Under the pieces are notes generated by a model. The model did not search any database and was not told where the DNA came from. It saw only the letters and a program-made list of their open reading frames with translations. A stretch of 64,000 nt of DNA, taken from IMG/VR virus record IMGVR_UViG_3300027754_000034, positions 1 through 64,000 of that record. One strand, written 5' to 3'. Of the stretch, positions 1 through 64,000 are shown in pieces (within the stretch, counting starts at the first letter, position 1; every line of letters begins with the position of its first letter). A program made the position numbers and the translations under genes.

Positions 1-2140
<2,140 letters not shown>

Positions 2141-2180
2141 TTATTAAGAATCTCTTATTGTTTGTACTGTATTTTAAAAT

Positions 2181-2474
2181 ATGAAAACAAGTAAACTCTC
2201 TAGTTTGTTTGAATTTGGATTAATATTTGAGATCAATAGGCAGGTTTTGCATCCCTTGGGATATTCACTAGCATTTAAAAAGGGGGACGAGGAAGAACCT
2301 GACTCATTAGTTCTTCTAAAAACAGATGATGAGGAAGGCTGTTTATTTCCAGAATCCAATTTTATGGATGGTGCTTCTAGGTTTTCCATGTTCATGAGAA
2401 ACCATGGAGAGGAAGCAATTAAAAACCGCGTTCAAAAATTAGGGTTTATTAGACAGACTAGGTCTGATCAGTGA
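2181..2474 (+). CDS. Hypothetical phage protein (GLIFEINRQVLHPLG motif)
   Basis: 97-aa ORF with globular composition; divergent from the collagen gene. Confidence 0.75.
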   Translation: MKTSKLSSLFEFGLIFEINRQVLHPLGYSLAFKKGDEEEPDSLVLLKTDDEEGCLFPESNFMDGASRFSMFMRNHGEEAIKNRVQKLGFIRQTRSDQ

Positions 2475-2644
2475 TATCTATATTTTTACTACTGGTAATT
2501 TCAGTAGGAATTATCGCTTTATTAAGTCGGATTAGTAGTCATTCGCCTCAAAGTCATGACCTACATACTAATAAGCTCAGGCGTTTTTATTTAAACACTG
2601 CTATAGATAATGAAAGATTCTCGCGTCGTGATGAGTATCGTTAA
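2471..2644 (+). CDS. Small single-pass membrane protein, 57 aa (not in ORF track)
   Basis: GTG start overlaps the upstream TGA (GTGA). Translation: MISIFLLLVISVGIIALLSRISSHSPQSHDLHTNKLRRFYLNTAIDNERFSRRDEYR*. Confidence 0.6.
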   Translation: MISIFLLLVISVGIIALLSRISSHSPQSHDLHTNKLRRFYLNTAIDNERFSRRDEYR

Positions 2645-2769
2645 TTTTTTGTCGTCTTTATCTGATTCAGAATGAGATGATTTACCTCGTCCAATAGAGC
2701 AAAAAATCATCACACCACTCAGACACATAACATTATTTAAACTGTTAGTGACGGGAGAAAGAAGAAATT

Positions 2770-3243
2770 ATGAGCAGCATTTCTCGTATATCAAGTTTGA
2801 TCCAGCAACTTGCTTCGACCGATCCTAAAAATCCTGAGGTTGAGGTCATTACAAATATGCTGGTTACCGAACTCGGTTCAGGTCATACAGCTTCTGATTC
2901 GATGAATCCGGACGTGCTTCTTGGGCAAATCAAGAAACTGCACACTGCGGCAGTAGTTCCTGCTGCAAATTATGCTAAGATAGCAAATATTACTGCGGGA
3001 TTAGCCCGTCTTGTCGAAATTTCTCGACGTCCTCAAAATTCGAAAATGCGTCCTCGCGTTGCCCAGATCGTGTCAAGATTGGCTGGGATATTCTCGGAGT
3101 GTGATACTGCCGATGAGTTATCGTCACATTCTCTTCTAGAGATTGAAGAAGCAGTCCATAAGTTATATAGTAATGGCACACTGAATAAGCCCAGCACATA
3201 TAACTTTCAGACCCGTGGTAAGGGACATCACGGCGAGTCTTGA
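2770..3243 (+). CDS. Hypothetical helical protein, possibly virion-associated
   Basis: 157-aa ORF with a purine-rich leader (ggagaaagaagaaatt). Confidence 0.75.
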   Translation: MSSISRISSLIQQLASTDPKNPEVEVITNMLVTELGSGHTASDSMNPDVLLGQIKKLHTAAVVPAANYAKIANITAGLARLVEISRRPQNSKMRPRVAQIVSRLAGIFSECDTADELSSHSLLEIEEAVHKLYSNGTLNKPSTYNFQTRGKGHHGES

Positions 3244-3249
3244 GGTATT

Positions 3250-3846
<597 letters not shown>

Positions 3847-4149
3847 CTACTCTCTAGCTCTTTTAGTTCTTTGGCTTCTATAGATTCGTAGTCTGGCGCA
3901 GTTAGCACAAAGTAGTACGCATTTCGATGCCTCTGATATTATCGTGGATTTCGATTTAATCAGCATTTTTGAAATATTGTGTTGTGCGGCGTTTTCTCTA
4001 ACGAAGTCCATTTGACAATGATGAAATCCTTCGCCGCAATCTTTACATGGGTTTGATTTTAATATATTCAACAATTCCCTAGCTTCAAATTTTCGTCTTG
4101 CATTTTGTTGCTTTCTATGGATTTTTATGCTATCTAAAGAATGATTCAT
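3847..4149 (-). CDS. Small Zn-finger HNH-like protein, probably catalytically inactive
   Basis: CKDCG...MDFVR...ISKM...EASKCVLLCANCARLR matches the small phage HNH pattern CxxC...DFDH...EIxKCxLLCANCHRxR, with both His replaced. Confidence 0.75.
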   Translation of the reverse strand: MNHSLDSIKIHRKQQNARRKFEARELLNILKSNPCKDCGEGFHHCQMDFVRENAAQHNISKMLIKSKSTIISEASKCVLLCANCARLRIYRSQRTKRARE

Positions 4150-4210
4150 ATTTTATAATTAATAAATACATTAACAGATTAATAACTAGTAGTAATTAGA
4201 GGATTTAAAA

Positions 4211-4897
4211 ATGGCAAGACCTAATGACACTTATCTGTACACAGTAGGTAGTAGTCCTAATACAAGAGTAGCTATTTCTCAAAAGAATAGAGTATTTAGT
4301 AAGCCTTACAGTGGCCAGAGTCCCGGCCTTTTTAAACAAGTAGGGGTTCTTGCCACTTTCGACTACACGGAATCCCGATCAATTGATCCGGTTCGAGGGG
4401 TAGGTTTTGGGGATAAAATCGCTGAGTTAGTGCCGGGTGTTACCGACCCAATGGGCATGACCCTGAACCGCACCCTTTTATATACCGCTGGGATTGTTCA
4501 GGAACTAGGATATAAGGGTGGTGTTGATGGTATTGTTCGTTCATTACGCCAGCATAAATGGCCATTTGATATACAATCCGAACTTGTATTTTCAGAGTTA
4601 GTAAACAAGGCTGACAATAATCAGTTTGGGGGTGGGCAAAATGAAATTGGCGGTCCAGGTGGAGGGTTCTCCTTAATAACTTATTTTAAGGGATGCTGGC
4701 TAGAACAATATTCAGTAAGCTTCCCTAGTGATTCTGCAATCGTAATGGAAGATGCCTCTGCTAAGGTCACGGACGTTACGGACGGAACCACACAATACCA
4801 GCCAGGCGATCCTAACTCTTACGGCGAATCTCTCGAATCTGGAAACAACCCATTCTTACAGTCGGGTTCAGGTTCTTTACTCTACGGTCCATTTTAG
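4211..4897 (+). CDS. Putative tail tube protein
   Basis: Strong RBS (gagga). 228 aa, beta-rich, with LNRTLLY, PFDI and ITYFKGCWLEQYSVSF...VMED motifs of tube-fold proteins; lies upstream of chaperone-position genes and tape measure. Confidence 0.7.
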   Translation: MARPNDTYLYTVGSSPNTRVAISQKNRVFSKPYSGQSPGLFKQVGVLATFDYTESRSIDPVRGVGFGDKIAELVPGVTDPMGMTLNRTLLYTAGIVQELGYKGGVDGIVRSLRQHKWPFDIQSELVFSELVNKADNNQFGGGQNEIGGPGGGFSLITYFKGCWLEQYSVSFPSDSAIVMEDASAKVTDVTDGTTQYQPGDPNSYGESLESGNNPFLQSGSGSLLYGPF

Positions 4898-4905
4898 TCA
4901 CCGTA

Positions 4906-4948
4906 ACAACAAAGGCCAATGGGTTTTATACCTGTTGGCCTTTGTTGT
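4906..4948 (+). terminator. 19-bp stem hairpin after the tube gene (terminator or processing site)
   Basis: acaacaaaggccaatgggt / acctgttggcctttgttgt, 2 G-U pairs, 5-nt loop. Confidence 0.75.
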
Positions 4949-4968
4949 GTTTGGTATAGTAATGTGTT

Positions 4969-5877
4969 ATGGAAGATTTTATACTAGAGTTAGAGAATAA
5001 TCTATCGAACGTCGGTGCTAAAAAACTGTGGAAGAGACAAGTAGGAGCCACTTTATTGTGGTTGGCTCCTATTACTTTATCCGGTCAGGAAAGAGTAAAT
5101 GAAGTATTGTCGAATTCTGACTCACTTGGTATGAATGTAGTAAATGAAACTAAACGAGTGACTCTCGCATATGCCATGGTCGGTATAAATGACTTGGACT
5201 TAAGAGAATACCGAGATAGCACCCCCAGATTTCCTCATAAAGGTAAAGATGGTAAAACATTCAAGGTATCCTTGGATAAATATTTATACTTTAAGATGCA
5301 GGATTGGAGTTCTCAATTCATAGATGATGCCTTTAGTATTTACGCTGATTTATTGGAGACTGATCAGAAGGAAAATCTAAAGGGTATAAAATTCGAGAAT
5401 GCTTTGTCGCCCACTGATGAACTTCTCGAACTCGAAAGACGATCTTCGGAGATTCGTCAACAGTTGAATATGCCCTTATTGGTAGAACCACCAAACCTTG
5501 AAGCTAAGGAATATAAATTAACTGACCAAAAAGCAGCGATACTAAAGGAAACTGATTCAAAGCCTGTTGTTGAATTAGATTTCGATCCCTTTGCTCGTGT
5601 AGTGTCTAATCTGGCGTCACCCGCAGAAGAAAAAGCAGACACTGCGGTCAAGGCGGAGGGCGCTCCTGATATGAGTGTGACCTCTCCGGCCCAGAATTTC
5701 ACCGCCACCCCGAAGGGAGCTCCAATGATAGATGTGGAGCTCATCTCTCCCTTTGCTTCGCAAAGCAACACGAATTCGGACGTTATAGATAAACCGTCCG
5801 AAAAATTGACCTCGGCTCCTATAATTGACCCTCAAGTAATAAATGTCAATCCACGCTTTTCACCTCCATTGAGGTAA
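4969..5877 (+). CDS. Putative tail assembly chaperone
   Basis: Position between tube and tape measure; acidic helical N-half and disordered Pro-rich C-half. Confidence 0.5.
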   Translation: MEDFILELENNLSNVGAKKLWKRQVGATLLWLAPITLSGQERVNEVLSNSDSLGMNVVNETKRVTLAYAMVGINDLDLREYRDSTPRFPHKGKDGKTFKVSLDKYLYFKMQDWSSQFIDDAFSIYADLLETDQKENLKGIKFENALSPTDELLELERRSSEIRQQLNMPLLVEPPNLEAKEYKLTDQKAAILKETDSKPVVELDFDPFARVVSNLASPAEEKADTAVKAEGAPDMSVTSPAQNFTATPKGAPMIDVELISPFASQSNTNSDVIDKPSEKLTSAPIIDPQVINVNPRFSPPLR

Positions 5878-5880
5878 AAA

Positions 5881-7017
5881 TTGGAAGATGCGCGCCAAAA
5901 GAAGAATAGTGGGCGCATAGAAGTAAGCGTCCCTAAAAATTATTCTCCAATCGATGATTCTGTTTGGGAAGATGCAGAATCATATATATTTCAAGGATTC
6001 CTAACTAGTCACGCAGTTATTCAGAATCAATTTTTTGTTTTTAAAACTCTGAATCATCTGGAAATGCGCCAGATAGAATTCATGCGGCCTTCTACTAATT
6101 CGGATTTAGAACGCAGAAATTTCTTTAGAGCAGCATTTATTGCCCAAAGTATATTCATAGTAAATGGAAATAATTCTTTAGTAGATCGAGAGAAGAGCAT
6201 TACAAAGTTAGTAAAAGTGATTTCTAAGTTAGGTTCCGCACATCAGGAAAAAATATTCGAAAATCTTAAGTCACTAAATGAACGAGCTTCTCGTGCTTTT
6301 CCTCTTATAGAAATATACTCATTTGAAAACAGGTCAAGATTCAAGTGGCTCCAGCATGGCGGCACCCCCATCAATAGTGTCAATAATACTGGAATCTCAG
6401 GGACGGATTCTTTGGGACTGAATTGGGCGCAGTCTATGTGGACTGCTCTAAATAAAATATATGATAGAAAAGATCAAGATGAAAAAGATTGGCAAAATGC
6501 GAAGTTTATAGGCGGTTGCTTCGCGGGTAAGGGCATAAGGGCCTTAGATGATAAAGATAGGATGAGAGCCGAGAGGGAAAAAAAGGAAAAAGAAGAATTA
6601 AAATTAAAGGTATTAAGACAATACTTAAATCGTTCGACCAAGAAATTAGAATCGCCAGTTGAGACCGTTATACTTCCAGACGGAAGACAGGCGGAAGTAA
6701 TTAATAGATTTAGAGCTGACAGTGCTGAAGATTTGGCTCGTCAGCTTTCATCTGCTTTGAACAATGAAAAAGACTCTCACGATTTAGCGGTAGAAACTCA
6801 TTTTAGGAATGTAAATGGTCGAAGTCTTGAAATCCATAACGAGAGACAAAATCTTATCAATATATCGAGCCATAAACCACTGAATGAAAACTCAGGGTCA
6901 TCTGTTTTAACGAGAAGTGAAGCTGAAGAAAGAGTCAAAAGACTCAAAGATTTATTAATCAGTCCGGAACAACATATTATTCCGGAAATTAAGAATTCAA
7001 GTTCTGATACACGGTGA
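5881..7017 (+). CDS. Putative second tail assembly chaperone (pre-tape-measure protein)
   Basis: TTG start with GAGGT RBS; directly precedes the tape measure gene; charged helical C-half. Confidence 0.5.
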   Translation: MEDARQKKNSGRIEVSVPKNYSPIDDSVWEDAESYIFQGFLTSHAVIQNQFFVFKTLNHLEMRQIEFMRPSTNSDLERRNFFRAAFIAQSIFIVNGNNSLVDREKSITKLVKVISKLGSAHQEKIFENLKSLNERASRAFPLIEIYSFENRSRFKWLQHGGTPINSVNNTGISGTDSLGLNWAQSMWTALNKIYDRKDQDEKDWQNAKFIGGCFAGKGIRALDDKDRMRAEREKKEKEELKLKVLRQYLNRSTKKLESPVETVILPDGRQAEVINRFRADSAEDLARQLSSALNNEKDSHDLAVETHFRNVNGRSLEIHNERQNLINISSHKPLNENSGSSVLTRSEAEERVKRLKDLLISPEQHIIPEIKNSSSDTR

Positions 7018-7024
7018 AATTACG

Positions 7025-10000
7025 ATGGCCGACCGTGAATTAAATATCAATATACCTGTATCTCCTACTTTAGATAGAAAGGCAGTTACAGATTTACGCC
7101 GGGACTTAAGCCAAATGATGAATTCTATCGAGAAGATAGATAATAATATAGGGGGAAAAACCATCAAATCAGCTGCGGCCACAGCAAAACAATTAAAAGA
7201 TATCGCTAAAAGCGCTGCGCAGTTTACAAGTGCCTTATCGAGAGGTACATCAGACGCTTTCAAGGAATTTGATAAATTATCTAAAGAAATAAATCAAAAA
7301 CGGAACGAGGCTAAAAAGTATGCGGAAGAGTTATCAACGTTAGGTGATGATAGTCCTGCAAAAGCCCAGTTGGAAACTAAACTAGCCGAGACAGAAGCTA
7401 AACTAGATGATTTAACGAAATCGGGAAGTGCTTTGATGAAGGGGAATCAAAAGTACTTAAAAGTTGTAAAACTATTAAGCAAGGAACAGGAAAAACAGTT
7501 AAAAAAGGCTAAATCAATGGCTTCTTACGGTAAGGGTGATCTTGCCAAAGGAGTATTCGGAAGCTTAAAAAGAGGTGGTCCCGGTGCTGTTGCGGGGGTA
7601 GCAGAAGCACTAGGTGAGGGTATGTTATCGAGTCGTTCTCGAAAAGCTTTAGCTGCAAAGCGAGAAGAAAAGCGCCTCACCAAATTATCAAGGAGACAAT
7701 TAAAAGCAGGAGACGTAGCTGGGTCCGAATCATCATCATTGGCTGCTGCCTCTTCCGGTGCTCAAGCAGCTAAATTACTAGCTAGTTTAGGCCCCATGGC
7801 GCTTGCAATAGCCGGGACCGTAGCTGCTGTAGGAGGTCTTGCCTATGGATTGGTCAAGGCTAGTCAGTATATATCGGGTCTCAATAAATCACTGGTTGAA
7901 AATATTCCAACCGTAGCTGATTCTACTTATTCTACTAGTAATTATACTAAAGCGTTGGACGAAATGCGGACCTCGTTGCTTGAAAATGAAGAAACTATTA
8001 ATATGTTAGGAGGTACTCTAGAACAGTCAGCAAAGGGTGCCAATGCCTTCAGCACTGGTGTTGGTGGCTTTGTGCGAGGATATAATTTAATCGAGCAAAT
8101 GGATGGGGGGATGAAGGCTTTTCAGACAAATTTAATCGTATATGGGAAAAGTTTAGGAATGACTACTGAGGAAGTAGGAACCCGAATAGCTTCATTTTAT
8201 ACTGATTATGGTTACGGTGCTAAATCTGCAAATGATATGTTCGTGGCATTAATAGATAATGCTCGTGCTGCTAATATGCCGGTTAATAAATTCATGAACA
8301 TATTTGACGAAACTATTCCTGGGCTCAGTTTATATACGAATAGGATGGAAGAACTTACCAATATCATGAGAATGCTTAGTAAAACTATGAGTCCGGACCA
8401 AGTTCGTCAATTCATGCAAGCCCTTGGGCGTGGGTTTAAGGGCAAAGGTCCCATGGATAGACTCCATGATGTCTTAATAGCTGGCCAAGAAAAGTCAGGA
8501 GAATTTAAAATGTCCGGCATACTTAAAGAAGATTTCGCTGGAAAAATGACAGACCTTACAAGGGATATGGGTGATGAGTTATCCGTAAGTCTTCGCCGAG
8601 CCTTTGCTTCAGGTAACGAAACAGAATTCTTACGAGCCATCAAAAAAGCAGAAACAAACCCAACAATACCACCTGCAAAATTGGGTGCGTTAAAGGATAC
8701 ATTTTATGCTGAAAAGATGAGACAAAAGGGAGACCCCCTGAGTTTAGCTACGGCTGCAAAAGCAGGTAGTACTGTGTCATTAGTCAAAAGTATACAAGCT
8801 AAGGGTCAAAATATATTTGGTGATAAATTCGATCGATTTCAAGGAATTTCGGAAATTGCAGGCCAGAAAATCGGAATTAGCAGTGAGGAACAGGAGGCTT
8901 ATAATAGTATGATTGCGGCGATAAAAGAAAACATGGTAGCCATCCATGATAATGGTACGACACAATCTCGTGCGCTTGATAAAGCGTTAGCTGAACAAGT
9001 AGGTAGAAGGCTAGGAAAAAACCCCCTCGATCTTACTCTCCAAGAATTCCAGACTGCTACACAAGATGATATGTTAAAGGCGTTATCATATCATCAAGAG
9101 AACTTAAATAAAATGGATGATGATAAAGACATACAAAAACTTATACGTGATAAAACTACCTCTATAGATGAGAAAATAACTCAGGTTATAGCCAGACTTC
9201 TTCATAAAATATCCGAAACTGTGATGAATATATATGATAAAATAAGCAGTTGGTTTACTTCGTCTACAGCCGTCGATAAAAGTGAAAAACGTTATATTCC
9301 TAAATTAGAATCATATAGAGAACAGTATATGGCTCTAGATGATAAAGATGTAAAAAATAAAGGAATGATATCGAAATCAGAATATAGTGGTGTGTATAGA
9401 CGTGCCATTGAACTAGCGGGCACGGATTTAGGCAGAGATAAATTAGGAAATTCGCAAGTAGTAATGCAAAAGGCAGTTGAAGAAACGTTTGATACCAATA
9501 TTTTGAAGAATTTAGATGCAGACCAATTGCGTTCTGTCGGCATAAGTCCCGATCAATTTATAAAGGGGACTTTTACCCAACAAGAAGATGGTAGTCTTAA
9601 AAAAGAAGAATTAAATCTCCTTGATGTAATGAAGAGAGGAGAATTCGGATATCTTAGTCCCAGAGAATTTTTAGCTCTAGCTGAAATACCAGGCATGAAA
9701 CTTGGTCGCGGTGCCTCCAGTAGAGGAACACATAATTATGACATGCCCGTGGAGAAGATAAAGCCTAAAGCAGAAGCTGATGATACAATAAGAGATGTAG
9801 AAGCTCATAAAGCGAAATTCGCGGAAGGCGGGTTTGGGATGGCTTCGGGAGCTAATAGCTCGTCGTTTGGTGCCAATGCGATGTCGAGTTTTATGAAGGT
9901 GTTTCAAAGCGTTGGCAGTGTTTTTGGTGGTTCGCCTGTTGGCACAGGCTCAACAACCGCAGAAAGTCCTGTTGCAAAAACCGCCGAATCTACAGCTGAT

Positions 10001-10498
10001 ACAGCTGATACCCTAAATAAGGGAGTCGTAAATGAAATAGGTAATGTGGCTGAACTAGTGGGCAAGAATGCAAATGCATTTTTTGCGTCAATGAAGGAAG
10101 CGGTCCGAGGAGGCGTTGAAGTGCCTTTATATGACCATGCTTTATTTTTAGCCAAGATCCAAGCCGACCCTGATTATGCTAAACTTGGGACTGCTAAAAA
10201 TTTACCTCCCCAGGGACTTCATGTGCTTTCAGGTTTTTTCAAAAATGATGGAGAAACTTTTGATGATGCATTCTCCAGAACATTTAATAATACGCCGCAA
10301 TTTGCTGATGGTGGAGTGATGCCACACACGGGTTTGGCTTTGCTTCATGCTGGAGAAATTGTGACCAACCCGGCGAAGGGTCAAAGTACTGGTCCCGCTT
10401 CCGTAGTGATTAACTTACCATTTATGTCGAATGCTACTCCCGGACAAGTTGCTCGGGCTGTGGCTGGAGAAATGTACCGAATTTTCAATATTAAGTGA
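7025..10498 (+). CDS. Tail tape measure protein
   Basis: 1157 aa, helical and Ala/Lys/Gly-rich, one hydrophobic segment (LGPMALAIAGTVAAVGGLAYGLV), C-terminal FADGGVMPHTGLALLHAGEIV typical of tape measure ends. Confidence 0.85.
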   Translation: MADRELNINIPVSPTLDRKAVTDLRRDLSQMMNSIEKIDNNIGGKTIKSAAATAKQLKDIAKSAAQFTSALSRGTSDAFKEFDKLSKEINQKRNEAKKYAEELSTLGDDSPAKAQLETKLAETEAKLDDLTKSGSALMKGNQKYLKVVKLLSKEQEKQLKKAKSMASYGKGDLAKGVFGSLKRGGPGAVAGVAEALGEGMLSSRSRKALAAKREEKRLTKLSRRQLKAGDVAGSESSSLAAASSGAQAAKLLASLGPMALAIAGTVAAVGGLAYGLVKASQYISGLNKSLVENIPTVADSTYSTSNYTKALDEMRTSLLENEETINMLGGTLEQSAKGANAFSTGVGGFVRGYNLIEQMDGGMKAFQTNLIVYGKSLGMTTEEVGTRIASFYTDYGYGAKSANDMFVALIDNARAANMPVNKFMNIFDETIPGLSLYTNRMEELTNIMRMLSKTMSPDQVRQFMQALGRGFKGKGPMDRLHDVLIAGQEKSGEFKMSGILKEDFAGKMTDLTRDMGDELSVSLRRAFASGNETEFLRAIKKAETNPTIPPAKLGALKDTFYAEKMRQKGDPLSLATAAKAGSTVSLVKSIQAKGQNIFGDKFDRFQGISEIAGQKIGISSEEQEAYNSMIAAIKENMVAIHDNGTTQSRALDKALAEQVGRRLGKNPLDLTLQEFQTATQDDMLKALSYHQENLNKMDDDKDIQKLIRDKTTSIDEKITQVIARLLHKISETVMNIYDKISSWFTSSTAVDKSEKRYIPKLESYREQYMALDDKDVKNKGMISKSEYSGVYRRAIELAGTDLGRDKLGNSQVVMQKAVEETFDTNILKNLDADQLRSVGISPDQFIKGTFTQQEDGSLKKEELNLLDVMKRGEFGYLSPREFLALAEIPGMKLGRGASSRGTHNYDMPVEKIKPKAEADDTIRDVEAHKAKFAEGGFGMASGANSSSFGANAMSSFMKVFQSVGSVFGGSPVGTGSTTAESPVAKTAESTADTADTLNKGVVNEIGNVAELVGKNANAFFASMKEAVRGGVEVPLYDHALFLAKIQADPDYAKLGTAKNLPPQGLHVLSGFFKNDGETFDDAFSRTFNNTPQFADGGVMPHTGLALLHAGEIVTNPAKGQSTGPASVVINLPFMSNATPGQVARAVAGEMYRIFNIK

Positions 10499-11103
10499 AC
10501 ATGCCTGGACCATCCATAAAATACCCCAGATACTCGGGCGGACTATTACCACAGGATTACCAAGGAGGTAAACCTATACTATTTACTGTAGCTCAATTTG
10601 GCGGCACAGACCCCATGTATGACGTAGCCCTCGCATTGTATGTGAACCCTAGTGAACTATCTGAAACTTATACGAAATCCAAAAATGTGGTGATGACTTA
10701 TGGGGGGTTTGTCGAATGGGTGTGGCCCGATGAAATATCGAGCGTTTCTGCTAGTGGTTCTACAGGAGGTTTCATAAGTCCCTCGCAAGGATACACTGCA
10801 GCTTCTTCTAAACAGGTGGGAGCTTTCGGGGCATTGACGGGGAGAAGAGGAACACTAGCATATGAACGGTTTACTGATTTATTGGAATTATTTAGGTCTA
10901 ATGGAATGGTGTATGATTCAGATGGTACTCCCGTTGTGCGTTCGACTGTTTTAATGATTTGGGATAAAGGTGTATATAATGGACACTTCAGCACCTTTAG
11001 TATAAATGAGGATGATGTTAATCCCTTCACCTTAAATCTGTCCTGGGAATTTAAAATAGAGAGCGTTGTTTATAAAATATTAGGGAACCCTAGAGAAAGA
11101 TGA
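10495..11103 (+). CDS. Tail tube initiator / baseplate hub-proximal tube-fold protein
   Basis: LYVNPSELSETY...GHFSTFSINED...PFTLNLSWEF; coupled to the tape measure gene by a GTGA overlap. Confidence 0.65.
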   Translation: MNMPGPSIKYPRYSGGLLPQDYQGGKPILFTVAQFGGTDPMYDVALALYVNPSELSETYTKSKNVVMTYGGFVEWVWPDEISSVSASGSTGGFISPSQGYTAASSKQVGAFGALTGRRGTLAYERFTDLLELFRSNGMVYDSDGTPVVRSTVLMIWDKGVYNGHFSTFSINEDDVNPFTLNLSWEFKIESVVYKILGNPRER

Positions 11104-12818
11104 CTAATCAAAGCAATCAGAGCGGTGGTTTTAATATTTCTCAGTTATATACTCAGAATACATATTTTAATATTACTGGTTTTCTTGATAATTTAAATAA
11201 GAACAGTGTTATAGCTCATGAAGCGGTGAATGAATCATTTTATTCAATAGTATCAACAAATAGACATGCTTCAGACCGTCCTTTTATCATAGGATTCATC
11301 CCCCCAGATTTCAATATAAACTTTATTCCTTATATATCAAAATTAGGGAAAAAAGTAGCAGCTACCACCTCCAAAGGTGTACAAATAAAACAGCCTAATG
11401 CTAAAACAGGCCAAAATACAATACTTACACAGCAGGAAATTTCGGCACAAGTAGCAGTAGCATCTAAAGGATTCAAGTTTAGTTTACTTAAACAGTGGAC
11501 CGATGAAGATTTTGACTCCATTGTAGGTGAATTGGCTGGAAAGGTGCCACAAATGGACCCTGTTGATTTATGGTGGGGAATAGCTGCCGAGTCTGCGTTT
11601 AATCCTAATGCAGTTAATTGGGGGGGAGATAAGACTAAGCAGACACCTAGTGCTGCTGGCTTAATCCAATTTAACCCTGGTGGGCCTATTCAAAAAAAAG
11701 AAGACGCTGGAAAAGCGTTGGGGCCAGGAGAAATTATGACTTATGATGATTGGTTAACCATTAAGGATAAATCTGTTTCTGAACAGGCCCCCTATATAGC
11801 TGACTATTTCGCAATAAAGGCAAAGGCCAAGAAGAAGGGGAGCAGCGATTCCCTTTATCCTTTTCAAGATCCATGGAACGTATACGCAGCCGTTAACGGT
11901 GGTTCTTATGATGCGACTTCTCCTGACGAGCAAATAATTTATCCTGCTGGATCGGCTGCGGCTAATGGGAATAAGGCATATCAAGATGATGATGGTAATG
12001 TGACGGTCGGACAGGTAAAGGATACTGTAGGTACTCTCTATCCTCGTTCCGGGGCAGGTTGGGATTATTGGAAACAAAACGTTAGAGCTGCTCAGGAAAG
12101 GTTAAAATCCGGACCACCTACTCGTGATTTCGTAGACTCTAGAACTCCTGGTGCTCAGGGGTTAGGAGTGGCTGGCGGAATTATGACGAGTATAAATATA
12201 ATAGATAAACCTGAAGATCCTTATGCAGCGTACGGTAGAAACTTGTTGGTAGATGACGGCAGGAAAAAGTATACAGATGCCGTAGTAAGAGAATTAAATC
12301 AACAAGTGGAGCGGGTCTCTGCCACTCCTTCATTATTATTATACATAAATCCAACTTCCTTTAACAGATCTCATCAGCATACCATAGATTATGCAGGTGG
12401 TTGGAGAGGTAATATTATAAGTATGTGGCTAGAACAGCCCATACAAATTCAAGGATCCGGAACTACTTCTGGTCAATATGTGGTTGATTCTCTCGGAAAC
12501 GGCGGAATTACTAATACGAATAGAATATATAGTTTATCATATGCAAATCTTCAGTCAATGCTAATGATGTATCAAAATAATGGTTGGATATATTCAGGAG
12601 AATTATACAATGCATCTAACAAGGGAGTTCCCGTTATTGGGATGTCGATTTTTATATATTATGATGGTCACATTTACATTGGTTCCTTCGATTCATTTAA
12701 AATCAGTGATAATGCTTTAAAGCCTTTTAGCTTAGACTATGATTTTACTTTTACGGTAAGATATGATGTAGCTTTGTTGGATTCTGTAGGAGAAGCTAAC
12801 GCTCAAGGAATTCCGTAA
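11100..12818 (+). CDS. Tube-initiator-like protein carrying a lysozyme-like / lytic transglycosylase domain
   Basis: Central IAAESAFNPNAVN...AAGLIQF (SLT-like motifs with catalytic Glu). C-terminal LYINPTSF...GSFDSFKISDNALKPFSLDYDFTF is paralogous to the preceding gene. Confidence 0.75.
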   Translation: MTNQSNQSGGFNISQLYTQNTYFNITGFLDNLNKNSVIAHEAVNESFYSIVSTNRHASDRPFIIGFIPPDFNINFIPYISKLGKKVAATTSKGVQIKQPNAKTGQNTILTQQEISAQVAVASKGFKFSLLKQWTDEDFDSIVGELAGKVPQMDPVDLWWGIAAESAFNPNAVNWGGDKTKQTPSAAGLIQFNPGGPIQKKEDAGKALGPGEIMTYDDWLTIKDKSVSEQAPYIADYFAIKAKAKKKGSSDSLYPFQDPWNVYAAVNGGSYDATSPDEQIIYPAGSAAANGNKAYQDDDGNVTVGQVKDTVGTLYPRSGAGWDYWKQNVRAAQERLKSGPPTRDFVDSRTPGAQGLGVAGGIMTSINIIDKPEDPYAAYGRNLLVDDGRKKYTDAVVRELNQQVERVSATPSLLLYINPTSFNRSHQHTIDYAGGWRGNIISMWLEQPIQIQGSGTTSGQYVVDSLGNGGITNTNRIYSLSYANLQSMLMMYQNNGWIYSGELYNASNKGVPVIGMSIFIYYDGHIYIGSFDSFKISDNALKPFSLDYDFTFTVRYDVALLDSVGEANAQGIP

Positions 12819-12819
12819 T

Positions 12820-15800
12820 ATGACAAGAGTTTCTGGCTGGAGTGGAACGCATGTAAATAACAGTAGACCTTATGTCACTATATCGGCTGATGCTTATGTA
12901 GCGATTCAAGGCGAAACCACAATTTTAGGATGCGGCGAGTGTCGCCGAGTTATAAATTTTAACGAGTATATGACAGGATTGTCTGTAGATACTTCTACTG
13001 ATAATCCTCCGGGAAATGCTTCCATAAATTTTACTGTTCCTGATACTGCAATTAATGATTGGTATGCAGAAGATAACTTAGTTTTACTTCCTATGATGGA
13101 GGTAGAAATATATGCAAAGGGGTATTTTCTAATAGGGGGTGTCCCTCAATATTATAAGATATTCTGGGGTTTAATTACTAACATATCAAAATCTTGGTCC
13201 AATGGTGTTACGACAGTTAGCCTTTCCTGTCGTGACATTTTATATTGGTGGGAAAAAACCAGTACGACCATTAATCCGGCATTTCTCGATCCAGTAGGAA
13301 ATAGCACGGGCGGTAATTTCGTTCTGTGGGGTAATAATTTTGCTGGAGCTCACCCATTTGCTGTCATAATTGCTTTAGCCCGTGAGTCGATGGGTGACTG
13401 GTCATTCACTGCGGGCTCACTGAACGAAAATTTCATTCCTGAGCAAGGCGCTGAACGTGAGTATAATAATGATATGATCGGTGGAATCATGTTATACTGG
13501 CAGGCTAAATTTGCCAACATGTGGTCTAGCTTAGTCATATATGGAACCACTGGAGCAGTTTATCCGACTTGGGGAGACGGATTGGCGGTCTCTAATCCAC
13601 TTAAATTAGCTGCTGCTATATTTGAACAGGAAGCGAATCTAAGAGGAAGTGATGAGACTAACACAGTAATAAAATATGATCCATCCGAGATAGCAGCATA
13701 TAAGAAGGATATAGGTAAAGTGGCTCAATTCGGGTTTTTCCAGCCCGAAATTCAGACGAAATTATCTATCGCTAAACAGGCTGCTGAGCAAATAGGATAC
13801 GAATTTTATTGTGATACAACAGGAGATATAATTTGTAAGCCCCCCTTCTTCAACTTAAATGTTTTACCTAATAAGCCAGTATCTTGGATCCAAGATATTG
13901 ACCTAATCGATGAACAGTTTCAGGATTCAGAAGGCGAAATAATAACTCACATTGTAGCCAGTGGTCATGCATTCGGGGGTGTTACTGATTGGGGTATAAA
14001 CGACGAGTTTACTACTCCAAGAACCGGTGCTTTCGATTATCACCTATTGCGAAAATATGGGTATAGACGTCATGATTTTCAAGTAGAATGGGCTGGTTCT
14101 ATGCGAAGAATGTATTACTACATTCTTGACTTTATGGACAGACTTAATGCGCGGCGCATGAACGGAAGCGTTACTATCCCGATGAGACCCGAACTTCGAA
14201 TGGGGTTTCCGGTTTACATTCCACGGCATGATGCCTTTTATTATATCAATGCAATCCAGCACAGTTTTAGCATCGGGTCACAAGCTACCACTACTCTTAC
14301 ATTGATGGCAAAGAGAAGTAAGTTCCTGGCTCCAAAAAATATAGGGAAAATTGAAAGATTTGGGCAAGCTACTGCCTCGGTTTCAGCTCAGAATAGTGCT
14401 CCCGTTCAAGATCCGCTTAATACCCCTGCTAATCAGCAACGGAAGCAAAATGCTATCACTTATAAAATTTCCTTTCCTGATGTAGGGGGTAATACCGGAG
14501 CTTCAACCGATGGGGCGAAGCCCATAATTATGAGGCACCCTAAGACGGGCAAACTCCTTGGTTATCCTAGAGTAGTAATGGTCCTAAGAAGGACATACAA
14601 TAATCAGGAATTGCTTGACTTGCTAACCAAGACACCTGGAAATAAAAAACAGCAGCAGAACAAGAAAGGCAAAGGCAAAAACGCTAAACCTACCACAGGG
14701 TTATCGGGCAGTATTTATCAATCTTCCAGAGATCAAGCATGGCAATTATTGAATGATAAAGATAAAACTGACTTAATTTCAAGAATAAAACAAAACAGGT
14801 ATGAAACAAGCGCTGCTAATGAAGGTGCATTTGATTATGCGGAAGATGTTGATGGACAGTTTAAAGAATTTCAATTAATAAAGATTACCTCCATTACCTG
14901 GAGTGATACATTGTCTGGTGGTCAAAAAGAACAATTCTCTGCAAGTAATGACCAGGCATCAAAGGTAAAATATCAAGGAGAAGAGAAGAAGATCGAAGGA
15001 GAAATTAAAACTATCCAGAAAGAAATTGATAAGCTTAATATCACCCTTACCAAAAAAATAAACGAAAAAATAAAAGAACTCGCAGTAGTTGCAAAGGAAT
15101 CTGGTATACCGAATGCCGGGGTTACTATAAAGAAGAAAACTAAACCGAATGGGACCATATCCTGGGAGATAGTCATCATACCAAGCGTTTCTAGTCTGGA
15201 AATTCGAGACTTAGGGGCAAAGACTCCTGTCAATCTAGATGAAGAAAAAGTTAAGGCATTTGAAGATTCAGTTAAGAAGAACTCTGCTTTTTCAGAATTA
15301 GGGACCGAGATTAATGATACCGGTAAGCAAATAAACGATCTTATTCTGAAGAAGAAAGAACTAGAACTGGATAAAAATAAATATAAATTCGCGGCTGGTC
15401 GTGTGTTGAATGATCCTTCCGTATTGGTAAGACCAGTTTCTGATGAATTTGGTTATGAAGTGGTTGGGCATTTTAGATATGGGCGCGGGGCTTATATGGA
15501 TAGAGGTAGAGTCACATTTGCCTCAGACGCTTCGGCCAATCAGATTAACATCCAATTTGCAGCAACGGGCTCTCTGCTTACAGAGAGCGTATCTGTTCCT
15601 CAACAAAGCACAGTAGACTTTTCCAAAGCATTTGAAAAAATGCGTCCAGATGATTGGGCGACAGCAGCCAGTAGTAGAAGTGGTGGTACTGATACCCCTA
15701 GTGACTTCTTGATGACTAGTGAAAATACGTATGTAGCGGACATAAACCAAAATATTGGTAAGAGTGTTTTTATTGAGGTGGATTCTATCCGCAAATCACG

Positions 15801-16644
15801 ATTGTTATCCGACCTGAAACCATCGGTGGACTTGGAAAACTTCAGCACAGCCTTTGATAATTGTGCTTGTGGGGTGGGTCGCACTAACTGGATATCAGTA
15901 TTACCTTCTAATATAATAAGGGATGTTTTAAGAAGTTCGGGATCTCTACCCGTGCAATTTGTGGAGGCGGGAAGAAACGTATCCAGTGCTTTAGGGGTTA
16001 CCAAAGAAGAAAAAATTGAGGTGATATCCGGAGAAGTATCCATGGGCAACTTCTGGGTAGCATTGAATAAATATTTATCTGAAAAATTTAATAGAGAAAT
16101 TGATTCCAATGTTCGTAGAGAAAGAATATATAGTGGTGAAAGTCAGACGCGAGTAAGTGAGAATTATGCTGATTTCGCTGGTAATCGAAATCTATTTGAT
16201 TTACCGGGTGGAGGGTCTTTGTTCGATAGGGCAGCCAATGGGGACCAAGACGCTATTGGTGCTCTTCAGAATGAAGCAAATCAGCTATTCGGACTCAATT
16301 CCCAGGGAATATCAAATGTCTCATCGAATTTCAACCAATTAGGTGATGAAATATCTTCTTATTATAATAAAAATAAAGACCGAGTAGAAGCAGCTGTTGG
16401 TGCTACGGCAGACTATTATAAGAATATAGGAAAGGCGTACGGGCTTGAAGGAACTTTAGAAGAACAGTTAGCTATACAAAATTATTGGGAGAACTTAGAG
16501 CAGGGATTCGGGGCTTCGAGTGTTCCCTCTTATCCTCCAGGAACCCCACCGCAGTTCGCATCAATACTGAATCCTGGACAATATGCTAGCGGTTCAGTAA
16601 GGCCTGATAATGTAGCTCTTAAAGGTCCGCCTCCCAATACTTAA
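12820..16644 (+). CDS. Baseplate hub protein (gp27/GpD-like) with long C-terminal extension
   Basis: IFWGLITNIS...VSLSCRDILYW, EFYCDTTGDII, GSVTIPMRPELRMGFPVYI...YYINAIQHSF...TTLTL; lies upstream of the spike gene. Confidence 0.75.
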   Translation: MTRVSGWSGTHVNNSRPYVTISADAYVAIQGETTILGCGECRRVINFNEYMTGLSVDTSTDNPPGNASINFTVPDTAINDWYAEDNLVLLPMMEVEIYAKGYFLIGGVPQYYKIFWGLITNISKSWSNGVTTVSLSCRDILYWWEKTSTTINPAFLDPVGNSTGGNFVLWGNNFAGAHPFAVIIALARESMGDWSFTAGSLNENFIPEQGAEREYNNDMIGGIMLYWQAKFANMWSSLVIYGTTGAVYPTWGDGLAVSNPLKLAAAIFEQEANLRGSDETNTVIKYDPSEIAAYKKDIGKVAQFGFFQPEIQTKLSIAKQAAEQIGYEFYCDTTGDIICKPPFFNLNVLPNKPVSWIQDIDLIDEQFQDSEGEIITHIVASGHAFGGVTDWGINDEFTTPRTGAFDYHLLRKYGYRRHDFQVEWAGSMRRMYYYILDFMDRLNARRMNGSVTIPMRPELRMGFPVYIPRHDAFYYINAIQHSFSIGSQATTTLTLMAKRSKFLAPKNIGKIERFGQATASVSAQNSAPVQDPLNTPANQQRKQNAITYKISFPDVGGNTGASTDGAKPIIMRHPKTGKLLGYPRVVMVLRRTYNNQELLDLLTKTPGNKKQQQNKKGKGKNAKPTTGLSGSIYQSSRDQAWQLLNDKDKTDLISRIKQNRYETSAANEGAFDYAEDVDGQFKEFQLIKITSITWSDTLSGGQKEQFSASNDQASKVKYQGEEKKIEGEIKTIQKEIDKLNITLTKKINEKIKELAVVAKESGIPNAGVTIKKKTKPNGTISWEIVIIPSVSSLEIRDLGAKTPVNLDEEKVKAFEDSVKKNSAFSELGTEINDTGKQINDLILKKKELELDKNKYKFAAGRVLNDPSVLVRPVSDEFGYEVVGHFRYGRGAYMDRGRVTFASDASANQINIQFAATGSLLTESVSVPQQSTVDFSKAFEKMRPDDWATAASSRSGGTDTPSDFLMTSENTYVADINQNIGKSVFIEVDSIRKSRLLSDLKPSVDLENFSTAFDNCACGVGRTNWISVLPSNIIRDVLRSSGSLPVQFVEAGRNVSSALGVTKEEKIEVISGEVSMGNFWVALNKYLSEKFNREIDSNVRRERIYSGESQTRVSENYADFAGNRNLFDLPGGGSLFDRAANGDQDAIGALQNEANQLFGLNSQGISNVSSNFNQLGDEISSYYNKNKDRVEAAVGATADYYKNIGKAYGLEGTLEEQLAIQNYWENLEQGFGASSVPSYPPGTPPQFASILNPGQYASGSVRPDNVALKGPPPNT

Positions 16645-17021
16645 GACTTTAAAATCTTTAGAAAATTCCCGTTACAGTATTTAGAATTTAAGACATATAA
16701 AATTATTTGTTCCAGAGTCCTATTTGGAGGACTCAGTAGTATATAGGTATCCACTTCTTTCGTAGAAACGTCCACTAAGTGCTTTATTTTCTTAATGTCA
16801 AATCTCATTGACATGTTATATCCATTTTCCGGATCACCATCTAATACAATTCCACTTCGTTCATTCGCATTGATAAATGATATTAATTTTGAATCGTTAG
16901 TTTCGAAATTTAAAGATATCTCGTGAGATTCCATTGGCTGGATTGTAAAATCTATTTCCCACTTTGCCTCATCTATTAAATTTCCTGAGAGGGTAGTTAT
17001 TTGTAATATGGTTTTCATCAT
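16641..17021 (-). CDS. Hypothetical protein in reverse orientation inside the tail operon
   Basis: 126-aa ORF fills the hub-spike gap; its stop overlaps the hub stop (ttaa). Confidence 0.7.
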   Translation of the reverse strand: MMKTILQITTLSGNLIDEAKWEIDFTIQPMESHEISLNFETNDSKLISFINANERSGIVLDGDPENGYNMSMRFDIKKIKHLVDVSTKEVDTYILLSPPNRTLEQIILYVLNSKYCNGNFLKILKS

Positions 17022-17053
17022 TGATTCCCTATAAATAGTACCGTATAAGAAAT

Positions 17054-19261
17054 ATGGAAGAAAAATTTTACCCTTTATTGCTTAAACCAGGAACTCCTGG
17101 TGGTATATATCAGTTATCTTTATCTCACCCGGATGCAAAAAAATATTTATGGGTAGGATACATTATTCACGTAGATGTTGAGACGATGGTGTGCTCAGTA
17201 GGGTTTAATACTTCACCTGATGAGAAACTAGATATACCACTGCCTGCAATGGGAGGTGGTGGTCCTCGTTCTTTCAGTGGAACCATTCCTGAAAAGGGGG
17301 CGACCGTTATATGTGGTTGGAAGCCGATGGGTCCTGGGAGTAATAGTCATTTCCCATTCATCCTCTCCATACTTTCTGCCGGTGTTTATAATTCTAGGGA
17401 TTATGCTCCGTTTCTTCCTGCACCCCCGGAGCAAATAGATGAGGTCTTATCTCTAAGACCGGATTTAGAATTTGACCCAAAACTACAGACCAATACTGTT
17501 AGATTAAAATTAAGGAAAGCATATTCTGGAGATTTCTTAGCGTCTGCAAGTTCGGGTTCTGACATTTTATTAGATAGAAATGTGGTAATTACTAACCGTT
17601 CCGGAAATGAGTTCATCCTAAGAGATTCTGATCAGACTGCTGTGCTTCAAACAATCAATGAATTTACAGCGAATGCAGCTGGATACTATAGAAGAGGACT
17701 AATAAAGAGAAACGCTTTTTCATTTTTATCAGATTATTTTCCATTAAACGAACAGACCAATGGTACAAATCCTTTCGATATTGAAGAGGGGGAACTATTC
17801 AAGCAGAAAATTCCGGTTACGAGCCCTGTATATGACATTTTATTTCAATATGGACTAATAGATGAAGATGGAGTAAGAACCTTTAGTTTTACGGAGGGAA
17901 TGTTAGAATACCCGTATATTGTAACCAGTGATGGCAGAAGAATTAATTATGTGTATCCTGGATCTGCAGAGTCCGGATACAATAATGTTGAAGAAGCGTA
18001 TATAGAGGATAGAAGAGAGTTAAGACATGTTTCGGACGGCGTAATGCCGGTGACTGATGAAGGTGACGGATTTTTCTCTGATGAATCGAAAAGAGAAGTC
18101 TTCATAGAAGATGTTCACGGGACTGTCGTAGGGAATAACTTTGTCACAAATGAAGGCAGGGCATTATATAAAAAGGTACTGAAGATGCAGTTGTTCTCCG
18201 ATTCTGATCAGGGAGAACTTTGCAACTATCCTACTTTTGAGTCTATAGATAATGCTACAGACTTAGGTGTCCTAGATTCTCACGCTTTAGCCCGTCTGTA
18301 TCGGATTCAGTCTCCCACTACAAATAATCAGTGGGTCTTTGGTATTAATAAAGAGGGTCGAACATTCCTTCATATTCCAGCCTCACAGACCGGTTTACCT
18401 GATGATAAAGGAAAATCTCTAGATCTAAATATCATGGGTCTGGTTAAAGGAATTATAGGAAAAGATCCTAATACTGGACTAAGTCTCGATCTCCGATTAA
18501 AGGGCGGGATGAACTTCGAACTTGGTACCTCAAGTGCTTCAGGGAACAATTTTAATTTTACCGGGCCAATTACCGTGAACTATTTGGGAGGGACCTCCGT
18601 TGATGATTCCCCGACTGTGAGTCATATCGTAGATGGAAGTACTTCAAGAGTCATTTCTGGATCAGATTTTAAATATACCAAGGGCACAAATGTTAGAGTT
18701 TCGGGGGGCTTGGATGCTACTGAAGCAGATGGGGTGAGTGTCGTGGCGAGTTCTGGTGGTTATAAGTTGTCTTCAGGTGGAGAACACGGCGTAACCGTAT
18801 TGGGGGCCTCGAATGAGTACTATGCCCAAGATAAATCATCCAAATTCGCTCTTGGTAAACGAAATTTGACATTAGCTGGTGTAGATTCAAGCACAGTCTT
18901 GACTGGCAATGCGAGTAGAACGGTAGTTGCTGGTAATATAACTGATAGTGTAGTTACTGGTAATATAACGAAATCTACGGTATTGGGTAATATTATACTT
19001 GCTACTGCGGCAGGTGCTATCGGTATAACCAATGGATTGGGTGCCTTAGCATTGGCAGCTTCTGCTGGGCCTATCTCTCTATCATCCACCACTGCTGTTA
19101 CATTAACGGGCTTAGTAACAGCCATAACCAGCCCAGTTACAAGCATTGGGATAGCTAAGGTAGGTGTGGCTGTTGCTGGTATTCCAGGTCCAAATGCTCC
19201 GCACTTGGACTATCTGACAGGAATTCCAATCTTGGGTATTCCTACGATTGCGGTGGGTTAA
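17054..19261 (+). CDS. Baseplate central spike (gp5/gpV/VgrG-like)
   Basis: N-terminal OB-fold-like segment (GYIIHVDVETM...IPEKGATVICGW); C-terminal Gly/Thr/Val-rich beta repeats (VLTGNASRTVVAGNITDSVVTGNITKST). Confidence 0.75.
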   Translation: MEEKFYPLLLKPGTPGGIYQLSLSHPDAKKYLWVGYIIHVDVETMVCSVGFNTSPDEKLDIPLPAMGGGGPRSFSGTIPEKGATVICGWKPMGPGSNSHFPFILSILSAGVYNSRDYAPFLPAPPEQIDEVLSLRPDLEFDPKLQTNTVRLKLRKAYSGDFLASASSGSDILLDRNVVITNRSGNEFILRDSDQTAVLQTINEFTANAAGYYRRGLIKRNAFSFLSDYFPLNEQTNGTNPFDIEEGELFKQKIPVTSPVYDILFQYGLIDEDGVRTFSFTEGMLEYPYIVTSDGRRINYVYPGSAESGYNNVEEAYIEDRRELRHVSDGVMPVTDEGDGFFSDESKREVFIEDVHGTVVGNNFVTNEGRALYKKVLKMQLFSDSDQGELCNYPTFESIDNATDLGVLDSHALARLYRIQSPTTNNQWVFGINKEGRTFLHIPASQTGLPDDKGKSLDLNIMGLVKGIIGKDPNTGLSLDLRLKGGMNFELGTSSASGNNFNFTGPITVNYLGGTSVDDSPTVSHIVDGSTSRVISGSDFKYTKGTNVRVSGGLDATEADGVSVVASSGGYKLSSGGEHGVTVLGASNEYYAQDKSSKFALGKRNLTLAGVDSSTVLTGNASRTVVAGNITDSVVTGNITKSTVLGNIILATAAGAIGITNGLGALALAASAGPISLSSTTAVTLTGLVTAITSPVTSIGIAKVGVAVAGIPGPNAPHLDYLTGIPILGIPTIAVG

Positions 19262-19842
19262 TGCCTTCTTTGGAGAGAATATTTCCTGCTATCAGTGGGG
19301 CCTTAAATGGGGCGGGCTGTGTAGGTGCTTCTAGTTATCAGTTATCTAGTGCAATATCGAATGGTTTGTTTGGTTTTCTTAATACATCAGTCACAGTTTT
19401 TACTATAGACTCTGGTACTGCGGGTGTAGGCAAAGGAACGTTGGGTGTTGTAATTTACTTGCCTGCCTTATTGACACCCACATTATTATCCAATGCTAAG
19501 GGTGCTTTAATAAATGGATCCATAAGCGAAAGTATGTTAGTAGGCTTAAGCCTAAGTATATGTGGAGTGGTTTCCTCTGCAATTCCTATGACTGTTCATC
19601 CAATTGTCGGAGTGGGAACGGGCGTAGGAAGACTGCTTATTAAAGAACCAGGAACGGGAATCGGAATATTTTTACAGTCATTTGCAGCGGCGGGTCTAAT
19701 TAGCCCGATGGCAATTTCCTTATCAAATGTCATTAGTAACTCATTAAACGCTACTATATCGACTGCTTCCGTGTTGGTTCAAATAGCAGGGCCTCCATCA
19801 CCCGTCCCTGCTAGTGGTGTTGGAACGGGTGTACTTATCTAA
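19261..19842 (+). CDS. Putative spike-tip protein with three internal repeats
   Basis: TAATG-coupled to the spike gene; small, Gly-rich and hydrophobic, with three GxGxG-ending repeats. Confidence 0.5.
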   Translation: MPSLERIFPAISGALNGAGCVGASSYQLSSAISNGLFGFLNTSVTVFTIDSGTAGVGKGTLGVVIYLPALLTPTLLSNAKGALINGSISESMLVGLSLSICGVVSSAIPMTVHPIVGVGTGVGRLLIKEPGTGIGIFLQSFAAAGLISPMAISLSNVISNSLNATISTASVLVQIAGPPSPVPASGVGTGVLI

Positions 19843-19856
19843 GGGTATTGTGTTTC

Positions 19857-22800
19857 ATGTCATTTGATACTTCAGGAGCTGTGCTTGAGGGAGTGAGACT
19901 TTCTCAAAGCGTAAATACTCTTGTGCTACCGCCAAGAACCTTGGTACAGCCTCAGGATACCCATGATTTTAACAAGATTTCTCAAAGAGCTGAATATTGT
20001 ATATTTGTAACTGGTCAGTCAAAAGATGCAGATGGTATTTATATTAATGATCCGAATTTGAAGTTTAGATGGACTCGTAATGATTCAATATTTAGATTTT
20101 CTTACGATAACGTAAGTCGTAGATGGTTTCCAGCTCCCGGTAGTTCTCCCACAAGGCTAGGAGTGATTTCTAATGAAAATAGACTAACTGCTCCAATTCC
20201 AGTAGATAATGGAGTATCGAATTACCAAGTATATGTAAGTGTTCCGAGAGTATACGAATTTCAATATGTTTTGGTGCTAAGTTTCTCTAATCCGCCTCCT
20301 GGAACGGTAGAAATAAATAGAGAGACTGGTGAGTTAAACTTTAGTGAACAAGACATATCAAACCCAGACCTTGCAAATCAAATAGTTTATATCAGTCGCC
20401 AGAGCTTCTTTAATCGAGCCAGATTTAATGGAAATATCATAACCATTAATTCAGATGGGTCCTACGAGGCCTTTCTGAATCCAATCCCTACTTCTGGAGA
20501 ATACCCTCTTTTAAGAATTGGTTATACTGAATATTTAGTATCCATTTCATATCCAAATGAATCTTCGATGCCCGTCCCCACTTCTTCTGGGATCATAAAT
20601 TATGCTTTAGACACTGGGAGGGCATTTATTTATGATTCCGAAGCTAATTCAGGCGAAACCATATTTTATGATGGTGTAATCAACGGAGAAACTTCCGCAA
20701 ATCAATATCAACTTGCTGTTATTCCCGACACTTCACCGTTCTTACCCTTGTCAATATATATAGGGCAGTCTACAGATTTCATTAATTTAGATGATACTAC
20801 ACGTTTCTTATTCTGGGGATCTAGAAGCGAAAAGGATTATTACTTAAACGTGTCAGTAGTAGATGAAAATCCTACGTTTACGGATTCAGGGACCATCGAA
20901 ATCAATAAAGTAAACGGAAATGTTTACATGAATTCCTATGATTGTGACCGTCTTAAGGGGTCATTTCTTCGTTATCTTGATAGCTATCTTGAGATTGAAA
21001 ATGGTATAACTTTTCAAATATTTAGAAGTGGTGCCAATGAAACGGGATTTGTAAACAGCTATGATTTTTTCGAATATTATAAAATAACGAATTCTGTTAT
21101 GTCTGATAACATCAGCGGGTCTCCATTTCTTTTTTTACCGAGCCGTCCGATAGATGATTCTTACCTGTCGTATCGAGTCACTGATGCCCCAGGAAGTAGC
21201 GGTACGTTTAGTGGAAGTCTTAAGAAAGCAGAAAATCCTGAAGATTTAGGTCTAGGTTATAAGGTAGACTTTAGTACTAAGACTCTTTCTTTCTCTAAAA
21301 GGGTAGAAGAGAATAAGACTGTAGGAGTTACTACCAATATTTTAAAATTAAAATATGCCGCTTTAATACCTGGTGGATTCGAAATAAAGAAGAACAATGA
21401 ACCGCTAGATTCTTCTGACTATTCTTTAGATATCGGTGCCGGTTTAGTCACTTTTTTAGAATCTGTAGGAGAAAATGACGAATTAAATGCTTTTGATGTT
21501 CTAGGTCATGCCCAAGGAGATACTTTCACATCATTTAGTTTTCAGTTTAATGCTCTTTATGTTAATAAATATATTTTGGTATCGATTGGGGAGAATGTTG
21601 GTTTTTATCGCATAAAAGATTTCATAAATGGTAATACAATTAGAGTTGAGGGGCTGTTCCCTAAAGACGAAAATGTTACCGTTGATATAAAGTCCACAAA
21701 AGAGATCATATGTGATAGGGTCTGGACCTCCATTAATCCAAGAATGAAATTGTTCACTCTGGAGAAGAAAAATCCAGATACAGGCGAATATGAATATCAT
21801 GACCAATCTAATTATTCCATAATACCTGAATTGGGTCAAATAACCCTAAATGAAACACCTGACCCCAATGATGTCTTCAGAGCTAATTATTTATGGATAA
21901 ATTCTCCCATAGAAGGAATCAATAGAAATGTTTCTGAACTTAACGTAAAGGTCACTAAAGAAGAAAAAATCGAAATTCTTGCCAGCAAAATACGTTTAGA
22001 AAAAGCTAGTTATGTAAAAGGTAAAAACTACGTTAGTATAAACCAAGACAATAAATCAATAGTCCCATTAAAGGGATTCAGAGTAATCGCAGACGGTATA
22101 ACTGTTCCTGCAAGTCAGATTCGGTTTATCAACAATAACTCAATATTCTTAGGTATTATTTTAGAAAATCAAGAGATATATGTTGATTATTGGATAGAAG
22201 AAAATACTGGGGGTTCTAGAGTATTTACTCTCATAAATACTCCTATTGATATAGATATTCCTGAATTTATTCCCGACAATGATAATAAAATACTAGTGAT
22301 AAATGAGGATTTTACAGGAATCATAAAACCTGGGAGTGCCATATGTGTTCAAGACACTAATATATACATCGTTGAAGCTAGCGTATATGACTCGTTAAAA
22401 GACACTACGTCGATTGTGTTCGAATCTCCTATCCAAGTAAGTTACAAAGGCATATTTAAAACTTGCGACCCCGTATCATTAAACCAAGTTACACAAGCAT
22501 CGAAAACATGTCCTAAGGGATCCAATTCAGTCATAATCTCCGGATCAGTAGACGTTAAAGAAAATTACCTTATTAAAATAAACGACTTTCCCTTCATAGT
22601 TATAACATCTTCTTATGACATTAAAAAGGACGTTACTTCTATATCATTTAAATCTGTCCTTCCTGTAAATGCTATCATCCCATCTATTTTTATAAGTTTA
22701 GGACCGGTTGTCGATCCTAAACCCGATTTTTCTACACGTAAGTCAGCGGTTTTCCCTAGTCCATTTACGTTGCTAAGAGGCGGGGTAAACCCTCGTGTTT

Positions 22801-25157
22801 TAAGTAATGAGATCGACTACATCATTACTGATGGCGGATCAATAACCCTGAGAAATAACCTGGAATATGGGCAAACATTAGAATGTTCATATGTTGCTCG
22901 TCAGTACATTCCATCCGACACACGATTCGAGTTTAATTATTCCTATGCGATTGCTCCTGACGAAAGCAGCAATGGCCTTTTAGGCCAGGCTTTATTATCG
23001 AATTATAATTTATACTCCCCTGATTCATTTTTCTTTAGAGCCGAAACATTCAAGTCATATATACCCGAGTTAGCTGATGCTTTATCTACTCCGACCACTT
23101 CTACCACTTCCGGGCCAGTATTCAGTAATTTTGGATCTATACGTAATAAGGACTTCGGCATTCCATCATTATACTTTGATGAGACAAGATACCAAAACCT
23201 GGATACTGTAACTAAACGGTTATTACTATTCTATAATAATTTCACAAATTATTATGAAGACCTTCTATCAAATTATGACGGTCGTGTAGTGGGAGGTACA
23301 GACGGTAAATTCAAGTATAATCTTACTTCCCAGCAAGTACAAAAATACTCAGATATCAATAATGATATAGATGACAGTGTTTTATTGTATCACGAATTTG
23401 GGCTAATTAGTTTTATTCCTCCGGAAATTGGGATTTATCCTGTATATGGATTCATGTGGGAGTCTAATAAGTACTCTCGATTGTTCAGCACAGTTATAAA
23501 TAAAAACTTTGTAGTCAATGACAAGGCGCCGCCCGACCTTATTGAAAACCTATTTTCCATCATGGGAAATGTAGGCGTAAAAAATATAGAATCCATGAGC
23601 GTAATAAGGTATGCTCTAGCTATTGAGTCATTTAAAAGAATTAATTTCAATACTGTTAGAATAGAAAAGAATGGTGACCCCAAAACACTTACGCCGCCAT
23701 TTAAAGTAGGACAACCAGTTTTTATTTATGAAAATAATGGTACCATATTAAATCAAAGTGACCCTATTTACATATCTAAAATAGAACAAGACCCTAATGG
23801 ATTTTATCTTGTTTCTTTTTTAAACATTCCAATACCAATCAATATCCCCCTATATGGCGGAATGGCCAAAAACGGTAAAGCCATTGATAATCAAGGAGAA
23901 AACGTAATATACTTCGATAACATCGATGTCTATACTGATTTTAGCACGGGGGAACTGACAAATATCACGATTGAAGTTCCATTCGTAAATCCATTGGAAT
24001 TTCAGAGGGCATTCGTCGCGAATTCCGTTTTAAATACGACGGTTACTTACAATAATAATAGAACATCTCCTCAGAGGATTCCAGTATTAAAAGGGTCTAT
24101 TTACAACGATGATGGTCTACCAAGTAATCCTCCACTAAGAAGAGACAGCGAAATTCTACTATTACAAGATGAACTTGAATTCTGGGCAAGCGTTTTAATT
24201 CATGGCGGTAAGGTGGGTCCTACAGGTCCAGGGTCTTTGGATATAATATTTGATAGTAATTTAAATGTGAATGTCGGAGATGTGGTCGTCTTTTTAAATG
24301 GTCCGAACCTAGGACAAGAAAGGCTAGTAATACAAATAATAGACCCCAGCAGGTTTAGGGTTAACTCGGCTTTTGCTAATTCTACTGTATCTCAAAGCAT
24401 AATAGAAAAGGTGAGTGTTGTAATACAGCACAAAAGTATACTCTCGAAAGAATTAGATATAATAAAAAACAATGCTGATGTAAAAGCAGTCGCTCCAGCT
24501 TTGATCGGTTTGGTAAACTCAGAAATAACGTGCCTAGACTCGATCATTAACGAAATGGGGGAGACTGTCTATGAAGGAAGTGGTTTGACAACGTTAAACA
24601 CTATCACGGACACCAGCAAAATATTTGAAAACTTAGAAAACTCATATGTTTGGGTAACCGAAGGAAGTAATTATGGTTTATATCAGATAGATTCGTTTTT
24701 GAATGATACTGTTACTATTATCACGGAAAAACCATTTTATGCTTTCACCCAGCCTATTGTTACAAAATATAAAGTCATTAAGCTGTTCGGTTGGTTATCT
24801 ACCTTGGGTCCTGAATTCTTAGCTCCGTGTTACAAATCGACTAATAAATTCTATGAGGAGACTAAGGAATGGTACGAAACCAATAGTTGGGGCGACATAA
24901 CGGAAAGAGTAAACAATGTATCCAAAAGACAACTAGAGCTATTCGAAAATCTCGATAGAATTTCTCAGATAATGAATTCAGGGGATTCATTATATAACCG
25001 GAGGTACTTATGGATTCAACAGAGAACGGATCGTCTGGACGGGTGGATTCCTCTTCGGAATCAAGCGATAAACAAGAGAATAGCGGACACGGCCAAGCTG
25101 GTGAACAATCAAGTGAGGATATCAACAGTCAATGCTCTGAGAAGTCTGGGTCAGTAA
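19857..25157 (+). CDS. Very large baseplate-associated structural protein (about 1766 aa)
   Basis: Long ORF (track start TTG 19848; ATG 19857 preferred) with repeated beta-sandwich motifs (VEINRETGELNF, YSLDIGAGLVTF, YSIIPELGQITL) and helical C-terminus. Confidence 0.75.
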   Translation: MSFDTSGAVLEGVRLSQSVNTLVLPPRTLVQPQDTHDFNKISQRAEYCIFVTGQSKDADGIYINDPNLKFRWTRNDSIFRFSYDNVSRRWFPAPGSSPTRLGVISNENRLTAPIPVDNGVSNYQVYVSVPRVYEFQYVLVLSFSNPPPGTVEINRETGELNFSEQDISNPDLANQIVYISRQSFFNRARFNGNIITINSDGSYEAFLNPIPTSGEYPLLRIGYTEYLVSISYPNESSMPVPTSSGIINYALDTGRAFIYDSEANSGETIFYDGVINGETSANQYQLAVIPDTSPFLPLSIYIGQSTDFINLDDTTRFLFWGSRSEKDYYLNVSVVDENPTFTDSGTIEINKVNGNVYMNSYDCDRLKGSFLRYLDSYLEIENGITFQIFRSGANETGFVNSYDFFEYYKITNSVMSDNISGSPFLFLPSRPIDDSYLSYRVTDAPGSSGTFSGSLKKAENPEDLGLGYKVDFSTKTLSFSKRVEENKTVGVTTNILKLKYAALIPGGFEIKKNNEPLDSSDYSLDIGAGLVTFLESVGENDELNAFDVLGHAQGDTFTSFSFQFNALYVNKYILVSIGENVGFYRIKDFINGNTIRVEGLFPKDENVTVDIKSTKEIICDRVWTSINPRMKLFTLEKKNPDTGEYEYHDQSNYSIIPELGQITLNETPDPNDVFRANYLWINSPIEGINRNVSELNVKVTKEEKIEILASKIRLEKASYVKGKNYVSINQDNKSIVPLKGFRVIADGITVPASQIRFINNNSIFLGIILENQEIYVDYWIEENTGGSRVFTLINTPIDIDIPEFIPDNDNKILVINEDFTGIIKPGSAICVQDTNIYIVEASVYDSLKDTTSIVFESPIQVSYKGIFKTCDPVSLNQVTQASKTCPKGSNSVIISGSVDVKENYLIKINDFPFIVITSSYDIKKDVTSISFKSVLPVNAIIPSIFISLGPVVDPKPDFSTRKSAVFPSPFTLLRGGVNPRVLSNEIDYIITDGGSITLRNNLEYGQTLECSYVARQYIPSDTRFEFNYSYAIAPDESSNGLLGQALLSNYNLYSPDSFFFRAETFKSYIPELADALSTPTTSTTSGPVFSNFGSIRNKDFGIPSLYFDETRYQNLDTVTKRLLLFYNNFTNYYEDLLSNYDGRVVGGTDGKFKYNLTSQQVQKYSDINNDIDDSVLLYHEFGLISFIPPEIGIYPVYGFMWESNKYSRLFSTVINKNFVVNDKAPPDLIENLFSIMGNVGVKNIESMSVIRYALAIESFKRINFNTVRIEKNGDPKTLTPPFKVGQPVFIYENNGTILNQSDPIYISKIEQDPNGFYLVSFLNIPIPINIPLYGGMAKNGKAIDNQGENVIYFDNIDVYTDFSTGELTNITIEVPFVNPLEFQRAFVANSVLNTTVTYNNNRTSPQRIPVLKGSIYNDDGLPSNPPLRRDSEILLLQDELEFWASVLIHGGKVGPTGPGSLDIIFDSNLNVNVGDVVVFLNGPNLGQERLVIQIIDPSRFRVNSAFANSTVSQSIIEKVSVVIQHKSILSKELDIIKNNADVKAVAPALIGLVNSEITCLDSIINEMGETVYEGSGLTTLNTITDTSKIFENLENSYVWVTEGSNYGLYQIDSFLNDTVTIITEKPFYAFTQPIVTKYKVIKLFGWLSTLGPEFLAPCYKSTNKFYEETKEWYETNSWGDITERVNNVSKRQLELFENLDRISQIMNSGDSLYNRRYLWIQQRTDRLDGWIPLRNQAINKRIADTAKLVNNQVRISTVNALRSLGQ

Positions 25158-25306
25158 AATGGCAAAATAACGTTCAGGCAAATTTTAGAAATGTCACGGC
25201 TCCACTTGAATATATTAAAACCCTTTTGGAAGTGGCTATTCAAATGCATAAGAAAGAACTAATGGGTATGCAGGAGAAAACTAAACAATATAAGAATAAT
25301 GGATAA
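25010..25306 (+). CDS. Small coiled-coil protein overlapping the upstream gene by 148 nt
   Basis: GGAGGT lies 4 nt before ATG 25010; the C-half (KWQNNVQANFR...KKELMGMQEKTK) fills the otherwise empty 25158-25311 gap. Confidence 0.55.
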   Translation: MDSTENGSSGRVDSSSESSDKQENSGHGQAGEQSSEDINSQCSEKSGSVKWQNNVQANFRNVTAPLEYIKTLLEVAIQMHKKELMGMQEKTKQYKNNG

Positions 25307-25311
25307 TTACG

Positions 25312-27699
25312 ATGAGCGAAAATAATGCAGAATGGGAAAAAGTAAACCTTAAACTTCTCCCACTTGATGCTTTAAAACCCCCACTTGTAGTTGCCTTAGT
25401 AGCTTTACAATTTGTCGAGTCATTATTAGAAATCGCTCTCTTAGTAATTAAAGCGGTGGGTCTTTTTCTCATTAATCCGCTTGTAGCACTAATAGCACTT
25501 ATTCTTGCCGCTGTCAGATTGATCATAAACCAGCTTAGAGCCACAGGATTCTCGTTTTTACTGATAATCCCAGATTTTCAAAGGGGAGACGTAGCAGGAA
25601 TCTTAAACTCAGTATCTGGCGGATTTAGCGGTTTTGAACGAAAAATAGTTTATAAAATGAGGGATAAATCAGATCTATATAGACCTGCTTATCCGGAAGG
25701 CAGCGTCGTAGCATGTGTCATCGGGTTTTTTAGTGTATCTAACGCTTATCAGTTATACTTGATCATAAAAAAGATCCTAGATATGTTCTTCGGGGCTGCT
25801 CCATTTACTTCTTTAGTTCCGTCTCCGGTCAACCTCAAGGTAAATCTTACTGCTGATTCAAATGATCCTTACTCTGCTATTTTAGATGTTAGAGACAGTG
25901 CTTTAAGGTTAGCTAACACAATTAAAAAAATAAGCAAAGATCAATTACGACCTTCTTTAATGTTGTCTTGGTCCATGTCTTCAAATCCTGGAGGGTCAAA
26001 TGCTCCCGGATTCATGAATTCATTGGTTAGTGCATATTTAGCATTCCGCTTACCTGGATTCATTATTGAAAGGAGTGAATTGCCAAAAGGGAAAGAAGTT
26101 AAAATACAAATAGAAACAGACATAAATGGTACTCTCATTGAAGATATTCAAAAAGAGTATGGGATCCCAACCAACCCTACTTTTAAACTATTGAGAGAAC
26201 CAGATGGTAGTACCTCATATAGACTTTTTGAAAAGCGAACATTCTTTGATACAGGGGATGTAGGAAGCAACATACTTGATACTTTCTCTAATACATATAG
26301 ATATCTAGATAAAAACGTCGATTATGGAAAGACTTACTACTACAGAGTAAGAGCTGTTTTTGGGGACCCGTCAGATTATTGCGAGGCTAGTGAAGATGCT
26401 ATTAGAGAGGAAAATTCTGAATTCGTAGAAGTAAAAAATAACATACCGAGAATAAATTATTCAGGAAATGGCGATGATGTGATTGTAGGCTCTTATAGCC
26501 GAGTAGTATCAAGCACTGTTCCTCAAAACATAGACGGATGGGATCCTTATACAGATATTTTTAACGCCACGATGGCGGGATTTTTGTTAAATTTCGAAAT
26601 TCCTGCTATTCCTGCCTCGGATGATGCATTTAAACGAAGACAGACCACTGGGTGGGGGACTCTTGATTACGTAGGTTCGCAATTAGCAATTTATAAGTTA
26701 CTGAAAAATGACTCTAATAAGTTCAAGAACTTTCTTCCAGTAATAATGGTAGTAAGAAAATTATTGAATCTTGTTATTAATAGTATTCTTTCCAATGCAA
26801 ATCTAAGCGCAGATTTACAGACACAGTATGAATTAGTCAGGGATGATGTAGAAAGATTACTTGGTAATCCCAAATCTATTCAAGGATTCGATCCAATAGG
26901 GATTACTTGGACATTTCCTAAATACAAAAAGAATCCCTTTAGTAATACAATAACACCATCTTCTCTAGCGACTATTGATTCATATCTATCTAAAGAGTTA
27001 TCATATAAAAAGGGTCAAAGGAATCTAAACGGACCTTATCCAGTAGGCCCCTGGTCTACCAAAACTAATGATATAACTTATACTTCATTCGATGATAACA
27101 AGCGAGCAATACTAGGAGAATTATTAAGCTCGGTCTATTCATGTCTTACTGTGACAACTGGTTATCTTAGGTGGTACGGGGTCACTCTAGGTGAGCTTTT
27201 TGGCCCTCTGATGCGCTTCTTAATGGCTCTTAACCAATTCATTAATTCCATTCTAAAAGCCTTAAGAGGAGCCCTCCAAGAAGCAGAAAAGATTATTCGT
27301 AATATAATGGATAAGATCAGGAGATTAGAAGAATTAGTGAAAGCTATCATAGCGTTAATCAATTTATTGAACTTAGATTTTACCCTTGGTATATTGGCAT
27401 ATGGCACTACAGGCGGAGGAGTAGAATCTTTAATCACTAGGATCACCACTGCTGAGAATAAGCCAATAACTAGTCCCAGTGATTTACACTCTGGATTCGT
27501 TTTAACTGCTGGAACAGTAGGAAAGGGAGCCATTGATGCGATAAACGCCATATTGACCATAATTGGCGTAGGTGCCATTGATACTGGCGAGGGTGAACCC
27601 ACTGATTCACCCTCGGATCTTCAGGGGGCGAATCAGGTCATTATCCCTCAAATACCGGGCGTTACTATTCCTAAACCTTCTGGAAATCAAGGTAGCTGA
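25312..27699 (+). CDS. Structural protein with hydrophobic N-terminal helices, FN3-like domain and C-terminal coiled coil
   Basis: N-terminal LVVALVALQFVESLLEIALLVIKAVGLFLINPLVALIALILAAV; PSPVNLKV...LMLSW...YLDKNVDYGKTYYYRVRAV (FN3 signature). Confidence 0.7.
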   Translation: MSENNAEWEKVNLKLLPLDALKPPLVVALVALQFVESLLEIALLVIKAVGLFLINPLVALIALILAAVRLIINQLRATGFSFLLIIPDFQRGDVAGILNSVSGGFSGFERKIVYKMRDKSDLYRPAYPEGSVVACVIGFFSVSNAYQLYLIIKKILDMFFGAAPFTSLVPSPVNLKVNLTADSNDPYSAILDVRDSALRLANTIKKISKDQLRPSLMLSWSMSSNPGGSNAPGFMNSLVSAYLAFRLPGFIIERSELPKGKEVKIQIETDINGTLIEDIQKEYGIPTNPTFKLLREPDGSTSYRLFEKRTFFDTGDVGSNILDTFSNTYRYLDKNVDYGKTYYYRVRAVFGDPSDYCEASEDAIREENSEFVEVKNNIPRINYSGNGDDVIVGSYSRVVSSTVPQNIDGWDPYTDIFNATMAGFLLNFEIPAIPASDDAFKRRQTTGWGTLDYVGSQLAIYKLLKNDSNKFKNFLPVIMVVRKLLNLVINSILSNANLSADLQTQYELVRDDVERLLGNPKSIQGFDPIGITWTFPKYKKNPFSNTITPSSLATIDSYLSKELSYKKGQRNLNGPYPVGPWSTKTNDITYTSFDDNKRAILGELLSSVYSCLTVTTGYLRWYGVTLGELFGPLMRFLMALNQFINSILKALRGALQEAEKIIRNIMDKIRRLEELVKAIIALINLLNLDFTLGILAYGTTGGGVESLITRITTAENKPITSPSDLHSGFVLTAGTVGKGAIDAINAILTIIGVGAIDTGEGEPTDSPSDLQGANQVIIPQIPGVTIPKPSGNQGS

Positions 27700-27709
27700 G
27701 TGAATAATC

Positions 27710-28483
27710 ATGGCATTTAATTTTTATGGAGTTTTCACCACCGGTCAATTTGACAAATTCTATTATTTTTCAAAAATACAAGAGCAGGACCTAAAGAATA
27801 GAGTAGCTTATTTAGAAAAAAGACTGTCTCAGGTTGGAACAATAGAAACCAATTATGATCCTGTAACCAATTATCCTGTTCAGTATGAGCCTGATATTCC
27901 TTATTCTTACCTTTATAAGTTATTCGTGGCCTACAAGGCCTTAGGGGGAAATCCTGAAGAAGATTTTTTGATTCGTAAAAGAGATTTGCCTGTATTCCTG
28001 AAACCAGGCGAAGATTTAACTAACGACATATACGATTTAACAGGCGGCGATTCCAAAGAATTTAGTAATGGAAGGTTTAACCGAATGGGAAATATTCGTG
28101 CTGATAGGCCAATGGGTATTCAGACAGAAAGAATGAAGCATTGGCAGCTTGAGGTGATAAAATACAAAAGAGAATATCTGGAATATAAAATCAAAAGGGC
28201 TTTAGATCTTAGTGATGAAATATCTGAAGAATTAAAATTATTAAAATTAATGGTAGATGAAAATGAACCTAGTCGTAGTTTAGACGGGATAGTTTCAGAA
28301 GTATCAAATCTGGCGTTTTCTAGAGGGGCCATGTTCGTCATTCAAGATATGAATGATATTTGGGGTCTTAAGATAGGACCAATTACCGATGTCATGAATC
28401 AACAAGATCTTGAGAATTACCAAGCATTTGGGGAAAGATTGCCTGGTGGTTCTACTGATCAGACCCTTACTACGGATATCTAG
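27710..28483 (+). CDS. Hypothetical baseplate-region protein
   Basis: 257-aa ORF in the operon with coiled-coil segments. Confidence 0.75.
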   Translation: MAFNFYGVFTTGQFDKFYYFSKIQEQDLKNRVAYLEKRLSQVGTIETNYDPVTNYPVQYEPDIPYSYLYKLFVAYKALGGNPEEDFLIRKRDLPVFLKPGEDLTNDIYDLTGGDSKEFSNGRFNRMGNIRADRPMGIQTERMKHWQLEVIKYKREYLEYKIKRALDLSDEISEELKLLKLMVDENEPSRSLDGIVSEVSNLAFSRGAMFVIQDMNDIWGLKIGPITDVMNQQDLENYQAFGERLPGGSTDQTLTTDI

Positions 28484-28516
28484 TTTTAGACTTCCTAATG
28501 CATTTTAATTTTAGAT

Positions 28517-29701
28517 ATGAGTTATGATTTTTATATAGACAAGGTATGTCCTCATACCATTGTAGATGAATTGGGAGTCTTAAGTGACTTCGATGCGGCT
28601 TTGCCGTCGAAGATATCATTCCCACTTTCTAGACCGCCATCAAATTTTTCAGTAAAAATAAACGTGGATGGTGTTGATATTCCACCATCAGGGCTCTATA
28701 CTAAGGCTGTAGCCATATTCAATAAGGTAGATCCTTATCGAATAATCTCCAATGTTAATGACCTAATATTATTCCGTATGAATAATGAACCTGTTAGGAC
28801 TATTCAGCTTCCTGCTGGGAATGCAGTTTCTGCGAAGACTTTAGCTAAGTTCTTGAGCCGAATTATTCCTGACCTGAACATAGAAGCTGAAAATGGGAAA
28901 GTAGTATTTAGTTCTCAGTCACCATACAATGGTATTTTATTTAGTTTCCCGGACCCTAGGTGGACTGATAAGGTGTCCGCCCTCATAAGTACTTCTAGAA
29001 TAATGGCTGCTTACAAGACTTTGGGACTTAATCCAGGAAAGTGCGGTATTGGTAGAAAAATATTTAGTGGGTATTCGGTAAAACTTAATCAATATACATT
29101 CGTAGAACAGTATATTGTAGAATTTGATGATCCAGTCTACAATAGTAAACCAGTAGTATTTGTTACATATCAGACTATTGCCCCATATTGCCCCAGATGC
29201 CTAGGTAGCCGAGTTGAATATGACTATTCAATATACAATGGTTCGTATAATACGGTCCGTAATACTGATTTACTAATTCAAGAATTCAGCAAGTTTCTAT
29301 TTACCATTAAGGGGACGCACTGGAAGTGGCCATGGATAGGGTCTAATCTATCTAGTAGAATAGGAGCTAAGGGAAATACTGGGCTTGGGTTAGCTTCTAC
29401 GTTTGTTCAGATGGATATAGAGAATGCATTTTCAGTATATCAGAACATAAAGAAGCAGCAATTGTTGAACTTCCCCGGACAAAATGTTACAGATGCGGAA
29501 TATCCGATTAGTCTCATGGATACGAAAGTCGAAAATAAGAATGACCCGACCATATTCTACGCTAATTTTACCGTCATGAGTAAATCTACAGAGCCTGTTC
29601 AGATAACCAGACAGTTATCTGAACCTGACATATATCAAATTACGACCAGTCCCGGAGCTGTTTTACAACAAGCGGCAAGAGGATTTCAGCAGGTATTATG
29701 A
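28517..29701 (+). CDS. gp25-like baseplate wedge / sheath initiator with N-terminal extension
   Basis: C-terminal LLIQEFSKFLFTIKGTHWKWPWIGSNLSSRIG resembles the gp25/GpW pattern; directly precedes baseplate J; also has CPH and CPRC. Confidence 0.65.
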   Translation: MSYDFYIDKVCPHTIVDELGVLSDFDAALPSKISFPLSRPPSNFSVKINVDGVDIPPSGLYTKAVAIFNKVDPYRIISNVNDLILFRMNNEPVRTIQLPAGNAVSAKTLAKFLSRIIPDLNIEAENGKVVFSSQSPYNGILFSFPDPRWTDKVSALISTSRIMAAYKTLGLNPGKCGIGRKIFSGYSVKLNQYTFVEQYIVEFDDPVYNSKPVVFVTYQTIAPYCPRCLGSRVEYDYSIYNGSYNTVRNTDLLIQEFSKFLFTIKGTHWKWPWIGSNLSSRIGAKGNTGLGLASTFVQMDIENAFSVYQNIKKQQLLNFPGQNVTDAEYPISLMDTKVENKNDPTIFYANFTVMSKSTEPVQITRQLSEPDIYQITTSPGAVLQQAARGFQQVL

Positions 29702-29730
29702 GATGAGGTGTTAATTGATTAAGGAAATAA

Positions 29731-32700
29731 ATGGCCACTGCACCCAGACTTAACTATTTCGATAATTCGGGTACGACTGTTAATTTGGTGGTATATACTA
29801 ATACTTCTAGTATATACTTAACTGGCGCTCTGGACGCAGATACTGTCGATGTTCAAATTAGTATCAATGGCAGTGGGTTCATATCCGATCCTACGCTCAT
29901 AGGACTAAATTTACCTAATTTTTCTGTTCCGAATTTGAATAGCTTTCCTGCTGGACTACAGTTAGAAGCAGGTCTTAATACCATAGAGTTAAGAGCAGTC
30001 GACATATCAGGTAGTGTTAGCCCAGTCACTATAGCGAGTATAACAGTATCCACAGAGTACAACGTAACACTCATAGAAGCTTCGCCAACAGGCGTTGTGA
30101 TGAATAGATTTAGTGATTATGTCGAGATAGGATGGACTCTTGCTCAAGATATTGGATTTTATACTCCGACTCCCATATCTGGATATAATGTATATGCTAG
30201 TACAGGCCCAGGAGGCACTGGTTCAGGATACTTGAGACTTAATACCCAACTCATTCCAGTAGATAATCCCTCTGAATACACGGAGTCTGAAATCGATACT
30301 AGAGAGGTATCCTACGATTTTCCGTTTTCGGAACAAGATGTGGCTCAAAGTCTTTCCATAAAATTTGATAAGGTTTCATCCAGCGATTATCAATTTAGAG
30401 AGAGATTGTATGAAAATGTTTACCCCCTGTTACTTTCCCCTAACTACAGAGTAAAACTAACCTTTTCTCGTTTAGAACAGACTAGAAGGTTTAAGTTCCG
30501 ACATAATAGAAATGATGATTTATCCTCTGGAGTTCTGAATAACGACACATTCGGGTTCATCCTCCCTTATATTCCTATTTATTATGTCGTTACGGCAGTT
30601 TATGTAGATAATGAAAGAAACACGATGGTTGAGAGCAGATATTCAGAGGAATTAGTGGGGTCCCCGCTTCCAATGGATATAAATGTCCGGGGACTTAGGA
30701 TTAGAGACCAATCCGTCGTAGCGCAGGAGTATATTAAAACTCTTCAGTCTGTGGCTCCTGAACTGTCTTTAATACCCGGATCAACCATTAGAGAAGTTCA
30801 TATTGAACCATTTTCTAATGAAATCCAAAAGTCGTACTTTTTGATGGACTTTGTTAATAGAGCAAAATCTTTTCCCGCCCTACTAGCCATTGATGACCCG
30901 TCAAATTCTAACTTTAGCATTCCTGTGGCTAACTCGCAGTATAAGTCGAACCTGAAAACTGCGTTATCAGTTCCTACAGATACCACAGTACAAGAACTCA
31001 TAAACAATGCCTTCGATTCTCTTGCTAAAAATTTCGGGGTAATTCGTAAGGGTCGTACATTAGCTTCTGTAAATCAAACATTCTATACCACAACCAAACC
31101 TTTAAGAGATCTATATGTAAATCAGGGAACAGTCGTTAGGTCCGGTACTAATCCGGGAGTTCCACGGTTTATGGCTAACGGCCAGGTTGTTTTACCTGCC
31201 GCAAGTGCATCTAGATATTATAATTATGATAAGAAAAGATATGAAATAAAAGTACCTATGATTGCCGAAACAGCTGGTGCTTCAGGCAACGTGCCTGCCG
31301 GGAGCTTAGATTCTATTGTCTCTGGATCTTTTGGACTACTTACAATAAATGAAGAAGCAGCTTTTGGTGGTACCGAAAGCCAGAGTAATTTAGAATTAGC
31401 CACAGAATCATCGCGTGTTCTTGTTTCTTTGGATACGGGTACTGCTGGTGGATATGAAAAACTAGCCGCCAGTATCCCCGGTGTCCAGGATTATGTTTTG
31501 GTAAGTTCAGGTGATGAATATATGATGCGGGATTGGGATCCCGTAAGAATGAAGCACGTCGGTGGAAAAGCAGATATATATGTTAAGGGAACTATAGAAA
31601 GAACCATTAATGAGACGTTTGCTTTTGAATTTAATATAGCTAGAAATGTTAGATTTGATGTAATAGATCCCATAAATTTAGTATTTCGTGCTAGAGATTC
31701 AAGGTTATCTGTAGATAACCCTATTCAGGAAGTGTTATTCAATCCTTCTCAAGATTTAGGACTATTTAACTTTAGCAATTTTCCAACATCTGCCTATGAC
31801 TTGATAGGGGTAGAAATAGTAGATTTTAGGACCATTAGATTAAGCCTTTTGGTTCCTCAACCAGACACTGCTCTCGATGATTTTATAACGGGTAGCTATA
31901 GATATCGCAACAACAATAAATTCACACCATCAGTCCAGCCGGTCATATCTGTATCATCTGTTGTAGGAGAAATAAGTGGTATCATAAGTCCGGGTAATGG
32001 ATATCTATTATATAAAACCCAAGACCCACTAATAGATGGCGAAAGTAGTCTAGCCAATGACTACGTAGAAATAAAACAAGTAGATAATGTGCCTTCTGGT
32101 GATGTAATAATCGTAAATGATGAGACACATGTACTAATCGGCCAAATTGAAGAGGGGTTACTTAACATTGGCATAAACCTGTCTACCATTTTGGTGCTTT
32201 CCGAAGATAGAACTACCATCTTCAATGGTCCAGACACTGAAGACCCTGATTATTCCTTAATGTCAGGCACATCGACAACTGCCATCAGGATAGTAAGAAC
32301 TATCGATTCTAATATTCCTGACGGTTCGGTTGTATCCGTGGATTATGAACATGATGAAAATTTCGAGGTTACGTACACGGTAAATGACCTTCTGACACGT
32401 CTGCAACTTGAAGTAAATAGAATGAAGCACATCACCGCTGATGTGGTAGCCAAGCAAGCTATTGCAAATCCACTAGACATACAAGCAACTATTCAATTGC
32501 GTCCCGGATATGAACAAAGCACTGTAAATAATAACATTAGGACTGGTTATTCTAATCTAATATTATCTAGGGAAATAGGCGAGCCCATTCACGTTTCTGA
32601 CATTACGGCTGTCATTGATAACTCTGATGGTGTAGACTTCGTAGTTCAGCCGTTTGCAAAATTGACTCTCCAGAATGGGGCGCAAAGAGTAAGAGACAGT

Positions 32701-33183
32701 ATACCGAGTTTTAATAATTTTATTCCCTCATTGTCTCGTGGAACTAATGCAGTATATATCTTAACAGATTCGTTCCCATTTGCTACAGTAGATAGTGGTG
32801 GTCCGGAGAACGTACATAAAGACGTATTTAAAGATAACATTGCTATGGCAACTTCACCTACCTTAAATAGGATAGGTGATATAGTAAATCAGGCATATAT
32901 TATTGGGGATGATGGTGCTGTTATAGCTGGATACTCTGATGATTTAACTATTCTTAACTCTGGGTATACTGCAAATCAAATTGACAATGTTAGAATGGAA
33001 CTAACTGCTAATAAAGTAGTGGTGTCTTTGGACTATGGGGTTACACCAGCTGACACTCCCGACTCACATTCATTTAGTGTTAGTTATTTTGTCTACAATG
33101 ACTCTGGAGTTAAGGATATTATTACTTCAAGTGTTGAATACTTAAACCCAGGAAATTTAACGCTTACGTTTAGAAAGGCCTAA
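29731..33183 (+). CDS. Baseplate J-like wedge protein
   Basis: PGSTIREVHIEP, DSLAKNFGVIRK, AETAGASGNVPAG, GGTESQSNLEL, GTAGGYEKLA, IGEPIHVSDITAVI...GVDFV; RBS aagga. Confidence 0.85.
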   Translation: MATAPRLNYFDNSGTTVNLVVYTNTSSIYLTGALDADTVDVQISINGSGFISDPTLIGLNLPNFSVPNLNSFPAGLQLEAGLNTIELRAVDISGSVSPVTIASITVSTEYNVTLIEASPTGVVMNRFSDYVEIGWTLAQDIGFYTPTPISGYNVYASTGPGGTGSGYLRLNTQLIPVDNPSEYTESEIDTREVSYDFPFSEQDVAQSLSIKFDKVSSSDYQFRERLYENVYPLLLSPNYRVKLTFSRLEQTRRFKFRHNRNDDLSSGVLNNDTFGFILPYIPIYYVVTAVYVDNERNTMVESRYSEELVGSPLPMDINVRGLRIRDQSVVAQEYIKTLQSVAPELSLIPGSTIREVHIEPFSNEIQKSYFLMDFVNRAKSFPALLAIDDPSNSNFSIPVANSQYKSNLKTALSVPTDTTVQELINNAFDSLAKNFGVIRKGRTLASVNQTFYTTTKPLRDLYVNQGTVVRSGTNPGVPRFMANGQVVLPAASASRYYNYDKKRYEIKVPMIAETAGASGNVPAGSLDSIVSGSFGLLTINEEAAFGGTESQSNLELATESSRVLVSLDTGTAGGYEKLAASIPGVQDYVLVSSGDEYMMRDWDPVRMKHVGGKADIYVKGTIERTINETFAFEFNIARNVRFDVIDPINLVFRARDSRLSVDNPIQEVLFNPSQDLGLFNFSNFPTSAYDLIGVEIVDFRTIRLSLLVPQPDTALDDFITGSYRYRNNNKFTPSVQPVISVSSVVGEISGIISPGNGYLLYKTQDPLIDGESSLANDYVEIKQVDNVPSGDVIIVNDETHVLIGQIEEGLLNIGINLSTILVLSEDRTTIFNGPDTEDPDYSLMSGTSTTAIRIVRTIDSNIPDGSVVSVDYEHDENFEVTYTVNDLLTRLQLEVNRMKHITADVVAKQAIANPLDIQATIQLRPGYEQSTVNNNIRTGYSNLILSREIGEPIHVSDITAVIDNSDGVDFVVQPFAKLTLQNGAQRVRDSIPSFNNFIPSLSRGTNAVYILTDSFPFATVDSGGPENVHKDVFKDNIAMATSPTLNRIGDIVNQAYIIGDDGAVIAGYSDDLTILNSGYTANQIDNVRMELTANKVVVSLDYGVTPADTPDSHSFSVSYFVYNDSGVKDIITSSVEYLNPGNLTLTFRKA

Positions 33184-33184
33184 A

Positions 33185-34003
33185 ATGGCTATAGTAAGAG
33201 CAAATCCTAATGCTTATGAAAGTGGAGAAGTATATTTAAATGCTTTACAGGATGAGACATCAAAAAACTTCACACTTTTATTGGGGCTCCTTAGTTCATA
33301 CTGGAAGTCAAACTCGGATGGTCCATTTTATGCAAGATCGCTTAAAGCTATAGCAATTGCTTTAGCTCAAGTAAGACTAAATCTGGATCAGATATTCAAT
33401 GATACTGAGTATGCTTTAACTCGTGGCGAGTTCCTAAACCAGGTAGTAAAATCCTTGGTATTTCCGGAAGGACAATCATTGGAGCTGTCTTATTCAGATG
33501 TTGAATTTAGAGAGCTTTATGTAGAACTAATTAAAATATACTTTAAGGGAAGCATTCCAGAATCCATCGAAAAAGCCGTAGAACTGGTTACTGGAAAGGA
33601 TGTAATCCTTCATATTAATTATGAAGATGCTCGCAAGCCAGGTTCGGGATTAGATATATCAGACCAATTTGGATTTTCTGTGGATATTGCCCTTAATAGT
33701 CCTTCTGAAATCAACACAATACTCGCAGATCGAAATATTCGAGTGCTATTGCACATCATAAGACCAGCCCACACTTTATATACCGTAAGATATATCTTGA
33801 ATGACGAATATTTGGGAAATAATGCCTTGCCGTATATAGGTCCTAGGAAACCCAAGAAAATAATGGATAGTCAGGAATTTAGTATTTTTAACTACAAGTA
33901 TGAAGATTATAGGAAATTTGCTTTAGGGGTATATGGTGTAGATGAAAATGGGTTTAAAAAGTCATACTCCATTCTCGGGGAAGATCATAGTTCTTCTTTT
34001 TGA
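33185..34003 (+). CDS. Baseplate wedge subunit (P2 gpI-like)
   Basis: Follows J; FRELYVELIKIYFKGSIPESIEKAVELVTG and IIRPAHTLY motifs. Confidence 0.7.
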   Translation: MAIVRANPNAYESGEVYLNALQDETSKNFTLLLGLLSSYWKSNSDGPFYARSLKAIAIALAQVRLNLDQIFNDTEYALTRGEFLNQVVKSLVFPEGQSLELSYSDVEFRELYVELIKIYFKGSIPESIEKAVELVTGKDVILHINYEDARKPGSGLDISDQFGFSVDIALNSPSEINTILADRNIRVLLHIIRPAHTLYTVRYILNDEYLGNNALPYIGPRKPKKIMDSQEFSIFNYKYEDYRKFALGVYGVDENGFKKSYSILGEDHSSSF

Positions 34004-34017
34004 ATTTTCATTCAGTA

Positions 34018-34057
34018 TAGGTATAAAAATGGGATTTACTTCTCATTTTTATACCTA
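34018..34057. promoter_or_regulatory. 17-bp AT-rich intergenic hairpin
   Basis: taggtataaaaatggga / tctcatttttataccta, one G-U pair, 6-nt loop, no separate downstream U-tract. Confidence 0.75.
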
Positions 34058-34078
34058 ACCCAAATAAGATATCAGTAA

Positions 34079-36394
34079 ATGACTATCATCGTAGACTATA
34101 TAGTCACAGTTCTATCGGATAAAACTATCCGAGTCCTATTTCAAGAAGAAGTAAACCCGAGTAACGCTTTAACAATATCTAACTATGCTTTTTCTGTATT
34201 GCCTGGTACCAGTTATCTGCCTTCTCTAGTGGAGGCAAAATCCTTTAATACTGATAATAGACAGTACGAACTCATATTTTCGGAATCATTCACTCACACT
34301 TCTGTTTATTCTGTTCAGATATCTGGGGTTTCTACTCCAAACGGCGATGGTGTTGTCACTCCTTCTGCCCATAACTGGACTGCCAACGTTCCGGCAGGAG
34401 CAGTACCGCTCTTATGCATATTCTCTATTTTGGGGCACTGTGACCTAGTGTTTGATAGAGAGGTAGGACAATACTCTTCCGGGGCTTCTGGAAGCATAAC
34501 TAATGGCGTTGACCCTAGCGACTCTTTAATACTTGTTCCTTGGAACTCTAGCATACCATTAAATAACGTTAGATTTCAAATTCCTGCGACTGTAGATTCT
34601 GGTGATGAGTGGTATGTCTCATTTATTGATATACTTGATATTAGCCAAAATCAATCATTAGGAACGATTAAATTAAGCGTTCCGGACACCATCCCGAAGC
34701 CCCTCACTTATTCGGAAGCCACCACCATCCGTACTACTAACTCATTCTTAACAAATTATAACTACTATTTCGGATTCAATAATATAAGATTATTTTTTAA
34801 TTTTGCGACAAATGCTAGCGTTTATGACACTACGAATTACAATATTTATCAAATTGAAACTCATCTAAGCCCCGACAATTACCACTTCGTGACTGAGCCC
34901 GATTGTACAAATTTGGTAGAATTTTGTGACTTATTAAATGACATAAAATTACAATATAATAAACATCTTCTAGCTCCTGGCGTCCATTTGATCAGGGACC
35001 CTTCTCAATTAGTAGTGACTCAGAATGCTATGGACATGGAATCTGCTTATCTATTGATATTAGATCTATATGAGAAGTATAGAGGTCATGCTGAATCAGA
35101 ATCTTTACATAATTCTAAAGATGGAATAAACTTGCCGAATGATGGGTTACCGATTAAGGCAGCCACAGTCCTGTACGATTATGCTAATTCTCTTAAGGCT
35201 TCCTTTAATTCTCACTTAACTATAGAATATTTGGTCCCATTTGTTTCTTACCCATTTTTGGGCGCTATTTCGTCCGATTTTAGTAGTTTTCCGGGCAATC
35301 CGTTAAATTCTATTAGTTCTTGGAGTGCAGACCTTAGAGTCAAATCTCGTTCTCCTCGTACTCAATACAGAATAGAGTGCACTGTTTCATCTGAAGATGG
35401 TAGTAGCACTACTGATCTTTTAACAGGTACTTCACTAGTGAAGTCAGCTTCATCAGAAGCTTCTCTAATTAGTCATACTTTTTTAAATACGGATTCTGTT
35501 GTTATTACGAGTGATCATGAATTTTTTAATTTCGAAAATCAATATGAATATAAGAACGAAGGAAAAGCTTTAGAGTATGAAGAATCTGAAGAATATTCAT
35601 CTATCCAATCTCTCTTATGGGCTTTGCAAGAGGCTTGGATTCAATATGATTCACATAGAACAAATCAGTCTCATTACTTTCTGGATACCATTAATTTCGT
35701 TTCAGGTTCGGATATTCCTACTATCGATACAATAGTAGATTCAGTTAATAAGTTAAGAGATAAATATTTAAATCATAAAATTGGTGCCAAGTGGCACAAT
35801 ATTCCGGACGATTCTTATTTTAAAGCTGCTTACGCTACTGATATTCATTCAGCTATTAAGCTATTGTCTAAAATAAGATCTTCTATGAATCATCATACTA
35901 ATAATGGAGTTTTACATAACGGGTCGAGCCAAGAGTGGATTTCTGCTCCTTTATTTGATTCTATCGTGTTTAGGACGGGATATCAGAAAATAGATGCTGA
36001 TTTGACTTTAGAGTTTCCAGCTGTTGTAAAGGTGGTTTATTTGGGAGCACCCTCCAACATCTTCTTTGAACAAAGATTTTCTTATACTTTTAAGGGTGTA
36101 GGTTTTAACCCTCACATTTCGGATGTGGTGCCTATTCCAGCAGTAAGCTGGTATAGGCAAAATAGTGGATATTCCTCGGATAACTTGCAAGTTTTCTTTT
36201 CTAAGAAAATGGAGGAACTTTCCTTAGATAATGTGTCAATACTACCGGTCACTCCAGGGGATTCTATTTACATAAATAGAAGAATGTGGATTTCCGAAAA
36301 CGTAATAGAATTGGGTATTGCAGGCATGTCAGCAGCCCTTTATACTTTGAACATCAGTGGGATTTCAGATAAAGCGGGGAACCAGGTCTCGTAA
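34079..36394 (+). CDS. Structural protein with Ig-like domains and 6 His-pair helical repeats
   Basis: Ig-like termini (IRVLFQEEV...YSVQISGV; LQVFFSKKM...YTLNISGISDKAGN) and repeats such as LLNDIKLQYNKHLLAPGVH. Confidence 0.75.
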   Translation: MTIIVDYIVTVLSDKTIRVLFQEEVNPSNALTISNYAFSVLPGTSYLPSLVEAKSFNTDNRQYELIFSESFTHTSVYSVQISGVSTPNGDGVVTPSAHNWTANVPAGAVPLLCIFSILGHCDLVFDREVGQYSSGASGSITNGVDPSDSLILVPWNSSIPLNNVRFQIPATVDSGDEWYVSFIDILDISQNQSLGTIKLSVPDTIPKPLTYSEATTIRTTNSFLTNYNYYFGFNNIRLFFNFATNASVYDTTNYNIYQIETHLSPDNYHFVTEPDCTNLVEFCDLLNDIKLQYNKHLLAPGVHLIRDPSQLVVTQNAMDMESAYLLILDLYEKYRGHAESESLHNSKDGINLPNDGLPIKAATVLYDYANSLKASFNSHLTIEYLVPFVSYPFLGAISSDFSSFPGNPLNSISSWSADLRVKSRSPRTQYRIECTVSSEDGSSTTDLLTGTSLVKSASSEASLISHTFLNTDSVVITSDHEFFNFENQYEYKNEGKALEYEESEEYSSIQSLLWALQEAWIQYDSHRTNQSHYFLDTINFVSGSDIPTIDTIVDSVNKLRDKYLNHKIGAKWHNIPDDSYFKAAYATDIHSAIKLLSKIRSSMNHHTNNGVLHNGSSQEWISAPLFDSIVFRTGYQKIDADLTLEFPAVVKVVYLGAPSNIFFEQRFSYTFKGVGFNPHISDVVPIPAVSWYRQNSGYSSDNLQVFFSKKMEELSLDNVSILPVTPGDSIYINRRMWISENVIELGIAGMSAALYTLNISGISDKAGNQVS

Positions 36395-39300
36395 TGGCAT
36401 CACTAAATTTTTCTGGTTTTAGTTCCGTCAAGGATAGGACTGTATTTACTAACAAAGGCCCCATAGTAAAATCCCCACTTACTGTTTTATCAGGTCCTAA
36501 TCTATATATTAATTCTCCAAATGAAATAAATATCCCCACAGGGAATTTTGATGCTTCATATGTGAACAAAAATGTTCAGATTATTGGAAGTCCGCTTTCT
36601 AGAAATGATGGTACGTACCGAATAGTTGCTGTTAGAGCTTATAATATACTAAAGTTAGATGCTAATTTTGACTATGCGGATTCGGATAAGATCGAACAAG
36701 ACATAGTAAAATTAGCTAATGACATTAGATTTAAATTCAATGCGCACTTGCTTAATACTGACTCTCATGGAGAAAAGGACCTCGTAAATTCGGTTACTAC
36801 CCCTCCTGCTGTTAGTTTATCGAATGCAATAGTTTTACTTAATGAAATTAAGACAAAAATAAGTATCCATTCTCTATTAAGCGACAATCCGTTATTCATT
36901 CACAAGTTCGCTGATCCCGATTCTAGTTTATTCACTGTTGATGCATTTGATCTTGATAGTACCTTTCTTTTGGTTAATGCTTTAAGAAAGCGATACGAAG
37001 CTCACAGACAAGACATAGGAATTCATCTAAAAGATGACTTCGCGAATAGGTTGGCCATAAACTCTGCCAAAGCTTACGTAGGTTCAGGATCAATGATCGG
37101 CCCATTTAATTGGGAAATCCAAGATCCCCGATATGGGGTAGTCGCGGATGATCCTTCTGACGTAAGTGTGTTGGTTAATGGTAATCCCGCTGATGTGGAT
37201 TATGTGTTCGGGTTGCTTGGTGCCGTGGTCTTAACAGATAAACCAAATCACGGAGATTCTGTATTAGTAGATTATAAATATTTAAAAAATCCCCCTACCC
37301 AATTCGAAAGACTAAATAGCTTCGAATTTGTTTTGAATCAAGAGGGTAATAACGGATACTCCGGTGTTCCAGGACACCTTTACAGACAGAGATCTTACCT
37401 GATTAATCCTGGTGATCCTAGACTAATAAAATCGCCTTTTTCCCCAAGGAAGATAAATTATAAATATAAGGCATATGAAAATAAATATACAGCTAAGCTT
37501 AATGACCCGAGTTCATTGCTTTTAAATAGTCCTACTAACCGAATAATGTATTCGGTATTTAATGAATCGGTATTTGAGTATATAATTAGATATGATCCGG
37601 TGGTTCTTCCTAATAATGCGATTGACCCTTGGGTGTTTTATGGAGAAGGTGTTACAAGATTAACTGTCGAGTATCCAACGCTCATAATAGAAGATACTAC
37701 GAGGAATTATTCTAGTAATCCGGGTCCCCCTTTTTATTCACATTCACTAGACTTAAGATACCCAAGCTTCATATCAGCGGCTTACAGATTTTATGCAGAT
37801 TATGGATCTAATCTTACTTTAGATGGAGAATTCAACGGAGTAGGATTCGGTTTTACTGATGGTCAAAAAGCGGTAATCGTAGGTGGTTTACTGTCTGACG
37901 CAAATAACCTGTCGTCCGCCATATTTCTTTGTAATGACATAAAGAATAAGTATTCTTCTCATATTGATTCTGCTATATTTCACCGACCAAAGGATAATGA
38001 AAACATAGTACTAATTGTTGATGCATATGACTTAGATAGCTTGCTAAGACTGACGAATCATTTAGTTTCCATTTACAATAGTCACATTGTACTAGGGTCT
38101 AATTATATTCACAAGAATTCTGATTTTTCGAATTCTGTAACCTCGACAGAGGTCAATCAGTTAGAAGAAGCAATACTAAGACTCAATGAATTAAAAAGCA
38201 AGTTTAATACTCACAGAAGTTTCGTACCCGTACATTATAACAATGATAACATCAACATTGTAGATAAAGTAAAACAAGTAGGTGTATTCAAGAATGAGGG
38301 ATTTCTCGAAGAAGCGTCTGCTTGGCAGTCTTTTGCGTATAATTGGACTGTTGAGACTACGTACCGCCTCTACATTACCCCAGATGGAAATGCTAGTATC
38401 TTTCTGAGTGGTGATGTTAATCCTAGAACATCAGTGGATTATTCAGAATTACCAAATGCTTCCGATTTAGACCTGCAATTTGACCCTGTCTACCAAACAT
38501 TTTTTGGCGCGTTGGGTGATGCCAGCTCTAGCAAGAGTTATTGGAGGTTCAGTAGAATTGATGTACTACCAATAAATTCACTGCAAATACTGAAAAACAA
38601 ACAGGTAAGCTATACATTTGATACGCTTCCTGAATACACTATGAATCCGTGGATTACTGTCGGTCAAGGCGGGACTGAATATTTACTTCCCGTTGATAAA
38701 CTTCAGTTAGATTCAACGTCTTTTATAAGTAACGCCGATGCTGAATCTACAGGAAAAGTCACAGGCGAATATAGAGGGTATCTTCGGATCGAACCCTCGT
38801 TAACAGACCGGAACGTCATTACTGTAGATTTTTCTTTATTCAGCCCATTTTATAGCTTCGGTGTAGATAATCGATCTTTAGGAGTTCATATAGGAGATGG
38901 TACTTTTGCTACGCAATTGTGCTTCTTACAGGCTAATCCTAGTCCCGCTCATATAAGAGGATTGGTGTATGAAGGAGCCTTTTCGATTTCTACGGGAGAC
39001 ACAGCCGTTTTCTCTGTGGATAACGGCCATATTATAGTGGTTACAAGCCCAAATAATATAATTACTGTTAATGACTTAGTAGTTTTAATTAATTCCCAGA
39101 GTGGCTTAAATATCGCTTCCGTTTACCAAAATCCATATACATTGCAAGAAACTATTCAATTTACCAGTATTAACACTGGTTCTGGTAGCAATCTAAGAAT
39201 TATAAGTGGTCCTATATTCGATAAACTCGGAATTCCAGTAGGAATCTTTATATTTGGGAGTGATACTCAGCCTGAGTATAAATTTGGTTATACTGGTTTA

Positions 39301-42300
39301 AGTATTCCGAACTTTGACGATCCAACTTGGTTAACTTCCGGATCTCAAAAGTCAGAGATGTTAGAAAGAACACTAGTAATTACTGACAATAGTGTAATAG
39401 ATTTTAGGTCTTACACTCAGTCGAATCCTCTAGTCGTAAATCCGGTCATAATACCAAATGAAAACTGGAAAGTAGATTTTAGATTTAAACTAACTTCATT
39501 TGAGTCTGGCAACACTATTGTTACTCCTGGTAATTATAAATTTTGTGGTGCTCTAGTTAATTTAGATGAAGGACCTAATGGAAAGAATTTAGAATTACAC
39601 CTGTCGATAAGTCCAATAGATGAAAAGTATGCTGTAATTTATTCATTCAATAATCTAACCAATACATTAGAGGAAGTGGCGGCTTTCGGATTCAACTGGG
39701 GTGACAATAAAAATCACTCATATAGTATTTATACCGATAAGGTGAACGATAATTTATCTTTCTTTATAGATGGTGCGTATTTCGGTTCCTTCACATATTC
39801 AGGATTAAAAAATGGGTCTTATGGTCCCTCTTTAACATTTGGTTCTGGAGGGTCCCTTCTAAACAATGGGGATCTTGCTTCAGCAAAGTCCACTACTGAA
39901 TGGAATTCTTTGTGCGTAATCCATGATTCTACTGTAGGCAACTCATATCTTCAATCTCAAAGATTCATGGGGTTGTACCGTGGAGGTCCTATCGATAGAC
40001 TTTCTTCTTATTATCTTTCTCAGGTAGACTGGAAACAACCGCATTCCTATAGAATATTACGAGATCCTATTAGTGGGGTAAGTGTTTATCTAGATAATTC
40101 GGCAGCTCCTGTCATTTCTGCTTCTTTTGACGTGTTAACTCTCCCTTTGAGCGTTTTGGATTTTCTTTCTGGAATAGTCCCAAGCGGAAATTTTATCGCA
40201 TTTGGTTCTTTTAATCAGCAAGAAATATCCAGGTCTATATGGCTTGATGACATTAAATACTCTATTGGAAAATTAAACGATACGAATGGGTTCGTCCCCC
40301 CTCACCAAGTTTTAAACCAGTCAAACTTGGTGAGTTCCTATGAGCATTTGAAACTAAAATCCGTTCATTCTCACCATGGATTTAGTTCGTACTCTGAGGG
40401 CACTCCTACAGATGACCTCTTAGCAAGCGATGATGTACAAGGGCTAATTACTTTAGGGGAGGGAATTCCCTTAATAACACAATCACAAAATATTCCGAAT
40501 TTGGGTGGTCTTGTTACAGACGTTACGCCCTCTGATTCCATAGCCGCTGCAAGCTTCATATTCCAAAATGGTCAGGTATCGAATTTTTCTGATGACCTTG
40601 TAAATGTCGCTGACATTGATGCAGTTTTAAGTCCCCTGCAGTCATTAAATAACTTAATAAGTGAAACCAATATATTAAGACTAAAATATTTAGATCACAT
40701 TTCTAAAACTAATTTCGGAGTGTTTGTAATTCACCAGAATGCTGACTTGGTTAATGATGTAGTTAGCGGTCCAGTAGCACCTGGAGATTTGTCTGGCCTC
40801 ATTAATTGTCTTAAGGATTTACGTGATGAATATAACTCGCATAGAATAGAAGCAACTGTTCATTACAACGATGATACCTTTCACGAAGTCGTTTTTGCTG
40901 ATCCCACTGATTTAGAATCTTGCATTAACTCACATAACTTATTATCAGAAACGTTAAATCTTCACATAAAAAGCTACTTGCCACATAGGTTAAGCGGAGA
41001 AAGTTCTGACAAGGTTCCTTACATACTAGCATCCCTAAATTTATTTAGGGATTTATTTCACTCCCATATGACCAATGAAAATGGGAACTTTGTGCACAAA
41101 GATATGGGAGTCGATTCTCCTGATACGAATAATGCTAATTTCTTAGTTACTGAGTATGTAAATGATATTAGTCAGGCATTCCCTCAGATAAAAGCATTGA
41201 TTGAAGTTTTTAACTTTCATCTGTCCAATAAGACACCACACGATAATATTTTTGATATTACAAATACGATTTCTTTACCGTATCCTAATGGTATTGATGA
41301 CCTGTACAACCAAATAATCATTCTGACTACGAAATTTAATGATCACTTATCAAACACTGGTGGTGCGTATCATGACGGAAATGATATATATAACATCTTC
41401 GCTGCAAACGCGAATATAGAATATTTAGTAAGATACCTTTACAGTGCAAGAGACCTACTGAACATTCATGTTAATGATTCTTCACTACATAACTTCTTAG
41501 ATGACGATAATCAGTACTTAAATGAACTGAATTTTCTAATAAATGGTCCTAAAACCACATGTAACCCTTCCGATTATTGTACATTTGCGAATGAACTAAA
41601 AGAAAAATTCATAAACCACTTTAAGTCGAGTACACACTTGACTGTAGACTTCTTAAACGTTGATTTCTTAGAAGCTCAACCAAACGCCGTAAATCTTAAT
41701 ACAGCCATGGATCTGGTTACTTCTTGTTTGATTTCGATAAATCAACATAACCAGTCTTTGGTGAACGAGTTACAAGCGCATAATGGAATAGATGATGTGA
41801 ATGAAGGCTTTACATCTATTAGTTATAACCCGTTAAGCTTAGTCTTTATGTACGTGAGTCAGGTTTGCGAGTTATTTAATCAACATATTGATTATAAAGA
41901 GTCTCACGTTAAAACTACTAGCTCGATACAATTCGGGAGCGGTCTTTCATTACAGGATAGCGTCGATAATTTAAATATACTTAAGTCTTCTTACAATGAC
42001 CATTTATTGAGTCCCGGAATCCATGTTAGGAACGATACGGCAAACGCCATAACTTCGCCTGATGCGTCCGATTTAGGTTCTCTCATAGTGTTATTAAACG
42101 AGACTGTAACCAAATATAATCAACATAGAATTCGACCTGGTGTTCATTCTAGTACTGCTATCATAAAACTCTCATCTCCTCCAAATTCCTTATATGATGG
42201 TTTGAAGATATGGACTATCGATTCAGGGACTCCGAATTTGATTTCGTCATTTTCTGATGATGAAACATATAAAATACATGGGTTAAGTAACAGTAAAACA

Positions 42301-43062
42301 CTAAAATTGAATTATTCCGGAGTAAACCTTCCAGAGAATATTTCAATTTGCAGTGTCAACACTGGCCCATTTCCTCTTATTCATAACACTTATTTATTAG
42401 TGTATTTGAATTATGCTAATGAACCAGTAAGGGTGATCTTTACATCCAGTGAAACAACAGGCCAGGAAGTAGTAGATAAAATAAATAATACTTCGGGAAT
42501 ACCCCTAAATTTCGCTAGTTTATCTACTGATCAAAGAATAACTCTCACTAACCCCACATCTGGGGCCGGAACGTCTTTATCTGTTGATGGAACTACTCTT
42601 GACGTTCTGGGATTTAGAAATTCTCAGCCAATACCTTGGGCTCTATACGCTGATGATTCCACCTCCGTATCAGTTGGTGTTGTGTCTTCTACCCCGGATT
42701 ATTTATCATATACTACAACAGGTACAGGCACCAAGACTGCTTATGTGAATTCAAATGGGTTGACTGACTCGGTATCCCTTGGTTTCTCAATAAAATATAA
42801 GATAAAACTTAATACTTGGTCTTACGATGCTAATGGAGAGACCGGAATCTTCATAGGGTGTTCAGGTAAATCGGGTCCTGGATTCACAGTAGGTTTGGGA
42901 TTTGGGGAGTTTTTTGGGAATAAGACAGTATATATGAAAGATATGAATTCCGGAAAGATTTTAGCTTCAAAGGTATTCAATTGGGCGGATGGGGTGTTTC
43001 ATGAATACATCATCGAAAGATCAATGCTTGATGATTCCATCATGTTTAAAATAAAATACTGA
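36394..43062 (+). CDS. Giant (2222 aa) baseplate/fibre protein with beta-sandwich domains and 18 His-pair helical repeats
   Basis: TAATG-coupled; repeat LxNxLKxxYNxH-x(5-11)-HxxxDxxN; repeated FNWxDxxxHxYxI lectin-like beta segments. Confidence 0.8.
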   Translation: MASLNFSGFSSVKDRTVFTNKGPIVKSPLTVLSGPNLYINSPNEINIPTGNFDASYVNKNVQIIGSPLSRNDGTYRIVAVRAYNILKLDANFDYADSDKIEQDIVKLANDIRFKFNAHLLNTDSHGEKDLVNSVTTPPAVSLSNAIVLLNEIKTKISIHSLLSDNPLFIHKFADPDSSLFTVDAFDLDSTFLLVNALRKRYEAHRQDIGIHLKDDFANRLAINSAKAYVGSGSMIGPFNWEIQDPRYGVVADDPSDVSVLVNGNPADVDYVFGLLGAVVLTDKPNHGDSVLVDYKYLKNPPTQFERLNSFEFVLNQEGNNGYSGVPGHLYRQRSYLINPGDPRLIKSPFSPRKINYKYKAYENKYTAKLNDPSSLLLNSPTNRIMYSVFNESVFEYIIRYDPVVLPNNAIDPWVFYGEGVTRLTVEYPTLIIEDTTRNYSSNPGPPFYSHSLDLRYPSFISAAYRFYADYGSNLTLDGEFNGVGFGFTDGQKAVIVGGLLSDANNLSSAIFLCNDIKNKYSSHIDSAIFHRPKDNENIVLIVDAYDLDSLLRLTNHLVSIYNSHIVLGSNYIHKNSDFSNSVTSTEVNQLEEAILRLNELKSKFNTHRSFVPVHYNNDNINIVDKVKQVGVFKNEGFLEEASAWQSFAYNWTVETTYRLYITPDGNASIFLSGDVNPRTSVDYSELPNASDLDLQFDPVYQTFFGALGDASSSKSYWRFSRIDVLPINSLQILKNKQVSYTFDTLPEYTMNPWITVGQGGTEYLLPVDKLQLDSTSFISNADAESTGKVTGEYRGYLRIEPSLTDRNVITVDFSLFSPFYSFGVDNRSLGVHIGDGTFATQLCFLQANPSPAHIRGLVYEGAFSISTGDTAVFSVDNGHIIVVTSPNNIITVNDLVVLINSQSGLNIASVYQNPYTLQETIQFTSINTGSGSNLRIISGPIFDKLGIPVGIFIFGSDTQPEYKFGYTGLSIPNFDDPTWLTSGSQKSEMLERTLVITDNSVIDFRSYTQSNPLVVNPVIIPNENWKVDFRFKLTSFESGNTIVTPGNYKFCGALVNLDEGPNGKNLELHLSISPIDEKYAVIYSFNNLTNTLEEVAAFGFNWGDNKNHSYSIYTDKVNDNLSFFIDGAYFGSFTYSGLKNGSYGPSLTFGSGGSLLNNGDLASAKSTTEWNSLCVIHDSTVGNSYLQSQRFMGLYRGGPIDRLSSYYLSQVDWKQPHSYRILRDPISGVSVYLDNSAAPVISASFDVLTLPLSVLDFLSGIVPSGNFIAFGSFNQQEISRSIWLDDIKYSIGKLNDTNGFVPPHQVLNQSNLVSSYEHLKLKSVHSHHGFSSYSEGTPTDDLLASDDVQGLITLGEGIPLITQSQNIPNLGGLVTDVTPSDSIAAASFIFQNGQVSNFSDDLVNVADIDAVLSPLQSLNNLISETNILRLKYLDHISKTNFGVFVIHQNADLVNDVVSGPVAPGDLSGLINCLKDLRDEYNSHRIEATVHYNDDTFHEVVFADPTDLESCINSHNLLSETLNLHIKSYLPHRLSGESSDKVPYILASLNLFRDLFHSHMTNENGNFVHKDMGVDSPDTNNANFLVTEYVNDISQAFPQIKALIEVFNFHLSNKTPHDNIFDITNTISLPYPNGIDDLYNQIIILTTKFNDHLSNTGGAYHDGNDIYNIFAANANIEYLVRYLYSARDLLNIHVNDSSLHNFLDDDNQYLNELNFLINGPKTTCNPSDYCTFANELKEKFINHFKSSTHLTVDFLNVDFLEAQPNAVNLNTAMDLVTSCLISINQHNQSLVNELQAHNGIDDVNEGFTSISYNPLSLVFMYVSQVCELFNQHIDYKESHVKTTSSIQFGSGLSLQDSVDNLNILKSSYNDHLLSPGIHVRNDTANAITSPDASDLGSLIVLLNETVTKYNQHRIRPGVHSSTAIIKLSSPPNSLYDGLKIWTIDSGTPNLISSFSDDETYKIHGLSNSKTLKLNYSGVNLPENISICSVNTGPFPLIHNTYLLVYLNYANEPVRVIFTSSETTGQEVVDKINNTSGIPLNFASLSTDQRITLTNPTSGAGTSLSVDGTTLDVLGFRNSQPIPWALYADDSTSVSVGVVSSTPDYLSYTTTGTGTKTAYVNSNGLTDSVSLGFSIKYKIKLNTWSYDANGETGIFIGCSGKSGPGFTVGLGFGEFFGNKTVYMKDMNSGKILASKVFNWADGVFHEYIIERSMLDDSIMFKIKY

Positions 43063-43096
43063 AGACAATAAAATACTTATGGTAAAATAAACTATA

Positions 43097-43495
43097 ATGG
43101 GTAATTCTTTATATAACTACTCAAAGGAACTACTACTAAGCGGTTCTTTAGATTTATTAACGGATGATATAAAGGCAATCTTAGTAGACAATACTTACGT
43201 ACCGAACACGAGTACGGATCAATATGTAGACCCCGTTTTAGGTTTTGCCATAACTACTGGAATTTCGCTGTTGAATAAATCAATCTCTGCTGGGACTTTT
43301 TCCGCAGACCCTATCACTTTTAGTGCTGTTATGGGAAACATTTACTTTATTATCATTTATCGAGATACGGGCGACCCGACTACAAGTCCACTGATTTGCT
43401 TATTCGATTCGGTACCAGGATTTCCAGTTAATGCTACTGGTGATGATTACACAATCAATTGGAACTCTGGCTCTAATCAATTGTTCAGCGTGTAA
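43097..43495 (+). CDS. Small phage tail/fibre-associated structural protein
   Basis: LYNYSKELLLSGSLDLLTDDIKAILVD...IIYRDTGDPTTSPLICLFD, a pattern common in phage tail regions. Confidence 0.7.
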   Translation: MGNSLYNYSKELLLSGSLDLLTDDIKAILVDNTYVPNTSTDQYVDPVLGFAITTGISLLNKSISAGTFSADPITFSAVMGNIYFIIIYRDTGDPTTSPLICLFDSVPGFPVNATGDDYTINWNSGSNQLFSV

Positions 43496-43956
43496 TGGCA
43501 AATATTAATTTAAATCCTCCAAAAATCACATCGGAAGAATCCATATACCTAGCGGAATTCTTTGGGTCTACTCCTATTATGGGCGGGTCCGTTCCCATTA
43601 ATCAGCTTTCTGGCGAATTAAAAGACCCTATCTTAGGGAATTCAGAAGGCAATATATTCTTCTCCCCATCTTTTAATACCCCGAACACTAACAATTCTAT
43701 CTATGTCGAAAGTATAGAGGAAATTTGTGATGCAGGAGACTCTTACGTTGGTTTAACCAAGACTCCCCCCATTAATTCCAGACCTTTCGTGTTTGGGCCA
43801 TACGTATCATCTGGAAGGATATATCCACCAGATTTCTCAGTAGATTACGTACCGAGTTTTAATAATGTATTTGATTTCATGGGAACTCGCGAAAATAATG
43901 CCAAGGGTGTGTTCGTTGATTTAATGACTATGGAAGAAACTATCATCTTCTATTGA
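43495..43956 (+). CDS. Hypothetical structural protein
   Basis: 153-aa ORF, TAATG-coupled to the previous gene. Confidence 0.7.
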   Translation: MANINLNPPKITSEESIYLAEFFGSTPIMGGSVPINQLSGELKDPILGNSEGNIFFSPSFNTPNTNNSIYVESIEEICDAGDSYVGLTKTPPINSRPFVFGPYVSSGRIYPPDFSVDYVPSFNNVFDFMGTRENNAKGVFVDLMTMEETIIFY

Positions 43957-43980
43957 GCGTAGAGTAACTGGGAGCATAAA

Positions 43981-44628
43981 ATGCCAAAAGAGATATTCAA
44001 TAAAATGGGTTTTAATAACACTGCCACCATGAGTAGCACGATGGTAGAGTCCCTTTTTGGTATTAGCGGCGAGATTTTTTGGGAGTTAATAGATTCAAGG
44101 ACAGGTGAGACCACCAAGGGTCATATCAAAAACATAGTCACACTAGATGCAGGAATCCTGGTGGCTAGACTAATGAAATCTACGGCTACCCCAAATGTGT
44201 CCGAGCCGAAATTCGGAGTATATGCTTTAGCAGTAGGAACCGGTGATGTTGGCTGGAATCAAATGAACCCACCTCCTGCTAATGTTTACCAGCGTTCTCT
44301 ATATAATGAAATTGCTCGGAAAACCGTTGCTTCATCCTCATTTATAGACTCGGCAGGAGCTATTAGTGGTGTTCCTTCGCACGTAGTAGACTTTAATATT
44401 ACTTTCGCAGATAATGAGGCAGTCGGACCTCTTACTGAGATGGGATTACTGGGGGGAGATATTAATACTAATATGTCTATCCGCAATCCGGTTATGCCTC
44501 CGAATGGGTCATATGATCCCACAGCGGATGTTACTGGGAAAGATACCCTTTGCAATTATGTTACCTTCCCAGTATTAAACAAGCCACCGAGCAGTACTTT
44601 AAGCTGGACTTGGCGCTTAACTTTTTAG
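43981..44628 (+). CDS. Tail-collar fibre-like protein (DUF3751-like)
   Basis: NIVT...LAVGTG...LYNEIARK...EAVGPLTEMGLLGG...FPVLNK...LSWTWRLTF; RBS ggag. Confidence 0.7.
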   Translation: MPKEIFNKMGFNNTATMSSTMVESLFGISGEIFWELIDSRTGETTKGHIKNIVTLDAGILVARLMKSTATPNVSEPKFGVYALAVGTGDVGWNQMNPPPANVYQRSLYNEIARKTVASSSFIDSAGAISGVPSHVVDFNITFADNEAVGPLTEMGLLGGDINTNMSIRNPVMPPNGSYDPTADVTGKDTLCNYVTFPVLNKPPSSTLSWTWRLTF

Positions 44629-44644
44629 TGTATATTTAATATGT
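44613..44644 (+). repeat. End X, copy 1 (32-bp direct repeat)
   Basis: gcgcttaactttttagtgtatatttaatatgt, identical to 46556-46587; contains the last codons and stop of the collar gene, a TATATT box and ATG. Confidence 0.95.
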
Positions 44645-46541
44645 GAGAAAAGACATTTCCGGATTATTAGTTCATATAGATTTAGATGCGACAGAATTAA
44701 AATTTGGCGTCTTAAAAGACAATCAGTCAAGATGTGTCGTGTCTTGCCATGGGTGTCTAGAGACTCATGACTCTAAGATAATACTCTTAAAGAGTCATAT
44801 TTCAAAAAGGGAATTTTATTACTGTAGTAGCTGTTTAGGCAAAATGTCTTGGACAGAGGAAAAGAAGAAGAAAATTAAAGATTACTGGTCAGTCCCTGAA
44901 AATATATTGAAGGAGCATGAAATTAGAAAGGATAAATGGAAAAACGGAAAATATAGGTCTCAGATGGAAAATATTATCCAAGAAAGGTCTGCGACTCCAG
45001 CATTCAAGAATAAAATGTCCGTTTTATCTTTAAAGAAGTGGGAGGACCCTTCTTACCACTTAAATATCTCTGACCAGATTAAAAATAAGTGGGAAGACCC
45101 GGAATATCGTAATAAGCAGGAAGCTTATAAAACAGATGAGTGGAAGTCTGAGCATTCAAAAACGCAGACGTTACTTTGGACTGATGAAAGCTATAAACAG
45201 AACATATCACGTAAAATATCGGAAGCATGGAATGATGACGAATATAGGAATAATCAAGTAATTAAGCAGACACAGGTTTGGCTGAATCCTGATCATAAAG
45301 AAAAACAGTCACGCATGATGAAAGAAAAATGGAAAGATCCTTCTTTCAGAGCGAAATATGAAAATCTTTGGAAGTCTAAGTCATGGCGGAAAAACCTTTC
45401 CGACACTTTAAAGAAAATATGTAGTAATCCAGAATATAAAGCAAAATTAAGTGAAACCTCGAAATCTAGATGGGGAAATCCAGAATATAGAGAAAAAGTA
45501 TCAAAAGGGGTTAGTCGGGCGTGGGATGACCCCGATTACAGGCAAAATAAGGCAGAAAGTGCTAAGGCTTTTTGGGATAACGAAGATAATCGGCAAAAAT
45601 TTGCATTAATTAGAGCTGCTCAATCTGGACGTCGTTCTAATATTGAAAAAATAGTAAGCGAAATTTTAAAGGGATTAAATATTAATTTTGAAGAACAAAA
45701 AGCTCTTGGTGTTTATGTTTTTGATTTTTATCTCAATGAATATGATTTATATATAGAATGCCAGGGGGAATATTGGCATTCTTTGCCTGGTAGAAAAGAA
45801 AGAGATGCCGCAAAGTATACTTATCTTGAGAAGGCAGCTCCCAAGTCCAGAATTTTATATCTATATGAACATGAATTTATAAATCCCAATACTATATTAT
45901 CTAAATTAATGAATGCCACGATACCACAAAACATGCCAGGTAATGACTTTATTGAAAGCTTCAGATTTCAGGATCTGCTTATTAAGACAGTAGAAAGAGA
46001 GGAAGGAGCAAGTTTTTTAAATGCTTTTCACTATGCGGCGAATGGTAGGGCCGGGAAAAGTATTTATGGAGTCTATTTGGGTAGTGTGTTGATTGCTGTA
46101 GCGAAGTTTTCTTCCGTAATACGCCAAGAATCAGCTTCGTCATTAGGACTTCATCCGAAGAATGTTTGTGAATTGGATAGATTCTGCATTCATCCTAGAT
46201 ATCATAAACGAAATTTCGCTAGTTGGGTTTTGTCTAGAGTGACTAAAATGGTATTAAGTGACACTAGAATAAATTATATAATATCATTTGCAGATAGTAC
46301 CTATGGACATAATGGAACCATCTATAAAGCAGCCAATTGGGGGTACGTAAGTAATGTTAAGGCTGATTATTATTATGTGAATGAAGAAGGGTTTATCCTC
46401 CACAAGAAAACTCTTTATAATAGAGCAGTGAAGATGAAATGTACCGAAAAACAATATGCTGAAACACATAATTACATGAAATGCTGGGGCCGAGAAAAGT
46501 TCAAATTCATATACCCACGAATAGTAAAGACACTCTCCTAA
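44643..46541 (+). CDS. Fusion: Zn finger + 17-aa Trp repeats + Vsr/DUF559-like endonuclease + Mom-like GNAT DNA-modification domain
   Basis: CHGC...CSSC; WxDPxY repeats; SNIEKIV...FDFYL...IECQGEYWH...ERDAAK; FLNAFHY...YGVY...ELDRFC...NFASWVLSR...IISFADSTYGHNGTIYKAANW. Confidence 0.85.
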   Translation: MRKDISGLLVHIDLDATELKFGVLKDNQSRCVVSCHGCLETHDSKIILLKSHISKREFYYCSSCLGKMSWTEEKKKKIKDYWSVPENILKEHEIRKDKWKNGKYRSQMENIIQERSATPAFKNKMSVLSLKKWEDPSYHLNISDQIKNKWEDPEYRNKQEAYKTDEWKSEHSKTQTLLWTDESYKQNISRKISEAWNDDEYRNNQVIKQTQVWLNPDHKEKQSRMMKEKWKDPSFRAKYENLWKSKSWRKNLSDTLKKICSNPEYKAKLSETSKSRWGNPEYREKVSKGVSRAWDDPDYRQNKAESAKAFWDNEDNRQKFALIRAAQSGRRSNIEKIVSEILKGLNINFEEQKALGVYVFDFYLNEYDLYIECQGEYWHSLPGRKERDAAKYTYLEKAAPKSRILYLYEHEFINPNTILSKLMNATIPQNMPGNDFIESFRFQDLLIKTVEREEGASFLNAFHYAANGRAGKSIYGVYLGSVLIAVAKFSSVIRQESASSLGLHPKNVCELDRFCIHPRYHKRNFASWVLSRVTKMVLSDTRINYIISFADSTYGHNGTIYKAANWGYVSNVKADYYYVNEEGFILHKKTLYNRAVKMKCTEKQYAETHNYMKCWGREKFKFIYPRIVKTLS

Positions 46542-46555
46542 CCAAAATATATATA
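46469..46555 (+). repeat. End Y (87 bp: last codons of the fusion gene plus 14 nt downstream)
   Basis: Matches 47331-47416 with 6 substitutions and one 1-nt deletion. Confidence 0.93.
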
Positions 46556-46587
46556 GCGCTTAACTTTTTAGTGTATATTTAATATGT
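46556..46587 (+). repeat. End X, copy 2
   Basis: 32/32 identical to 44613-44644; supplies the ATG of the 156-aa gene. Confidence 0.95.
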
Positions 46588-47054
46588 TTGAATTGACTGA
46601 ATCAAGGTGGTGGTATTATCATGATTCTACGGCACATTTCACATTTGATGGTATTTTCGACGGGGAATCCTTCGTATTTGTAGTTCCAGTCAAATATAGT
46701 TTTTCTACAGAGGAAGATTCATATGGACTGATCCTTAACGTTCTTATCCCTGATGAGTCAGAATGTACCACTGGTGGCACTCTCAAATTAGATGGTGTTG
46801 AGGTCCCCAGAAGTGATGAACGTCATAAGAGATTCTTGAAGGAAAAAGACCTCAGCAACAAGCAGATCGGATGGTCTGCTTTATCTGATCAACTCCTTGA
46901 GTTCGTTACCGCTAATGTGGAGGCGTTGAACGAGAGATTAAGGGATGAGCGGGCCGATGACGAAGCTTATTGTGTGGAGCAGTGCCTCAAAGATCGCGCG
47001 CCGACCGATGACCTCCTCGCGCGCTTGAAGAAGCCCGATTCATTGTCGAACTAG
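46584..47054 (+). CDS. Hypothetical acidic protein (cargo of the second cassette)
   Basis: 156-aa ORF starting at the ATG within X; no SD; 3' part visibly more GC-rich than the neighbouring genes. Confidence 0.7.
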   Translation: MFELTESRWWYYHDSTAHFTFDGIFDGESFVFVVPVKYSFSTEEDSYGLILNVLIPDESECTTGGTLKLDGVEVPRSDERHKRFLKEKDLSNKQIGWSALSDQLLEFVTANVEALNERLRDERADDEAYCVEQCLKDRAPTDDLLARLKKPDSLSN

Positions 47055-47293
47055 ATCAATTGTGGATCCAAATGAGCGATCTTTGGAATTCATCTATTGC
47101 TCTATCATGATTTACATTTCTGCTAAAAAATTGAATGAAGGTACGTGAAGAGTTTTTCAGATATTGATTCATGAAGCTTGACGCTTGAACGGAGCGAAGC
47201 TAAACTTGCCGAAGCAAACCTGAACGAGCTGCCGTGGTTATTTTAGAGACGTTTAAAGATATAACGAGTTTTAGGAAGCTCTTTAAATTTACA

Positions 47294-47326
47294 AGACCAT
47301 GAAGAGCCACATGGTCTGCTTCTTTC
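47294..47326 (+). terminator. Possible intrinsic terminator at the end of the cargo
   Basis: agaccatg-aagagcca-catggtct (8-bp stem) followed by gcttctttc. Confidence 0.4.
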
Positions 47327-47330
47327 AGCC

Positions 47331-47416
47331 TAATTACAAGAAATGCTGGGCCGAGAGAAGTCCAAATTCGTATATCCACGAATAGTAAAGACACTCTCCT
47401 AACCAAAGTATATATA
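47331..47416 (+). pseudogene. End Y': frameshifted copy of the 3' end of the endonuclease-Mom gene
   Basis: taattacaagaaatgctgggccgagagaagtccaaattcgtatatccacgaatagtaaagacactctcctaaccaaagtatatata aligns to 46469-46555. Confidence 0.85.
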
Positions 47417-47484
47417 TTTTTAACCTATTTCAGGTGTAAAGTATGTAGGCTCTGATTTTTAAACAGAGTGGAAAAAGAGGAAAT

Positions 47485-47778
47485 ATGACTAAAAAAGAAC
47501 TGATTTCATCACTTGCTGCTTCAGCTGAACTGACTCACAACGATATTGCTAAGGTGCTCAAAGGCCTTACTGATGTTTGTCTGGATGAATTGAAGACGAA
47601 CAAGTCTTTCGTTCTTAACGATATGGTTCGACTCCGTTTAGTGGATAAGCCCGCTCTTCCGGCGCGTCAAATGAAGAGTCCTGCTACTGGTCAGATGATC
47701 AGTGTCCCGGCGAAGCCAGCAAGCAAGAAGCTCAAGGTGACTGTTGCAAAGCAGCTCCGAGATCTTGTTAAGGGCTGA
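47485..47778 (+). CDS. hup: HU/IHF-family histone-like DNA-binding protein
   Basis: MTKKELISSLA...KPALPARQMKSPATGQMISVPAKPASKKLKVTVAKQLRDLV; RBS gagg. Confidence 0.9.
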   Translation: MTKKELISSLAASAELTHNDIAKVLKGLTDVCLDELKTNKSFVLNDMVRLRLVDKPALPARQMKSPATGQMISVPAKPASKKLKVTVAKQLRDLVKG

Positions 47779-47812
47779 TTTCTGCCCGATAAACCTTCTT
47801 TGGCCTGGATGA

Positions 47813-50374
47813 ATGATGGGCGGTTATGAGAATTTAGGGCCAATCATAAGCCAAAACCCCCAGGCGGTAACGCCTGGGGGCGGTAGTTATTCAGCTGATG
47901 AGAGATCATATGATTCCGTAGTATTCCAGCAGAATCATCCGCCAATGGACTGGGAGATGAATCTCATCCAGTCTGTGGTCGGCAATGCTGGTCTTAGAAA
48001 TCTAGCTTCTAAATTATTCAGCAGTACGTTCATATCCGGAAACGTATTAGAATCAAATGCTCCAGGAGCATTTTACGAATTTTTACCAGCAGTAGCTGGT
48101 AATGAAAACATTATTAGATTTTCGGCTTGTGATTTATTAGTAAACGGTTGGGCTCTTCGTTTAGAATATTCAAATACTGATGTCGATGGTAAGAACTTAG
48201 TTCAATTAACTGCTCCACCATTAACCGGTATTAGGCAGGATCTTCTAATATTAGAAGTATGGAGAGCACTGCTTTCTCCTCTCCCTTCTGTAGATAACAA
48301 GAGTCTGGGTGGCTTGATACTACGAAATGGTAATGCCAATGCTCCTGATACAGTAAACTTATCGGATGACCTAATAGACCCGAATTATCTAGCAGAGACA
48401 TCTAGAAGAGTTCAGATTCAGTATAGGATTCGCATCATAGAATCGGTAGACATTCTTTCCTATCCTGACGGCTTGGGCGATCCATCAATTACTGCACATA
48501 CGGTTCCATATCTTGGCGGTTCTGATGTAAATGGAAATGATTTGCCTGCGTACGTCTACACTGCCGTAGCTGGAGACTCAGGATTATGGCGTTCCGGGGC
48601 TGGAGACGCTGCTTCAGCCACTGATATAGGGTCAGTCGATGGCTATATATGTTCATTACCATTGTGTGTCGTAGTCAGACGTAATTCCGACACTTGGGAC
48701 AAAACCACAAATCTCAATGGTGGGGTATTAATCGGTGGAGTCAGTCCTCGACCAGACGGTTTATTTTCTGATCAGATAGCCTCGGGGGACCTAATAGATC
48801 TGAGAAAATATACTGCCTGGAATGCACAAGAATTCAAGAATGATGCTGTCGATGCATTAATGCAGAATTCCTTGTCCACCCAATATGAAGAATCTGCCTT
48901 GGGAACTGGCGGAAACACCTTCCTGATGAAGGATCCGATAGGTACTTCTTCACATATTTGGAATGCGGATGGTGTTAGAACCTCATATTCAGATAAACCA
49001 GTGGTTCATCCAATTGCGTTGTCATTTACTATTCCAATGGCAACCAATACACTGACTTGTGATCTCACTATAAATGTTGATTTGCCATGGGCTTCAGGTA
49101 TCAATATACTGGCAAATGCTCCTGCAGGAACCAATTTACTTAGCATTAGTAAATGCTTCATAAATGATGGCGTAGGAAACATTTATGATGCTTTTGATTC
49201 TTCCGTAGCCTATCACATATTAAACATAGTTTATTCTATTTCGGGAACGGAAATCGATACAGCCACCATAGAATTTAACCAAAATATTCCTGTCGGGACT
49301 GTTTTTTTAGAAGCTTTGGTAGAATATCCACCAAATGTGGGCCTTTCTAGAAATGTCATCTCAATAGATAAGGTCTGGGTTCCTAATAATTTTGATGCTT
49401 GGGTAGATACCTCGGAATTCACTGCCACATCAGATGCGGATCGTAGTAGCATAAATACTTCTTTTAATATTGATTTAGTAAATAGACAGGTTACGTTCGC
49501 TTATCCCTCGAATCTCATAAGCGATACGTTTTATAACCACACTCTCTCTCAATTCATGATCCCCGACTGTGTCGATGCAAGCAGCGTTGTGATTACAGGT
49601 AAAGCAGTGGTTGGGATTGAATATAATGCTGGTTGCACAGTCATAGAGTTTAATCCCCCTGAAATGGCTCTTGGTGTTGGACTAGCTGTCGATTATGTGG
49701 CTTATCGTCCACCAGTCCCATTAGGAATGGTGCCTTATGACTCTATCGATGTTTTTTATCAAACTCGATCGATTCAATCGATACCAGTTCCAGTAGGAAT
49801 GTATTCCCCATCATTTTATCGGCGTACAGATATTGAAAGAGTGTTCTTCATATCTTCCGGGTCTGGATCCTACGATTCAGCAGAATATGATGCTTCTACG
49901 CAATTAGCGATACCAAGACTTCCAATAGTCGATTATTCCGACAGTTTATTCTCTGGATACCATGAGTCTTCTGTCGTAACAAACGGTAATGATAATGGGA
50001 TCAGTGAAGTCTTAGTGACTGAGAAATCCTATTTGGCTTCTGACGGCTTTTATCTTTCTACCGCAGGTGGAACTACACAAGATGCTGATGGTAGGAATTA
50101 CTGGCCTTACTCGCCCAATATAATATTAAAAGCATTTAATGCTACTGATTTCAACATAAGCACTCGTCGTAAATTAGCTAGTGATTTCGTCTTGGAGCTT
50201 AAGGAAGATTTCCCATCACTTGGAAGGAAAGGAAGTCTTTATCTGGCTATGGCTACGGGTTATTCATATAACTCTCGCATAAATAAAATACATACTTCAG
50301 ATTCAGTAGAACTTGACGGAGTTTCCCTCTTCAGATTAAGGGGAAACCCACTTTATTATCGGAGGTCCTCTTGA
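47813..50374 (+). CDS. Tail fibre/baseplate anchor protein, paralog A
   Basis: YDSVVFQQNHPPMDWEMNL (DUF4815/DUF6519-like N-terminus), LEVW, ETSRRVQIQYRIR, GLWRSG, RPDGLFSDQI...DLIDLR. Confidence 0.7.
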   Translation: MMGGYENLGPIISQNPQAVTPGGGSYSADERSYDSVVFQQNHPPMDWEMNLIQSVVGNAGLRNLASKLFSSTFISGNVLESNAPGAFYEFLPAVAGNENIIRFSACDLLVNGWALRLEYSNTDVDGKNLVQLTAPPLTGIRQDLLILEVWRALLSPLPSVDNKSLGGLILRNGNANAPDTVNLSDDLIDPNYLAETSRRVQIQYRIRIIESVDILSYPDGLGDPSITAHTVPYLGGSDVNGNDLPAYVYTAVAGDSGLWRSGAGDAASATDIGSVDGYICSLPLCVVVRRNSDTWDKTTNLNGGVLIGGVSPRPDGLFSDQIASGDLIDLRKYTAWNAQEFKNDAVDALMQNSLSTQYEESALGTGGNTFLMKDPIGTSSHIWNADGVRTSYSDKPVVHPIALSFTIPMATNTLTCDLTINVDLPWASGINILANAPAGTNLLSISKCFINDGVGNIYDAFDSSVAYHILNIVYSISGTEIDTATIEFNQNIPVGTVFLEALVEYPPNVGLSRNVISIDKVWVPNNFDAWVDTSEFTATSDADRSSINTSFNIDLVNRQVTFAYPSNLISDTFYNHTLSQFMIPDCVDASSVVITGKAVVGIEYNAGCTVIEFNPPEMALGVGLAVDYVAYRPPVPLGMVPYDSIDVFYQTRSIQSIPVPVGMYSPSFYRRTDIERVFFISSGSGSYDSAEYDASTQLAIPRLPIVDYSDSLFSGYHESSVVTNGNDNGISEVLVTEKSYLASDGFYLSTAGGTTQDADGRNYWPYSPNIILKAFNATDFNISTRRKLASDFVLELKEDFPSLGRKGSLYLAMATGYSYNSRINKIHTSDSVELDGVSLFRLRGNPLYYRRSS

Positions 50375-51021
50375 AATTTTTAGTCGATAAATTCACGGGC
50401 TCCATTTCTGGGGCTTATTCCGATATTGATAATAAACCCGTATCTGGAGCAATGATAATTAGTGTTCCTTCCGACTTTAAATTCAATATAGATCCTACTA
50501 TAGATAGTCCTACTTTATCTGATTTGTTGACCCAAAAATATGCCAACATTTCTGATAAAGTCAGCGGCATTTTTCCATACACCAATACGGTAAATCAGGA
50601 ATTCATTGACCCTTCTGCAATATTGAACACTGCATATTCTAACTTATATTCCATAGGACCAAATAGACGGACCGTCCTAAAGCCTACAGGTATCCTATCT
50701 GTAGGAACTGCTGGCTCAGGTTATAGCTTTGCTAATATACCGACCGATTTTTATTGTGAGTATAATGTTTACGAAATAACTGCTGATTCTAACGGTAATG
50801 CGTGGGGTCCACCAGTCTACAGGGTTAACACATCTTTTGATCCTATTATGGATGTTGAATTTCGCTTGCTGGACAATACGGGCGCAGATTTACAAACTCT
50901 TGTGTCTGGCTATAATCAGGCTAGTGTCGGTATGTACACGGGGGATTTTTTGGTGGGAATCGAAAATCTCAGTACACGCACTTTTGTATTATCAGATTTT
51001 TGTTTGTATTGGAAAGAGTAA
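50371..51021 (+). CDS. Hypothetical structural protein
   Basis: TTG start overlapping the upstream TGA, with a GGAGGT RBS. Confidence 0.75.
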   Translation: MKFLVDKFTGSISGAYSDIDNKPVSGAMIISVPSDFKFNIDPTIDSPTLSDLLTQKYANISDKVSGIFPYTNTVNQEFIDPSAILNTAYSNLYSIGPNRRTVLKPTGILSVGTAGSGYSFANIPTDFYCEYNVYEITADSNGNAWGPPVYRVNTSFDPIMDVEFRLLDNTGADLQTLVSGYNQASVGMYTGDFLVGIENLSTRTFVLSDFCLYWKE

Positions 51022-51083
51022 AGTACACTTAAGGTCGCATCATTCCTAGATGCATACCCTTATGATGACGGAGACTATTTGAA

Positions 51084-54000
51084 ATGCCCATTAATCCACT
51101 CGGAGCCGGAGTAAGCAGATACATTAATGATAGAGACCGGCAGTATGCTGCTGTAGTTTTTCAGGTTGGTAAGCCACCCCTGGATTCTGAATTAAATTTA
51201 ATATCTCTCATTGATTTAGAGTCCAAAGCTGAGGAAGCACGCAGCCGCGTGGCATCCGGCTGGCTGATGAATGAAATAAACCCTTATGCTGATTTCTTAA
51301 CCCGGCCAGAATTTTCGAATCAGTTTTATTTCGGTAATAACTTCGCTGGAGAGTCCCGCAATATCACTTGGGCCATAGTAAATGGATGGCCCATACCTGT
51401 AGCAGGTACCAAAACGGGCGCTCCTCCATTAGCTGCTAATAATGTCGACTATTGGAATCGAATTACCCTAAACCCTCCATCCACTTCTACTGGCGGCAAT
51501 AGAGCAGAATTTGCTTTTCTAGAAGTTTGGCTTCAGCGTGTTGATGTAGACCCAGCAGCACCAGCAATTGCTCCTGGAAAACCGCTACGTGGTTATATAT
51601 ATAAATTTGGCAATGTAGAGGGTGGATTTTCCCCACTGCCAGATGAATTGGTAGACCCCGACATTAATTTTGAGACCACCAAGCGTGTTCAAATACAATA
51701 CAGAATCCGCGTTGTTGCTGATATTAATTTAGTATCCAATCCCGAGGGATTCGATCCTACATTAGTGTTTGCTCAGGGTAGCCTTTCAGGCCCGTCAGTC
51801 GTTCCATTCTCCAATATGCGAGAAGCCTTAGGCGACCCAGGATTGTGGCGTGCTGGAACCGGCGACCCAACTACTTTCGGAACTGCAGATGGGTTCGTAT
51901 ATGCTATACCGATTTGTGGTGTTTTTAGAAGAAATGCTGCGGGATTCAGCGACGTCGGTAACTTAGCTGGTTCATTTAATAGAAATTCAAAGGCTTTAAC
52001 GCGGGTGAATGCACTCACATTTACCGCTCCCATCGCCTTGCAAGCTAGTTTATCCTCTTTCGCTACTAGCTTTTCCATAGCCAGCATATCCGGAACTCCT
52101 CTAGATACCTTGACCTCATTTGGTGAGGCATACTTTAGAATAGATGATGAGATAGTAAGAGTCACCAGCGTAATTCAGATATCAGCCATAAATTATACAA
52201 TCAATATTGAAAGAGGGCAACTTAATACAATAGCACGCTCACATTTATTCGGGACCGAGTTATTTATATATACTGTTCGGCCAGACGGGTTGTTTGCGGA
52301 TCAGGTGTCCAATACTGATATTTTAGACTTGCGTCACTCAATAGCTGATAAATTTGATTATGATAGCATACTTCAATCTAACGTCGTAGAATTACTCAAA
52401 GGAAACCTACGAAGTACCTGGAAGAGGTACGGCACAACCAACACTGCTGGTCCAGTAATCCTATATGGTGATAGAATCACAGATTCTTCAATATTTACGG
52501 GCGGTCTTACTAGACTAGATGCTCCAGATGGTAATCGCAGAGCATACTCAGATGCCTCTGTAATGCAAAAATTCGTATTACCCGTCACAGTTCCTAGCAA
52601 TTCCCTCACACTAGGGAATAATATCCAGACCACTGTCAGTCCATATACTGGGACAGTAGTATGGTCCGGATCAGCTCCCGCTCACCCAACTGGTAGCCGA
52701 CTTAACGGTACTTACCCAACTTGGTGGAACGGCGACCAAATCACGGTAAACATACTTCCATTCCAAAATGGTGTTTCGATTGCTGATGCAAATCAGATAA
52801 GATTTATTACCCCATCAGAATTATCGGATTCTATCCTCGTTAGATTCGAGGGAATGACATCTGATCCTAACGGGGGTGATCCACTAGAATTACCCCCAAC
52901 CGCTCCAACAGCTTCGGACCCTTATTTAAACATCCCGATTTCTGGTCAAAGAATACTTAGAAACGGACAAGGAATCAGTGTAGTCGTTGATGGTTCCGGT
53001 AATCTAGTGATTACTTTAGCTAGCGGCGCTATCGATTCTGAATTCCAAGAATTCGTAGATGCTATTCAGGGAGAAACCGATCCAGGTCGAGTATCTCAGT
53101 ACAAGATGTATGTGGAGTTTACTGTTCTATATGGAACTGGTCGTGGTCTATCTCACCGACCCGACTGGATCCATATGGTCCAGTATAGAGGAACCCCGAC
53201 TAACGTAACAAAGACTCTACGTCGTAGTGGTCTTTCTACACTGTCGCCAATGGTACCTACCTACATAGGCGATTCTCCATTAGTTCAGACCGGAAACGAT
53301 CGTAATTTAGCCAAAACGTCGGAGGTCATGTTTGATCCCGGCTCTAAAACTGTTTACGTCGCTCCATACAGAATGCTGACCATTCCTCCTCTGGTTGCCA
53401 GGAATGGTGCTCTACTAAATTGGTATAATGGTGGAGCGAACACCCAAGGCTCAATGCCGCAATTAGACCAGGATGGCGTGAATACCGTTCATCCTGTTGT
53501 TGATCCCCTTACACTCTTCTTCACGGGGTCTGTTACTAAGTATGTCGAATTACCATTCCAGTACTTACCAAAACCAGGATTTCATTATGTTCCAATAGTT
53601 CCGATTACTGATTTGGTATATTCATCAGGTATCAATTTCCTAATGAAGTCGAGCCAGGGAGTTGTAGGAAATACTCCGGACTATAACCGAAATTATGTCT
53701 CCTACCCAGCCAATACCCCCGGTTACTATATAGTGACACCGGAAGTAGGAGAAGTGTATGGAAATAGCAACGGTAATAAATCCATATACGGTGAAAAGAT
53801 AACGATAGAAAAGGTAACAGGTAGAGAGGGACAGGCTTTTAAGGGAATCAAATTTCCACCCTTCTTAGGACCGGCAAGAATTACTGGCATTTATCTCAGA
53901 AGTGGTCTTGATGTCTCTCCCGCTTCCACTCCCTTTAATAATGACCGAATATTTATTGGTGGGATAGGGACAGACGTCAATCTTCTGCGAGACAGCTTCG

Positions 54001-55715
54001 ACGGACCAACGTTCCTCTTGGACGTTGATACGAACGGGGATCTATACTTTGTATTAAATGCCGAGGTTATAGACTTCAAGAGAGCTCCTGCAGGAACCAC
54101 TTTTGATAACGCACAATTCCTGGTCGAATGCACTTTGTTTTCTTATGACCGAGGATTCCTCCAGACAAATGGTCGCATTCTTTGCGCTAGAACGCTAGGA
54201 TCATCTGTAGCTCAGACTATTCCGGGATGGGACGGTTATTTATCTACGAACTTTAGCGTTTCCACGTTAGGTTTAATAGTCCCTGCTCCTTTGAGTGATA
54301 TCGCGAGTAACAACGAGGTAACTCTATACTACTCTCGGTCTCCATATCAGGGAGACCCATTCGGCACCCAGACAGCGTATTCCGATGATCCTTATAGACT
54401 CGGACCTCTGACTACTGGAGAGGCTTTAACTCTTCATAATAGTCCTCTTGGTCCTGTTCAAACACTAACTCTTCCCAATAAGGGGAATTTCGAAATATTA
54501 AGCTCTGTACGATTCGTGACTAGTCTTGGAACTGGTCGACTTTCGGGAGCGAATCCAATACCACTGCTTCTTCCCAGCGAGTCACCACTAAATCCTCCTG
54601 ACTACGCAGGAACTCTAGTGGACCAGACTAGAGAATATTCATTAAATCGAGTCGGCTATGACGACTGGTTTACTTCGAAATGGCCGTCAGATCCATCCTC
54701 ATTATCCACTAGGCCCCCTACGGTTCCGGGGGCTATTTCAGAACGTTTCGATAATGATATACATCCGGAATTTGCAGGGTGTGTTTCTAATTTACCTCTT
54801 GGTGCTTATTTTAGAGATAAGGACTTCGTAGGTAAAACTCTTTATCAAATGCGAACAGCAAGTAATATCGGCGGAAATCCCGTTGGTACACTCACCTTCA
54901 CCAATTATGAAGCGTCAATGGTTAAGGGCGTTGACGGTAGGTCTACCTGGCAAGGTCGAGATTATCTTTGCGGTAATAGTAGTAGTACATCAGGGTTCGG
55001 CACAGAATCATTAGCAAGAGTTGATGGAACCTATAATCTAGGTGATACCAAGGTCTTTAAGACCACTCGTGGCGGGGCTGCTTATTCCACCACTGGTCCT
55101 TGGCCTGGTGGAATACTAACTGGTTCATTCATCAAGACAAGACCAAATTCCGATGTTGGTGCAGTCTTACTTTGCAATGCCTATCTCGTAAGATCTCATC
55201 CTGAACAGTCACAGGGTGTAGAACTTCATCCCGGCAATGAACTACAAATGATACTGGTAACGCAGGCCGTTCCGGCTTATTTGCGGGACAATGAAATAGT
55301 TCATTCAGCTAGCGGAATCAGTGAGGGATATACTGCAGTAGAAAGATATAGGTTATTGGGGAAGCCTTTAGAAAAGCGGAGAGGCAGACTACCTAATGAC
55401 GTTTTGCCAGCAGGCAAGCCCTTGTACGGAAATAATACTTCGTTGCTGTTCGGTTCAGCTGATCCACCATTGGTGGCTGCAATACAAGAATCGATAGCTG
55501 TACTGGTTGACCTTCAAACAGTATTTGATTTATCGAAGAAGCCTGCAGACCCCTCCACAGTACAGATGTTCGTAAATGGAGTTAAACTCCAATACGGAAT
55601 AGATTATACCGTGGGTGGCGTTGATGATAAGGTCGTTACATATAGTCCTAGCCCTCCCGTTAGACCGGAATTATTAACCACTGATCTTGTGGAATTCTGG
55701 TATTTGGCTATCTAG
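51084..55715 (+). CDS. Tail fibre/baseplate anchor protein, paralog B (1543 aa)
   Basis: YAAVVFQVGKPPLDSELNL, LEVW, ETTKRVQIQYRIR, GLWRAG, RPDGLFADQV...DILDLR; C-terminal MFVNGVKLQYGIDYTV module. Confidence 0.75.
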   Translation: MPINPLGAGVSRYINDRDRQYAAVVFQVGKPPLDSELNLISLIDLESKAEEARSRVASGWLMNEINPYADFLTRPEFSNQFYFGNNFAGESRNITWAIVNGWPIPVAGTKTGAPPLAANNVDYWNRITLNPPSTSTGGNRAEFAFLEVWLQRVDVDPAAPAIAPGKPLRGYIYKFGNVEGGFSPLPDELVDPDINFETTKRVQIQYRIRVVADINLVSNPEGFDPTLVFAQGSLSGPSVVPFSNMREALGDPGLWRAGTGDPTTFGTADGFVYAIPICGVFRRNAAGFSDVGNLAGSFNRNSKALTRVNALTFTAPIALQASLSSFATSFSIASISGTPLDTLTSFGEAYFRIDDEIVRVTSVIQISAINYTINIERGQLNTIARSHLFGTELFIYTVRPDGLFADQVSNTDILDLRHSIADKFDYDSILQSNVVELLKGNLRSTWKRYGTTNTAGPVILYGDRITDSSIFTGGLTRLDAPDGNRRAYSDASVMQKFVLPVTVPSNSLTLGNNIQTTVSPYTGTVVWSGSAPAHPTGSRLNGTYPTWWNGDQITVNILPFQNGVSIADANQIRFITPSELSDSILVRFEGMTSDPNGGDPLELPPTAPTASDPYLNIPISGQRILRNGQGISVVVDGSGNLVITLASGAIDSEFQEFVDAIQGETDPGRVSQYKMYVEFTVLYGTGRGLSHRPDWIHMVQYRGTPTNVTKTLRRSGLSTLSPMVPTYIGDSPLVQTGNDRNLAKTSEVMFDPGSKTVYVAPYRMLTIPPLVARNGALLNWYNGGANTQGSMPQLDQDGVNTVHPVVDPLTLFFTGSVTKYVELPFQYLPKPGFHYVPIVPITDLVYSSGINFLMKSSQGVVGNTPDYNRNYVSYPANTPGYYIVTPEVGEVYGNSNGNKSIYGEKITIEKVTGREGQAFKGIKFPPFLGPARITGIYLRSGLDVSPASTPFNNDRIFIGGIGTDVNLLRDSFDGPTFLLDVDTNGDLYFVLNAEVIDFKRAPAGTTFDNAQFLVECTLFSYDRGFLQTNGRILCARTLGSSVAQTIPGWDGYLSTNFSVSTLGLIVPAPLSDIASNNEVTLYYSRSPYQGDPFGTQTAYSDDPYRLGPLTTGEALTLHNSPLGPVQTLTLPNKGNFEILSSVRFVTSLGTGRLSGANPIPLLLPSESPLNPPDYAGTLVDQTREYSLNRVGYDDWFTSKWPSDPSSLSTRPPTVPGAISERFDNDIHPEFAGCVSNLPLGAYFRDKDFVGKTLYQMRTASNIGGNPVGTLTFTNYEASMVKGVDGRSTWQGRDYLCGNSSSTSGFGTESLARVDGTYNLGDTKVFKTTRGGAAYSTTGPWPGGILTGSFIKTRPNSDVGAVLLCNAYLVRSHPEQSQGVELHPGNELQMILVTQAVPAYLRDNEIVHSASGISEGYTAVERYRLLGKPLEKRRGRLPNDVLPAGKPLYGNNTSLLFGSADPPLVAAIQESIAVLVDLQTVFDLSKKPADPSTVQMFVNGVKLQYGIDYTVGGVDDKVVTYSPSPPVRPELLTTDLVEFWYLAI

Positions 55716-55732
55716 TCGTCAGGCTTCTTTTG

Positions 55733-55770
55733 AGCTATCAATAGTGGTTATCTGACCACTATTGATAGCT
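55733..55770. promoter_or_regulatory. Perfect 16-bp hairpin upstream of the tailspike genes
   Basis: agctatcaatagtggt-tatctg-accactattgatagct, followed by tatattt. Confidence 0.8.
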
Positions 55771-55793
55771 TATATTTAGAGTTTAATGGGGTT

Positions 55794-55865
55794 TAAAACT
55801 AAATGACTCGTCCTCGTTCGCAACAGATCAACGATCCCGTTACACGTTATTCGAAGATCCCCTTA
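55794..55865 (+). repeat. 72-bp perfect direct repeat, copy 1 (leader plus first 21 codons of tailspike 1)
   Basis: Identical to 60808-60879; near-identity extends to about 100 bp. Confidence 0.96.
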
Positions 55866-58800
55866 CATGATAACCCCATATCAGGGTCAAGCTCTACCCT
55901 GATAACGGGGTCTGCTTATAATGACTTCTTAGATAAGTCCATATTAAAATTCACAGGAGGCGTTGAGGTACCGTGCCCAGCAGTTCTTATAGCTTCTTTG
56001 GCGGATCCTTATTTACTAGTTGCGGGAAACTCATTTAAGGTCTCTGTTAATTTAAATCAAGCTGTAGAAATTAAAATCACTGCTGCACAATTGGTGGTTC
56101 TTGGTGCCAGTAGTTTCGCTACCGTAGACAGGGTAATCACCCTGATAAATAGCACATTATCTTCGGTAAATATAACTTGGGCAAACGTAGCTGATGTTAC
56201 TGACTCCGGTTATTTAAGATTAACAAGTCCGACTTCGGGTTCCTCATCATCTATTTCAATATCAGGGCTTCCAGCCACATTACAAAAATTAGGTTTCGGG
56301 AACGTAGCCACATCCATATCCTACGGTAAGGATGTTTCACGGGGAATAGTTACCGTTGAACCGGATTCGTTCGGTGGGTACGCTCAAGCAGTATGGGAAG
56401 ACGGTAGCCCATTAAACGCCATATCGAATACCTTTTATTTCAACAATTCATCAGCTTACGGTTTATCGCAGAAAGTACCGACTGGACAACCTGTATATGG
56501 TAGAATTTCCGAAACCACGGCTCCTTCGTTAGAAATAAACTGGTATAGCAAATGTGAAGGATCAAACCCAGTAGTTTCCAAAAACCCATCATTCAGTTCG
56601 TTGGGTGCTGGCGAAACTTTAGTATTTTCCTCATATGATTTATATGGCAACTCCAGCAATAGCTTTACGGCTACATTTAGTGCTGGACCAACTTCTCTAC
56701 AAGATGTTATAAACGTAATAAATAATGCGTGGAACAGCATAACTGGTGGTCTTCAAGGCAGAGTTATAAGTCGAGTAACTTCCCCTTATTTCGTTGTTGG
56801 ATCGTTATATTTTAAATTAAATAATAACGCGACCATTACCGCAAATTTTGATGGAACAGAAAAAACTGCCACTTTAATAATAGCCAGAATCAACACTGCT
56901 GTCGCTGCGGCCATGCAGTCGTCCCAAGGAGAAGCTTATGTGATAGGCTCCGACTCTTTTGGTATTAGATCTAAAACTGGTTTCGGGGAATCAAGTTCAG
57001 TAGAAATATTAGGATTTAGTAGTTCTGATACCGAGAGGTGTCTTGGATGTCCTGTCGGTATATATAAAGGGTGGGAATTCTGTAAAGCCCGTGGTTCAAA
57101 TATACAGTTATCTGCGGCTTCCCCGACTTCTTATTACATAATTGGTGCGGGTTCTACAGCTCTAACCTTTTTAGGTTTATCTCATTACAGCACGGGCGTC
57201 AAGACCTCAATATTAAACAGATATATTAGAACAGAATTTCCTTCATATGATTCAACTATCGTACCTTTAAATTTCGCGGTCACTCTTTTAACACCAGAAT
57301 ATCTAGAGGCTGGAGATGTTCCTGATGACATCTTCACTAAGGAACGATTTACAGATTTAGTATCCTCTAATGCCTATAAATATCCGTTAGCCTCAAGCAA
57401 CACAAATGCAGCACGAGCAGGACAACAAGCCAGATATGGCCTAGACGGTTACATTCAAGCTGCAACTCTGCCTTATGAATTAGGAAGCGTTAAAGCGGGA
57501 AATGTTTATTTTCCATTAAATGGTGCTGTTTTATCTTTTCAATATACACTAAATTCGCAAGACTTAATATTCGAGGGCTTCCATCCTTTAAACCCTTCAA
57601 TTCGTCTTTATATTCACGATGACCAGACTGGTAGACCTGCTTGGTGTACATCAGTCAATGCTGTAAAGACGAATGTAAACGCATACACCCCAGATTTACC
57701 GGCTGAAGCCTCTTCAATCGTAGACCTTAGCGAAGAGGGGATTAGTATTAGCTTCCGAGATGCAAACAGTGCTACTCCGTATGTTCCAGAAAATGACTTT
57801 TCTTTCGCTCCATCAAGTTCTCCATCATTTGTAAAGGAGTTGTCCTTTTCTAAAAATACTTTCATTAATTTTAAACTTGGATCTGCAGCAATTAGTGATA
57901 AAAATATTTCAGATAATACTACAATAAATTTTTATAAGTTCACAAGTCCTGCTGGGAGCAACCAAGGAGACTCCGCTTTAAGACTTAACAGCAGGATAGT
58001 GGAAGACAAGACAATATTTCAGTCTATTAATGGACGCATTGAAATTTCATGTGGCGACGGCATCAGTACCTTTGGAGATTTTAACGGGATTGACGCTATA
58101 TGGAAAATATGTTCCATACTTTCGGTCCTACCAGCTTCGGATACACGACCAGTCTTCATCGCATTAAAGTCCGGTACTTACCATAATGATAATGCAAAAC
58201 CTTTAGTATTTTCGAATAGAAATGTTACAATCATAGGAGAGGGTGACGTAAACATAATTACACCTTCCCCATCAGATGACGGTACCATTACCTTTAATGG
58301 TACCGTAGACCCATCTTCAATTTCAAATCATATAAAATTAGAAAATATTAGGATATTTGCTAATATTTTTAGAGCAATAGAATGTGAGAATGTTACCATA
58401 GAATTAATAAACTGTTATATTGAAGGCTTGGGATTGTCTATCAGGGCAACGAGCACATCGGGTTCCTCCACATATTCCAATGGTGCTGCAGCCTACGTCA
58501 GGCAATGCACCATCGCTCATTCAAGTGTTAAAGATACCAATAGTTTAGTATACCTTAAATCATTAAATGATGACTCTCCTCCTGTCGTGTTCGACTCTTG
58601 TGTTTTTGACTGTAGCAACTGTATTGATTTTACCGTTCTTTTGGTAGAAGGACTATCAAAGAGAAATTCATATGAGGAGGTCTCGTTTAAAAATTCATCC
58701 TTTAAATTAGGAAAATATACGACACCAACAGTCGCATCAGTTCCTCCTTACACTCTTCCGAATTTAAATCATGATAACGGGTTATTAGCTCTACATCCCG

Positions 58801-60788
58801 CTAATGATGGTAGGACTGCAGAAGGTCTTATAATCGAATCAGTAATTTTTGAAGACTGCAGTATAGAAAACGCAGTGCAAGACTCCATTATTCTGCAGTT
58901 ATGTAGTGCTAGTGTTTCTCAATATGCTGCTGAATTTGCATCACCAAACAATTGGGGTCAGGTTAACAACCTCACCTTCAGTCGATGTAATTTTAACGTT
59001 TTATTCGGTGAAGAAACCCCGTATTCAACTATCGCAAAGTTCATAGTGGGGCAAGGAGTTCTCAATACAGTTCTAGATTCTTGTAATTTATATCTTAAAA
59101 CACAAAATGCAGTATTGGGGATGTCCGGTCAGTTACCCGACTGGTTTAAGTTTGTGAATCCTTCTGGTTATCGTGATATTGATTTAAACGCCACGAGTCT
59201 AATTTCTTTCAGCACGATGTTTGCCTTTGGTGGTAATAATACCAGAGTCATAAACACGAATTTTAATGATATATTTAGTAAATTCGGATTAACTGGAGTG
59301 TCCACCGTTATTTATGGTCTTTCTCTCGATTCTTTCATTGTAGAAAATTGCAGGATCTTAGGAACTGATGAACAAAGCGGTAATGGGGTTGAAGATTCTA
59401 CCAATATTTTCATAATAAATGAAGACCCATCTTCCCCATCATTTCTATCCAGAAGGGCCGTATCTATTTCAGGTTTAGACATAGTAGGAAAAAATCTCAC
59501 GAACGGGTACGAATGGAATAAAGAGTATGGATCAATTTGCAGTTTCATAGGGAATAATTTTAATATCGATAAATGTAGGATTGAAGGATGGACTAATACT
59601 CTTAGTCCTGTTTTGAAAAGTCGCACATATGGAATAAAGTTCAACGGTCATAATTATAAAATACTTAATTGTACAATTGCAGATACACAATGGGGTATAT
59701 ATAACATAAGCTTCGAGTATACCCCATTATTTGCTGAATGGGGAAATTATGTGATTTCGAACAATACGATAAGAGTGGGTGATTACCAACCAGCAGCTGA
59801 ACTGTCTTCTGGAATATACTTAACTAATAGCGGTTTCGCACCCACGTCGGATCCTATCATTATCAGTAACAATAACGTCAGTACAGGATACTGCACAGAT
59901 ATAATAGATGCTGCCATAGACTGCATGATAACCCCAGAAGATGCTAGTATATTAGATGATTCGCCTCTACTACACATACACGACAACACCATTAAAATAA
60001 GTACCGATTTAAAAAACGCAATATCTATTTTACCATCCGCTTTGGAAACAAGTCCTGGAGACATTCACAATCCCAAAGCAATAGTGTATGGTAATACCGG
60101 ACAAAAAATACAAGACTTGTCGATACTTACACCATTTTGTTATTTAGCGAATTATACTGCCGGTACTGGATATACGGCGATAAATCATAATAACGTACTA
60201 CCAGGCAGTTTAATAGGTGCAGAAACCGATACTAGCATAGTAGAATTTTTTCCAAAGCGCACATCCACTCCACTTAGTACTTATATTAATCCAGTTAGGT
60301 CGAGCAATCCAATTCATGTAGTTAATCTTCCCGATATTTGGAAACTGAACTTGAATATTAGTCTTACCGTAGAACATCAGGGTATAAACGGTCTGTGGAC
60401 AGCCCCTCCCGTTTTTTATATCATGACTACTAGAATAGTCTATTCGTATGACAATATAACTTACATAGACCTCCCTGATTCAGAAGTGAGTTCTTCGTAC
60501 TTTGAGGTTACGTCAATCATAGATCCTGGAATAGTTGATACATATATTTCTCCATTAACTCTGACTGGAGAGTTACCAAATGTCTCAACTTTCCATGATG
60601 GAGTTTTTTTTGATGTAGAAGCCGCTTTCTTAATACTCCCTCCGATCTCGCCTCTTGCGCCTTCTCCAATTCCATCTAATGCTTTTAACTTGGAGTTAAG
60701 GTGGTCAGCATCCGTTAAAACTCCCAAAAAAGATTATTTAGACGGTGCCATCATGTTAAACAACACTCTTCGACTAAAAACAGTCTGA
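55803..60788 (+). CDS. Tailspike / receptor-binding protein 1 with parallel beta-helix (pectin lyase-like) region
   Basis: ISCGDGISTFGDFNGIDAI...IALKSGTY...NVTIIGEG cap followed by Asn/Cys-ladder repeats (IELINCYI, VVFDSCVF, VISNNTI, IISNNNV). Confidence 0.8.
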   Translation: MTRPRSQQINDPVTRYSKIPLHDNPISGSSSTLITGSAYNDFLDKSILKFTGGVEVPCPAVLIASLADPYLLVAGNSFKVSVNLNQAVEIKITAAQLVVLGASSFATVDRVITLINSTLSSVNITWANVADVTDSGYLRLTSPTSGSSSSISISGLPATLQKLGFGNVATSISYGKDVSRGIVTVEPDSFGGYAQAVWEDGSPLNAISNTFYFNNSSAYGLSQKVPTGQPVYGRISETTAPSLEINWYSKCEGSNPVVSKNPSFSSLGAGETLVFSSYDLYGNSSNSFTATFSAGPTSLQDVINVINNAWNSITGGLQGRVISRVTSPYFVVGSLYFKLNNNATITANFDGTEKTATLIIARINTAVAAAMQSSQGEAYVIGSDSFGIRSKTGFGESSSVEILGFSSSDTERCLGCPVGIYKGWEFCKARGSNIQLSAASPTSYYIIGAGSTALTFLGLSHYSTGVKTSILNRYIRTEFPSYDSTIVPLNFAVTLLTPEYLEAGDVPDDIFTKERFTDLVSSNAYKYPLASSNTNAARAGQQARYGLDGYIQAATLPYELGSVKAGNVYFPLNGAVLSFQYTLNSQDLIFEGFHPLNPSIRLYIHDDQTGRPAWCTSVNAVKTNVNAYTPDLPAEASSIVDLSEEGISISFRDANSATPYVPENDFSFAPSSSPSFVKELSFSKNTFINFKLGSAAISDKNISDNTTINFYKFTSPAGSNQGDSALRLNSRIVEDKTIFQSINGRIEISCGDGISTFGDFNGIDAIWKICSILSVLPASDTRPVFIALKSGTYHNDNAKPLVFSNRNVTIIGEGDVNIITPSPSDDGTITFNGTVDPSSISNHIKLENIRIFANIFRAIECENVTIELINCYIEGLGLSIRATSTSGSSTYSNGAAAYVRQCTIAHSSVKDTNSLVYLKSLNDDSPPVVFDSCVFDCSNCIDFTVLLVEGLSKRNSYEEVSFKNSSFKLGKYTTPTVASVPPYTLPNLNHDNGLLALHPANDGRTAEGLIIESVIFEDCSIENAVQDSIILQLCSASVSQYAAEFASPNNWGQVNNLTFSRCNFNVLFGEETPYSTIAKFIVGQGVLNTVLDSCNLYLKTQNAVLGMSGQLPDWFKFVNPSGYRDIDLNATSLISFSTMFAFGGNNTRVINTNFNDIFSKFGLTGVSTVIYGLSLDSFIVENCRILGTDEQSGNGVEDSTNIFIINEDPSSPSFLSRRAVSISGLDIVGKNLTNGYEWNKEYGSICSFIGNNFNIDKCRIEGWTNTLSPVLKSRTYGIKFNGHNYKILNCTIADTQWGIYNISFEYTPLFAEWGNYVISNNTIRVGDYQPAAELSSGIYLTNSGFAPTSDPIIISNNNVSTGYCTDIIDAAIDCMITPEDASILDDSPLLHIHDNTIKISTDLKNAISILPSALETSPGDIHNPKAIVYGNTGQKIQDLSILTPFCYLANYTAGTGYTAINHNNVLPGSLIGAETDTSIVEFFPKRTSTPLSTYINPVRSSNPIHVVNLPDIWKLNLNISLTVEHQGINGLWTAPPVFYIMTTRIVYSYDNITYIDLPDSEVSSSYFEVTSIIDPGIVDTYISPLTLTGELPNVSTFHDGVFFDVEAAFLILPPISPLAPSPIPSNAFNLELRWSASVKTPKKDYLDGAIMLNNTLRLKTV

Positions 60789-60807
60789 TTGCATTTTCTA
60801 TGGGGTA

Positions 60808-60879
60808 TAAAACTAAATGACTCGTCCTCGTTCGCAACAGATCAACGATCCCGTTACACGTTATTCGAAGATCCCCTTA
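60808..60879 (+). repeat. 72-bp perfect direct repeat, copy 2
   Basis: Identical to 55794-55865. Confidence 0.96.
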
Positions 60880-63800
60880 TATGATAACCCCGCATCAGGA
60901 AGCTTTTCTGCGATTATATCTGGAGCCCAATACACCAGCTCCATAAACGAGTCTGCTACTAAATTAACGAATGGTGTAGAAGATCCTTGTCCGGCCAGTA
61001 TCGTTGGTTCAGCTACGGATCCTTTCTTTTTGGCTATTGGAAATAAATTTCTAGTATCCATTGATAACGCTATCCCGGTAGAAATAACGGTAACTGCAAC
61101 CGAAATAGTGAATTTAACCGGTGTTGGAGATTTCACTACAGCCCATAGACTGGCGAAACTTGTAAACGATACTCTGTTAGTTGAAAATCCTGATTGGTAT
61201 GCTGTAGCGAGCCGAACTCCGGAGGGTTTTCTAAAATTAGCGTCACCTACGTTTGGTTCAGACTCTAGAGTAGAAATATCTGGAAACAATGCAATACTGA
61301 CGGCTATCGGCTTTCCGATGGCAAATCCTCGGGTAAGCCTTGGCCGGGATATCACAAGAGGAATTGTTACCCAAAGCCCAGATAGGAAAGGCGGCTATCT
61401 CGATTTAGCTTGGGAGGATGGGAGACATGTAACTGCCATCAATAATGTTTATTATACTAATGCTGATGCAGACAAACCATTTGTACAATCCATACCGACA
61501 GGTCAACCAATATTTGGTCGGTTATCGAAAACCGATTTACCGTCCTTAAACATTGATTGGTATTCAAAGTGTGAAGGTTCAGACCCACTTCGCTCAGCAT
61601 TTTCCGATTTCTCTTTATTGGGCGGTGGTGAGGACATAGAAATCTCCTACACCGACATTTACGGAAACACCAATTGCCAGTTTACCACTATATTTAGTAC
61701 TACTCCTACTACTTTTCAGGATGTAGCTGATGAGATAAATAACTCCTGGAATGTGGTTTCCAGGGGCCTAAGAGCCACAGTCATATCTGTGGTAGTGGCT
61801 CCATATATAGTATTCACTAATTTGACGTTAAAACTGAATGGTAATGCTCAAATAGTAGTTACATTAAATGGAACTCAAAAGACTGTCAGTCAAATAATCA
61901 CTCACATAAACAACGAAATTGCTGCCGCTGGACAAGCGGCGCAAGGTGAGGCTTTCAACGCTGGCGGTGGAAGATTTGGGATTCGGTCTTTATCTGCGGC
62001 TGTCGGTGAAACATCTACCATAGAAATAATCAGTACTAGTGATTTCGATGGGGAAAGAACCCTAGGACTTCCCATTGGTCTATATAAGGGCTGGGAACTG
62101 TGTAGAGTCGTTGGTGCAGAAATACAAATAGACCCGCCATCACCATCCGTTATATATGAAATATCGGCTGGAGGTACGGCCATTCTTCCGTTAGGTCTTA
62201 CTTCTTATCCAGTTAGTCCTATTAAGACTACTATTGTCAACAGATTCATAAAGTCAGAGTTTCCTTATTACGATTCGAAAGTACCTAGCACTAATGCTAT
62301 TTCTATACTAATTCCGGAATTAATGGAAGCCGGAGATATTCCGGATAATATTTTTACTAAAGAACGTTTTGCTGATCTTGTATCACCTAATTCTTATAAA
62401 TACCCCCTTGCTGTAGATAACACGAATGCTGCTAGATTCGGGCAACAAGCCCGTTATGGCCTAGACGGTTATATTCAACCTGAGACTCTTCCCTATGACC
62501 TAGGAAGCGTAAAGGTAGGGAAGTTCATATTTAATATAAATAGCGCTTCTTTATTGATGTTCGAATATACAAAAAATGGTCAGGATCTATTCATAGAGGC
62601 TTTTAATGCAGGAAATCCTTCAGTACGTCATTATGTAATTGACGATCAAGCTGAAAATCCTGGTTATTTAATAACTGTAAATGTAGAGAAAACCGCAGCG
62701 AACACTTACACACCAGATGTAGACCCTGACCCTTCCACCATCCTAGAACTTTCGGATAGATTCTTGGGTTATAGCATCAGGAATATTAATTCTGGAGCTT
62801 ATACACTAGGTGTCCATGACTTTACACTGTTAGGAGACATAACCTCTGACTCTAGAACTCTTCAATTCGGATTAGCGACTTTATTATACTGGAAAACAGG
62901 TCCGGCAAATATTTTTGATGAAAACATATTTAATACCCCGGGCGCAGATATAGTTAAGTTTACTAGTCCCTTAGCAGATAATGAAGGTGACAGTGCGATC
63001 CGCCTCGCAGATAAGATTACCTCTAATAGTACGATATTTTCAATACTTAATGCTAGATTAGAAGTCACATGTGGTGATGGAATAAATTCATATGGAGATT
63101 TCAACGGTTCTGACGCCATTTTTAAAGCTTGGCAGTATTTACATAATGATCCCGCAGATGAAAGACCTGTCGTAATCAAGATTAAAGAAGGCACATATAC
63201 TAATGCTGTTACTCTGACATTCACACGCAGTGTGACTATTGAAGGAATAGCTAAGGATAAAGTATCCATAAATCGCACTACTCCAGGGGCTACTTTAAGA
63301 TTCTTTAATACTCCAACGAACGCAAAGACTGACGTTATCTTAAGAAACCTATCCATTCTTAGTAACGAAAATTTTTGCATTTATAGTCGCGCAAATTTAC
63401 TGGTAGAAAACTGCTATCTAAATAATATAGCTATATTCGGTAATCAAGAAAATGTAATGTCCTCCTACTTAGCTCGATTCAGTAATTGTGAAATAGGTGC
63501 TTCCTCCGGTCTAAATATTCATCACAATATACATTTAATTTACGAAAATGACCCTTTACTACCTGAAAAGATTCCGCTTCCTCCAGTAGTATTCGATAAC
63601 TGTCTGATAAATAATAGTGATACCATTGATATAGGACTACTTAGAATTGACGGATCGTTTGACTATTCTGAGTTTTCAGGTGTTTATTTTGATAAATGCG
63701 TAATACGACTTGGAACCTATAGTAATGTTATTGCGCCTGACGGCATAAATACGAAAGGATTTAGAACTGAATATAATACTGGCCTAGTCGAACTACATCC

Positions 63801-64000
63801 CAAAACAGACGTCAGGACTGGTCCAGGGTTAGTAATTCATGAACTCAGATATGATAAGTGCCGTATAGAAGCATTAGATCAAAAATCTTTGATAATACAA
63901 CTTACTGGGGATATAACCAGTAAAGAGCATGCAGATTATGCATCTCCTTCTGATTGGGGTAAAATTGAAAATTTGACATTTGATGGTACTGAAGTATATG
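60817..64000 (+). CDS. Tailspike / receptor-binding protein 2, paralog of the preceding gene; truncated by the window end
   Basis: Manual translation from ATG 60817 is stop-free to 64000 (1061 codons): MTRPRSQQINDPVTRYSKIPLYDNP...WYSKCEGSDP...QQARYGLDGYIQ...VTCGDGINSYGDFNGSDAI...IKEGTY; collinear with tailspike 1. Confidence 0.9.
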   Translation, partial: MTRPRSQQINDPVTRYSKIPLYDNPASGSFSAIISGAQYTSSINESATKLTNGVEDPCPASIVGSATDPFFLAIGNKFLVSIDNAIPVEITVTATEIVNLTGVGDFTTAHRLAKLVNDTLLVENPDWYAVASRTPEGFLKLASPTFGSDSRVEISGNNAILTAIGFPMANPRVSLGRDITRGIVTQSPDRKGGYLDLAWEDGRHVTAINNVYYTNADADKPFVQSIPTGQPIFGRLSKTDLPSLNIDWYSKCEGSDPLRSAFSDFSLLGGGEDIEISYTDIYGNTNCQFTTIFSTTPTTFQDVADEINNSWNVVSRGLRATVISVVVAPYIVFTNLTLKLNGNAQIVVTLNGTQKTVSQIITHINNEIAAAGQAAQGEAFNAGGGRFGIRSLSAAVGETSTIEIISTSDFDGERTLGLPIGLYKGWELCRVVGAEIQIDPPSPSVIYEISAGGTAILPLGLTSYPVSPIKTTIVNRFIKSEFPYYDSKVPSTNAISILIPELMEAGDIPDNIFTKERFADLVSPNSYKYPLAVDNTNAARFGQQARYGLDGYIQPETLPYDLGSVKVGKFIFNINSASLLMFEYTKNGQDLFIEAFNAGNPSVRHYVIDDQAENPGYLITVNVEKTAANTYTPDVDPDPSTILELSDRFLGYSIRNINSGAYTLGVHDFTLLGDITSDSRTLQFGLATLLYWKTGPANIFDENIFNTPGADIVKFTSPLADNEGDSAIRLADKITSNSTIFSILNARLEVTCGDGINSYGDFNGSDAIFKAWQYLHNDPADERPVVIKIKEGTYTNAVTLTFTRSVTIEGIAKDKVSINRTTPGATLRFFNTPTNAKTDVILRNLSILSNENFCIYSRANLLVENCYLNNIAIFGNQENVMSSYLARFSNCEIGASSGLNIHHNIHLIYENDPLLPEKIPLPPVVFDNCLINNSDTIDIGLLRIDGSFDYSEFSGVYFDKCVIRLGTYSNVIAPDGINTKGFRTEYNTGLVELHPKTDVRTGPGLVIHELRYDKCRIEALDQKSLIIQLTGDITSKEHADYASPSDWGKIENLTFDGTEVY

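Follow-up and report, generated by a model that had tools for sequence, protein, structure and literature searches.

The 64,000-nucleotide window analysed here comes from an uncultured jumbo phage and encodes eight copies of a domain of approximately 130 residues, spread over two giant baseplate or fibre proteins, pA and pB. The domain is built from three tandem units of approximately 41 aa. In each of these an amphipathic helix terminates in a His that occupies a core position of the heptad, and the loop behind it carries a second His; one domain contains three first His and as many second-His loops. Such triplets are probably autonomous, single-chain, pseudo-threefold domains, gained or lost as a whole and able to be split 1+2 between polypeptides; to them we also assign, by inference, a six-His metal site and a role as rigid connectors.

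The repeat unit and its genomic setting

Starting from six seed units, an iterated HMM recovered the repeat in both ORFs, and a position matrix aligned on the first His yielded scores with two modes. Chance or low complexity as the origin of the repeat was rejected on the basis of single-unit E-values down to 1e-18 and of invariance in orthologues. The layout proposed in the first-pass annotation was confirmed, namely 3+3 units in the 771-aa pA and 3+3+12 in the 2222-aa pB, with coordinates agreeing within approximately 20 nt, and the one unit said to be devoid of a second His was identified as that of pA H379. In all 18 units of pB the second His is found 6–12 residues downstream of the first. 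Each of the eight triplets of the window has its full set of first His and second-His loops, three of either kind (table 1), pA triplet 1 by way of the loop upstream of its first helix. The third array of pB comprises twelve units with first His from 1435 to 1911 (nt 40639–42186), the inner ones being degenerate.

A search of the whole genome record confined the domain to the pA and pB ORFs. In a 700-aa model the triplets are flanked by beta-rich domains, as expected of the modules inserted between beta domains that had been envisaged. A single orthologue of pA was found (32% identity, identical 3+3 layout), along with 54 homologues of pB of 1283–2591 aa on contigs of up to 436 kb. Neither protein matched phage GenBank records in megablast or tblastn searches; with a relative (P0081), tblastn against these records returned one match, to an uncultured record.

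Table 1. Triplets of pA and pB and their surroundings in the window (nucleotide positions; residue numbers refer to the respective protein).
Feature	Position	Strand	Details and support
Baseplate wedge protein (Baseplate_J-like), 1150 aa, context of pA/pB, two genes upstream	29731..33183	+	Pfam PF04865, E 2.5e-11; PHROG 6 'baseplate wedge subunit', E 1e-19
pA, 771 aa	34079..36394	+	Two putative His6 triplet domains, remainder beta-rich; ORF and translation
His-loop ahead of helix 1, pA triplet 1	34844..34906	+	H262, D266; substitutes for the second-His loop absent after the third helix (permuted domain boundary)
pA triplet 1	34907..35275	+	First His 296, 337, 379; second His 303, 344
pA triplet 2	35597..35956	+	His pairs 526/532, 566/573, 606/613
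pB, 2222 aa	36394..43062	+	Six putative His6 triplet domains between beta-rich domains; ORF and translation
pB triplet 1	36688..37065	+	His pairs 118/125, 159/170, 204/211; six His invariant in 51 sequences; AF2 pLDDT 96, pTM 0.90
pB triplet 2	37903..38274	+	His pairs 523/530, 564/573, 607/614; six His invariant; pLDDT 93–98 in the 700-aa model
pB triplet 3 (array units 1–3)	40639..41025	+	First His 1435, 1483, 1524; register inferred from orthologue insertion and split points
pB triplet 4	41008..41406	+	First His 1558, 1609, 1651; helices degenerate, both His retained
pB triplet 5	41410..41808	+	First His 1692, 1742, 1785
pB triplet 6	41827..42186	+	First His 1831, 1870, 1911; a subclade has units 11–12 on a separate small protein

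Counts in threes, and split and permuted domains

The divisibility by three that had been foreseen for homologues was found at two levels. The C-terminal array of the orthologues measures approximately 148, 270, 400–415, 515–550 or 785–790 aa, corresponding to 3, 6, 9, 12 and 18 units, the array sizes recorded overall being 3, 6, 9, 12, 15, 18 and 24. Among the wider relatives, the total number of units is divisible by three in 109 out of 135 (p = 1.4e-29), while some of the 26 automatic counts that are not, which were inspected by eye in part, are probably miscounts or fragments. An ungapped matrix anchored on the first His was used for counting instead of a triplet-length HMM, which gave overlapping and register-shifted matches because the three units resemble one another; similarity between units at lag 3 gave no signal. 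Automatic gap-filling for missed units led to false positives (e.g. an SFSDDE segment past the array), and exceptions were judged by eye. Counted from the start of the array, the sites of large insertions and of the gene split lie behind unit 1 of a triplet without exception (at least three independent cases), and the family would appear to have gained and lost units by whole triplets.

Two orthologues, on independent contigs, contain 3+3+10 units, the protein ending right after unit 10. Two genes downstream on these contigs lies an ORF of 230 or 165 aa that bears exactly two units and is homologous to units 11–12 of pB (the 230-aa ORF, on L004, aligns to pB 1852–1957 with E 2e-25). With a triplet divided 1+2 over two polypeptides, completion of the bundle would join both proteins, which suggests a docking role. 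The domain boundary may also be permuted: a His-loop is found upstream in 27 of the 31 triplets that lack the third second-His loop, as compared with 38 of the 198 complete ones, and this arrangement, as read from the sequences, leaves six His per domain. The earlier claim that the units occur only in multiples of three is thus to be amended, in that the rule appears to apply per assembled domain and not strictly per polypeptide, as the orthologues with 3+3+10 units and the other two on a small protein illustrate.

Predicted fold and coupling between units

AlphaFold2 predicted one triplet of pB to be a compact single-chain domain (pLDDT 96, pTM 0.90), in which three helices are linked by long, confidently modelled, non-helical loops, in line with the intramolecular three-helix bundle postulated at the outset. 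Across 2067 units, hydrophobic residues recur at positions −17, −14, −10, −7 and −3, the first His thus occupying the next 'd' position. Three units would form one autonomous domain of approximately 125–135 residues, with the three helices packed parallel in a pseudo-threefold coiled coil within one chain, each helix being followed by a loop of approximately 20 residues that returns alongside the bundle to where the next helix begins. The 'd' His at the helix end and that of the loop would then converge, placing 3+3 imidazoles at one end of the bundle.

Covariation was detected between position −6 ('e') of one unit and position −11 ('g') of the following one (scores of 0.172 and 0.171 for the two successive pairs), with a lower value from unit 3 back to unit 1 (0.076, sd 0.025) and values of approximately 0 for reverse and intra-unit pairs. 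Coupling of this kind is the g–e' signature of parallel helices, and here it is cyclic. In arrays of at least six units, continuation (unit 3 with unit 1 of the following triplet) reached z 6.0, closure (unit 3 with unit 1 of its own triplet) z 4.1, and one reverse pair z 5.0. Because continuation is coupled as strongly as closure, covariation does not by itself prove that triplets are closed in long arrays. This equality, and the degenerate units inside the pB array, would also be explained if isolated triplets were closed but long arrays, such as the twelve units of pB, formed a continuous helical solenoid with the His pairs lining a groove or binding several metals differently. Such a solenoid appears improbable, however, given array sizes that are all multiples of three, up to 24, and large insertions and a gene split that follow the first unit of a triplet in every case; furthermore, tandem duplication of triplets alone would give rise to the coupling of unit 3 with the next triplet.

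The directionality of the coupling also bears on the possibility that pA and pB are homotrimers, each single unit pairing with its equivalents in the other chains to generate one six-His site per unit. The Gp45 site of phage phi11, discussed below, is built that way, and trimers are frequent among fibre proteins whose genes follow those of the baseplate wedge. We consider this arrangement very improbable: coupling from one unit to the next links different units, the model of the monomer is already compact, and a homotrimer would offer no reason for counts in threes, for the 10+2 split, or for the three His-loops kept under permutation. Moreover, two triplets are contained in a TcA-like Tc toxin subunit. 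Subunits of this kind form pentamers, and a fold requiring three chains is therefore unlikely there.

The six His, their precedents and the extent of the family

The 12 His of pB triplets 1 and 2 account for 12 of the 30 invariant columns in an alignment of 51 orthologues with a mean column identity of 48%. In the wider family, the first His is present in 1011 of 1022 unit matches and a His fills the second-His column in 912 of them; the second His is found at +7 in 1247 of 2067 units. The closest solved precedent is the Fe3+ site of the receptor-binding protein Gp45 of Staphylococcus phage phi11 (His42-X7-His50), a coiled coil whose C-terminal end holds the ion on the threefold axis, bound by His42 and His50 of each chain (PMC4901313). 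In both cases, three His pairs, which in Gp45 form an octahedral six-His site, belong to a phage baseplate or host-recognition protein, and a helix-end His on the coiled-coil core is followed, 7–8 residues on, by a second His in a non-helical segment. The spacing is mostly +7 in the triplet and +8 in Gp45, in which the pairs are contributed by three identical chains, whereas in the triplet a single chain, or a pair of chains in the split form, would supply them; the loop of the triplet also returns to begin the next parallel helix, unlike that of Gp45. No sequence homology with Gp45 was detectable with triplet and single-unit profiles against the PDB. Most likely, the triplet imitates within one chain an iron-binding trimeric coiled coil of this type.

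The trimeric T4 fibres gp12 and gp37 had been invoked as models initially. What stands of that comparison is the existence of a six-His precedent, the nearest one being the coiled-coil site of phi11 Gp45 and not the beta HxH sites of the T4 proteins. In gp37, gp12, P2 gpV, the phi92 spikes and R-pyocin fibres, His-X-His motifs are embedded in the intertwined beta structure of true homotrimers (PMC4901313, PMC11705849). The octahedral geometry, to which each of three positions about a threefold axis contributes two His, is the feature to which the triplet is likened, and the presence of multiple sites along one tail protein is common to HxH proteins and predicted for pA and pB. The motif of the triplet is instead H-x6-H at the end of a helix (spacing 6–12, mostly 7) in a helical single-chain domain, as opposed to the HxH of beta trimers.

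A single metal ion, with Fe, Zn and Ni as candidates, would most likely be held by the six His in octahedral geometry; pA would have two such putative sites and pB six. A catalytic site was rejected, since six protein ligands should leave no coordination position open. Alternatively, the fold may be as predicted and the His cluster may act as a pH- or metal-sensitive switch or as a hydrogen-bonded network that controls how the baseplate rearranges when it meets the host. The evidence on fold and conservation would be accommodated equally well, and the Asp four residues past the second His (conserved at 49%) and the Asn at −9 (71%) could contribute to a polar network. We regard this alternative as unlikely: six imidazoles buried at the bundle end without a ligand would destabilise it, a similar pair of helix-end and downstream His binds Fe3+ in a solved structure (PMC4901313), and exactly three His-loops are kept despite the permuted boundary, which suits a fixed coordination number. 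With a bound metal, as we favour, the domains may serve, within giant proteins of the baseplate or fibre, as rigid, metal-stapled connectors from one beta-rich domain to the next. Rather more doubtful is a wider proposal, that of a widespread metal-stapled domain (more than 2000 clusters in jumbo phages and Tc-toxin-like proteins) in which a trimeric Fe(His)6 coiled coil has been fused into one chain and the split form would act as a metal-dependent snap connector between baseplate proteins.

Profile matches were obtained in 2013 protein clusters (at 50% identity). As the first-pass annotation had surmised in recognising no named family, none in Pfam, PHROG or NCBIfam covers the triplets of pA, pB or ten diverse relatives, and sequence searches of the PDB with triplet and single-unit profiles (E ≤ 1 and E ≤ 10) gave chance matches only. 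The domain family is undescribed so far, lying outside Pfam, PHROGs, NCBIfam and the PDB, and awaits a name; it is large, and uncultured jumbo phages carry it in giant tail proteins that otherwise defy annotation. Chemically its site would be a familiar one reached in a new way, with six His around a threefold axis supplied by one chain and not three, a copy number constrained to threes, and permuted and split forms occurring naturally. A fragment of 130 residues is a small object suited to metal analysis and crystallography, and protein design could take the domain as a naturally occurring scaffold, both for metal sites within one chain and for docking through split domains. Eight sites per copy of pA and pB would, if real, imply virions with a substantial load of bound metal; should that metal be iron, estimates of phage-borne metal would gain a second class of iron sites, one based on helices.

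Foldseek searches of the PDB with the 700-aa and 139-aa models, and fold searches of BFVD and the ESM Atlas, returned nothing. The best structural alignment had a Z score of 7.2, which for helical models lies within noise: 116 of 139 residues were aligned with gp41-5 (PDB 3o3x), a single chain designed as a five-helix bundle. With this protein and with class I fusion cores the triplet shares three parallel core helices and return segments in the grooves, an analogy of topology only; unlike those of the triplet, the return segments of gp41-5 are helical, and it has no His site. A weaker likeness (Z 5.1–5.5) was seen to the BARA domain of Vps30/Beclin 1 (PDB 3vp7, 4ddp), also a single-chain pseudo-threefold assembly of three tandem repeats with one helix each; its repeats differ in combining a beta-sheet with the helix, in lacking a His cluster and in their unrelated function. 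The same fold was found in two uncharacterised AlphaFold DB clusters, A0A7Y5UA43 and A0A7Y5NXF0 (TM 0.78, rmsd 2.2 over 126 residues, 22% identity), the only matches among 2.3 million, which probably belong to the same family as the triplet.

A histidine repeat organised in threes

The repeat is carried by two adjacent proteins, pA (771 aa) and pB (2222 aa), and consists of units made of a helix ending in a first His and a loop with a second His, three of which form a triplet of approximately 130 residues. An HMM iterated from six seed units and a matrix anchored on the first His, which gave a bimodal score distribution for true units versus other His residues, confined the repeat to the places where a first-pass annotation had seen it by eye, and returned the same layout of 3+3 units in pA and 3+3+12 in pB. 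No Pfam, PHROG or NCBIfam family was found over the pA and pB repeats in profile scans, in line with that annotation, which recognised no named family, nor did a literature search retrieve a published description of the six-His triplet domain.

Across 2067 units from 191 proteins, large hydrophobic residues are found at −17, −14, −10, −7 and −3 relative to the first His, a 3-4-3-4-3 heptad pattern that places this His at the next core 'd' position. Upstream of this His, the conserved residues include Asn at −9 (71%), a basic residue (Lys or Arg) at −6 and an aromatic one (Tyr or Phe) at −3; downstream, the second His stands at +7 in 60% of units, with a conserved Asp at +11 and Asn at +14. In pB the second His lies 6-12 residues after the first in all 18 units. 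An alignment of its residues 1-700 with 50 orthologues, at 48% mean identity per column, has only 30 invariant positions, and 12 of these coincide exactly with the paired His of triplets 1 and 2.

Divisibility by three, proposed earlier as the check to be made in homologues, was largely borne out. In pB orthologues the first two arrays always contain three units, and the C-terminal array measures approximately 148, 270, 400-415, 515-550 or 785-790 residues, corresponding to 3, 6, 9, 12 and 18 units. Inspection by eye of the apparent exceptions revealed a ninth unit missed by the automatic count in the family member P0012; in P0046, in P0055 (approximately 270 residues inserted) and in a '4+5' group, the first unit of a triplet is followed by a large insertion. 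When a profile of the whole triplet was run against 1.84 billion representative proteins, it matched 2013 clusters at E ≤ 0.001, of which 1226 reached E ≤ 1e-10. Among the best 150 matches, the automatic unit total was a multiple of three in 109 of 135 new proteins (binomial p = 1.4e-29), a sample drawn from the head of a list ranked with a triplet-length profile, in which some entries are gene fragments; array sizes were mostly 3 (115 arrays), 6 (37) and 9 (13), then 12, 15, 18 and 24. Both the repeat and its grouping in threes are real and far from random, and the triplets are a large undescribed family.

Split and permuted triplets

In two pB orthologues, P0036 and P0038, the layout is 3+3+10 units and the protein stops approximately 20 residues past the tenth. 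They lie on independent contigs, and in each of these the second gene downstream encodes exactly two units, along with the short stretch found after unit 12 in pB (SFSDD); the 230-aa protein of contig L004 is 39% identical to pB 1852-1957 (E 2e-25). The last triplet is therefore divided 1+2 over two polypeptides, at the same place within the triplet as the insertions in orthologues. An unrelated gene of 364-375 aa separates the split partners.

The domain boundary can also be permuted. Of 31 isolated triplets without the third second-His loop, 27 carry a His-loop immediately ahead of helix 1, its Asp and Asn spaced as usual; a His precedes helix 1 in only 38 of 198 complete triplets. The one unit already noted to lack a second His, that of pA H379, is therefore compensated by the His-loop in front of helix 1, so that three first His and three His-loops are kept per domain. 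In a subfamily with compact triplets of approximately 106 aa (P0064, P0075, P0082, P0085 and P0095; unit spacing 41, 41, 24), the third unit regularly has no second-His loop, even inside long arrays.

Predicted fold and comparison with known metal sites

In the AlphaFold2 model of pB 1-700, pLDDT is 93-98 across both triplets, each of which is flanked by beta-rich domains, in line with their earlier description as modules inserted between beta domains. A lone triplet (pB 94-232, 110 aligned triplets) was predicted with pLDDT 96 and pTM 0.90, with helices at residues 4-26, 49-67 and 94-112 of the model and long confident non-helical connections; connections this long, joining helices that are each approximately 20 residues in length, are compatible with a parallel arrangement in which they run back along the helices. 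Foldseek gave no match to the fold in the PDB or BFVD, and a search of the ESM Atlas gave none either; two uncharacterised AlphaFold DB clusters share it (TM 0.78). With an exhaustive aligner, the top match was gp41-5, a bundle formed by one chain around three parallel core helices (Z 7.2 over 116 aligned residues), and the pseudo-threefold BARA domain scored Z 5.5, both values being within the noise range for helical models.

Covariation among 522 triplets (effective number, 489) gave its two highest inter-unit scores where −6 in one unit pairs with −11 in the next: 0.172 between units 1 and 2, and 0.171 between units 2 and 3. The corresponding coupling from unit 3 to unit 1 was 0.076 (background standard deviation, 0.025), and reverse and intra-unit values were near zero. 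In heptad terms −11 is a 'g' position and −6 the 'e' that follows, a pair whose contact between helices is classical for parallel coiled coils; here it runs cyclically, from unit 1 to 2, from 2 to 3 and from 3 to 1. In arrays of at least six units, unit 3 is coupled to the first unit of the next triplet as strongly as in the closure pair, so that closed triplets and a solenoid look alike here; tandem duplication of triplets would give the same signal. A further family member, P0128 (L016:2050-12162), is a 3370-aa TcA-like Tc toxin complex subunit from a metagenome, with two triplets at approximately 1518-1750, beside a PA14 domain, in the region holding variable surface domains. TcA-like subunits form pentamers, which argues for a triplet fold without the need of three chains. 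P0081, also of this family, is located elsewhere, within a phage contig of 342 kb. The reading that best fits the triplet is a parallel three-helix domain, formed by one chain with pseudo-threefold symmetry, that has a six-His cluster whose most likely role, by analogy, is to bind metal.

Among solved structures, the nearest precedent is Gp45, the receptor-binding protein of Staphylococcus phage phi11, in which Fe3+ is octahedrally bound by His42 and His50 from each of three chains, with Arg43 and Glu46 in the second shell (PMC4901313). The triplet unit follows the same logic, but with three units fused in one chain and no detectable sequence homology. The analogy initially drawn with T4 fibres holds for the coordination idea, which T4 gp37, gp12 and P2-type spikes would have in common with the triplets; however, their HxH sites are in beta structure, making Gp45 the closer case. 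Six-His sites on a threefold axis are thus a known kind in phage tail proteins, and what is new here is the predicted construction of such a site from one chain, the role of metal being suggested by analogy.

Genome setting

The window covers bases 1-64000 of an IMG/VR virus record. This source record (257,205 bases, linear, estimated to be approximately 60% complete) is therefore from an uncultured jumbo phage. Nearly all large ORFs of the window are on the + strand. Megablast and tblastn matched no GenBank phage record to pA or pB; 54 pB homologues (1283-2591 aa, on contigs up to 436 kb) and one pA homologue were found.

Features of the pA/pB region and of the split-triplet loci (window nucleotides unless a contig is named)
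Feature	Position	Strand	Basis or remark
Baseplate_J-like wedge protein	29731-33183	+	Pfam and PHROG profile matches
272-aa ORF	between wedge ORF and pA		ORF order
pA, 771 aa	34079-36394	+	after 272-aa ORF
pA triplet 1 leading His-loop (H262, D266)	34844-34906		permuted type
pB, 2222 aa	36394-43062	+	directly after pA
Two-unit ORF, 230 aa	L004:12789-13481		two genes after P0036/P0038-type large protein
Two-unit ORF, 165 aa	L013:8853-9350		two genes after P0036/P0038-type large protein

Much of the tail region is unannotatable with profile libraries. Nine large + strand ORFs (572-1769 aa; 7025-27699 and 47813-60788), each scanned against one library, had no PHROG or no Pfam match. Directly after the tail genes, a 632-aa ORF (44643-46541, +) has a Mom-like DNA-modification domain at its C-terminus (Pfam PF25680, E 1e-25) and also shows HNH-like and Vsr/DUF559-like endonuclease signatures. 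A 198-aa ORF (3250-3846, +) contains, at 3564-3775, acidic low-complexity tandem repeats that are rich in Glu, Asp, Ser and Pro and have periods of 15-54 nt. On the minus strand (1-1400), an ORF running off the left record end codes for a collagen-like stretch of Gly-X-Y repeats longer than 300 residues (9/27-nt periodicity at 423-1077; GC 0.51 versus approximately 0.38 elsewhere), then 2.6 copies of a 51-aa C-terminal repeat, which is a 153-nt tandem at 1-397 (96% identical). A collagen-repeat protein is also encoded near the pA/pB genes at the P0036 locus (L004:555-1439).

What the first reader, a model, noticed from the sequence alone, without database searches (positions are those of the whole stretch)
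44613..47446. Tandem cassettes with shared ends: X-[nuclease/Mom]-Y followed directly by X-[foreign cargo]-Y'
Seen: X (32 bp, identical copies at 44613 and 46556) includes the last codons of the collar gene, a -10-like box and ATG. Y (87 bp) is the fusion gene's 3' end and recurs as Y' (47331-47416; 6 substitutions, 1 deletion). Y abuts X with no gap and the interiors (about 1.8 kb vs 0.74 kb) are unrelated. X supplies the cargo's in-frame ATG, whereas in unit 1 the same ATG is followed by TGA and the fusion starts at an overlapping GTG. A degenerate X-like sequence (ttaacctatttcaggtgtaaagtatgt) follows Y' before HU. Inference: an autonomous element plus a non-autonomous derivative that captures and expresses passenger genes, with no transposase or integrase in view. 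X-X or Y-Y' recombination would excise one unit cleanly. A one-off duplication followed by replacement is the simpler alternative.
Basis: partly seen in the sequence, partly recalled or inferred. Interest (0 to 1): 0.85.

Follow-up and report, generated by a model that had tools for sequence, protein, structure and literature searches.

The report
Stacked homing-endonuclease gene and its relic
In a huge phage, a mobile nuclease gene fused to a DNA-modification (Mom) domain sits at its usual landing spot behind a baseplate gene, directly followed by the gutted remains of a second copy that now carries a truncated duplicate of another gene from the same phage; this is a new variant of known selfish-gene behaviour, not a new kind of mobile element.

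Summary
The repeats are real: X (32 nt) is identical at 44613 and 46556, and Y/Y' match at 92%.

X is the left end of a mobile gene. The 632-aa fusion has a zinc ribbon, 17-aa repeats, a Vsr-like nuclease closest to homing endonuclease I-Bth0305I, and a Mom domain. It is present or absent in related huge phages, always directly after the same baseplate-like gene. The homology break falls at one nucleotide position, and the insert brings replacement codons for that gene's end. GIY-YIG endonuclease genes occupy the same spot in other relatives.

Unit 2 is the relic of a second fusion copy. It keeps X and the last 24 codons. Its interior now holds a 5'-truncated, diverged paralogue of a gene that lies beside a second nuclease-Mom gene in the same genome. 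So the cargo is not foreign.

Best reading: re-invasion, or nuclease-triggered duplication, at a homing site, followed by decay of one copy.

X and Y occur nowhere else, and no relative shows other cargo between such ends. This does not support a cassette-capture system.

Verdict: new variant of a known kind.

The parts
Its last four codons and stop lie inside X1.
   Evidence: PHROG 5417. tblastn hits Bacillus phage G gp190 and a 'virion structural protein'. AF2 model pLDDT 84.5. Fold matches A511 gp105 and the phi812 baseplate arm, E 3e-5. BFVD hits include tail-collar-fibre and baseplate proteins.
44613..44644 (+). X1, the left end of the mobile fusion gene. It holds replacement codons R-L-T-F-stop for p215, a 13-nt spacer and ATG(T), overlapping the fusion's GTG start.
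   Evidence: The filled-versus-empty comparison L013/L008 shows that this stretch arrives with the insert. The CGC codon is found in 9/9 fusion-bearing versus 4/46 other loci.
44643..46541 (+). Fusion gene, 632 aa: an intact free-standing homing-endonuclease-like gene with a C-terminal Mom domain.
   Evidence: Pfam Mom 90.9 bits, with weak DUF559/Vsr hits. PHROG 559 and 1384. About 60 full-length homologues. Syntenic presence/absence in relatives.
44745..44834 (+). Four-cysteine zinc-ribbon-like motif (C35, C38, C61, C64).
   Evidence: Invariant in 30 family members.
44850..45542 (+). Array of ~17-aa (51-nt) 'W-x-D-P-E-Y-R' repeats, presumed to bind DNA. The same module occurs in GIY-YIG and HNH endonucleases.
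   Evidence: Pfam GerD-like hit. Co-occurs with GIY-YIG, NUMOD and HNH domains in hits. Shared with the L067 GIY-YIG gene, E 2e-7. Repeats seen.
45594..45902 (+). Vsr-like nuclease domain of the EDxHD type (I-Bth0305I-like).
   Evidence: Family profile A3 hits 3r3p (I-Bth0305I catalytic domain) at E 2.6e-9. D361, E372, H379 and D388 are invariant.
45963..46517 (+). Mom (methylcarbamoylase-like, GNAT-fold) domain.
   Evidence: PF25680 at E 1e-25. PDB 8bv8 Mom at E 1e-5.
46469..46555 (+). Y: the last 24 codons of the fusion, its stop and 14 nt.
46556..46587 (+). X2, an exact second copy of X. It begins at the same nucleotide (third base of the Trp codon) as the insert boundary in other lineages.
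46584..47054 (+). Cargo ORF, 156 aa. Residues 2-114 are a diverged, 5'-truncated paralogue of P0076. The ATG comes from X. The last 42 residues are of unknown origin.
   Evidence: Only relative is P0076, 59% identity. DNA 46628-46901 matches L092 3140-3425 at 75%. dN/dS 0.41-0.51. No Pfam, PHROG or NCBIfam hit. AF2 pLDDT 48.
47055..47330 (+). Non-coding tail of unit 2 with a terminator-like hairpin at 47294-47317.
   Evidence: dG -16.6, z -2.1. No match in relatives. No Rfam or tRNA hit.
47331..47416 (+). Y': a frameshifted relic of the 3' end of a second fusion-gene copy.
   Evidence: 92% identical to Y. Six of the 7 differences lie in the first 46 nt. It starts at the same His codon as the L033 remnant.
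47417..47446 (+). Not significant; this is ordinary spacer upstream of HU. Only the TGTAAAGTA box is shared with the HU leaders of L019 and L011.
47485..47778 (+). HU-like DNA-binding protein, the right flank of the variable region.
   Evidence: PF00216. Orthologues in L019 and L011.
47813..50374 (+). 853-aa conserved structural gene. In most relatives it follows p215 directly, so it marks the right anchor of the hotspot.

Best explanation
The 3' end of the baseplate-like gene p215 is a homing site.

The 632-aa fusion gene is a free-standing homing-endonuclease gene of the Vsr-like (EDxHD, I-Bth0305I) kind that also carries a Mom DNA-modification domain. Its mobile segment begins right after the Trp codon four codons before the p215 stop. 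It brings its own copy of those codons, the stop and a short leader; together these are X.

The window's phage holds two stacked insertions at this site. The downstream one (unit 2) is older or from another allele, and it has decayed. Everything between the leader's ATG and the last 24 codons was replaced by a 5'-truncated copy of a P0076-like gene plus about 430 nt of unknown origin ending in a hairpin. P0076 lies next to the genome's second nuclease-Mom gene.

The upstream one (unit 1) is an intact copy. It was placed in front of the relic by a break at the homing-site boundary. The left side was repaired from a fusion-bearing template, and the right side was joined without homology. This left the resident sequence intact from the break onward, which accounts for the exact Y|X junction.

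Shown here: the anatomy, the homologies, the site-specific presence/absence, the common breakpoint and the origin of the cargo. Inferred: cleavage by the encoded nuclease, the order of events and the repair route.
For: 1. Nuclease identity. The family profile hits the I-Bth0305I catalytic domain (3r3p) at E 2.6e-9. D361, E372, H379 and D388 are invariant, as are four Cys. The DNA-binding region lies N-terminal to the nuclease, as in that family (PMC3239194).

2. Site-specific presence/absence.
- L013 equals L008 plus the fusion. Flanks are 96-98% identical, and 1904 nt replace 50 nt.
- Other filled/unfilled pairs are L017/L067 and L033/L063.
- Filled lineages are scattered on the p215 tree and need at least 4-5 changes.
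- Most of about 50 loci are empty, and L019 is an empty p215-HU site.

3. Common boundary. Homology breaks right after TGG in all three pairs. The duplicated p215 ends in the window (X2) and in L011 start at the same base. The CGC codon travels with the fusion, Fisher 1e-7.

4. L011 is an independent case of a one-sided join. It reads p215, fusion, truncated HU, then a second p215 end (R-L-T-F-stop) with an L019-type spacer, then HU99.

5. The site is a hotspot for endonuclease genes. GIY-YIG genes with the same repeat module sit there in L023, L030, L036 and L067.

6. Decay. L033 keeps only the fusion's N-terminal 52 and C-terminal ~20 residues.

7. Divergence is uneven. Six of 46 nt differ in the conserved coding part of Y', against 1 of 73 in the rest of Y plus X (Fisher 0.013). 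This fits a different allele sitting in the same flanks.

8. Cargo origin.

9. Precedents. A neighbouring endonuclease gene mobilises a defunct one (mobE, PMC2790892). An endonuclease drives tandem amplification (SegB, PMC13096335).
Against: - No cleavage has been shown. The nuclease could serve the Mom domain rather than homing.
- Re-invasion requires a break at a site that already carries X, which should be immune if immunity rests on sequence.
- X1 and X2 are identical, while Y and Y' differ by 8%. That is only marginally unlikely under one age (P 0.07) and could reflect gene conversion or selection.
- The uneven divergence rests on 7 differences.
- All fusion alleles are 51% identical or less to each other, so no recent donor has been seen.
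- The stacked arrangement is known from one phage population only.
Confidence: 0.6

Rival explanations
1. Intragenomic tandem duplication. A single resident X-fusion-Y unit was duplicated head to tail, possibly stimulated by the gene's own nuclease as with T6 SegB. The interior of copy 2 was then replaced by the paralogue fragment.
For: - X1 and X2 are identical, and the units are directly abutting.
- SegB-dependent tandem repeats of an endonuclease locus have been shown experimentally (PMC13096335).
- The breakpoint at the homing-site boundary fits a nuclease-made break.
- The cargo comes from the same genome.
Against: - Divergence is concentrated in the coding part of Y' (Fisher 0.013), whereas equal-age copies should diverge evenly.
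- There is no microhomology at the Y|X junction, unlike the SegB case.
- L011 shows that inter-genome one-sided joins do happen at this site.
Confidence: 0.27
2. X and Y are cis-acting ends of a cassette family: an autonomous unit plus non-autonomous units that capture passenger genes and are moved in trans, in the manner of an integron or a MITE.
For: - Two independent derivatives (window unit 2 and the L033 mini-ORF) keep both gene ends. Their retained 3' pieces start at the same His codon.
- X donates the cargo's start codon.
- Trans mobilisation of a dead neighbour is known (PMC2790892).
Against: - X and Y are found only at this locus in the 257 kb genome and in IMG/VR.
- No other cargo lies between such ends in about 50 related loci.
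- The third X copy is chance.
- There are no inverted repeats at the unit ends, and no domain match in the flanking genes scanned.
- Homing needs flanking homology, not element ends.
Confidence: 0.08
3. Recombination between repeated regulatory cassettes (PeSL-like). X would be a promoter-bearing motif, and exchange between copies would shuffle genes.
For: - X has an AT-rich -10-like stretch, and unit 2 ends with a hairpin.
- PeSLs mediate such shuffling and form mini-circles in T4-type phages (PMC2839356, PMC4122927).
Against: - X is not dispersed, with just two copies, both here.
- No sigma-70-type promoter was called at X.
- Half of X is coding sequence of p215.
- X travels with the fusion gene in other lineages.
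Confidence: 0.03
4. Assembly artefact that merges two strain variants.
For: The data are metagenomic, and the two records may come from related samples.
Against: - The same structure appears in two assembly records.
- Exact repeats are 32 nt or shorter.
- The Y|X junction is a novel sequence that neither single-unit variant would contain.
Confidence: 0.02

Closest known systems
EDxHD (Vsr-like) homing endonucleases, prototype I-Bth0305I of Bacillus phage 0305phi8-36 (PMC3239194; family first described in PMC2677866)
   Same: - The catalytic domain is homologous (profile E 2.6e-9 to 3r3p).
- The DNA-binding region lies N-terminal to the nuclease.
- The host is a phage.
- The paper says family members also occur as free-standing genes.
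- I-Bth0305I cuts right next to its insertion point, which matches the single-base boundary seen here.
   Different: - This gene is not in an intron or intein.
- The DNA-binding part is a zinc ribbon plus a long array of 17-aa repeats rather than two NUMOD2 motifs.
- A whole Mom domain is fused to the C-terminus.
- Cleavage is untested.
Free-standing homing endonuclease genes of T4-type phages (seg and mob genes); trans-homing of defunct I-TevIII by mobE (PMC2790892; review PMC2988022)
   Same: - An intergenic insert between conserved genes, with a sporadic distribution.
- Flanking sequence is co-converted.
- An intact endonuclease gene lies next to a dead one and can carry it along.
   Different: - The nuclease family differs.
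- Here the dead neighbour is a relic of the same gene stacked at the same site.
- The insert rewrites the last four codons of the target gene.
SegB-driven segmental amplification in phage T6 (PMC13096335)
   Same: Head-to-tail repeats of a segment that contains the endonuclease gene, arising at the gene's own locus.
   Different: - There are only two units here, and the second has lost the gene.
- There is no junction microhomology.
- No selective driver is known.
PeSL promoter-terminator cassettes of T4-like phages (PMC2839356, PMC4122927)
   Same: Short shared sequences bracket ORFan genes in a variable region. Excision by repeat recombination is conceivable.
   Different: PeSLs are dispersed in many copies and are purely regulatory. 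X and Y are unique to this locus and are gene ends.
Phage Mu Mom (PMC7261163; PDB 8bv8)
   Same: Homologous domain (PF25680 at 90.9 bits; 8bv8 at E 1e-5).
   Different: Mu Mom is a stand-alone protein of about 230 aa. Here it is the C-terminal third of a nuclease protein that behaves as a mobile gene.

Membership tests
EDxHD / Vsr-like homing endonucleases | Catalytic domain homologous to I-Bth0305I / Vsr | tested here: met
   Profile A3 against PDB: 3r3p at E 2.6e-9 over 94 residues; Vsr 1cw0 only E 0.4. Weak Pfam DUF559/Vsr hits.
EDxHD / Vsr-like homing endonucleases | Conserved catalytic acidic and His residues (composite EDxHD motif) | tested here: inconclusive
   D361, E372, H379 and D388 are invariant in 30 members. 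They were not mapped one by one onto the published motif.
EDxHD / Vsr-like homing endonucleases | N-terminal DNA-binding region followed by the nuclease | tested here: met
   Four-Cys motif and repeat array precede the nuclease. The repeat type is shared with GIY-YIG and HNH genes.
EDxHD / Vsr-like homing endonucleases | Site-specific cleavage of the allele that lacks the gene | not testable with these tools
   Needs enzyme assays on L019- or L008-type target DNA.
Free-standing homing endonuclease gene | Lies between genes, not inside an intron or intein | tested here: met
   The gene starts after the p215 stop. No Rfam intron hit.
Free-standing homing endonuclease gene | Sporadic presence/absence at one fixed site among relatives | tested here: met
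   At least 4-5 changes on the p215 tree.
Free-standing homing endonuclease gene | Flank co-conversion or altered target sequence in carriers | tested here: met
   The p215 end is replaced together with the insert. CGC codon in 9/9 versus 4/46, P 1e-7.
Free-standing homing endonuclease gene | Super-Mendelian inheritance in mixed infection | not testable with these tools
   The phage is uncultured.
Mom family | PF25680 above the gathering score; similarity to solved Mom | tested here: met
   90.9 bits against a cutoff of 27.1. 8bv8 at E 1e-5.
Mom family | Adenine methylcarbamoylation of DNA | not testable with these tools
   Needs nucleoside analysis of the DNA.
   The inverted-repeat scan found no pair at the unit ends. 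The scanned flanking genes gave no recombinase domain; most gave no domain hit at all.
   X and Y occur only at this locus. No other such unit in about 50 loci. The third X copy is chance.
PeSL regulatory cassettes | Many dispersed copies of a promoter plus stem-loop motif | tested here: not met
   Two copies of X, both here. No promoter called at X.
SegB-type segmental amplification | Tandem units that each contain the endonuclease gene, joined at microhomology | tested here: not met
   Unit 2 lacks the gene body, and the Y|X junction has no microhomology. An ancestral two-copy state cannot be excluded.

The most novel reading that the evidence does not exclude
The nuclease-Mom genes are single-chain, restriction-modification-like homing elements. 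The Mom domain marks the carrier genome so that it escapes the nuclease. Their ends define trans-mobilisable 'mini' units: the leader X and the last ~24 codons are kept in two independent derivatives with the same 3' breakpoint. Such units pick up fragments from other nuclease-cut loci, which would explain why the cargo derives from the neighbour of the genome's second nuclease-Mom gene.
Probability: 0.12. Interest if true: 0.8.

Novelty: new variant of a known kind. Interest (0 to 1): 0.55.

Why it matters
- It identifies a family of about 60 huge-phage genes, annotated only as 'very-short-patch-repair endonuclease' or 'GNAT', as likely mobile homing genes that carry a DNA-modification enzyme in the same polypeptide. 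My literature searches found no description of this combination.
- It pins their landing site to a single base in a baseplate gene, which makes cleavage and immunity directly testable.
- It gives a natural snapshot of the homing-gene life cycle, with invasion, decay and re-invasion stacked at one site.
- It shows how such a site can create a new ORF: a truncated paralogue given a start codon by the element's leader.
- It corrects the reading of a new cassette-capture system.

Tried and rejected
- megablast of the locus against 50,697 phage records: no match.
- Exact X and Y scans of IMG/VR: only the phage itself and its sibling contig.
- TGTAAAGTA as a phage-wide promoter motif: not enriched.
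- Word-indexed protein search for the cargo: self only. The exhaustive search was needed to find P0076.
- Protein atlas for the cargo: scores below 0.8 and TM below 0.5, so no lead.
- AF2 of the cargo without an alignment: pLDDT 48. I ran no fold search on it because matches would be meaningless.
- Unit-2 interior against all relatives by blastn and tblastx: nothing credible.
- Rfam and tRNA scans of the locus: nothing.
- Self-comparison of every other filled locus for shared ends: only the 51-nt coding repeats.
- Composition as a marker of foreignness: not informative.
- The 565-aa versus 632-aa gene call in the sibling contig: only a start-codon choice, since the DNA is identical there.
- Synonymous versus non-synonymous pattern in Y/Y': 2 synonymous, 3 replacement, 1 frameshift, 1 non-coding. 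Too few to decide.
- The genome-contig collection was not scanned.

Full report
**Observation**

The window is the first 64 kb of a 257,205-bp viral contig; coordinates coincide. It belongs to a clade of huge phages, with relatives on contigs of 240-530 kb.

X is 32 nt and identical at 44613 and 46556. Y (46469-46555) and Y' (47331-47416) differ by 6 substitutions and 1 deletion. Neither repeat has any other copy in the window, and no shuffle gave 2 matches. Exact scans of IMG/VR, which include the whole 257 kb contig, find X and Y only at this locus and in a sibling contig.

The sibling assembly record has the same tandem arrangement. It differs at 2 of 20,645 bases, both outside the locus. 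Exact repeats are 32 nt or shorter, and the Y|X junction is a sequence that neither single-unit variant would contain. I therefore discount an assembly artefact.

**What unit 1 is**

The 632-aa ORF has four parts:
- four invariant cysteines near the N-terminus;
- an array of 17-aa W-x-D-P-E-Y-R repeats;
- a Vsr-like nuclease domain;
- a Mom domain.

A profile of the nuclease domain finds the catalytic domain of I-Bth0305I (3r3p) at E 2.6e-9. I-Bth0305I is the prototype of the EDxHD homing endonucleases of phages. They have an N-terminal DNA-binding part, cut next to their insertion point, and also occur free-standing (PMC3239194).

About 60 full-length homologues exist, many on contigs of 300-380 kb. 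More distant members sit at other genomic sites, for example after a sigma-70-like gene.

**It is a site-specific presence/absence gene**

I collected about 50 distinct loci that encode the upstream 215-aa protein, p215.
- In most, the conserved 853-aa gene follows within 2-200 nt.
- L019 has p215, an 84-nt spacer, HU and then the 853-aa gene.
- The fusion is present in at least seven lineages, always starting 15-64 nt after the p215 stop, whatever lies downstream.
- On a p215 tree these lineages are scattered and need at least 4-5 gains or losses.

The closest pair is L013 and L008. Their flanks are 96-98% identical, and L013 has 1904 nt where L008 has 50. The break lies right after the Trp codon four codons before the stop. 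The insert brings its own codons (R-L-S-F-stop in place of R-I-T-T-stop) and a leader nearly identical to the window's X.

The pairs L017/L067 and L033/L063 break at the same place. The Arg codon CGC at that position is found in 9/9 fusion-bearing sequences against 4/46 others (P 1e-7). So X is the left end of the mobile gene, not a free-standing repeat.

**The site is a hotspot**

In L023, L030, L036 and L067, a GIY-YIG endonuclease gene with the same repeat module occupies the same position.

p215 itself models well (pLDDT 84.5). Its fold resembles baseplate protein gp105 of phage A511 and the phi812 baseplate arm.

**An independent precedent for an imperfect insertion**

L011 is the window's nearest relative; its fusion is 50% identical. 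It reads: p215, fusion, a 72-codon truncated HU that is the orthologue of the window's HU, then a second p215 end encoding R-L-T-F-stop with an L019-type spacer, then a divergent HU.

That second end starts at the same base as the window's X2, and it differs in sequence from the first. So it came from another genome. A break at this position, repaired from a fusion-bearing template on the left and joined without homology on the right, explains both loci.

**What unit 2 is**

Y' is a frameshifted copy of the last 24 codons of a fusion gene. X2 is the leader.

The interior is not foreign by composition: GC is 0.45, against 0.43 and 0.47 for the neighbouring genes.

The word-indexed search found no relative of the cargo. 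The exhaustive search found exactly one, P0076, with 59% identity over cargo residues 2-114. P0076 is encoded in the same contig at about 254 kb. It lies 520 nt from a second nuclease-Mom gene that has a different repeat module, DUF7487.

The DNA match is 75% over 287 nt. Homology starts at codon 2, so the cargo is a 5'-truncated paralogue lacking 56 residues, and its start codon is the ATG of X. dN/dS is 0.41-0.51.

The last 42 codons, 276 nt of non-coding DNA and a terminator-like hairpin have no known origin. The cargo's function is unknown.

**A second relic**

L033 carries a 90-aa ORF that joins the fusion's first 52 residues to its last ~20. Its retained 3' piece begins at the same His codon as Y'. 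I cannot explain this coincidence. It is the best argument that the gene's 3' end matters in cis.

**Order of events**

Of the 7 Y/Y' differences, 6 fall in the first 46 nt, the conserved coding part. Only 1 falls in the remaining 41 nt, and none in X (Fisher 0.013). This suggests a different fusion allele sitting in the same flanks, and so favours re-invasion over an in-place duplication. It rests on few sites, however, and gene conversion could mimic it.

A nuclease-triggered duplication, as shown for SegB in T6 (PMC13096335), remains a serious rival. Either way, the junction coincides with the homing-site boundary, so the event was not a random one-off.

With an intact gene next to it, unit 2 would be carried along during homing, as mobE carries the defunct I-TevIII (PMC2790892). 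That step is inference.

**Against a cassette-capture system**

- There is no other X...Y unit anywhere.
- No relative has different cargo between such ends.
- No inverted repeats mark the unit ends, and no recombinase was seen among the flanking genes scanned.
- X is not dispersed, unlike PeSLs (PMC2839356).

**Verdict**

This is a new variant of a known kind. It is a Vsr-like homing-endonuclease gene fused to Mom, stacked on the relic of a second copy that now expresses, or at least encodes, a truncated internal paralogue.

The nuclease-Mom architecture as a mobile gene appears undescribed in the papers I could search. It is the more interesting part of the finding.

Noticed in passing
L092:4061-5965 (minus strand); contig about 251.2-253.1 kb, outside the window: A second nuclease-Mom gene (634 aa) in the same phage. 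It has a different N-terminal repeat module (DUF7487) and is 36% identical to the first over the nuclease and Mom parts. The cargo's only relative (P0076, L092:2925-3539) lies 520 nt from its 3' end, convergently oriented.
   Followed up: partly
L067:7603-8577, L023:1780-2733, L030:7628-8557, L036:5890-6882: GIY-YIG endonuclease genes carrying the same W-x-D-P-E-F-R repeat module sit at exactly the position that the fusion gene occupies in sister phages. Two nuclease families share one homing site and one DNA-binding module.
   Followed up: partly
L011:3865-4180: A truncated HU gene (72 codons) is followed by a duplicated end of the baseplate-like gene and then a second, divergent HU gene. This is the scar of an inter-genome insertion.
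   Followed up: yes
L033:6610-7528: A 90-aa in-frame mini-derivative of the fusion gene is followed by a 214-aa ORF with a D...E-x-K-like motif and no Pfam hit. It may be another nuclease.
   Followed up: partly
L013:5240-5698: Perfect 83-nt and 36-nt repeats at 51-nt spacing inside the repeat array of the L013 fusion gene. The presumed DNA-binding array is expanding by recent unit duplication.
   Followed up: no
window 1-397: A 153-nt tandem repeat, 2.6 copies at 96% identity, lies at the very start of the contig. It could relate to a genome end or replication origin.
   Followed up: no
window 423-1077: A long array of 9/18/27-nt periodic repeats overlaps the ORF at 408-1295. It looks like a collagen-like or similar triplet-repeat protein.
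   Followed up: no
window 47813-50374 and 51084-55715: The 853-aa and 1543-aa proteins share a homologous N-terminal ~300 residues (about 31-34% identity via their L007/L008 orthologues). They appear to be paralogous structural proteins.
   Followed up: no
L065:7537-9583 and L066:8494-10905: Downstream of the fusion gene these two near-identical phages carry a run of small ORFs (71-124 aa). L066 has one extra 122-aa ORF, so small-gene turnover continues behind the insert.
   Followed up: no

What the first reader, a model, noticed from the sequence alone, without database searches (positions are those of the whole stretch)
44643..46541. Single-chain endonuclease + Mom-type DNA-modification enzyme: a candidate selfish restriction-modification-like or homing system
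Seen: Zn finger, Trp repeats, an intact Vsr/DUF559-like nuclease motif set (E...FDFY...IECQGEYWH...D) and a C-terminal domain with HY, ELxRF, ASWxLSR and ISFADxxxGHxGTIYKAANW. Known: phage Mu Mom is a GNAT-fold enzyme that hypermodifies adenine and blocks restriction, and Vsr-like domains with helical repeats occur in free-standing phage homing endonucleases. Inference: one protein may mark its own genome and cut unmarked competing phage or host DNA, or pay for its homing with anti-restriction. Similar fusions (e.g. Hef-like proteins) may already be in databases; I cannot check novelty.
Basis: partly seen in the sequence, partly recalled or inferred. Interest (0 to 1): 0.85.

Follow-up and report, generated by a model that had tools for sequence, protein, structure and literature searches.

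The report
Hef-type homing endonuclease with Mom domain
This jumbo-phage gene is a free-standing selfish homing endonuclease of the known Hef family whose C-terminal half is a well-preserved copy of the phage Mu Mom DNA-modifying enzyme; the fusion and the cut-and-protect idea are already published, but nobody has tested what the Mom half does.

Summary
The nuclease profile matches I-Bth0305I (PDB 3R3P, E 5e-12). The Mom domain scores Pfam 1e-25, and its best structural match is Mu Mom (8BV8).

It is not new as a kind. The architecture is that of phage U5 Hef, a tested homing endonuclease, and of phrog_559. At least 518 clusters (at 50% identity) match a nuclease+Mom profile at E<=1e-30. Iyer et al. 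2021 already described Mom-REase fusions in jumbo phages and proposed the same restriction-modification logic.

Comparative genomics supports mobility. In most of about 24 related jumbo-phage genomes the two flanking tail-module genes abut. Five lineages carry this gene at that site, one carries a GIY-YIG endonuclease there, and this locus keeps a frameshifted relic of a second copy's 3' end.

In this clade six Mom catalytic residues are almost invariant across 151 clusters. Mu's essential R151 is Thr. In U5 Hef the domain is degenerate. Whether the domain modifies DNA, and whether that protects against the gene's own nuclease, is untested.

The parts
44643..46541 (+). Hef-Mom gene, 632 aa, GTG start
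   Evidence: Intact ORF. Full-length orthologues at 40-50% identity. phrog_559 spans aa 54-608.
44730..44840 (+). N-terminal zinc-ribbon module (aa ~30-66; C35, C38, C61, C64)
   Evidence: The four Cys are >=90% conserved in alignments A1/A4. The model shows a small beta module at E30-34 and E41-45. A CxxC...CxxC pattern occurs in 85 of 151 family representatives.
44826..45623 (+). Array of ~15-16 Trp-anchored 17-residue helical repeats (S-x3-K-x2-W-x-D-P-E-Y-R-x-K); presumed DNA-binding module
   Evidence: W-W spacing is mostly 17. The model shows 16 consecutive helices, aa 62-327, pLDDT ~85-90. It is the fastest-evolving part, 30-41% identical to orthologues. The same repeat type occurs in GIY-YIG endonucleases. 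Foldseek hits a NUMOD3 protein. No Pfam NUMOD hit; the GerD hit is a repeat artefact.
45624..45920 (+). Vsr-like (EDxHD-type) nuclease domain, aa ~328-426; E335, D361, E372, Q374, H379, D388, K391
   Evidence: Profile A2 vs PDB: 3R3P I-Bth0305I at E 4.9e-12, 3HRL at 8e-4, 1CW0 Vsr weak. D361, H379, D388 and K391 are conserved in 148-150 of 151 clusters.
45921..45974 (+). Flexible linker, aa 427-444
   Evidence: pLDDT below 50 at aa 430-434 and no secondary structure.
45975..46517 (+). Mom-family GNAT domain, aa ~445-625; H463, Y464, R513, S527, D551, Y561 match Mu H58, Y59, R111, S124, D149, Y159; T553 sits at the Mu R151 position
   Evidence: Pfam PF25680 at 1.1e-25. 8BV8 at E 2e-6 with the single sequence and 6e-11 with the profile. 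AF2 model pLDDT 95.6. Foldseek top hit 8BV8, E 5e-12, TM 0.68-0.70, with generic GNATs at >=3e-6. Residue conservation.
44613..44643 (+). Repeat A: last 16 nt of upstream gene g215, a 12-nt spacer and ATG
   Evidence: Identical copy at 46556-46586. Unique to this locus in the window.
46469..46555 (+). Repeat B: last ~24 codons of Hef-Mom, the stop codon and 14 nt
   Evidence: Copy at 47331-47416, ~92-95% identical. Unique to this locus.
46556..46586 (+). Repeat A': starts exactly where B ends and supplies the start codon of ORF156
46584..47054 (+). ORF156, an orphan gene in the second cassette
   Evidence: No Pfam, PHROG or PADLOC hit. Found only on this phage's two contigs. The Atlas gives no informative relatives.
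47331..47416 (+). Repeat B': frameshifted relic of a Hef-Mom 3' end (1-nt deletion in a G run)
   Evidence: tblastn aa 615-632, 83% identity, E 5e-4. Repeat spacing of 862 vs 861 nt shows the indel.
43981..44628 (+). Upstream flank g215 (phrog_5417), conserved across the phage clade
47813..50374 (+). Downstream flank g853, conserved; abuts g215 in genomes without the insert

Best explanation
The gene is a free-standing homing endonuclease gene of the Hef family. Its nuclease belongs to the Vsr-like 'EDxHD' class typified by I-Bth0305I. It sits in an intergenic hotspot between two conserved tail-module genes (g215 and g853) of an uncultured ~257-kb jumbo phage.

Shown here:
- the four-part architecture;
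- intact and conserved nuclease residues;
- insertion at a site that is empty in most relatives;
- patchy presence among equally related genomes;
- a different homing endonuclease gene at the same site in another genome;
- a decayed second 3' end at this locus.

Inferred mechanism: the zinc ribbon and the 17-residue repeat array bind a long DNA site at or near the g215/g853 junction of genomes that lack the gene. The nuclease cuts there during co-infection. Recombinational repair from the gene-carrying genome then copies the gene and its flanks.

The C-terminal Mom domain is an ancestral part of the family, not a new fusion. In this jumbo-phage clade its active site is almost invariant, so I think it is most likely a working DNA N6-adenine acyl- or aminoacyl-transferase tethered to the endonuclease's own DNA-binding module. 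Its most plausible job is to modify adenines in or near the enzyme's own recognition sites in the resident genome, in the manner of a single-chain type IIG restriction-modification enzyme.

My probabilities:
- Hef-type homing endonuclease: about 0.85.
- Mom domain enzymatically active on DNA: about 0.5.
- That activity protects against the protein's own nuclease: about 0.3.
For: Domains.

Family links:
- The closest annotated relatives are 'Hef-like homing endonucleases', matching across nuclease and Mom.
- U5 hef (AY262133.2) has the same layout. Hef cleaves near its own locus in nrdB (PMC2988022, PMC3322345, both citing Sandegren 2005).
- Taylor et al. 2011 (PMC3239194) placed Hef in the Vsr-like family.

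Mobility:
- g215 abuts or overlaps g853 (gap -30 to +17 nt) in 9 loci representing 8 genomes, including the most distant ones (L014, L026, L027, L029, L032/33, L035, L036, L038).
- Hef-Mom is at the site in 5 lineages.
- Close relatives L014, L015, L016, L019 and L022 lack it.
- L019 carries a GIY-YIG endonuclease with the same repeat type at the site.

Selection:
- Nuclease 56-71% and Mom 51-58% identical to orthologues, against 61-69% for g215 and 35-64% for g853.
- Across 151 clusters at <=50% identity: H58 151/151, Y59 150, R111 151, S124 141 (plus 8 Thr), D149 151, Y159 151; nuclease D361 150, H379 148, D388 150.

These six Mom residues are the ones whose mutation impairs Mu Mom (PMC7261163, PMC13219725).
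Against: - No cleavage site, homing event or DNA modification has been observed for this protein. The phage is uncultured.
- Orthologues have diverged about as much as their flanks and share the site. That also fits long vertical residence as a useful gene.
- Mu's essential R151 is Thr here (135 of 151 clusters), and the Mu dimer residue W48 is not conserved.
- In U5 Hef, the tested member, the Mom-like domain has Y59L and D149N and no Pfam Mom hit. Homing therefore works without a canonical Mom site.
- The GC content (35%) is lower than the immediate flanks (43-45%), but it is close to the neighbouring 2222-aa gene (36.6%), so composition is weak evidence.
Confidence: 0.8

Rival explanations
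1. It is a stably inherited single-chain restriction-modification-like weapon, as Iyer et al. 2021 proposed, not a selfish homing element. The Mom domain modifies the phage genome broadly, and the nuclease degrades unmodified host or superinfecting-phage DNA.
For: The model is published for jumbo-phage Mom-REase fusions (PMC7824862). Both active sites are near-invariant across 151 clusters. Orthologues sit at the same site in five lineages, with divergence similar to their flanks. The Mom domain is basic, K+R 29 vs D+E 15.
Against: - The distribution is patchy among equally related genomes, with empty sites.
- Another genome has a GIY-YIG endonuclease at the identical site.
- This locus holds a relic copy.
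- The long, fast-evolving DNA-binding array is typical of site-specific homing enzymes.
- The tested relative, U5 Hef, is site-specific (PMC2988022).
- The family reaches 10-11 places matched per Campylobacter phage genome, which looks like selfish spread.
- The only PADLOC defence-model match is a Vsr nicking-endonuclease model at E 2e-5.
Confidence: 0.2
2. The Mom-like domain is not an enzyme in this context. It serves as a DNA-binding or adenine-flipping module, or as a dimerisation module, for the nuclease. Self-protection comes only from sequence differences at the target site, as in ordinary homing endonucleases.
For: U5 Hef homes with a degenerate Mom-like domain (Y59L, D149N, no Pfam hit). 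R151, essential in Mu, is Thr here. Mu Mom is a dimer, I-Bth0305I needs dimerisation, and Mom's HTH-like insertion is proposed to bind DNA (PMC13219725, PMC3239194).
Against: Six catalytic-pocket residues are invariant or nearly so in 151 clusters that share <=50% identity. A pure binding or dimerisation role would not predict this. It contrasts with the relaxed pattern in the classical Hef branch. W48, the Mu dimer contact, is not conserved.
Confidence: 0.3
3. The Mom domain gives the host phage general anti-restriction protection, like Mu Mom. The benefit keeps the selfish endonuclease gene from being lost ('paying rent'), with no link to the nuclease's own specificity.
For: Mu Mom protects DNA from many restriction enzymes (PMC7261163, PMC13219725). 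The gene has been retained with intact active sites in several lineages.
Against: Many close relatives do without the gene. A domain tethered to a long sequence-specific binding array on a probably low-abundance protein is poorly suited to genome-wide modification. Stand-alone Mom genes exist in many phages for that purpose.
Confidence: 0.15

Closest known systems
Hef (homing endonuclease-like function) of T-even phage U5 and the 'Hef-like' proteins of Campylobacter, Acinetobacter, Dickeya, Yersinia and other phages
   Same: The core is the same: a variable N-terminal DNA-binding part, a Vsr-like nuclease and a Mom-like GNAT domain. They are free-standing genes wedged between conserved genes: nrdA/nrdB in U5, gp24/gp23 in phage Lazarus, and next to the tail-tube gene in CP30A. 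U5 Hef cleaves near its own locus (PMC2988022, PMC3322345).
   Different: Only ~21-29% identical over nuclease + Mom. In the classical Hef branch the Mom-like domain is degenerate: Y59 becomes L or I, D149 becomes N in U5 and Lazarus, and the Pfam Mom score is below threshold or absent. The jumbo-phage clade keeps H, Y, R, S, D and Y but has Thr at R151. The N-terminal modules differ; here it is a zinc ribbon plus a 17-residue repeat array.
I-Bth0305I, prototype of the EDxHD (Vsr-like) homing endonucleases (PDB 3R3P)
   Same: The nuclease domain is homologous (profile E 4.9e-12). D196/N208/H213/D222 correspond to D361/Q374/H379/D388.
   Different: I-Bth0305I is intron-encoded, 266 aa, has NUMOD/HTH DNA-binding motifs and no GNAT domain (PMC3239194).
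Phage Mu Mom (PDB 8BV8), a Gly-tRNA(Gly)-dependent N6-adenine DNA aminoacyltransferase
   Same: Same family by Pfam, sequence profile and fold, including the region of the HTH-like insertion. H58, Y59, R111, S124, D149 and Y159 are conserved.
   Different: Mu Mom is a stand-alone 241-aa dimer. Here the domain is the C-terminus of a nuclease. R151 is Thr, R154 is His, and the W48 position is Glu. Identity is ~18-24%. The donor substrate and sequence context are unknown.
Mom-REase fusions of group 2 jumbo phages (Iyer, Anantharaman, Krishnan, Burroughs, Aravind 2021, Viruses 13:63)
   Same: The same architecture and the same host type (jumbo phage).
   Different: That paper treats the fusions as restriction-modification-like conflict systems and, by a text search, does not use the terms 'homing endonuclease' or 'Vsr'. 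The comparative evidence here points to homing-endonuclease behaviour.
Single-chain type IIG/IIC restriction-modification enzymes (e.g. Eco57I/MmeI type; from general knowledge)
   Same: A working precedent for one polypeptide that both modifies and cleaves DNA at the same recognition site.
   Different: Those enzymes use SAM-dependent methyltransferase domains and PD-(D/E)XK nucleases, and they are cellular defence genes. No homology was tested or implied.

Membership tests
EDxHD / Vsr-like homing endonucleases (incl. Hef) | Nuclease domain homologous to the I-Bth0305I/Vsr catalytic domain | tested here: met
   Family profile vs PDB: 3R3P at E 4.9e-12 (48.9 bits), 3HRL at 8e-4, 1CW0 weak. Single-sequence Pfam hits to DUF559, Vsr and MTES_1575 are sub-threshold.
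EDxHD / Vsr-like homing endonucleases (incl. Hef) | Catalytic residues E...D...x...H...D | tested here: met
   E335, D361, Q374, H379 and D388 are present. D361 is conserved in 150/151 clusters, H379 in 148/151 and D388 in 150/151. The first position is E here but Q in most relatives.
EDxHD / Vsr-like homing endonucleases (incl. Hef) | Separate sequence-specific DNA-binding module | tested here: inconclusive
   A zinc ribbon and a 17-residue helical repeat array are predicted. The repeat type is shared with GIY-YIG endonucleases, and Foldseek hits a NUMOD3 protein. There is no Pfam NUMOD hit, and DNA binding was not tested.
EDxHD / Vsr-like homing endonucleases (incl. Hef) | Mobile-element genomics: insertion between conserved genes, with presence/absence polymorphism | tested here: met
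   Empty site in 9 loci (8 genomes), occupied in 5 lineages, a different endonuclease gene at the same site in L019, and a relic 3' end here.
EDxHD / Vsr-like homing endonucleases (incl. Hef) | Site-specific cleavage near the insertion site and gene conversion in mixed infection | not testable with these tools
   Needs purified protein and a cultured phage.
Mom family (PF25680), DNA N6-adenine aminoacyltransferase | Sequence membership above the curated threshold | tested here: met
   PF25680 at 90.9 bits against a cut-off of 27.1, aa 445-625. phrog_1384 at 2e-27.
Mom family (PF25680), DNA N6-adenine aminoacyltransferase | GNAT fold with Mom as closest structure, including the two-helix insertion after the core | tested here: met
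   Model pLDDT 95.6. 8BV8 is the top hit at E 5e-12, TM 0.68-0.70, 186 aligned columns. Helices at aa 588-597 and 602-608 lie in the region aligned to the Mu 175-209 insertion.
Mom family (PF25680), DNA N6-adenine aminoacyltransferase | Residues H58, Y59, R111, S124, D149 and Y159, which are required for Mu Mom activity | tested here: met
   H463, Y464, R513, S527, D551 and Y561. They are conserved in 141-151 of 151 clusters. Mutational data: PMC7261163, PMC13219725.
Mom family (PF25680), DNA N6-adenine aminoacyltransferase | R151 (essential in Mu Mom) and W48 (dimer contact) | tested here: not met
   T553 aligns with R151, and Thr occupies that position in 135/151 clusters. Glu aligns with W48.
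Mom family (PF25680), DNA N6-adenine aminoacyltransferase | Gly-tRNA(Gly)-dependent formation of 6-NcmdA in double-stranded DNA | not testable with these tools
   Needs the in vivo or in vitro assay of PMC13219725.
Restriction-modification system (single-chain, type IIG-like logic) | Nuclease blocked by the modification made by the same protein, with shared specificity | not testable with these tools
   No biochemical data exist. The only PADLOC match is a Vsr nicking-endonuclease model at E 2e-5.

The most novel reading that the evidence does not exclude
In this jumbo-phage clade the Mom domain is an active, site-directed DNA adenine acyl- or aminoacyl-transferase. It uses the endonuclease's own DNA-binding array to hypermodify the homing site in the resident genome. 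That would make an epigenetically self-immunised homing endonuclease (a single-chain 'momylase-nuclease'). The invariant Thr553/His556 pair, in place of Mu's R151/R154, could mean a donor substrate other than Gly-tRNA(Gly).
Probability: 0.2. Interest if true: 0.75.

Novelty: new member of a known kind. Interest (0 to 1): 0.42.

Why it matters
The gene is ordinary as a kind of thing: a Hef-type homing endonuclease, of which there are hundreds of clusters.

The useful result is the link between three bodies of work that the literature I searched treats separately:
- experimentally tested Hef homing endonucleases;
- the computationally predicted 'Mom-REase restriction-modification' fusions of jumbo phages;
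- the newly solved mechanism of Mu Mom.

The fusion family splits into two branches. The classical Hef branch has a degenerate Mom-like pocket. A large jumbo-phage branch keeps six catalytic residues essentially invariant. That makes a clear, cheap experiment possible with the published Mom assays: does a homing endonuclease carry its own DNA-hypermodifying activity, and does that activity confer self-immunity? A yes would add a new mode of target-site protection for selfish nucleases and a new sequence-directed DNA-modifying enzyme. A no would show that a GNAT fold has been recruited as a DNA-recognition module.

Tried and rejected
1. Near-identical DNA in annotated phages: none found. The phage is known only from metagenome contigs.
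2. The GerD and NHase Pfam/NCBIfam hits were rejected as artefacts of the Lys/Glu/Trp-rich repeats.
3. 'HNH endonuclease', the name of phrog_559, was rejected. No HNH motif is present, the nuclease is Vsr-like, and PMC11878797 says the same.
4. Paralogues in the window: none, only the 18-codon relic.
5. Repeats A and B as a general promoter or RBS motif: rejected, because each occurs only at this locus. The promoter/terminator scan was at chance level.
6. A synonymous-codon signature of target-site immunity: all five gene-carrying lineages read TGG-CGC at the end of g215. One gene-less relative also has CGC and another has CGT, so the pattern is only anecdotal.
7. Hef relics in the intermediate-size gaps of other genomes: none at E 1e-3.
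8. ORF156 function: no hit in Pfam, PHROGs, PADLOC, the Atlas or viral contigs beyond its own phage.
9. Bulk-DNA chemistry of Hef-rich Campylobacter phages as a test for adenine modification: the paper I could read reports only guanine replacements and says other modifications are unknown, so it decides nothing.
10. The Sandegren 2005 paper could not be read. Its results are cited through reviews.
12. dN/dS was not attempted, because the nearest orthologue is ~50% identical and synonymous sites would be saturated.
Full report
**What is there.** window:44643-46541 (+) is a single uninterrupted ORF of 632 codons. Its GTG start lines up with the Met start of its orthologues. The window is the first 64 kb of IMG/VR contig UViG_3300027754_000034 (257,205 bp). 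A second contig carries an essentially identical (99.99%) locus. Neighbouring genes include a baseplate wedge subunit and a tail protein, so the gene lies in a late tail/baseplate module of an uncultured jumbo phage. No near-identical DNA exists among annotated phages.

**Anatomy.** The full-length AlphaFold2 model (pLDDT 86) and the family alignments give four modules.
- Zinc ribbon: a small beta module with four near-invariant cysteines (C35, C38, C61, C64).
- Repeat array: aa 62-327, about 16 consecutive single helices. There are 15 Trp anchors, mostly 17 residues apart, with the consensus S-x3-K-x2-W-x-D-P-E-Y-R-x-K.
- Nuclease: an alpha/beta domain at aa ~328-426.
- Mom domain: a disordered linker and then a GNAT domain at aa ~445-625.

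**The nuclease.** Single-sequence Pfam hits to DUF559, Vsr and MTES_1575 are just below threshold. A profile built from 33 family members hits I-Bth0305I (PDB 3R3P) at E 4.9e-12, and 3HRL at 8e-4. I-Bth0305I is the prototype of the Vsr-like 'EDxHD' homing endonucleases. D361, Q374, H379 and D388 align with its D196, N208, H213 and D222. D361, H379, D388 and K391 are conserved in 148-150 of 151 clusters. The first acidic position is E335 here and Q in most relatives.

**The Mom domain.**
- Pfam PF25680 scores E 1.1e-25, 90.9 bits against a cut-off of 27.1. phrog_1384 scores 2e-27.
- Mu Mom (8BV8) is hit at 2e-6 with the single sequence and 6e-11 with the profile.
- The domain model has pLDDT 95.6. 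Its best solved-structure match is 8BV8 (E 5e-12, TM ~0.7, 186 aligned columns). Generic GNATs follow at 3e-6 or worse.
- Two mutational studies of Mu Mom (PMC7261163; PMC13219725) identify H58, Y59, R111, S124, D149 and Y159 as required. Numbering follows the 2026 paper. Here they are H463, Y464, R513, S527, D551 and Y561.
- Two further Mu features are not kept. R151, whose Ala mutant is dead, aligns with T553. The dimer contact W48 aligns with Glu.

**It is a known architecture.**
- phrog_559 matches aa 54-608, almost end to end.
- The closest annotated proteins are 'Hef-like homing endonucleases' of Campylobacter phages, matching across both catalytic halves. Those phages show up to 10-11 matching places per genome.
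- The original hef gene of phage U5 (AY262133.2, between nrdA and nrdB) has the same nuclease + Mom-like layout.
- Hef cleaves near its own locus (PMC2988022, PMC3322345, citing Sandegren 2005). Taylor et al. 2011 placed it in the Vsr-like family (PMC3239194).
- Some GenBank annotators already write 'putative nuclease/acetyltransferase protein'.
- Iyer et al. [quoted passage not shown] They propose that momylation protects phage DNA while the nuclease attacks other DNA (PMC7824862).
- An exhaustive profile search with the nuclease + Mom region found 518 clusters (at 50% identity) at E<=1e-30. All 150 listed representatives matched the whole profile in one stretch.
- The viral structure library likewise returns many 400-700-aa 'endonuclease-like' or 'homing endonuclease' proteins.

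**Evidence that it behaves as a mobile gene.** I collected 27 loci, about 24 distinct genomes, that carry the upstream gene g215.
- In 9 loci (8 genomes), including the most distant ones, g215 abuts or overlaps g853 (gap -30 to +17 nt). This is the ancestral, empty site.
- Hef-Mom occupies the site in five lineages: this phage and the L007, L009, L010/L024 and L017 types.
- Equally close relatives (L014, L015, L016, L019, L022) lack it. Others hold unrelated inserts.
- In L019 the same site holds a GIY-YIG endonuclease (Pfam 2.8e-8) with the same PEFRxK-type repeats. The site is therefore a homing hotspot, and the repeat array is a DNA-binding module shared between endonuclease families.
- Orthologues have diverged about as much as the flanks. 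The nuclease is 56-71% identical and Mom 51-58%, against 61-69% for g215 and 35-64% for g853. The N-terminal part is faster at 30-41%. This fits long residence with purifying selection on both enzymatic halves.

**A local scar.** The locus has the layout A-[Hef-Mom]-B | A'-[ORF156]-B'.
- A (44613-44643) is the end of g215, a 12-nt spacer and ATG. It recurs identically at 46556-46586.
- B (46469-46555) is the last ~24 codons of Hef-Mom, the stop and 14 nt. It recurs at 47331-47416 with ~92-95% identity and a 1-nt deletion.
- B ends exactly where A' begins.
- Both repeats are unique to this locus in the window.
- The simplest reading is a join between two related genomes that carried alternative cassettes at this site, or a tandem duplication followed by replacement. 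Either way, B' is the relic of another Hef-Mom copy.
- A speculative extension: the left edge of A', 16 nt before the g215 stop, marks a break end from a homing event that was finished by end-joining.

**Is the Mom half active?** Across 151 clusters that share at most 50% identity:
- H58 is 151/151, Y59 150, R111 151, S124 141 (plus 8 Thr), D149 151 and Y159 151.
- The R151 position is Thr in 135. The R154 position is His in 148.
- The classical Hef branch is relaxed: Y59 is L or I, and D149 is N in U5 and Lazarus. Pfam Mom is below threshold in CP30A and gives no hit at E<=0.05 in U5.

So homing does not require a canonical Mom pocket. In the jumbo-phage branch, however, the pocket is under very strong constraint, which is best explained by catalysis. 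The altered Thr/His pair may mean a different donor or binding mode. My literature searches found no experiment on any fused Mom domain.

**Verdict.** The gene is a Hef-type free-standing homing endonuclease with the family's Mom-like domain. It is a new member of a known and abundant kind. The cut-and-protect hypothesis is plausible, already published and still untested. The 2026 Mom assays make it directly testable.

Noticed in passing
window:44613-44643 / 46556-46586 and 46469-46555 / 47331-47416: Two pairs of direct repeats abut exactly at 46555/46556, giving two tandem cassettes (Hef-Mom and ORF156) with shared flanks. The second B copy is a frameshifted relic of a Hef-Mom 3' end. It looks like a recombination or homing scar.
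   Followed up: yes
window:46584-47054: ORF156 is an orphan gene with higher GC (45%) than Hef-Mom (35%). It uses the duplicated g215-spacer-ATG as its start. No family or relative was found outside this phage's two contigs.
   Followed up: partly
L019:~5094-6075: In a related 377-kb phage contig, the identical g215/g853 site holds a GIY-YIG homing endonuclease with the same PEFRxK-type repeats and C-terminal zinc fingers.
   Followed up: yes
window:47485-47778: An HU-like DNA-binding protein gene (PF00216, E 1e-13) lies in the same variable gap. The orthologous locus of the closest relative (L007) has two such genes, while the other related loci I compared show none.
   Followed up: partly
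L021 (=L006):5145-8115 and L023:5163-6874: Other genomes carry unrelated inserts at the same site. L006 has ORFs of 217, 612 and 99 aa, with one PHROG of unknown function and no Pfam hits. L023 has a 260-aa ORF. Their functions are unknown.
   Followed up: partly
L039:237-1868 (phage U5 hef): The experimentally tested Hef has a Mom-like C-terminal domain that Pfam no longer detects (Y59L, D149N). I found no paper that points out that Hef contains a Mom-related domain.
   Followed up: partly
window:47856-47881: A strong GC-rich hairpin (11-bp stem, 9 G-C pairs) lies just inside the 5' end of g853, close to the variable site. Its significance is unknown.
   Followed up: no
window:36394-43062 and other ORFs (19848-25157, 51084-55715, 55803-60788): The window holds several giant ORFs (1543-2222 aa), and most of those I scanned have no PHROG match (the 1769- and 1661-aa ORFs were not scanned). 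The 2222-aa protein has many repeats of a helical motif ending in N/S-x-H.
   Followed up: no

What the first reader, a model, noticed from the sequence alone, without database searches (positions are those of the whole stretch)
55786..60900. Tandem tailspikes with a perfectly identical 72-bp start: built-in recombination handle for receptor switching
Seen: 55794-55865 equals 60808-60879 with no silent changes, whereas other conserved protein motifs of the two genes (e.g. QQARYGLDGYIQ) carry several silent differences and much of the protein has diverged. The repeats bracket tailspike 1 exactly (5014-bp spacing), so one crossover deletes or duplicates a whole gene and leaves an intact in-frame gene behind the hairpin-containing leader. 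Inference: an accordion or cassette-exchange mechanism for host range. The identical N-terminal peptide may also compete for one baseplate socket.
Basis: partly seen in the sequence, partly recalled or inferred. Interest (0 to 1): 0.75.

Follow-up and report, generated by a model that had tools for sequence, protein, structure and literature searches.

The report
Converted 5' end of twin tailspikes
Two old, strongly diverged tandem copies of a tailspike-like gene in a huge freshwater phage share a really identical 72-base start, most likely a recent patch of gene conversion over the conserved N-terminal anchor peptide and not a purpose-built switch for host range.

Summary
Window 55794-55865 equals 60808-60879 exactly, at 5014 nt spacing. 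It lies inside a 100-nt tract that is 96% identical, running from 17 nt before each ATG through codon 27. The genes are T1 (55803-60788, 1661 aa) and T2 (60817 to 65793, beyond the window, 1658 aa). They are 38-40% identical. Synonymous sites are saturated everywhere (pS about 0.75) except codons 1-27 (pS 0).

Both proteins have a conserved N-terminal module of about 740 aa and a tailspike-like beta-helix. The locus follows baseplate genes in a phage of about 430 kb.

Relatives encode the same N-terminal peptide with many silent differences. Four other tandem pairs in related phages lack any identical 5' tract; three were compared as DNA, one only as protein. The identity is therefore neither protein constraint nor a family design.

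It is best read as a recent short gene conversion between old paralogs. The phage encodes a RecA-like recombinase.

Copy number is 1 or 2 among relatives, so duplication and loss do occur over evolutionary time. Three near-identical assemblies and a strain about 7% diverged all keep the T1-T2 junction, and no deletion junction was seen. A crossover at the repeat could only remove or amplify T1, never T2.

This is an ordinary mechanism in an uncharacterised family.

The parts
51084..55715 (+). gC, a 1543-aa conserved structural protein directly upstream of T1. It is a candidate partner or neighbour of the tailspike-like proteins.
   Evidence: It has a weak PHROG tail-protein hit. It is 56-71% identical in all relatives and always sits immediately before the T gene or genes. 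An Atlas lead points to viral DUF4815 proteins, with a score below the tool's 0.9 mark. Its N-terminus is paralogous to that of gA, 47813-50374.
55731..55772 (+). A 19-pair hairpin with a 4-nt loop, followed by TATATTTAG. It is terminator-like or regulatory and lies between gC and T1. It is absent before T2.
   Evidence: The fold has z = -7.0. Relatives L004 and L008 have a perfect hairpin at the same place with unrelated stem sequences, followed by the same T-rich motif.
55786..55885 (+). Copy 1 of the 100-nt tract (96% identical to copy 2). It holds the ribosome-binding region, the ATG and codons 1-27 of T1.
   Evidence: The 4 mismatches are one in the spacer (55793) and three in codons 22 and 26, all changing the amino acid (H/Y, I/A). 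There are no silent differences.
55794..55865 (+). Copy 1 of the exact 72-mer: 9 nt of leader plus codons 1-21, MTRPRSQQINDPVTRYSKIPL.
   Evidence: In a k=31 assembly it forms a separate node with depth 35.5, against 13.8-15.9 in the flanks.
55803..60788 (+). T1, a 1661-aa tailspike-like protein. It has an N-terminal signature peptide, a conserved N-terminal module (to about aa 745), a right-handed beta-helix (about aa 785-1460) and a C-terminal beta-sandwich.
   Evidence: ORF. Models were made. The best Foldseek matches are HK620, Sf6, Det7, Klebsiella, Acinetobacter and cyanophage Pam1 tailspikes. There is a weak pectate-lyase/pectinesterase signal in the family. The N-module has FliD/flagellin D2-D3-like domains.
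57289..57534 (+). The most conserved internal block of T1 (PE..EAGD.PD.IFTKERF ... QQARYGLDGYIQ). It pairs with 62309-62554 in T2 at 71% nt identity.
   Evidence: It is 80% identical as protein, but only 20 of 40 degenerate codons are the same. This is the internal control showing that protein constraint does not give nucleotide identity. The monomer model has low pLDDT here.
60789..60816 (+). The 28-nt T1-T2 spacer. Its first 11 nt (ttgcattttct) are unique, and its last 17 nt belong to the repeat tract.
   Evidence: The unique junction sequence is present in three assemblies. It is also spanned by a contig of a strain about 7% diverged (record 11).
60800..60899 (+). Copy 2 of the 100-nt tract.
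60808..60879 (+). Copy 2 of the exact 72-mer.
60817..64000 (+). T2, the 1658-aa paralog of T1. It runs past the window end to 65793 in the full record and is followed at 65806 by an SNF2-type helicase gene.
   Evidence: 38% identity over the full length. The flanking helicase is seen.

Best explanation
T1 and T2 are an old tandem duplicate pair of a fast-evolving tailspike-like receptor-binding protein of a huge myovirus. Its conserved relatives reach 427-436 kb.

The first 12-16 residues form a signature conserved across the whole family. It is probably the part that fixes the protein to the virion. Strong protein constraint there keeps the two 5' ends the most alike at the DNA level.

A recent, short, non-reciprocal homologous recombination event (gene conversion) copied about 72-100 nt from one gene onto the other. 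The tract runs from 17 nt before the ATG to about codon 27. The upstream limit is where homology between the duplicated units ends. The event probably occurred during the recombination-rich replication of a phage that carries its own RecA/UvsX-like recombinase. This erased all silent differences in the tract, while the rest of the genes stay saturated.

The resulting 72-nt direct repeat is a by-product. It can support occasional unequal crossovers that delete or amplify the T1 body. Nothing shows that this is used or selected.

Shown: the identity and its sharp boundary; saturation elsewhere; the fold; family-wide conservation of the peptide with free synonymous variation; variable copy number among relatives; absence of such a tract in other tandem pairs.

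Inferred: the conversion event itself; the anchor role of the peptide; the role of the phage recombinase.
For: 1. There is a step from pS = 0 (codons 1-27) to pS about 0.75 from codon 28 on. dS is saturated in every 100-codon window. Same-codon frequency is 0.42-0.44 against 0.39 expected at saturation.
2. Orthologs in five related phages encode MTRPRSQQINDP with many synonymous differences. The DNA identity is therefore not required by the peptide or by a family-wide RNA or DNA element.
3. A natural control exists. The tandem pair in IMGVR_UViG_3300037851_001277 has the same 16-aa start in both copies with 6 silent differences in 48 nt. Pairs in L024 and L018 have longest identical runs of 7 and 15 nt. 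The pair P0005/P0013 differs at residues 13 and 19.
4. In the N-terminal module, in-genome copies are each other's nearest relatives in four lineages, with support 100, 92 and 99 and one near-sister pair. This fits lineage-specific duplication and/or concerted evolution.
5. The 100-nt tract has no RNA structure beyond shuffles, z = -0.2 and +0.8.
6. A RecA-family recombinase gene is present at 94439-95755 of the record, 150 bits. Another paralog family in the same genome also shares 215-306 nt of 5' sequence at 90-97%.
7. A strain about 7% diverged already has the T1 body, the T1-T2 junction and T2. The arrangement is therefore older than that split, whereas a tract with no differences is probably younger.
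Against: The event itself is not observed, and a single genome cannot give its direction or date.

The two copies could not be read in the diverged strain, so concerted evolution is not shown directly.

The only coding differences inside the 100-nt tract change amino acids, at residues 22 and 26. One of them needs two base changes. This fits a tract of only about 72 nt, or a mosaic repair, better than one clean 100-nt event.

The depth of the T1 body unitig is 13.8, against 15.3 and 15.9 in the flanks. The 72-mer node is at 35.5, against about 30 expected. Neither value is explained, and they leave room for minor rearranged genomes.
Confidence: 0.68

Rival explanations
1. The repeat is a selected recombination handle. 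Recombination between the two 72-mers regularly produces subpopulations without T1 or with several T1 copies, as an accordion or bet-hedging on host range, and selection maintains the identity for this purpose.
For: The repeats are in register and bracket exactly one gene unit. At 72 nt the repeat is the longest dispersed exact repeat in the record. The phage has its own RecA-like recombinase. Copy number is 1 or 2 among relatives. The T1 body has about 10% lower depth than its flanks in one run, which is a weak hint within noise.
Against: No other tandem pair in the family has such a tract. The arrangement is the same in three assemblies with 3-4 SNPs per 25 kb and in a strain about 7% diverged, with no deletion joint among contigs. 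The geometry allows only loss or amplification of T1, never of T2. Selection for future recombination is a weak force compared with a simple recent conversion.
Confidence: 0.12
2. The tract is the scar of a cassette replacement. After a recent duplication, or in an existing pair, the body of one copy from about codon 28 onward was replaced by recombination with a co-infecting relative. The crossover lay in the conserved 5' end.
For: There is a sharp breakpoint at codon 27/28. In the beta-helix half, T1 and T2 are no closer to each other than to other phages' proteins, 28-31% identity in an unresolved star. Exchange of receptor-binding modules behind a conserved anchor is well documented for tailspikes (PMC10408124, PMC10684548).
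Against: In the N-terminal 740 aa downstream of the tract, T1 and T2 are still sisters with 95-100 support but are deeply diverged. The donor would therefore have to be an unsampled close relative. The known relatives share no long exact runs with the handle. The diverged strain already has both bodies and the junction, so a tract dating from the origin of the arrangement should have gathered a few silent differences. Monophyly of the C-terminal halves is not rejected.
Confidence: 0.08
3. The identity is kept by selection on the nucleic acid itself. The tract would be a shared translation-initiation region, an operator for a translational regulator, or a promoter-proximal element that sets equal expression of both genes.
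For: The identity starts in the non-coding ribosome-binding region, 17 nt before the ATG, and covers the start of the coding region, where such elements lie. All differences inside the 100-nt tract change the protein and none is silent.
Against: There is no stable or unusual RNA fold. The tract is much longer than typical operators. Orthologs and the three other tandem pairs compared as DNA show free silent variation at the same positions. There is no Rfam-type or promoter evidence (one search is at chance level).
Confidence: 0.07
4. It is an assembly artefact. Two strain variants of one gene were stitched in tandem, or the identity was created by the assembler.
For: The source is a metagenome, and repeats shorter than the read length are classic places for mis-joins.
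Against: The T1-T2 junction contains unique sequence that exists in three assemblies and in a diverged strain's contig. An independent k=31 assembly gives the 72-mer at about double depth, with flanking unitigs ending 30 nt into it. Tandem pairs of this gene occur in four other phages.
Confidence: 0.03

Closest known systems
Modular tailspikes and tail fibres with a conserved N-terminal anchor and an exchangeable receptor-binding part. Examples are Ackermannviridae (Kuttervirus/CBA120-type) multi-tailspike phages, Klebsiella dual-RBP phages and P22/HK620/Sf6 tailspikes (PMC10408124, PMC11414711, PMC10684548).
   Same: There are several tailspike-like genes side by side. The N-terminus is conserved and the beta-helix body diverges fast. 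Sequence similarity between the genes of one phage has been proposed to aid recombination between them (PMC10408124, discussion). The fold of the C-terminal half matches these proteins.
   Different: There is no sequence homology to those anchors: no Pfam or PHROG hit. The N-terminal module is about 740 aa, with FliD/flagellin-like domains. The host and virion are unknown. Here the two copies share the same anchor, whereas the Ackermannviridae complex is branched and uses different anchor domains. That comparison rests on general knowledge of that system.
Recombination between short conserved motifs in T-even distal tail fibre genes (the 'His boxes' of genes 37/38, Tetart and colleagues 1998; recalled from memory, not read here).
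   Same: Short conserved stretches inside otherwise diverged adhesin genes act as crossover points. The phage has a RecA/UvsX-type recombinase.
   Different: Those motifs are shared between different phages and swap adhesin specificity between genomes. Here the identical stretch is shared only within one genome and is not conserved at the DNA level among known relatives.
Tandem paralog clusters diversified by homologous recombination at a conserved segment: the Staphylococcus aureus lpl cluster (Tsuru and Kobayashi 2008, PMC2568036).
   Same: Tandem paralogs hold a highly conserved nucleotide segment inside variable genes. That segment is the site of unequal recombination that changes copy number and shuffles parts.
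   Different: In lpl the conserved segment is central, is present in every copy in many strains, and rearrangements between strains are documented. Here there is one pair, the segment is at the very 5' end, and no rearranged variant has been seen.
Concerted evolution or gene conversion of duplicated genes in general.
   Same: There is a sharp island of zero synonymous divergence in otherwise saturated paralogs.
   Different: Nothing differs in principle. This is the textbook signature on a small scale (72-100 nt).

Membership tests
Phage tailspike / beta-helix receptor-binding protein | Right-handed parallel beta-helix body of the pectate-lyase type | tested here: met
   The AlphaFold2 model of T1 aa 720-1661 has pLDDT 73.5 and pTM 0.72 and is a long run of short strands. 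The top 50 Foldseek PDB matches are dominated by tailspikes (HK620, Sf6, Det7, Kp32gp38, APK09, Fri1, Pam1), with probability up to 1.00 but low TM (0.15-0.27) because of length. One relative matches PF12708 at 7e-6, and the family profile matches pectinesterase 1xg2 at E 0.004.
Phage tailspike / beta-helix receptor-binding protein | Encoded with tail or baseplate genes of a tailed phage | tested here: met
   A baseplate wedge gp6-like gene lies at 29731-33183. gC upstream has a weak tail-protein hit. The locus order is conserved in all relatives. However, the locus borders the replication module (helicase, DnaB).
Phage tailspike / beta-helix receptor-binding protein | Homotrimer in the virion with glycan-binding or depolymerase activity | not testable with these tools
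   No oligomer model or biochemical data exist. The conserved block aa 504-577 has low monomer pLDDT. That would fit an oligomer interface but does not show one.
Phage tailspike / beta-helix receptor-binding protein | N-terminal part that anchors the protein to the tail | tested here: inconclusive
   The signature M-[TV]-[QR]-P-R-x-x-Q occurs at residue 1 in 113 of 125 full-length family representatives. Residues 1-14 are unstructured in the monomer model. The complex prediction with the C-terminal third of gC gave no answer.
Gene conversion tract between paralogs | A local island of near-zero synonymous divergence with sharp edges in otherwise diverged paralogs | tested here: met
   pS is 0 over 18.8 synonymous sites against 0.75 elsewhere, with a step at codon 28. 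P is about 3e-8 to 6e-10.
Gene conversion tract between paralogs | The identity is not explained by constraint on the sequence: orthologs vary at the same sites | tested here: met
   Five orthologs and three other tandem pairs show silent variation at the same codons.
Gene conversion tract between paralogs | Within-genome copies are identical to each other but differ between closely related genomes (concerted evolution) | not tested
   The only strain-level relative, run X2 at about 92-93% identity, is covered at 3-4x.
Programmed host-range switch (invertible or shufflon-type, DGR, or accordion) | Dedicated machinery (invertase or recombinase sites, reverse transcriptase with template repeat) or documented alternative forms in a population | tested here: not met
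   The repeats are direct, not inverted. The only other T1/T2 repeat (57289-57534 / 62309-62554, 71%) is ordinary protein conservation. No alternative junction appears in contigs of two runs or in three assemblies. Read-level minor forms could not be examined.

The most novel reading that the evidence does not exclude
The 72-nt repeat is functionally exploited. In natural populations of this huge phage, RecA-type recombination at the repeat continually generates a measurable minority of genomes that have dropped T1 or carry extra T1 copies. Repeated conversion of the anchor-coding 5' end keeps the handle intact. The result would be a copy-number 'accordion' for one of two receptor-binding proteins, without any dedicated recombinase.
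Probability: 0.12. Interest if true: 0.6.

Novelty: new member of a known kind. Interest (0 to 1): 0.3.

Why it matters
If the reading here is right, this is a clean small example of gene conversion between tandem receptor-binding-protein genes in an uncultured freshwater phage of about 430 kb.

It also defines a large, unannotated family. The N-module profile finds 969 representatives at E <= 1e-3. Members share a fixed N-terminal signature peptide, a module of about 740 aa and a variable tailspike-like body. They are always encoded after one highly conserved 1550-aa protein.

That is useful for annotating huge phages and for finding their host-recognition genes. It does not reveal a new mechanism.

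It would matter more if read-level data showed that the repeat drives frequent gain and loss of one tailspike in nature.

Tried and rejected
- Pfam and PHROGs on T1, gA and gB gave no hits. gC gave only one weak PHROG tail-protein hit.
- RNA structure in the tract: none.
- Sigma-70 promoter and terminator scans were at chance level. The motif CTTCTTTTATATTTAG, shared by two relatives' leaders, does not recur in the window.
- A search of IMG/VR for any DNA encoding MTRPRSQQINDPVTRY found only a 99.985% identical copy of the same phage. No intermediate relatives are available there.
- Homolog searches with T1 and T2 found nothing closer than 38%.
- Contigs of public runs laid on the region show presence and topology only. 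Minor junctions cannot be seen, and the listing of differences for the diverged strain was cut before the tract.
- AU tests on the C-terminal half neither support nor reject separate histories of T1 and T2.
- The complex prediction of the T N-terminus with gC aa 1000-1543 gave no answer, neither for nor against.
- A DGR reading of the internal 246-nt repeat was considered and dropped. That repeat is an ordinary conserved protein block with mixed substitutions.
- Assembly artefact was considered and judged unlikely (see rivals).

Full report
THE OBSERVATION

The window is bases 1-64000 of a 257,205-nt IMG/VR record (Ga0209596_1000003). The record is linear and about 60% complete.

Two long ORFs lie head to tail. 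T1 is 55803-60788 (1661 aa). T2 starts at 60817 and ends at 65793 in the full record (1658 aa).

Bases 55794-55865 and 60808-60879 are identical (72 nt, 5014 nt apart). They are the only two copies in the record. They sit inside a 100-nt tract, 55786-55885 / 60800-60899, with four mismatches. The tract begins 17 nt before each ATG, so it includes the ribosome-binding region. It ends after codon 27.

Upstream of the tract the two contexts are unrelated. Before T1 lies the gC stop, a strong hairpin (55731-55772) and a T-rich stretch. Before T2 lie the T1 stop and 11 unique bases.

IS IT MORE THAN CHANCE OR PROTEIN CONSTRAINT?

T1 and T2 align end to end at 38-40% amino-acid identity.

- At positions where both have the same degenerate amino acid, the codon is the same in 42% of cases outside the tract. 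Complete randomisation under these genes' codon usage predicts 39%.
- In the first 21 codons, 20 of 20 degenerate codons are the same (P about 3e-8 to 6e-10).
- Nei-Gojobori pS is 0 over 18.8 synonymous sites in codons 1-27. It is 0.82 in the next 50 codons and 0.75 over the rest. It is 0.72 even in the best conserved protein block.
- The next longest identical run is 17 nt.
- The four differences in the 100-nt tract are one in the spacer and three in codons 22 (H/Y) and 26 (I/A). None is silent.

IS THE ARRANGEMENT REAL?

Three JGI assemblies carry the same 25-kb region with 3-4 SNPs, none in the repeats, and with the same T1-T2 order. They are 3300009181 (227.8 kb), 3300010885 (126.9 kb) and 3300027754 (257.2 kb). 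How independent the samples are is not known to me.

Logan's k=31 contigs of a freshwater run (X1, possibly the source sample) give:
- a contig ending at 55823, depth 15.3;
- a 72-nt contig that is exactly the repeat, depth 35.5;
- a 5002-nt contig covering 55836-60837, depth 13.8;
- a contig starting at 60850, depth 15.9.

This is the graph expected for a true exact two-copy repeat.

A second run from another study (X2) holds a strain about 7% diverged. It has pieces of the T1 body, a contig spanning the T1 end into T2 (60405-61067) and further T2 sequence. No contig joins the leader directly to the T2 body. Contigs cannot show minor forms.

The slightly lower depth of the T1 body and the slight excess on the 72-mer node are unexplained. 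I treat them as noise.

WHAT THE GENES ARE

T1 has no Pfam or PHROG match.

A model of aa 720-1661 (pLDDT 73.5, pTM 0.72) is a long beta-helix ending in a beta-sandwich. Its Foldseek matches are dominated by phage tailspikes and depolymerases: HK620, Sf6, Det7, Klebsiella and Acinetobacter phages, and cyanophage Pam1. One relative hits PF12708, and the family profile weakly hits a pectinesterase. Language-model neighbours are viral beta-helix clusters.

A model of aa 1-760 (pLDDT 74) shows a string of small alpha/beta domains resembling FliD/flagellin D2-D3 domains. Confidence is low for residues 1-14 and 504-577.

The window also holds a gp6-like baseplate wedge gene at 29731-33183.

'Tailspike-like receptor-binding protein of a myovirus' is therefore supported at the level of fold and context. 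It is not supported by function.

THE FAMILY AND THE LOCUS

Relatives were found as proteins and as loci. They include genomes of 308, 427 and 436 kb.

The locus is conserved. The order is an approximately 860-aa protein, an approximately 215-aa protein, the approximately 1550-aa gC, one or two T genes, sometimes small genes, then an SNF2 helicase and DnaB.

gC is 71% identical to its nearest relatives and at least 56% across the set. T is only 33-38% and 22-28%. T is thus the fast-evolving gene next to a conserved one.

A profile of the N-terminal module finds 969 representatives at E <= 1e-3, and 139 at 1e-30. Lengths run from about 850 to about 1660 aa, and the module always starts at residue 1.

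Of 125 full-length representatives, 113 begin with M-[TV]-[QR]-P-R-[KS]-[EQ]-Q-[IV]. Only T1 and T2 carry it in this record.

The N-terminal peptide is therefore under strong family-wide protein constraint. The most plausible reason is attachment to a conserved virion partner. That role is an inference: a complex prediction with the last third of gC gave no answer.

WHY GENE CONVERSION

Orthologs from five related phages encode MTRPRSQQINDP with different codons for T, R, P, S, Q, I, N and P. Neither the peptide nor a family-wide nucleic-acid element requires this DNA sequence.

Four other phages have tandem T pairs.
- L024/L025: longest identical run 7 nt.
- L018/L028: longest identical run 15 nt.
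- P0005 + P0013: no DNA held, and the proteins differ at residues 13 and 19.
- IMGVR_UViG_3300037851_001277: the two copies start with the same 16 residues but differ at 6 silent sites in 48 nt.

The last case is a natural control. It shows what constraint alone produces.

The tract has no RNA structure beyond shuffled controls.

What remains is a recent copying of 72-100 nt from one paralog onto the other. The phage has a RecA-family recombinase gene. Another paralog family elsewhere in the genome also shares 215-306 nt of 5' sequence at 90-97%. Homologous exchange between paralogs seems to be at work in this genome.

HISTORY OF THE PAIR

In trees of the whole protein and of the N-terminal module, T1 and T2 are sisters (support 100). 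The same holds for L018a/b (99-100) and P0005/P0013 (92). L024a/b are near-sisters.

By region, T1-T2 sisterhood holds for aa 22-760 (support 95-99). In the beta-helix half the clade is an unresolved star. There T1 and T2 are 28-31% identical, no closer than to other phages' proteins. Monophyly is neither supported nor rejected.

This fits several lineage-specific duplications, or older duplication with occasional homogenisation of the N-terminal half. In either case the receptor-binding half diverges fast.

Copy number therefore changes over evolutionary time.

Because the diverged strain already has both bodies and the junction, the arrangement is older than that split. A tract with no differences is probably younger. 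With about 24 free sites and about 7% strain divergence a few differences would be expected, so this is a weak argument.

WHAT THE REPEAT CAN AND CANNOT DO

By geometry, a crossover between the two 72-mers within a genome deletes the T1 body and leaves T2 intact behind the T1 leader. An unequal crossover between genomes gives that deletion plus a genome with two T1 bodies. T2 can never be lost this way and a T1-only phage cannot arise, so this is not a two-way switch.

With a phage recombinase such events must happen at some low rate. Nothing shows that they are frequent or selected.

As a handle for exchange with other phages it is poor. The known relatives share no long exact runs with it.

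COMPARISON WITH WHAT IS KNOWN

The closest known cases are:
- tailspike systems with a conserved N-terminal anchor and an exchangeable body, where similarity between the tailspike genes of one phage has been proposed to aid recombination (PMC10408124, PMC11414711, PMC10684548);
- recombination at short conserved motifs in T-even fibre genes (from memory);
- tandem paralog clusters that rearrange at a conserved segment (PMC2568036).

The present case works like these in principle, and the protein family itself is undescribed. I file it as a new member of a known kind.

VERDICT

Observation confirmed. Interpretation partly supported. The best explanation is a recent short gene-conversion tract over the anchor-coding 5' end of an old tandem pair, with confidence about 0.68.

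Rivals:
- an actively used handle (0.12);
- the scar of a cassette replacement (0.08);
- a nucleotide-level regulatory element (0.07);
- an assembly artefact (0.03).

The decisive tests are read-level junction counts and the two 5' ends in strain-level relatives.

Noticed in passing
window 55731-55772; L004 about 9906-9939; L008 about 7403-7446: A perfect 15-19-pair hairpin with a 4-nt loop lies between gC and the first T gene in three related phages. The stem sequences are completely different and each is followed by TATATTT. This is a structure-conserved terminator or regulator. In the window the motif CTTCTTTT lies before the hairpin, whereas in the relatives it lies after it.
   Followed up: partly
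window 47813-50374 and 51084-55715: gA (853 aa) and gC (1543 aa) share an N-terminal region of about 280 aa at 31% identity, plus a second stretch. They form a second, much older paralog pair in the same module. gC is unusually conserved for such a large phage protein (71% to its nearest relatives).
   Followed up: partly
window 1-397 and 423-1077: The contig starts with 2.6 copies of a 153-nt tandem repeat (96%). This is followed by a degenerate 27-nt (9-codon) array. Read on the minus strand, the array looks like Gly-X-Y collagen-like repeats.
   Followed up: no
window 44643-46541: A 632-aa ORF combines HNH-endonuclease-like and Mom-like DNA-modification matches (PHROGs). Relatives carry a Mom-family gene and HU-like genes at the same place, just before the gA-gC-T module.
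   Followed up: no
G000 record 115138-115710 (+), 177266-178174 (+), 253667-254320 (-), outside the window: Three dispersed genes begin with nearly the same 70-100 residues (MNPVNAS.MMKRMAAALAASKSPNK...). They share 215-306 nt of 5' sequence at 90-97%, next to pentapeptide-like repeats. This is another case of paralogs with homogenised 5' ends in this genome.
   Followed up: partly
G000 record 94439-95755 (-), outside the window: This is a RecA/UvsX-family recombinase gene (PF00154, 150 bits).
   Followed up: partly
Relatives: the P0005 contig and L009 18932-21748: In some relatives the SNF2 helicase and DnaB genes next to the T locus carry intein/LAGLIDADG insertions (1037-aa helicase; 801- and 938-aa DnaB). 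In the window's phage they do not.
   Followed up: no
window 55794-55865, run X1: The 72-mer node has depth 35.5. The sum of its two contexts is about 29-31, and the T1 body is at 13.8 against 15.3 and 15.9 in the flanks. The cause could be noise, a second strain sharing the 72-mer, or minor rearranged genomes. It is unexplained.
   Followed up: partly
T1 aa 504-577 (window 57312-57533) and the same block in T2: The most conserved internal block of the family (PE.MEAGD.PD ... ARYG.DG) is predicted with very low confidence in the monomer model. It may be an oligomer or partner interface.
   Followed up: no
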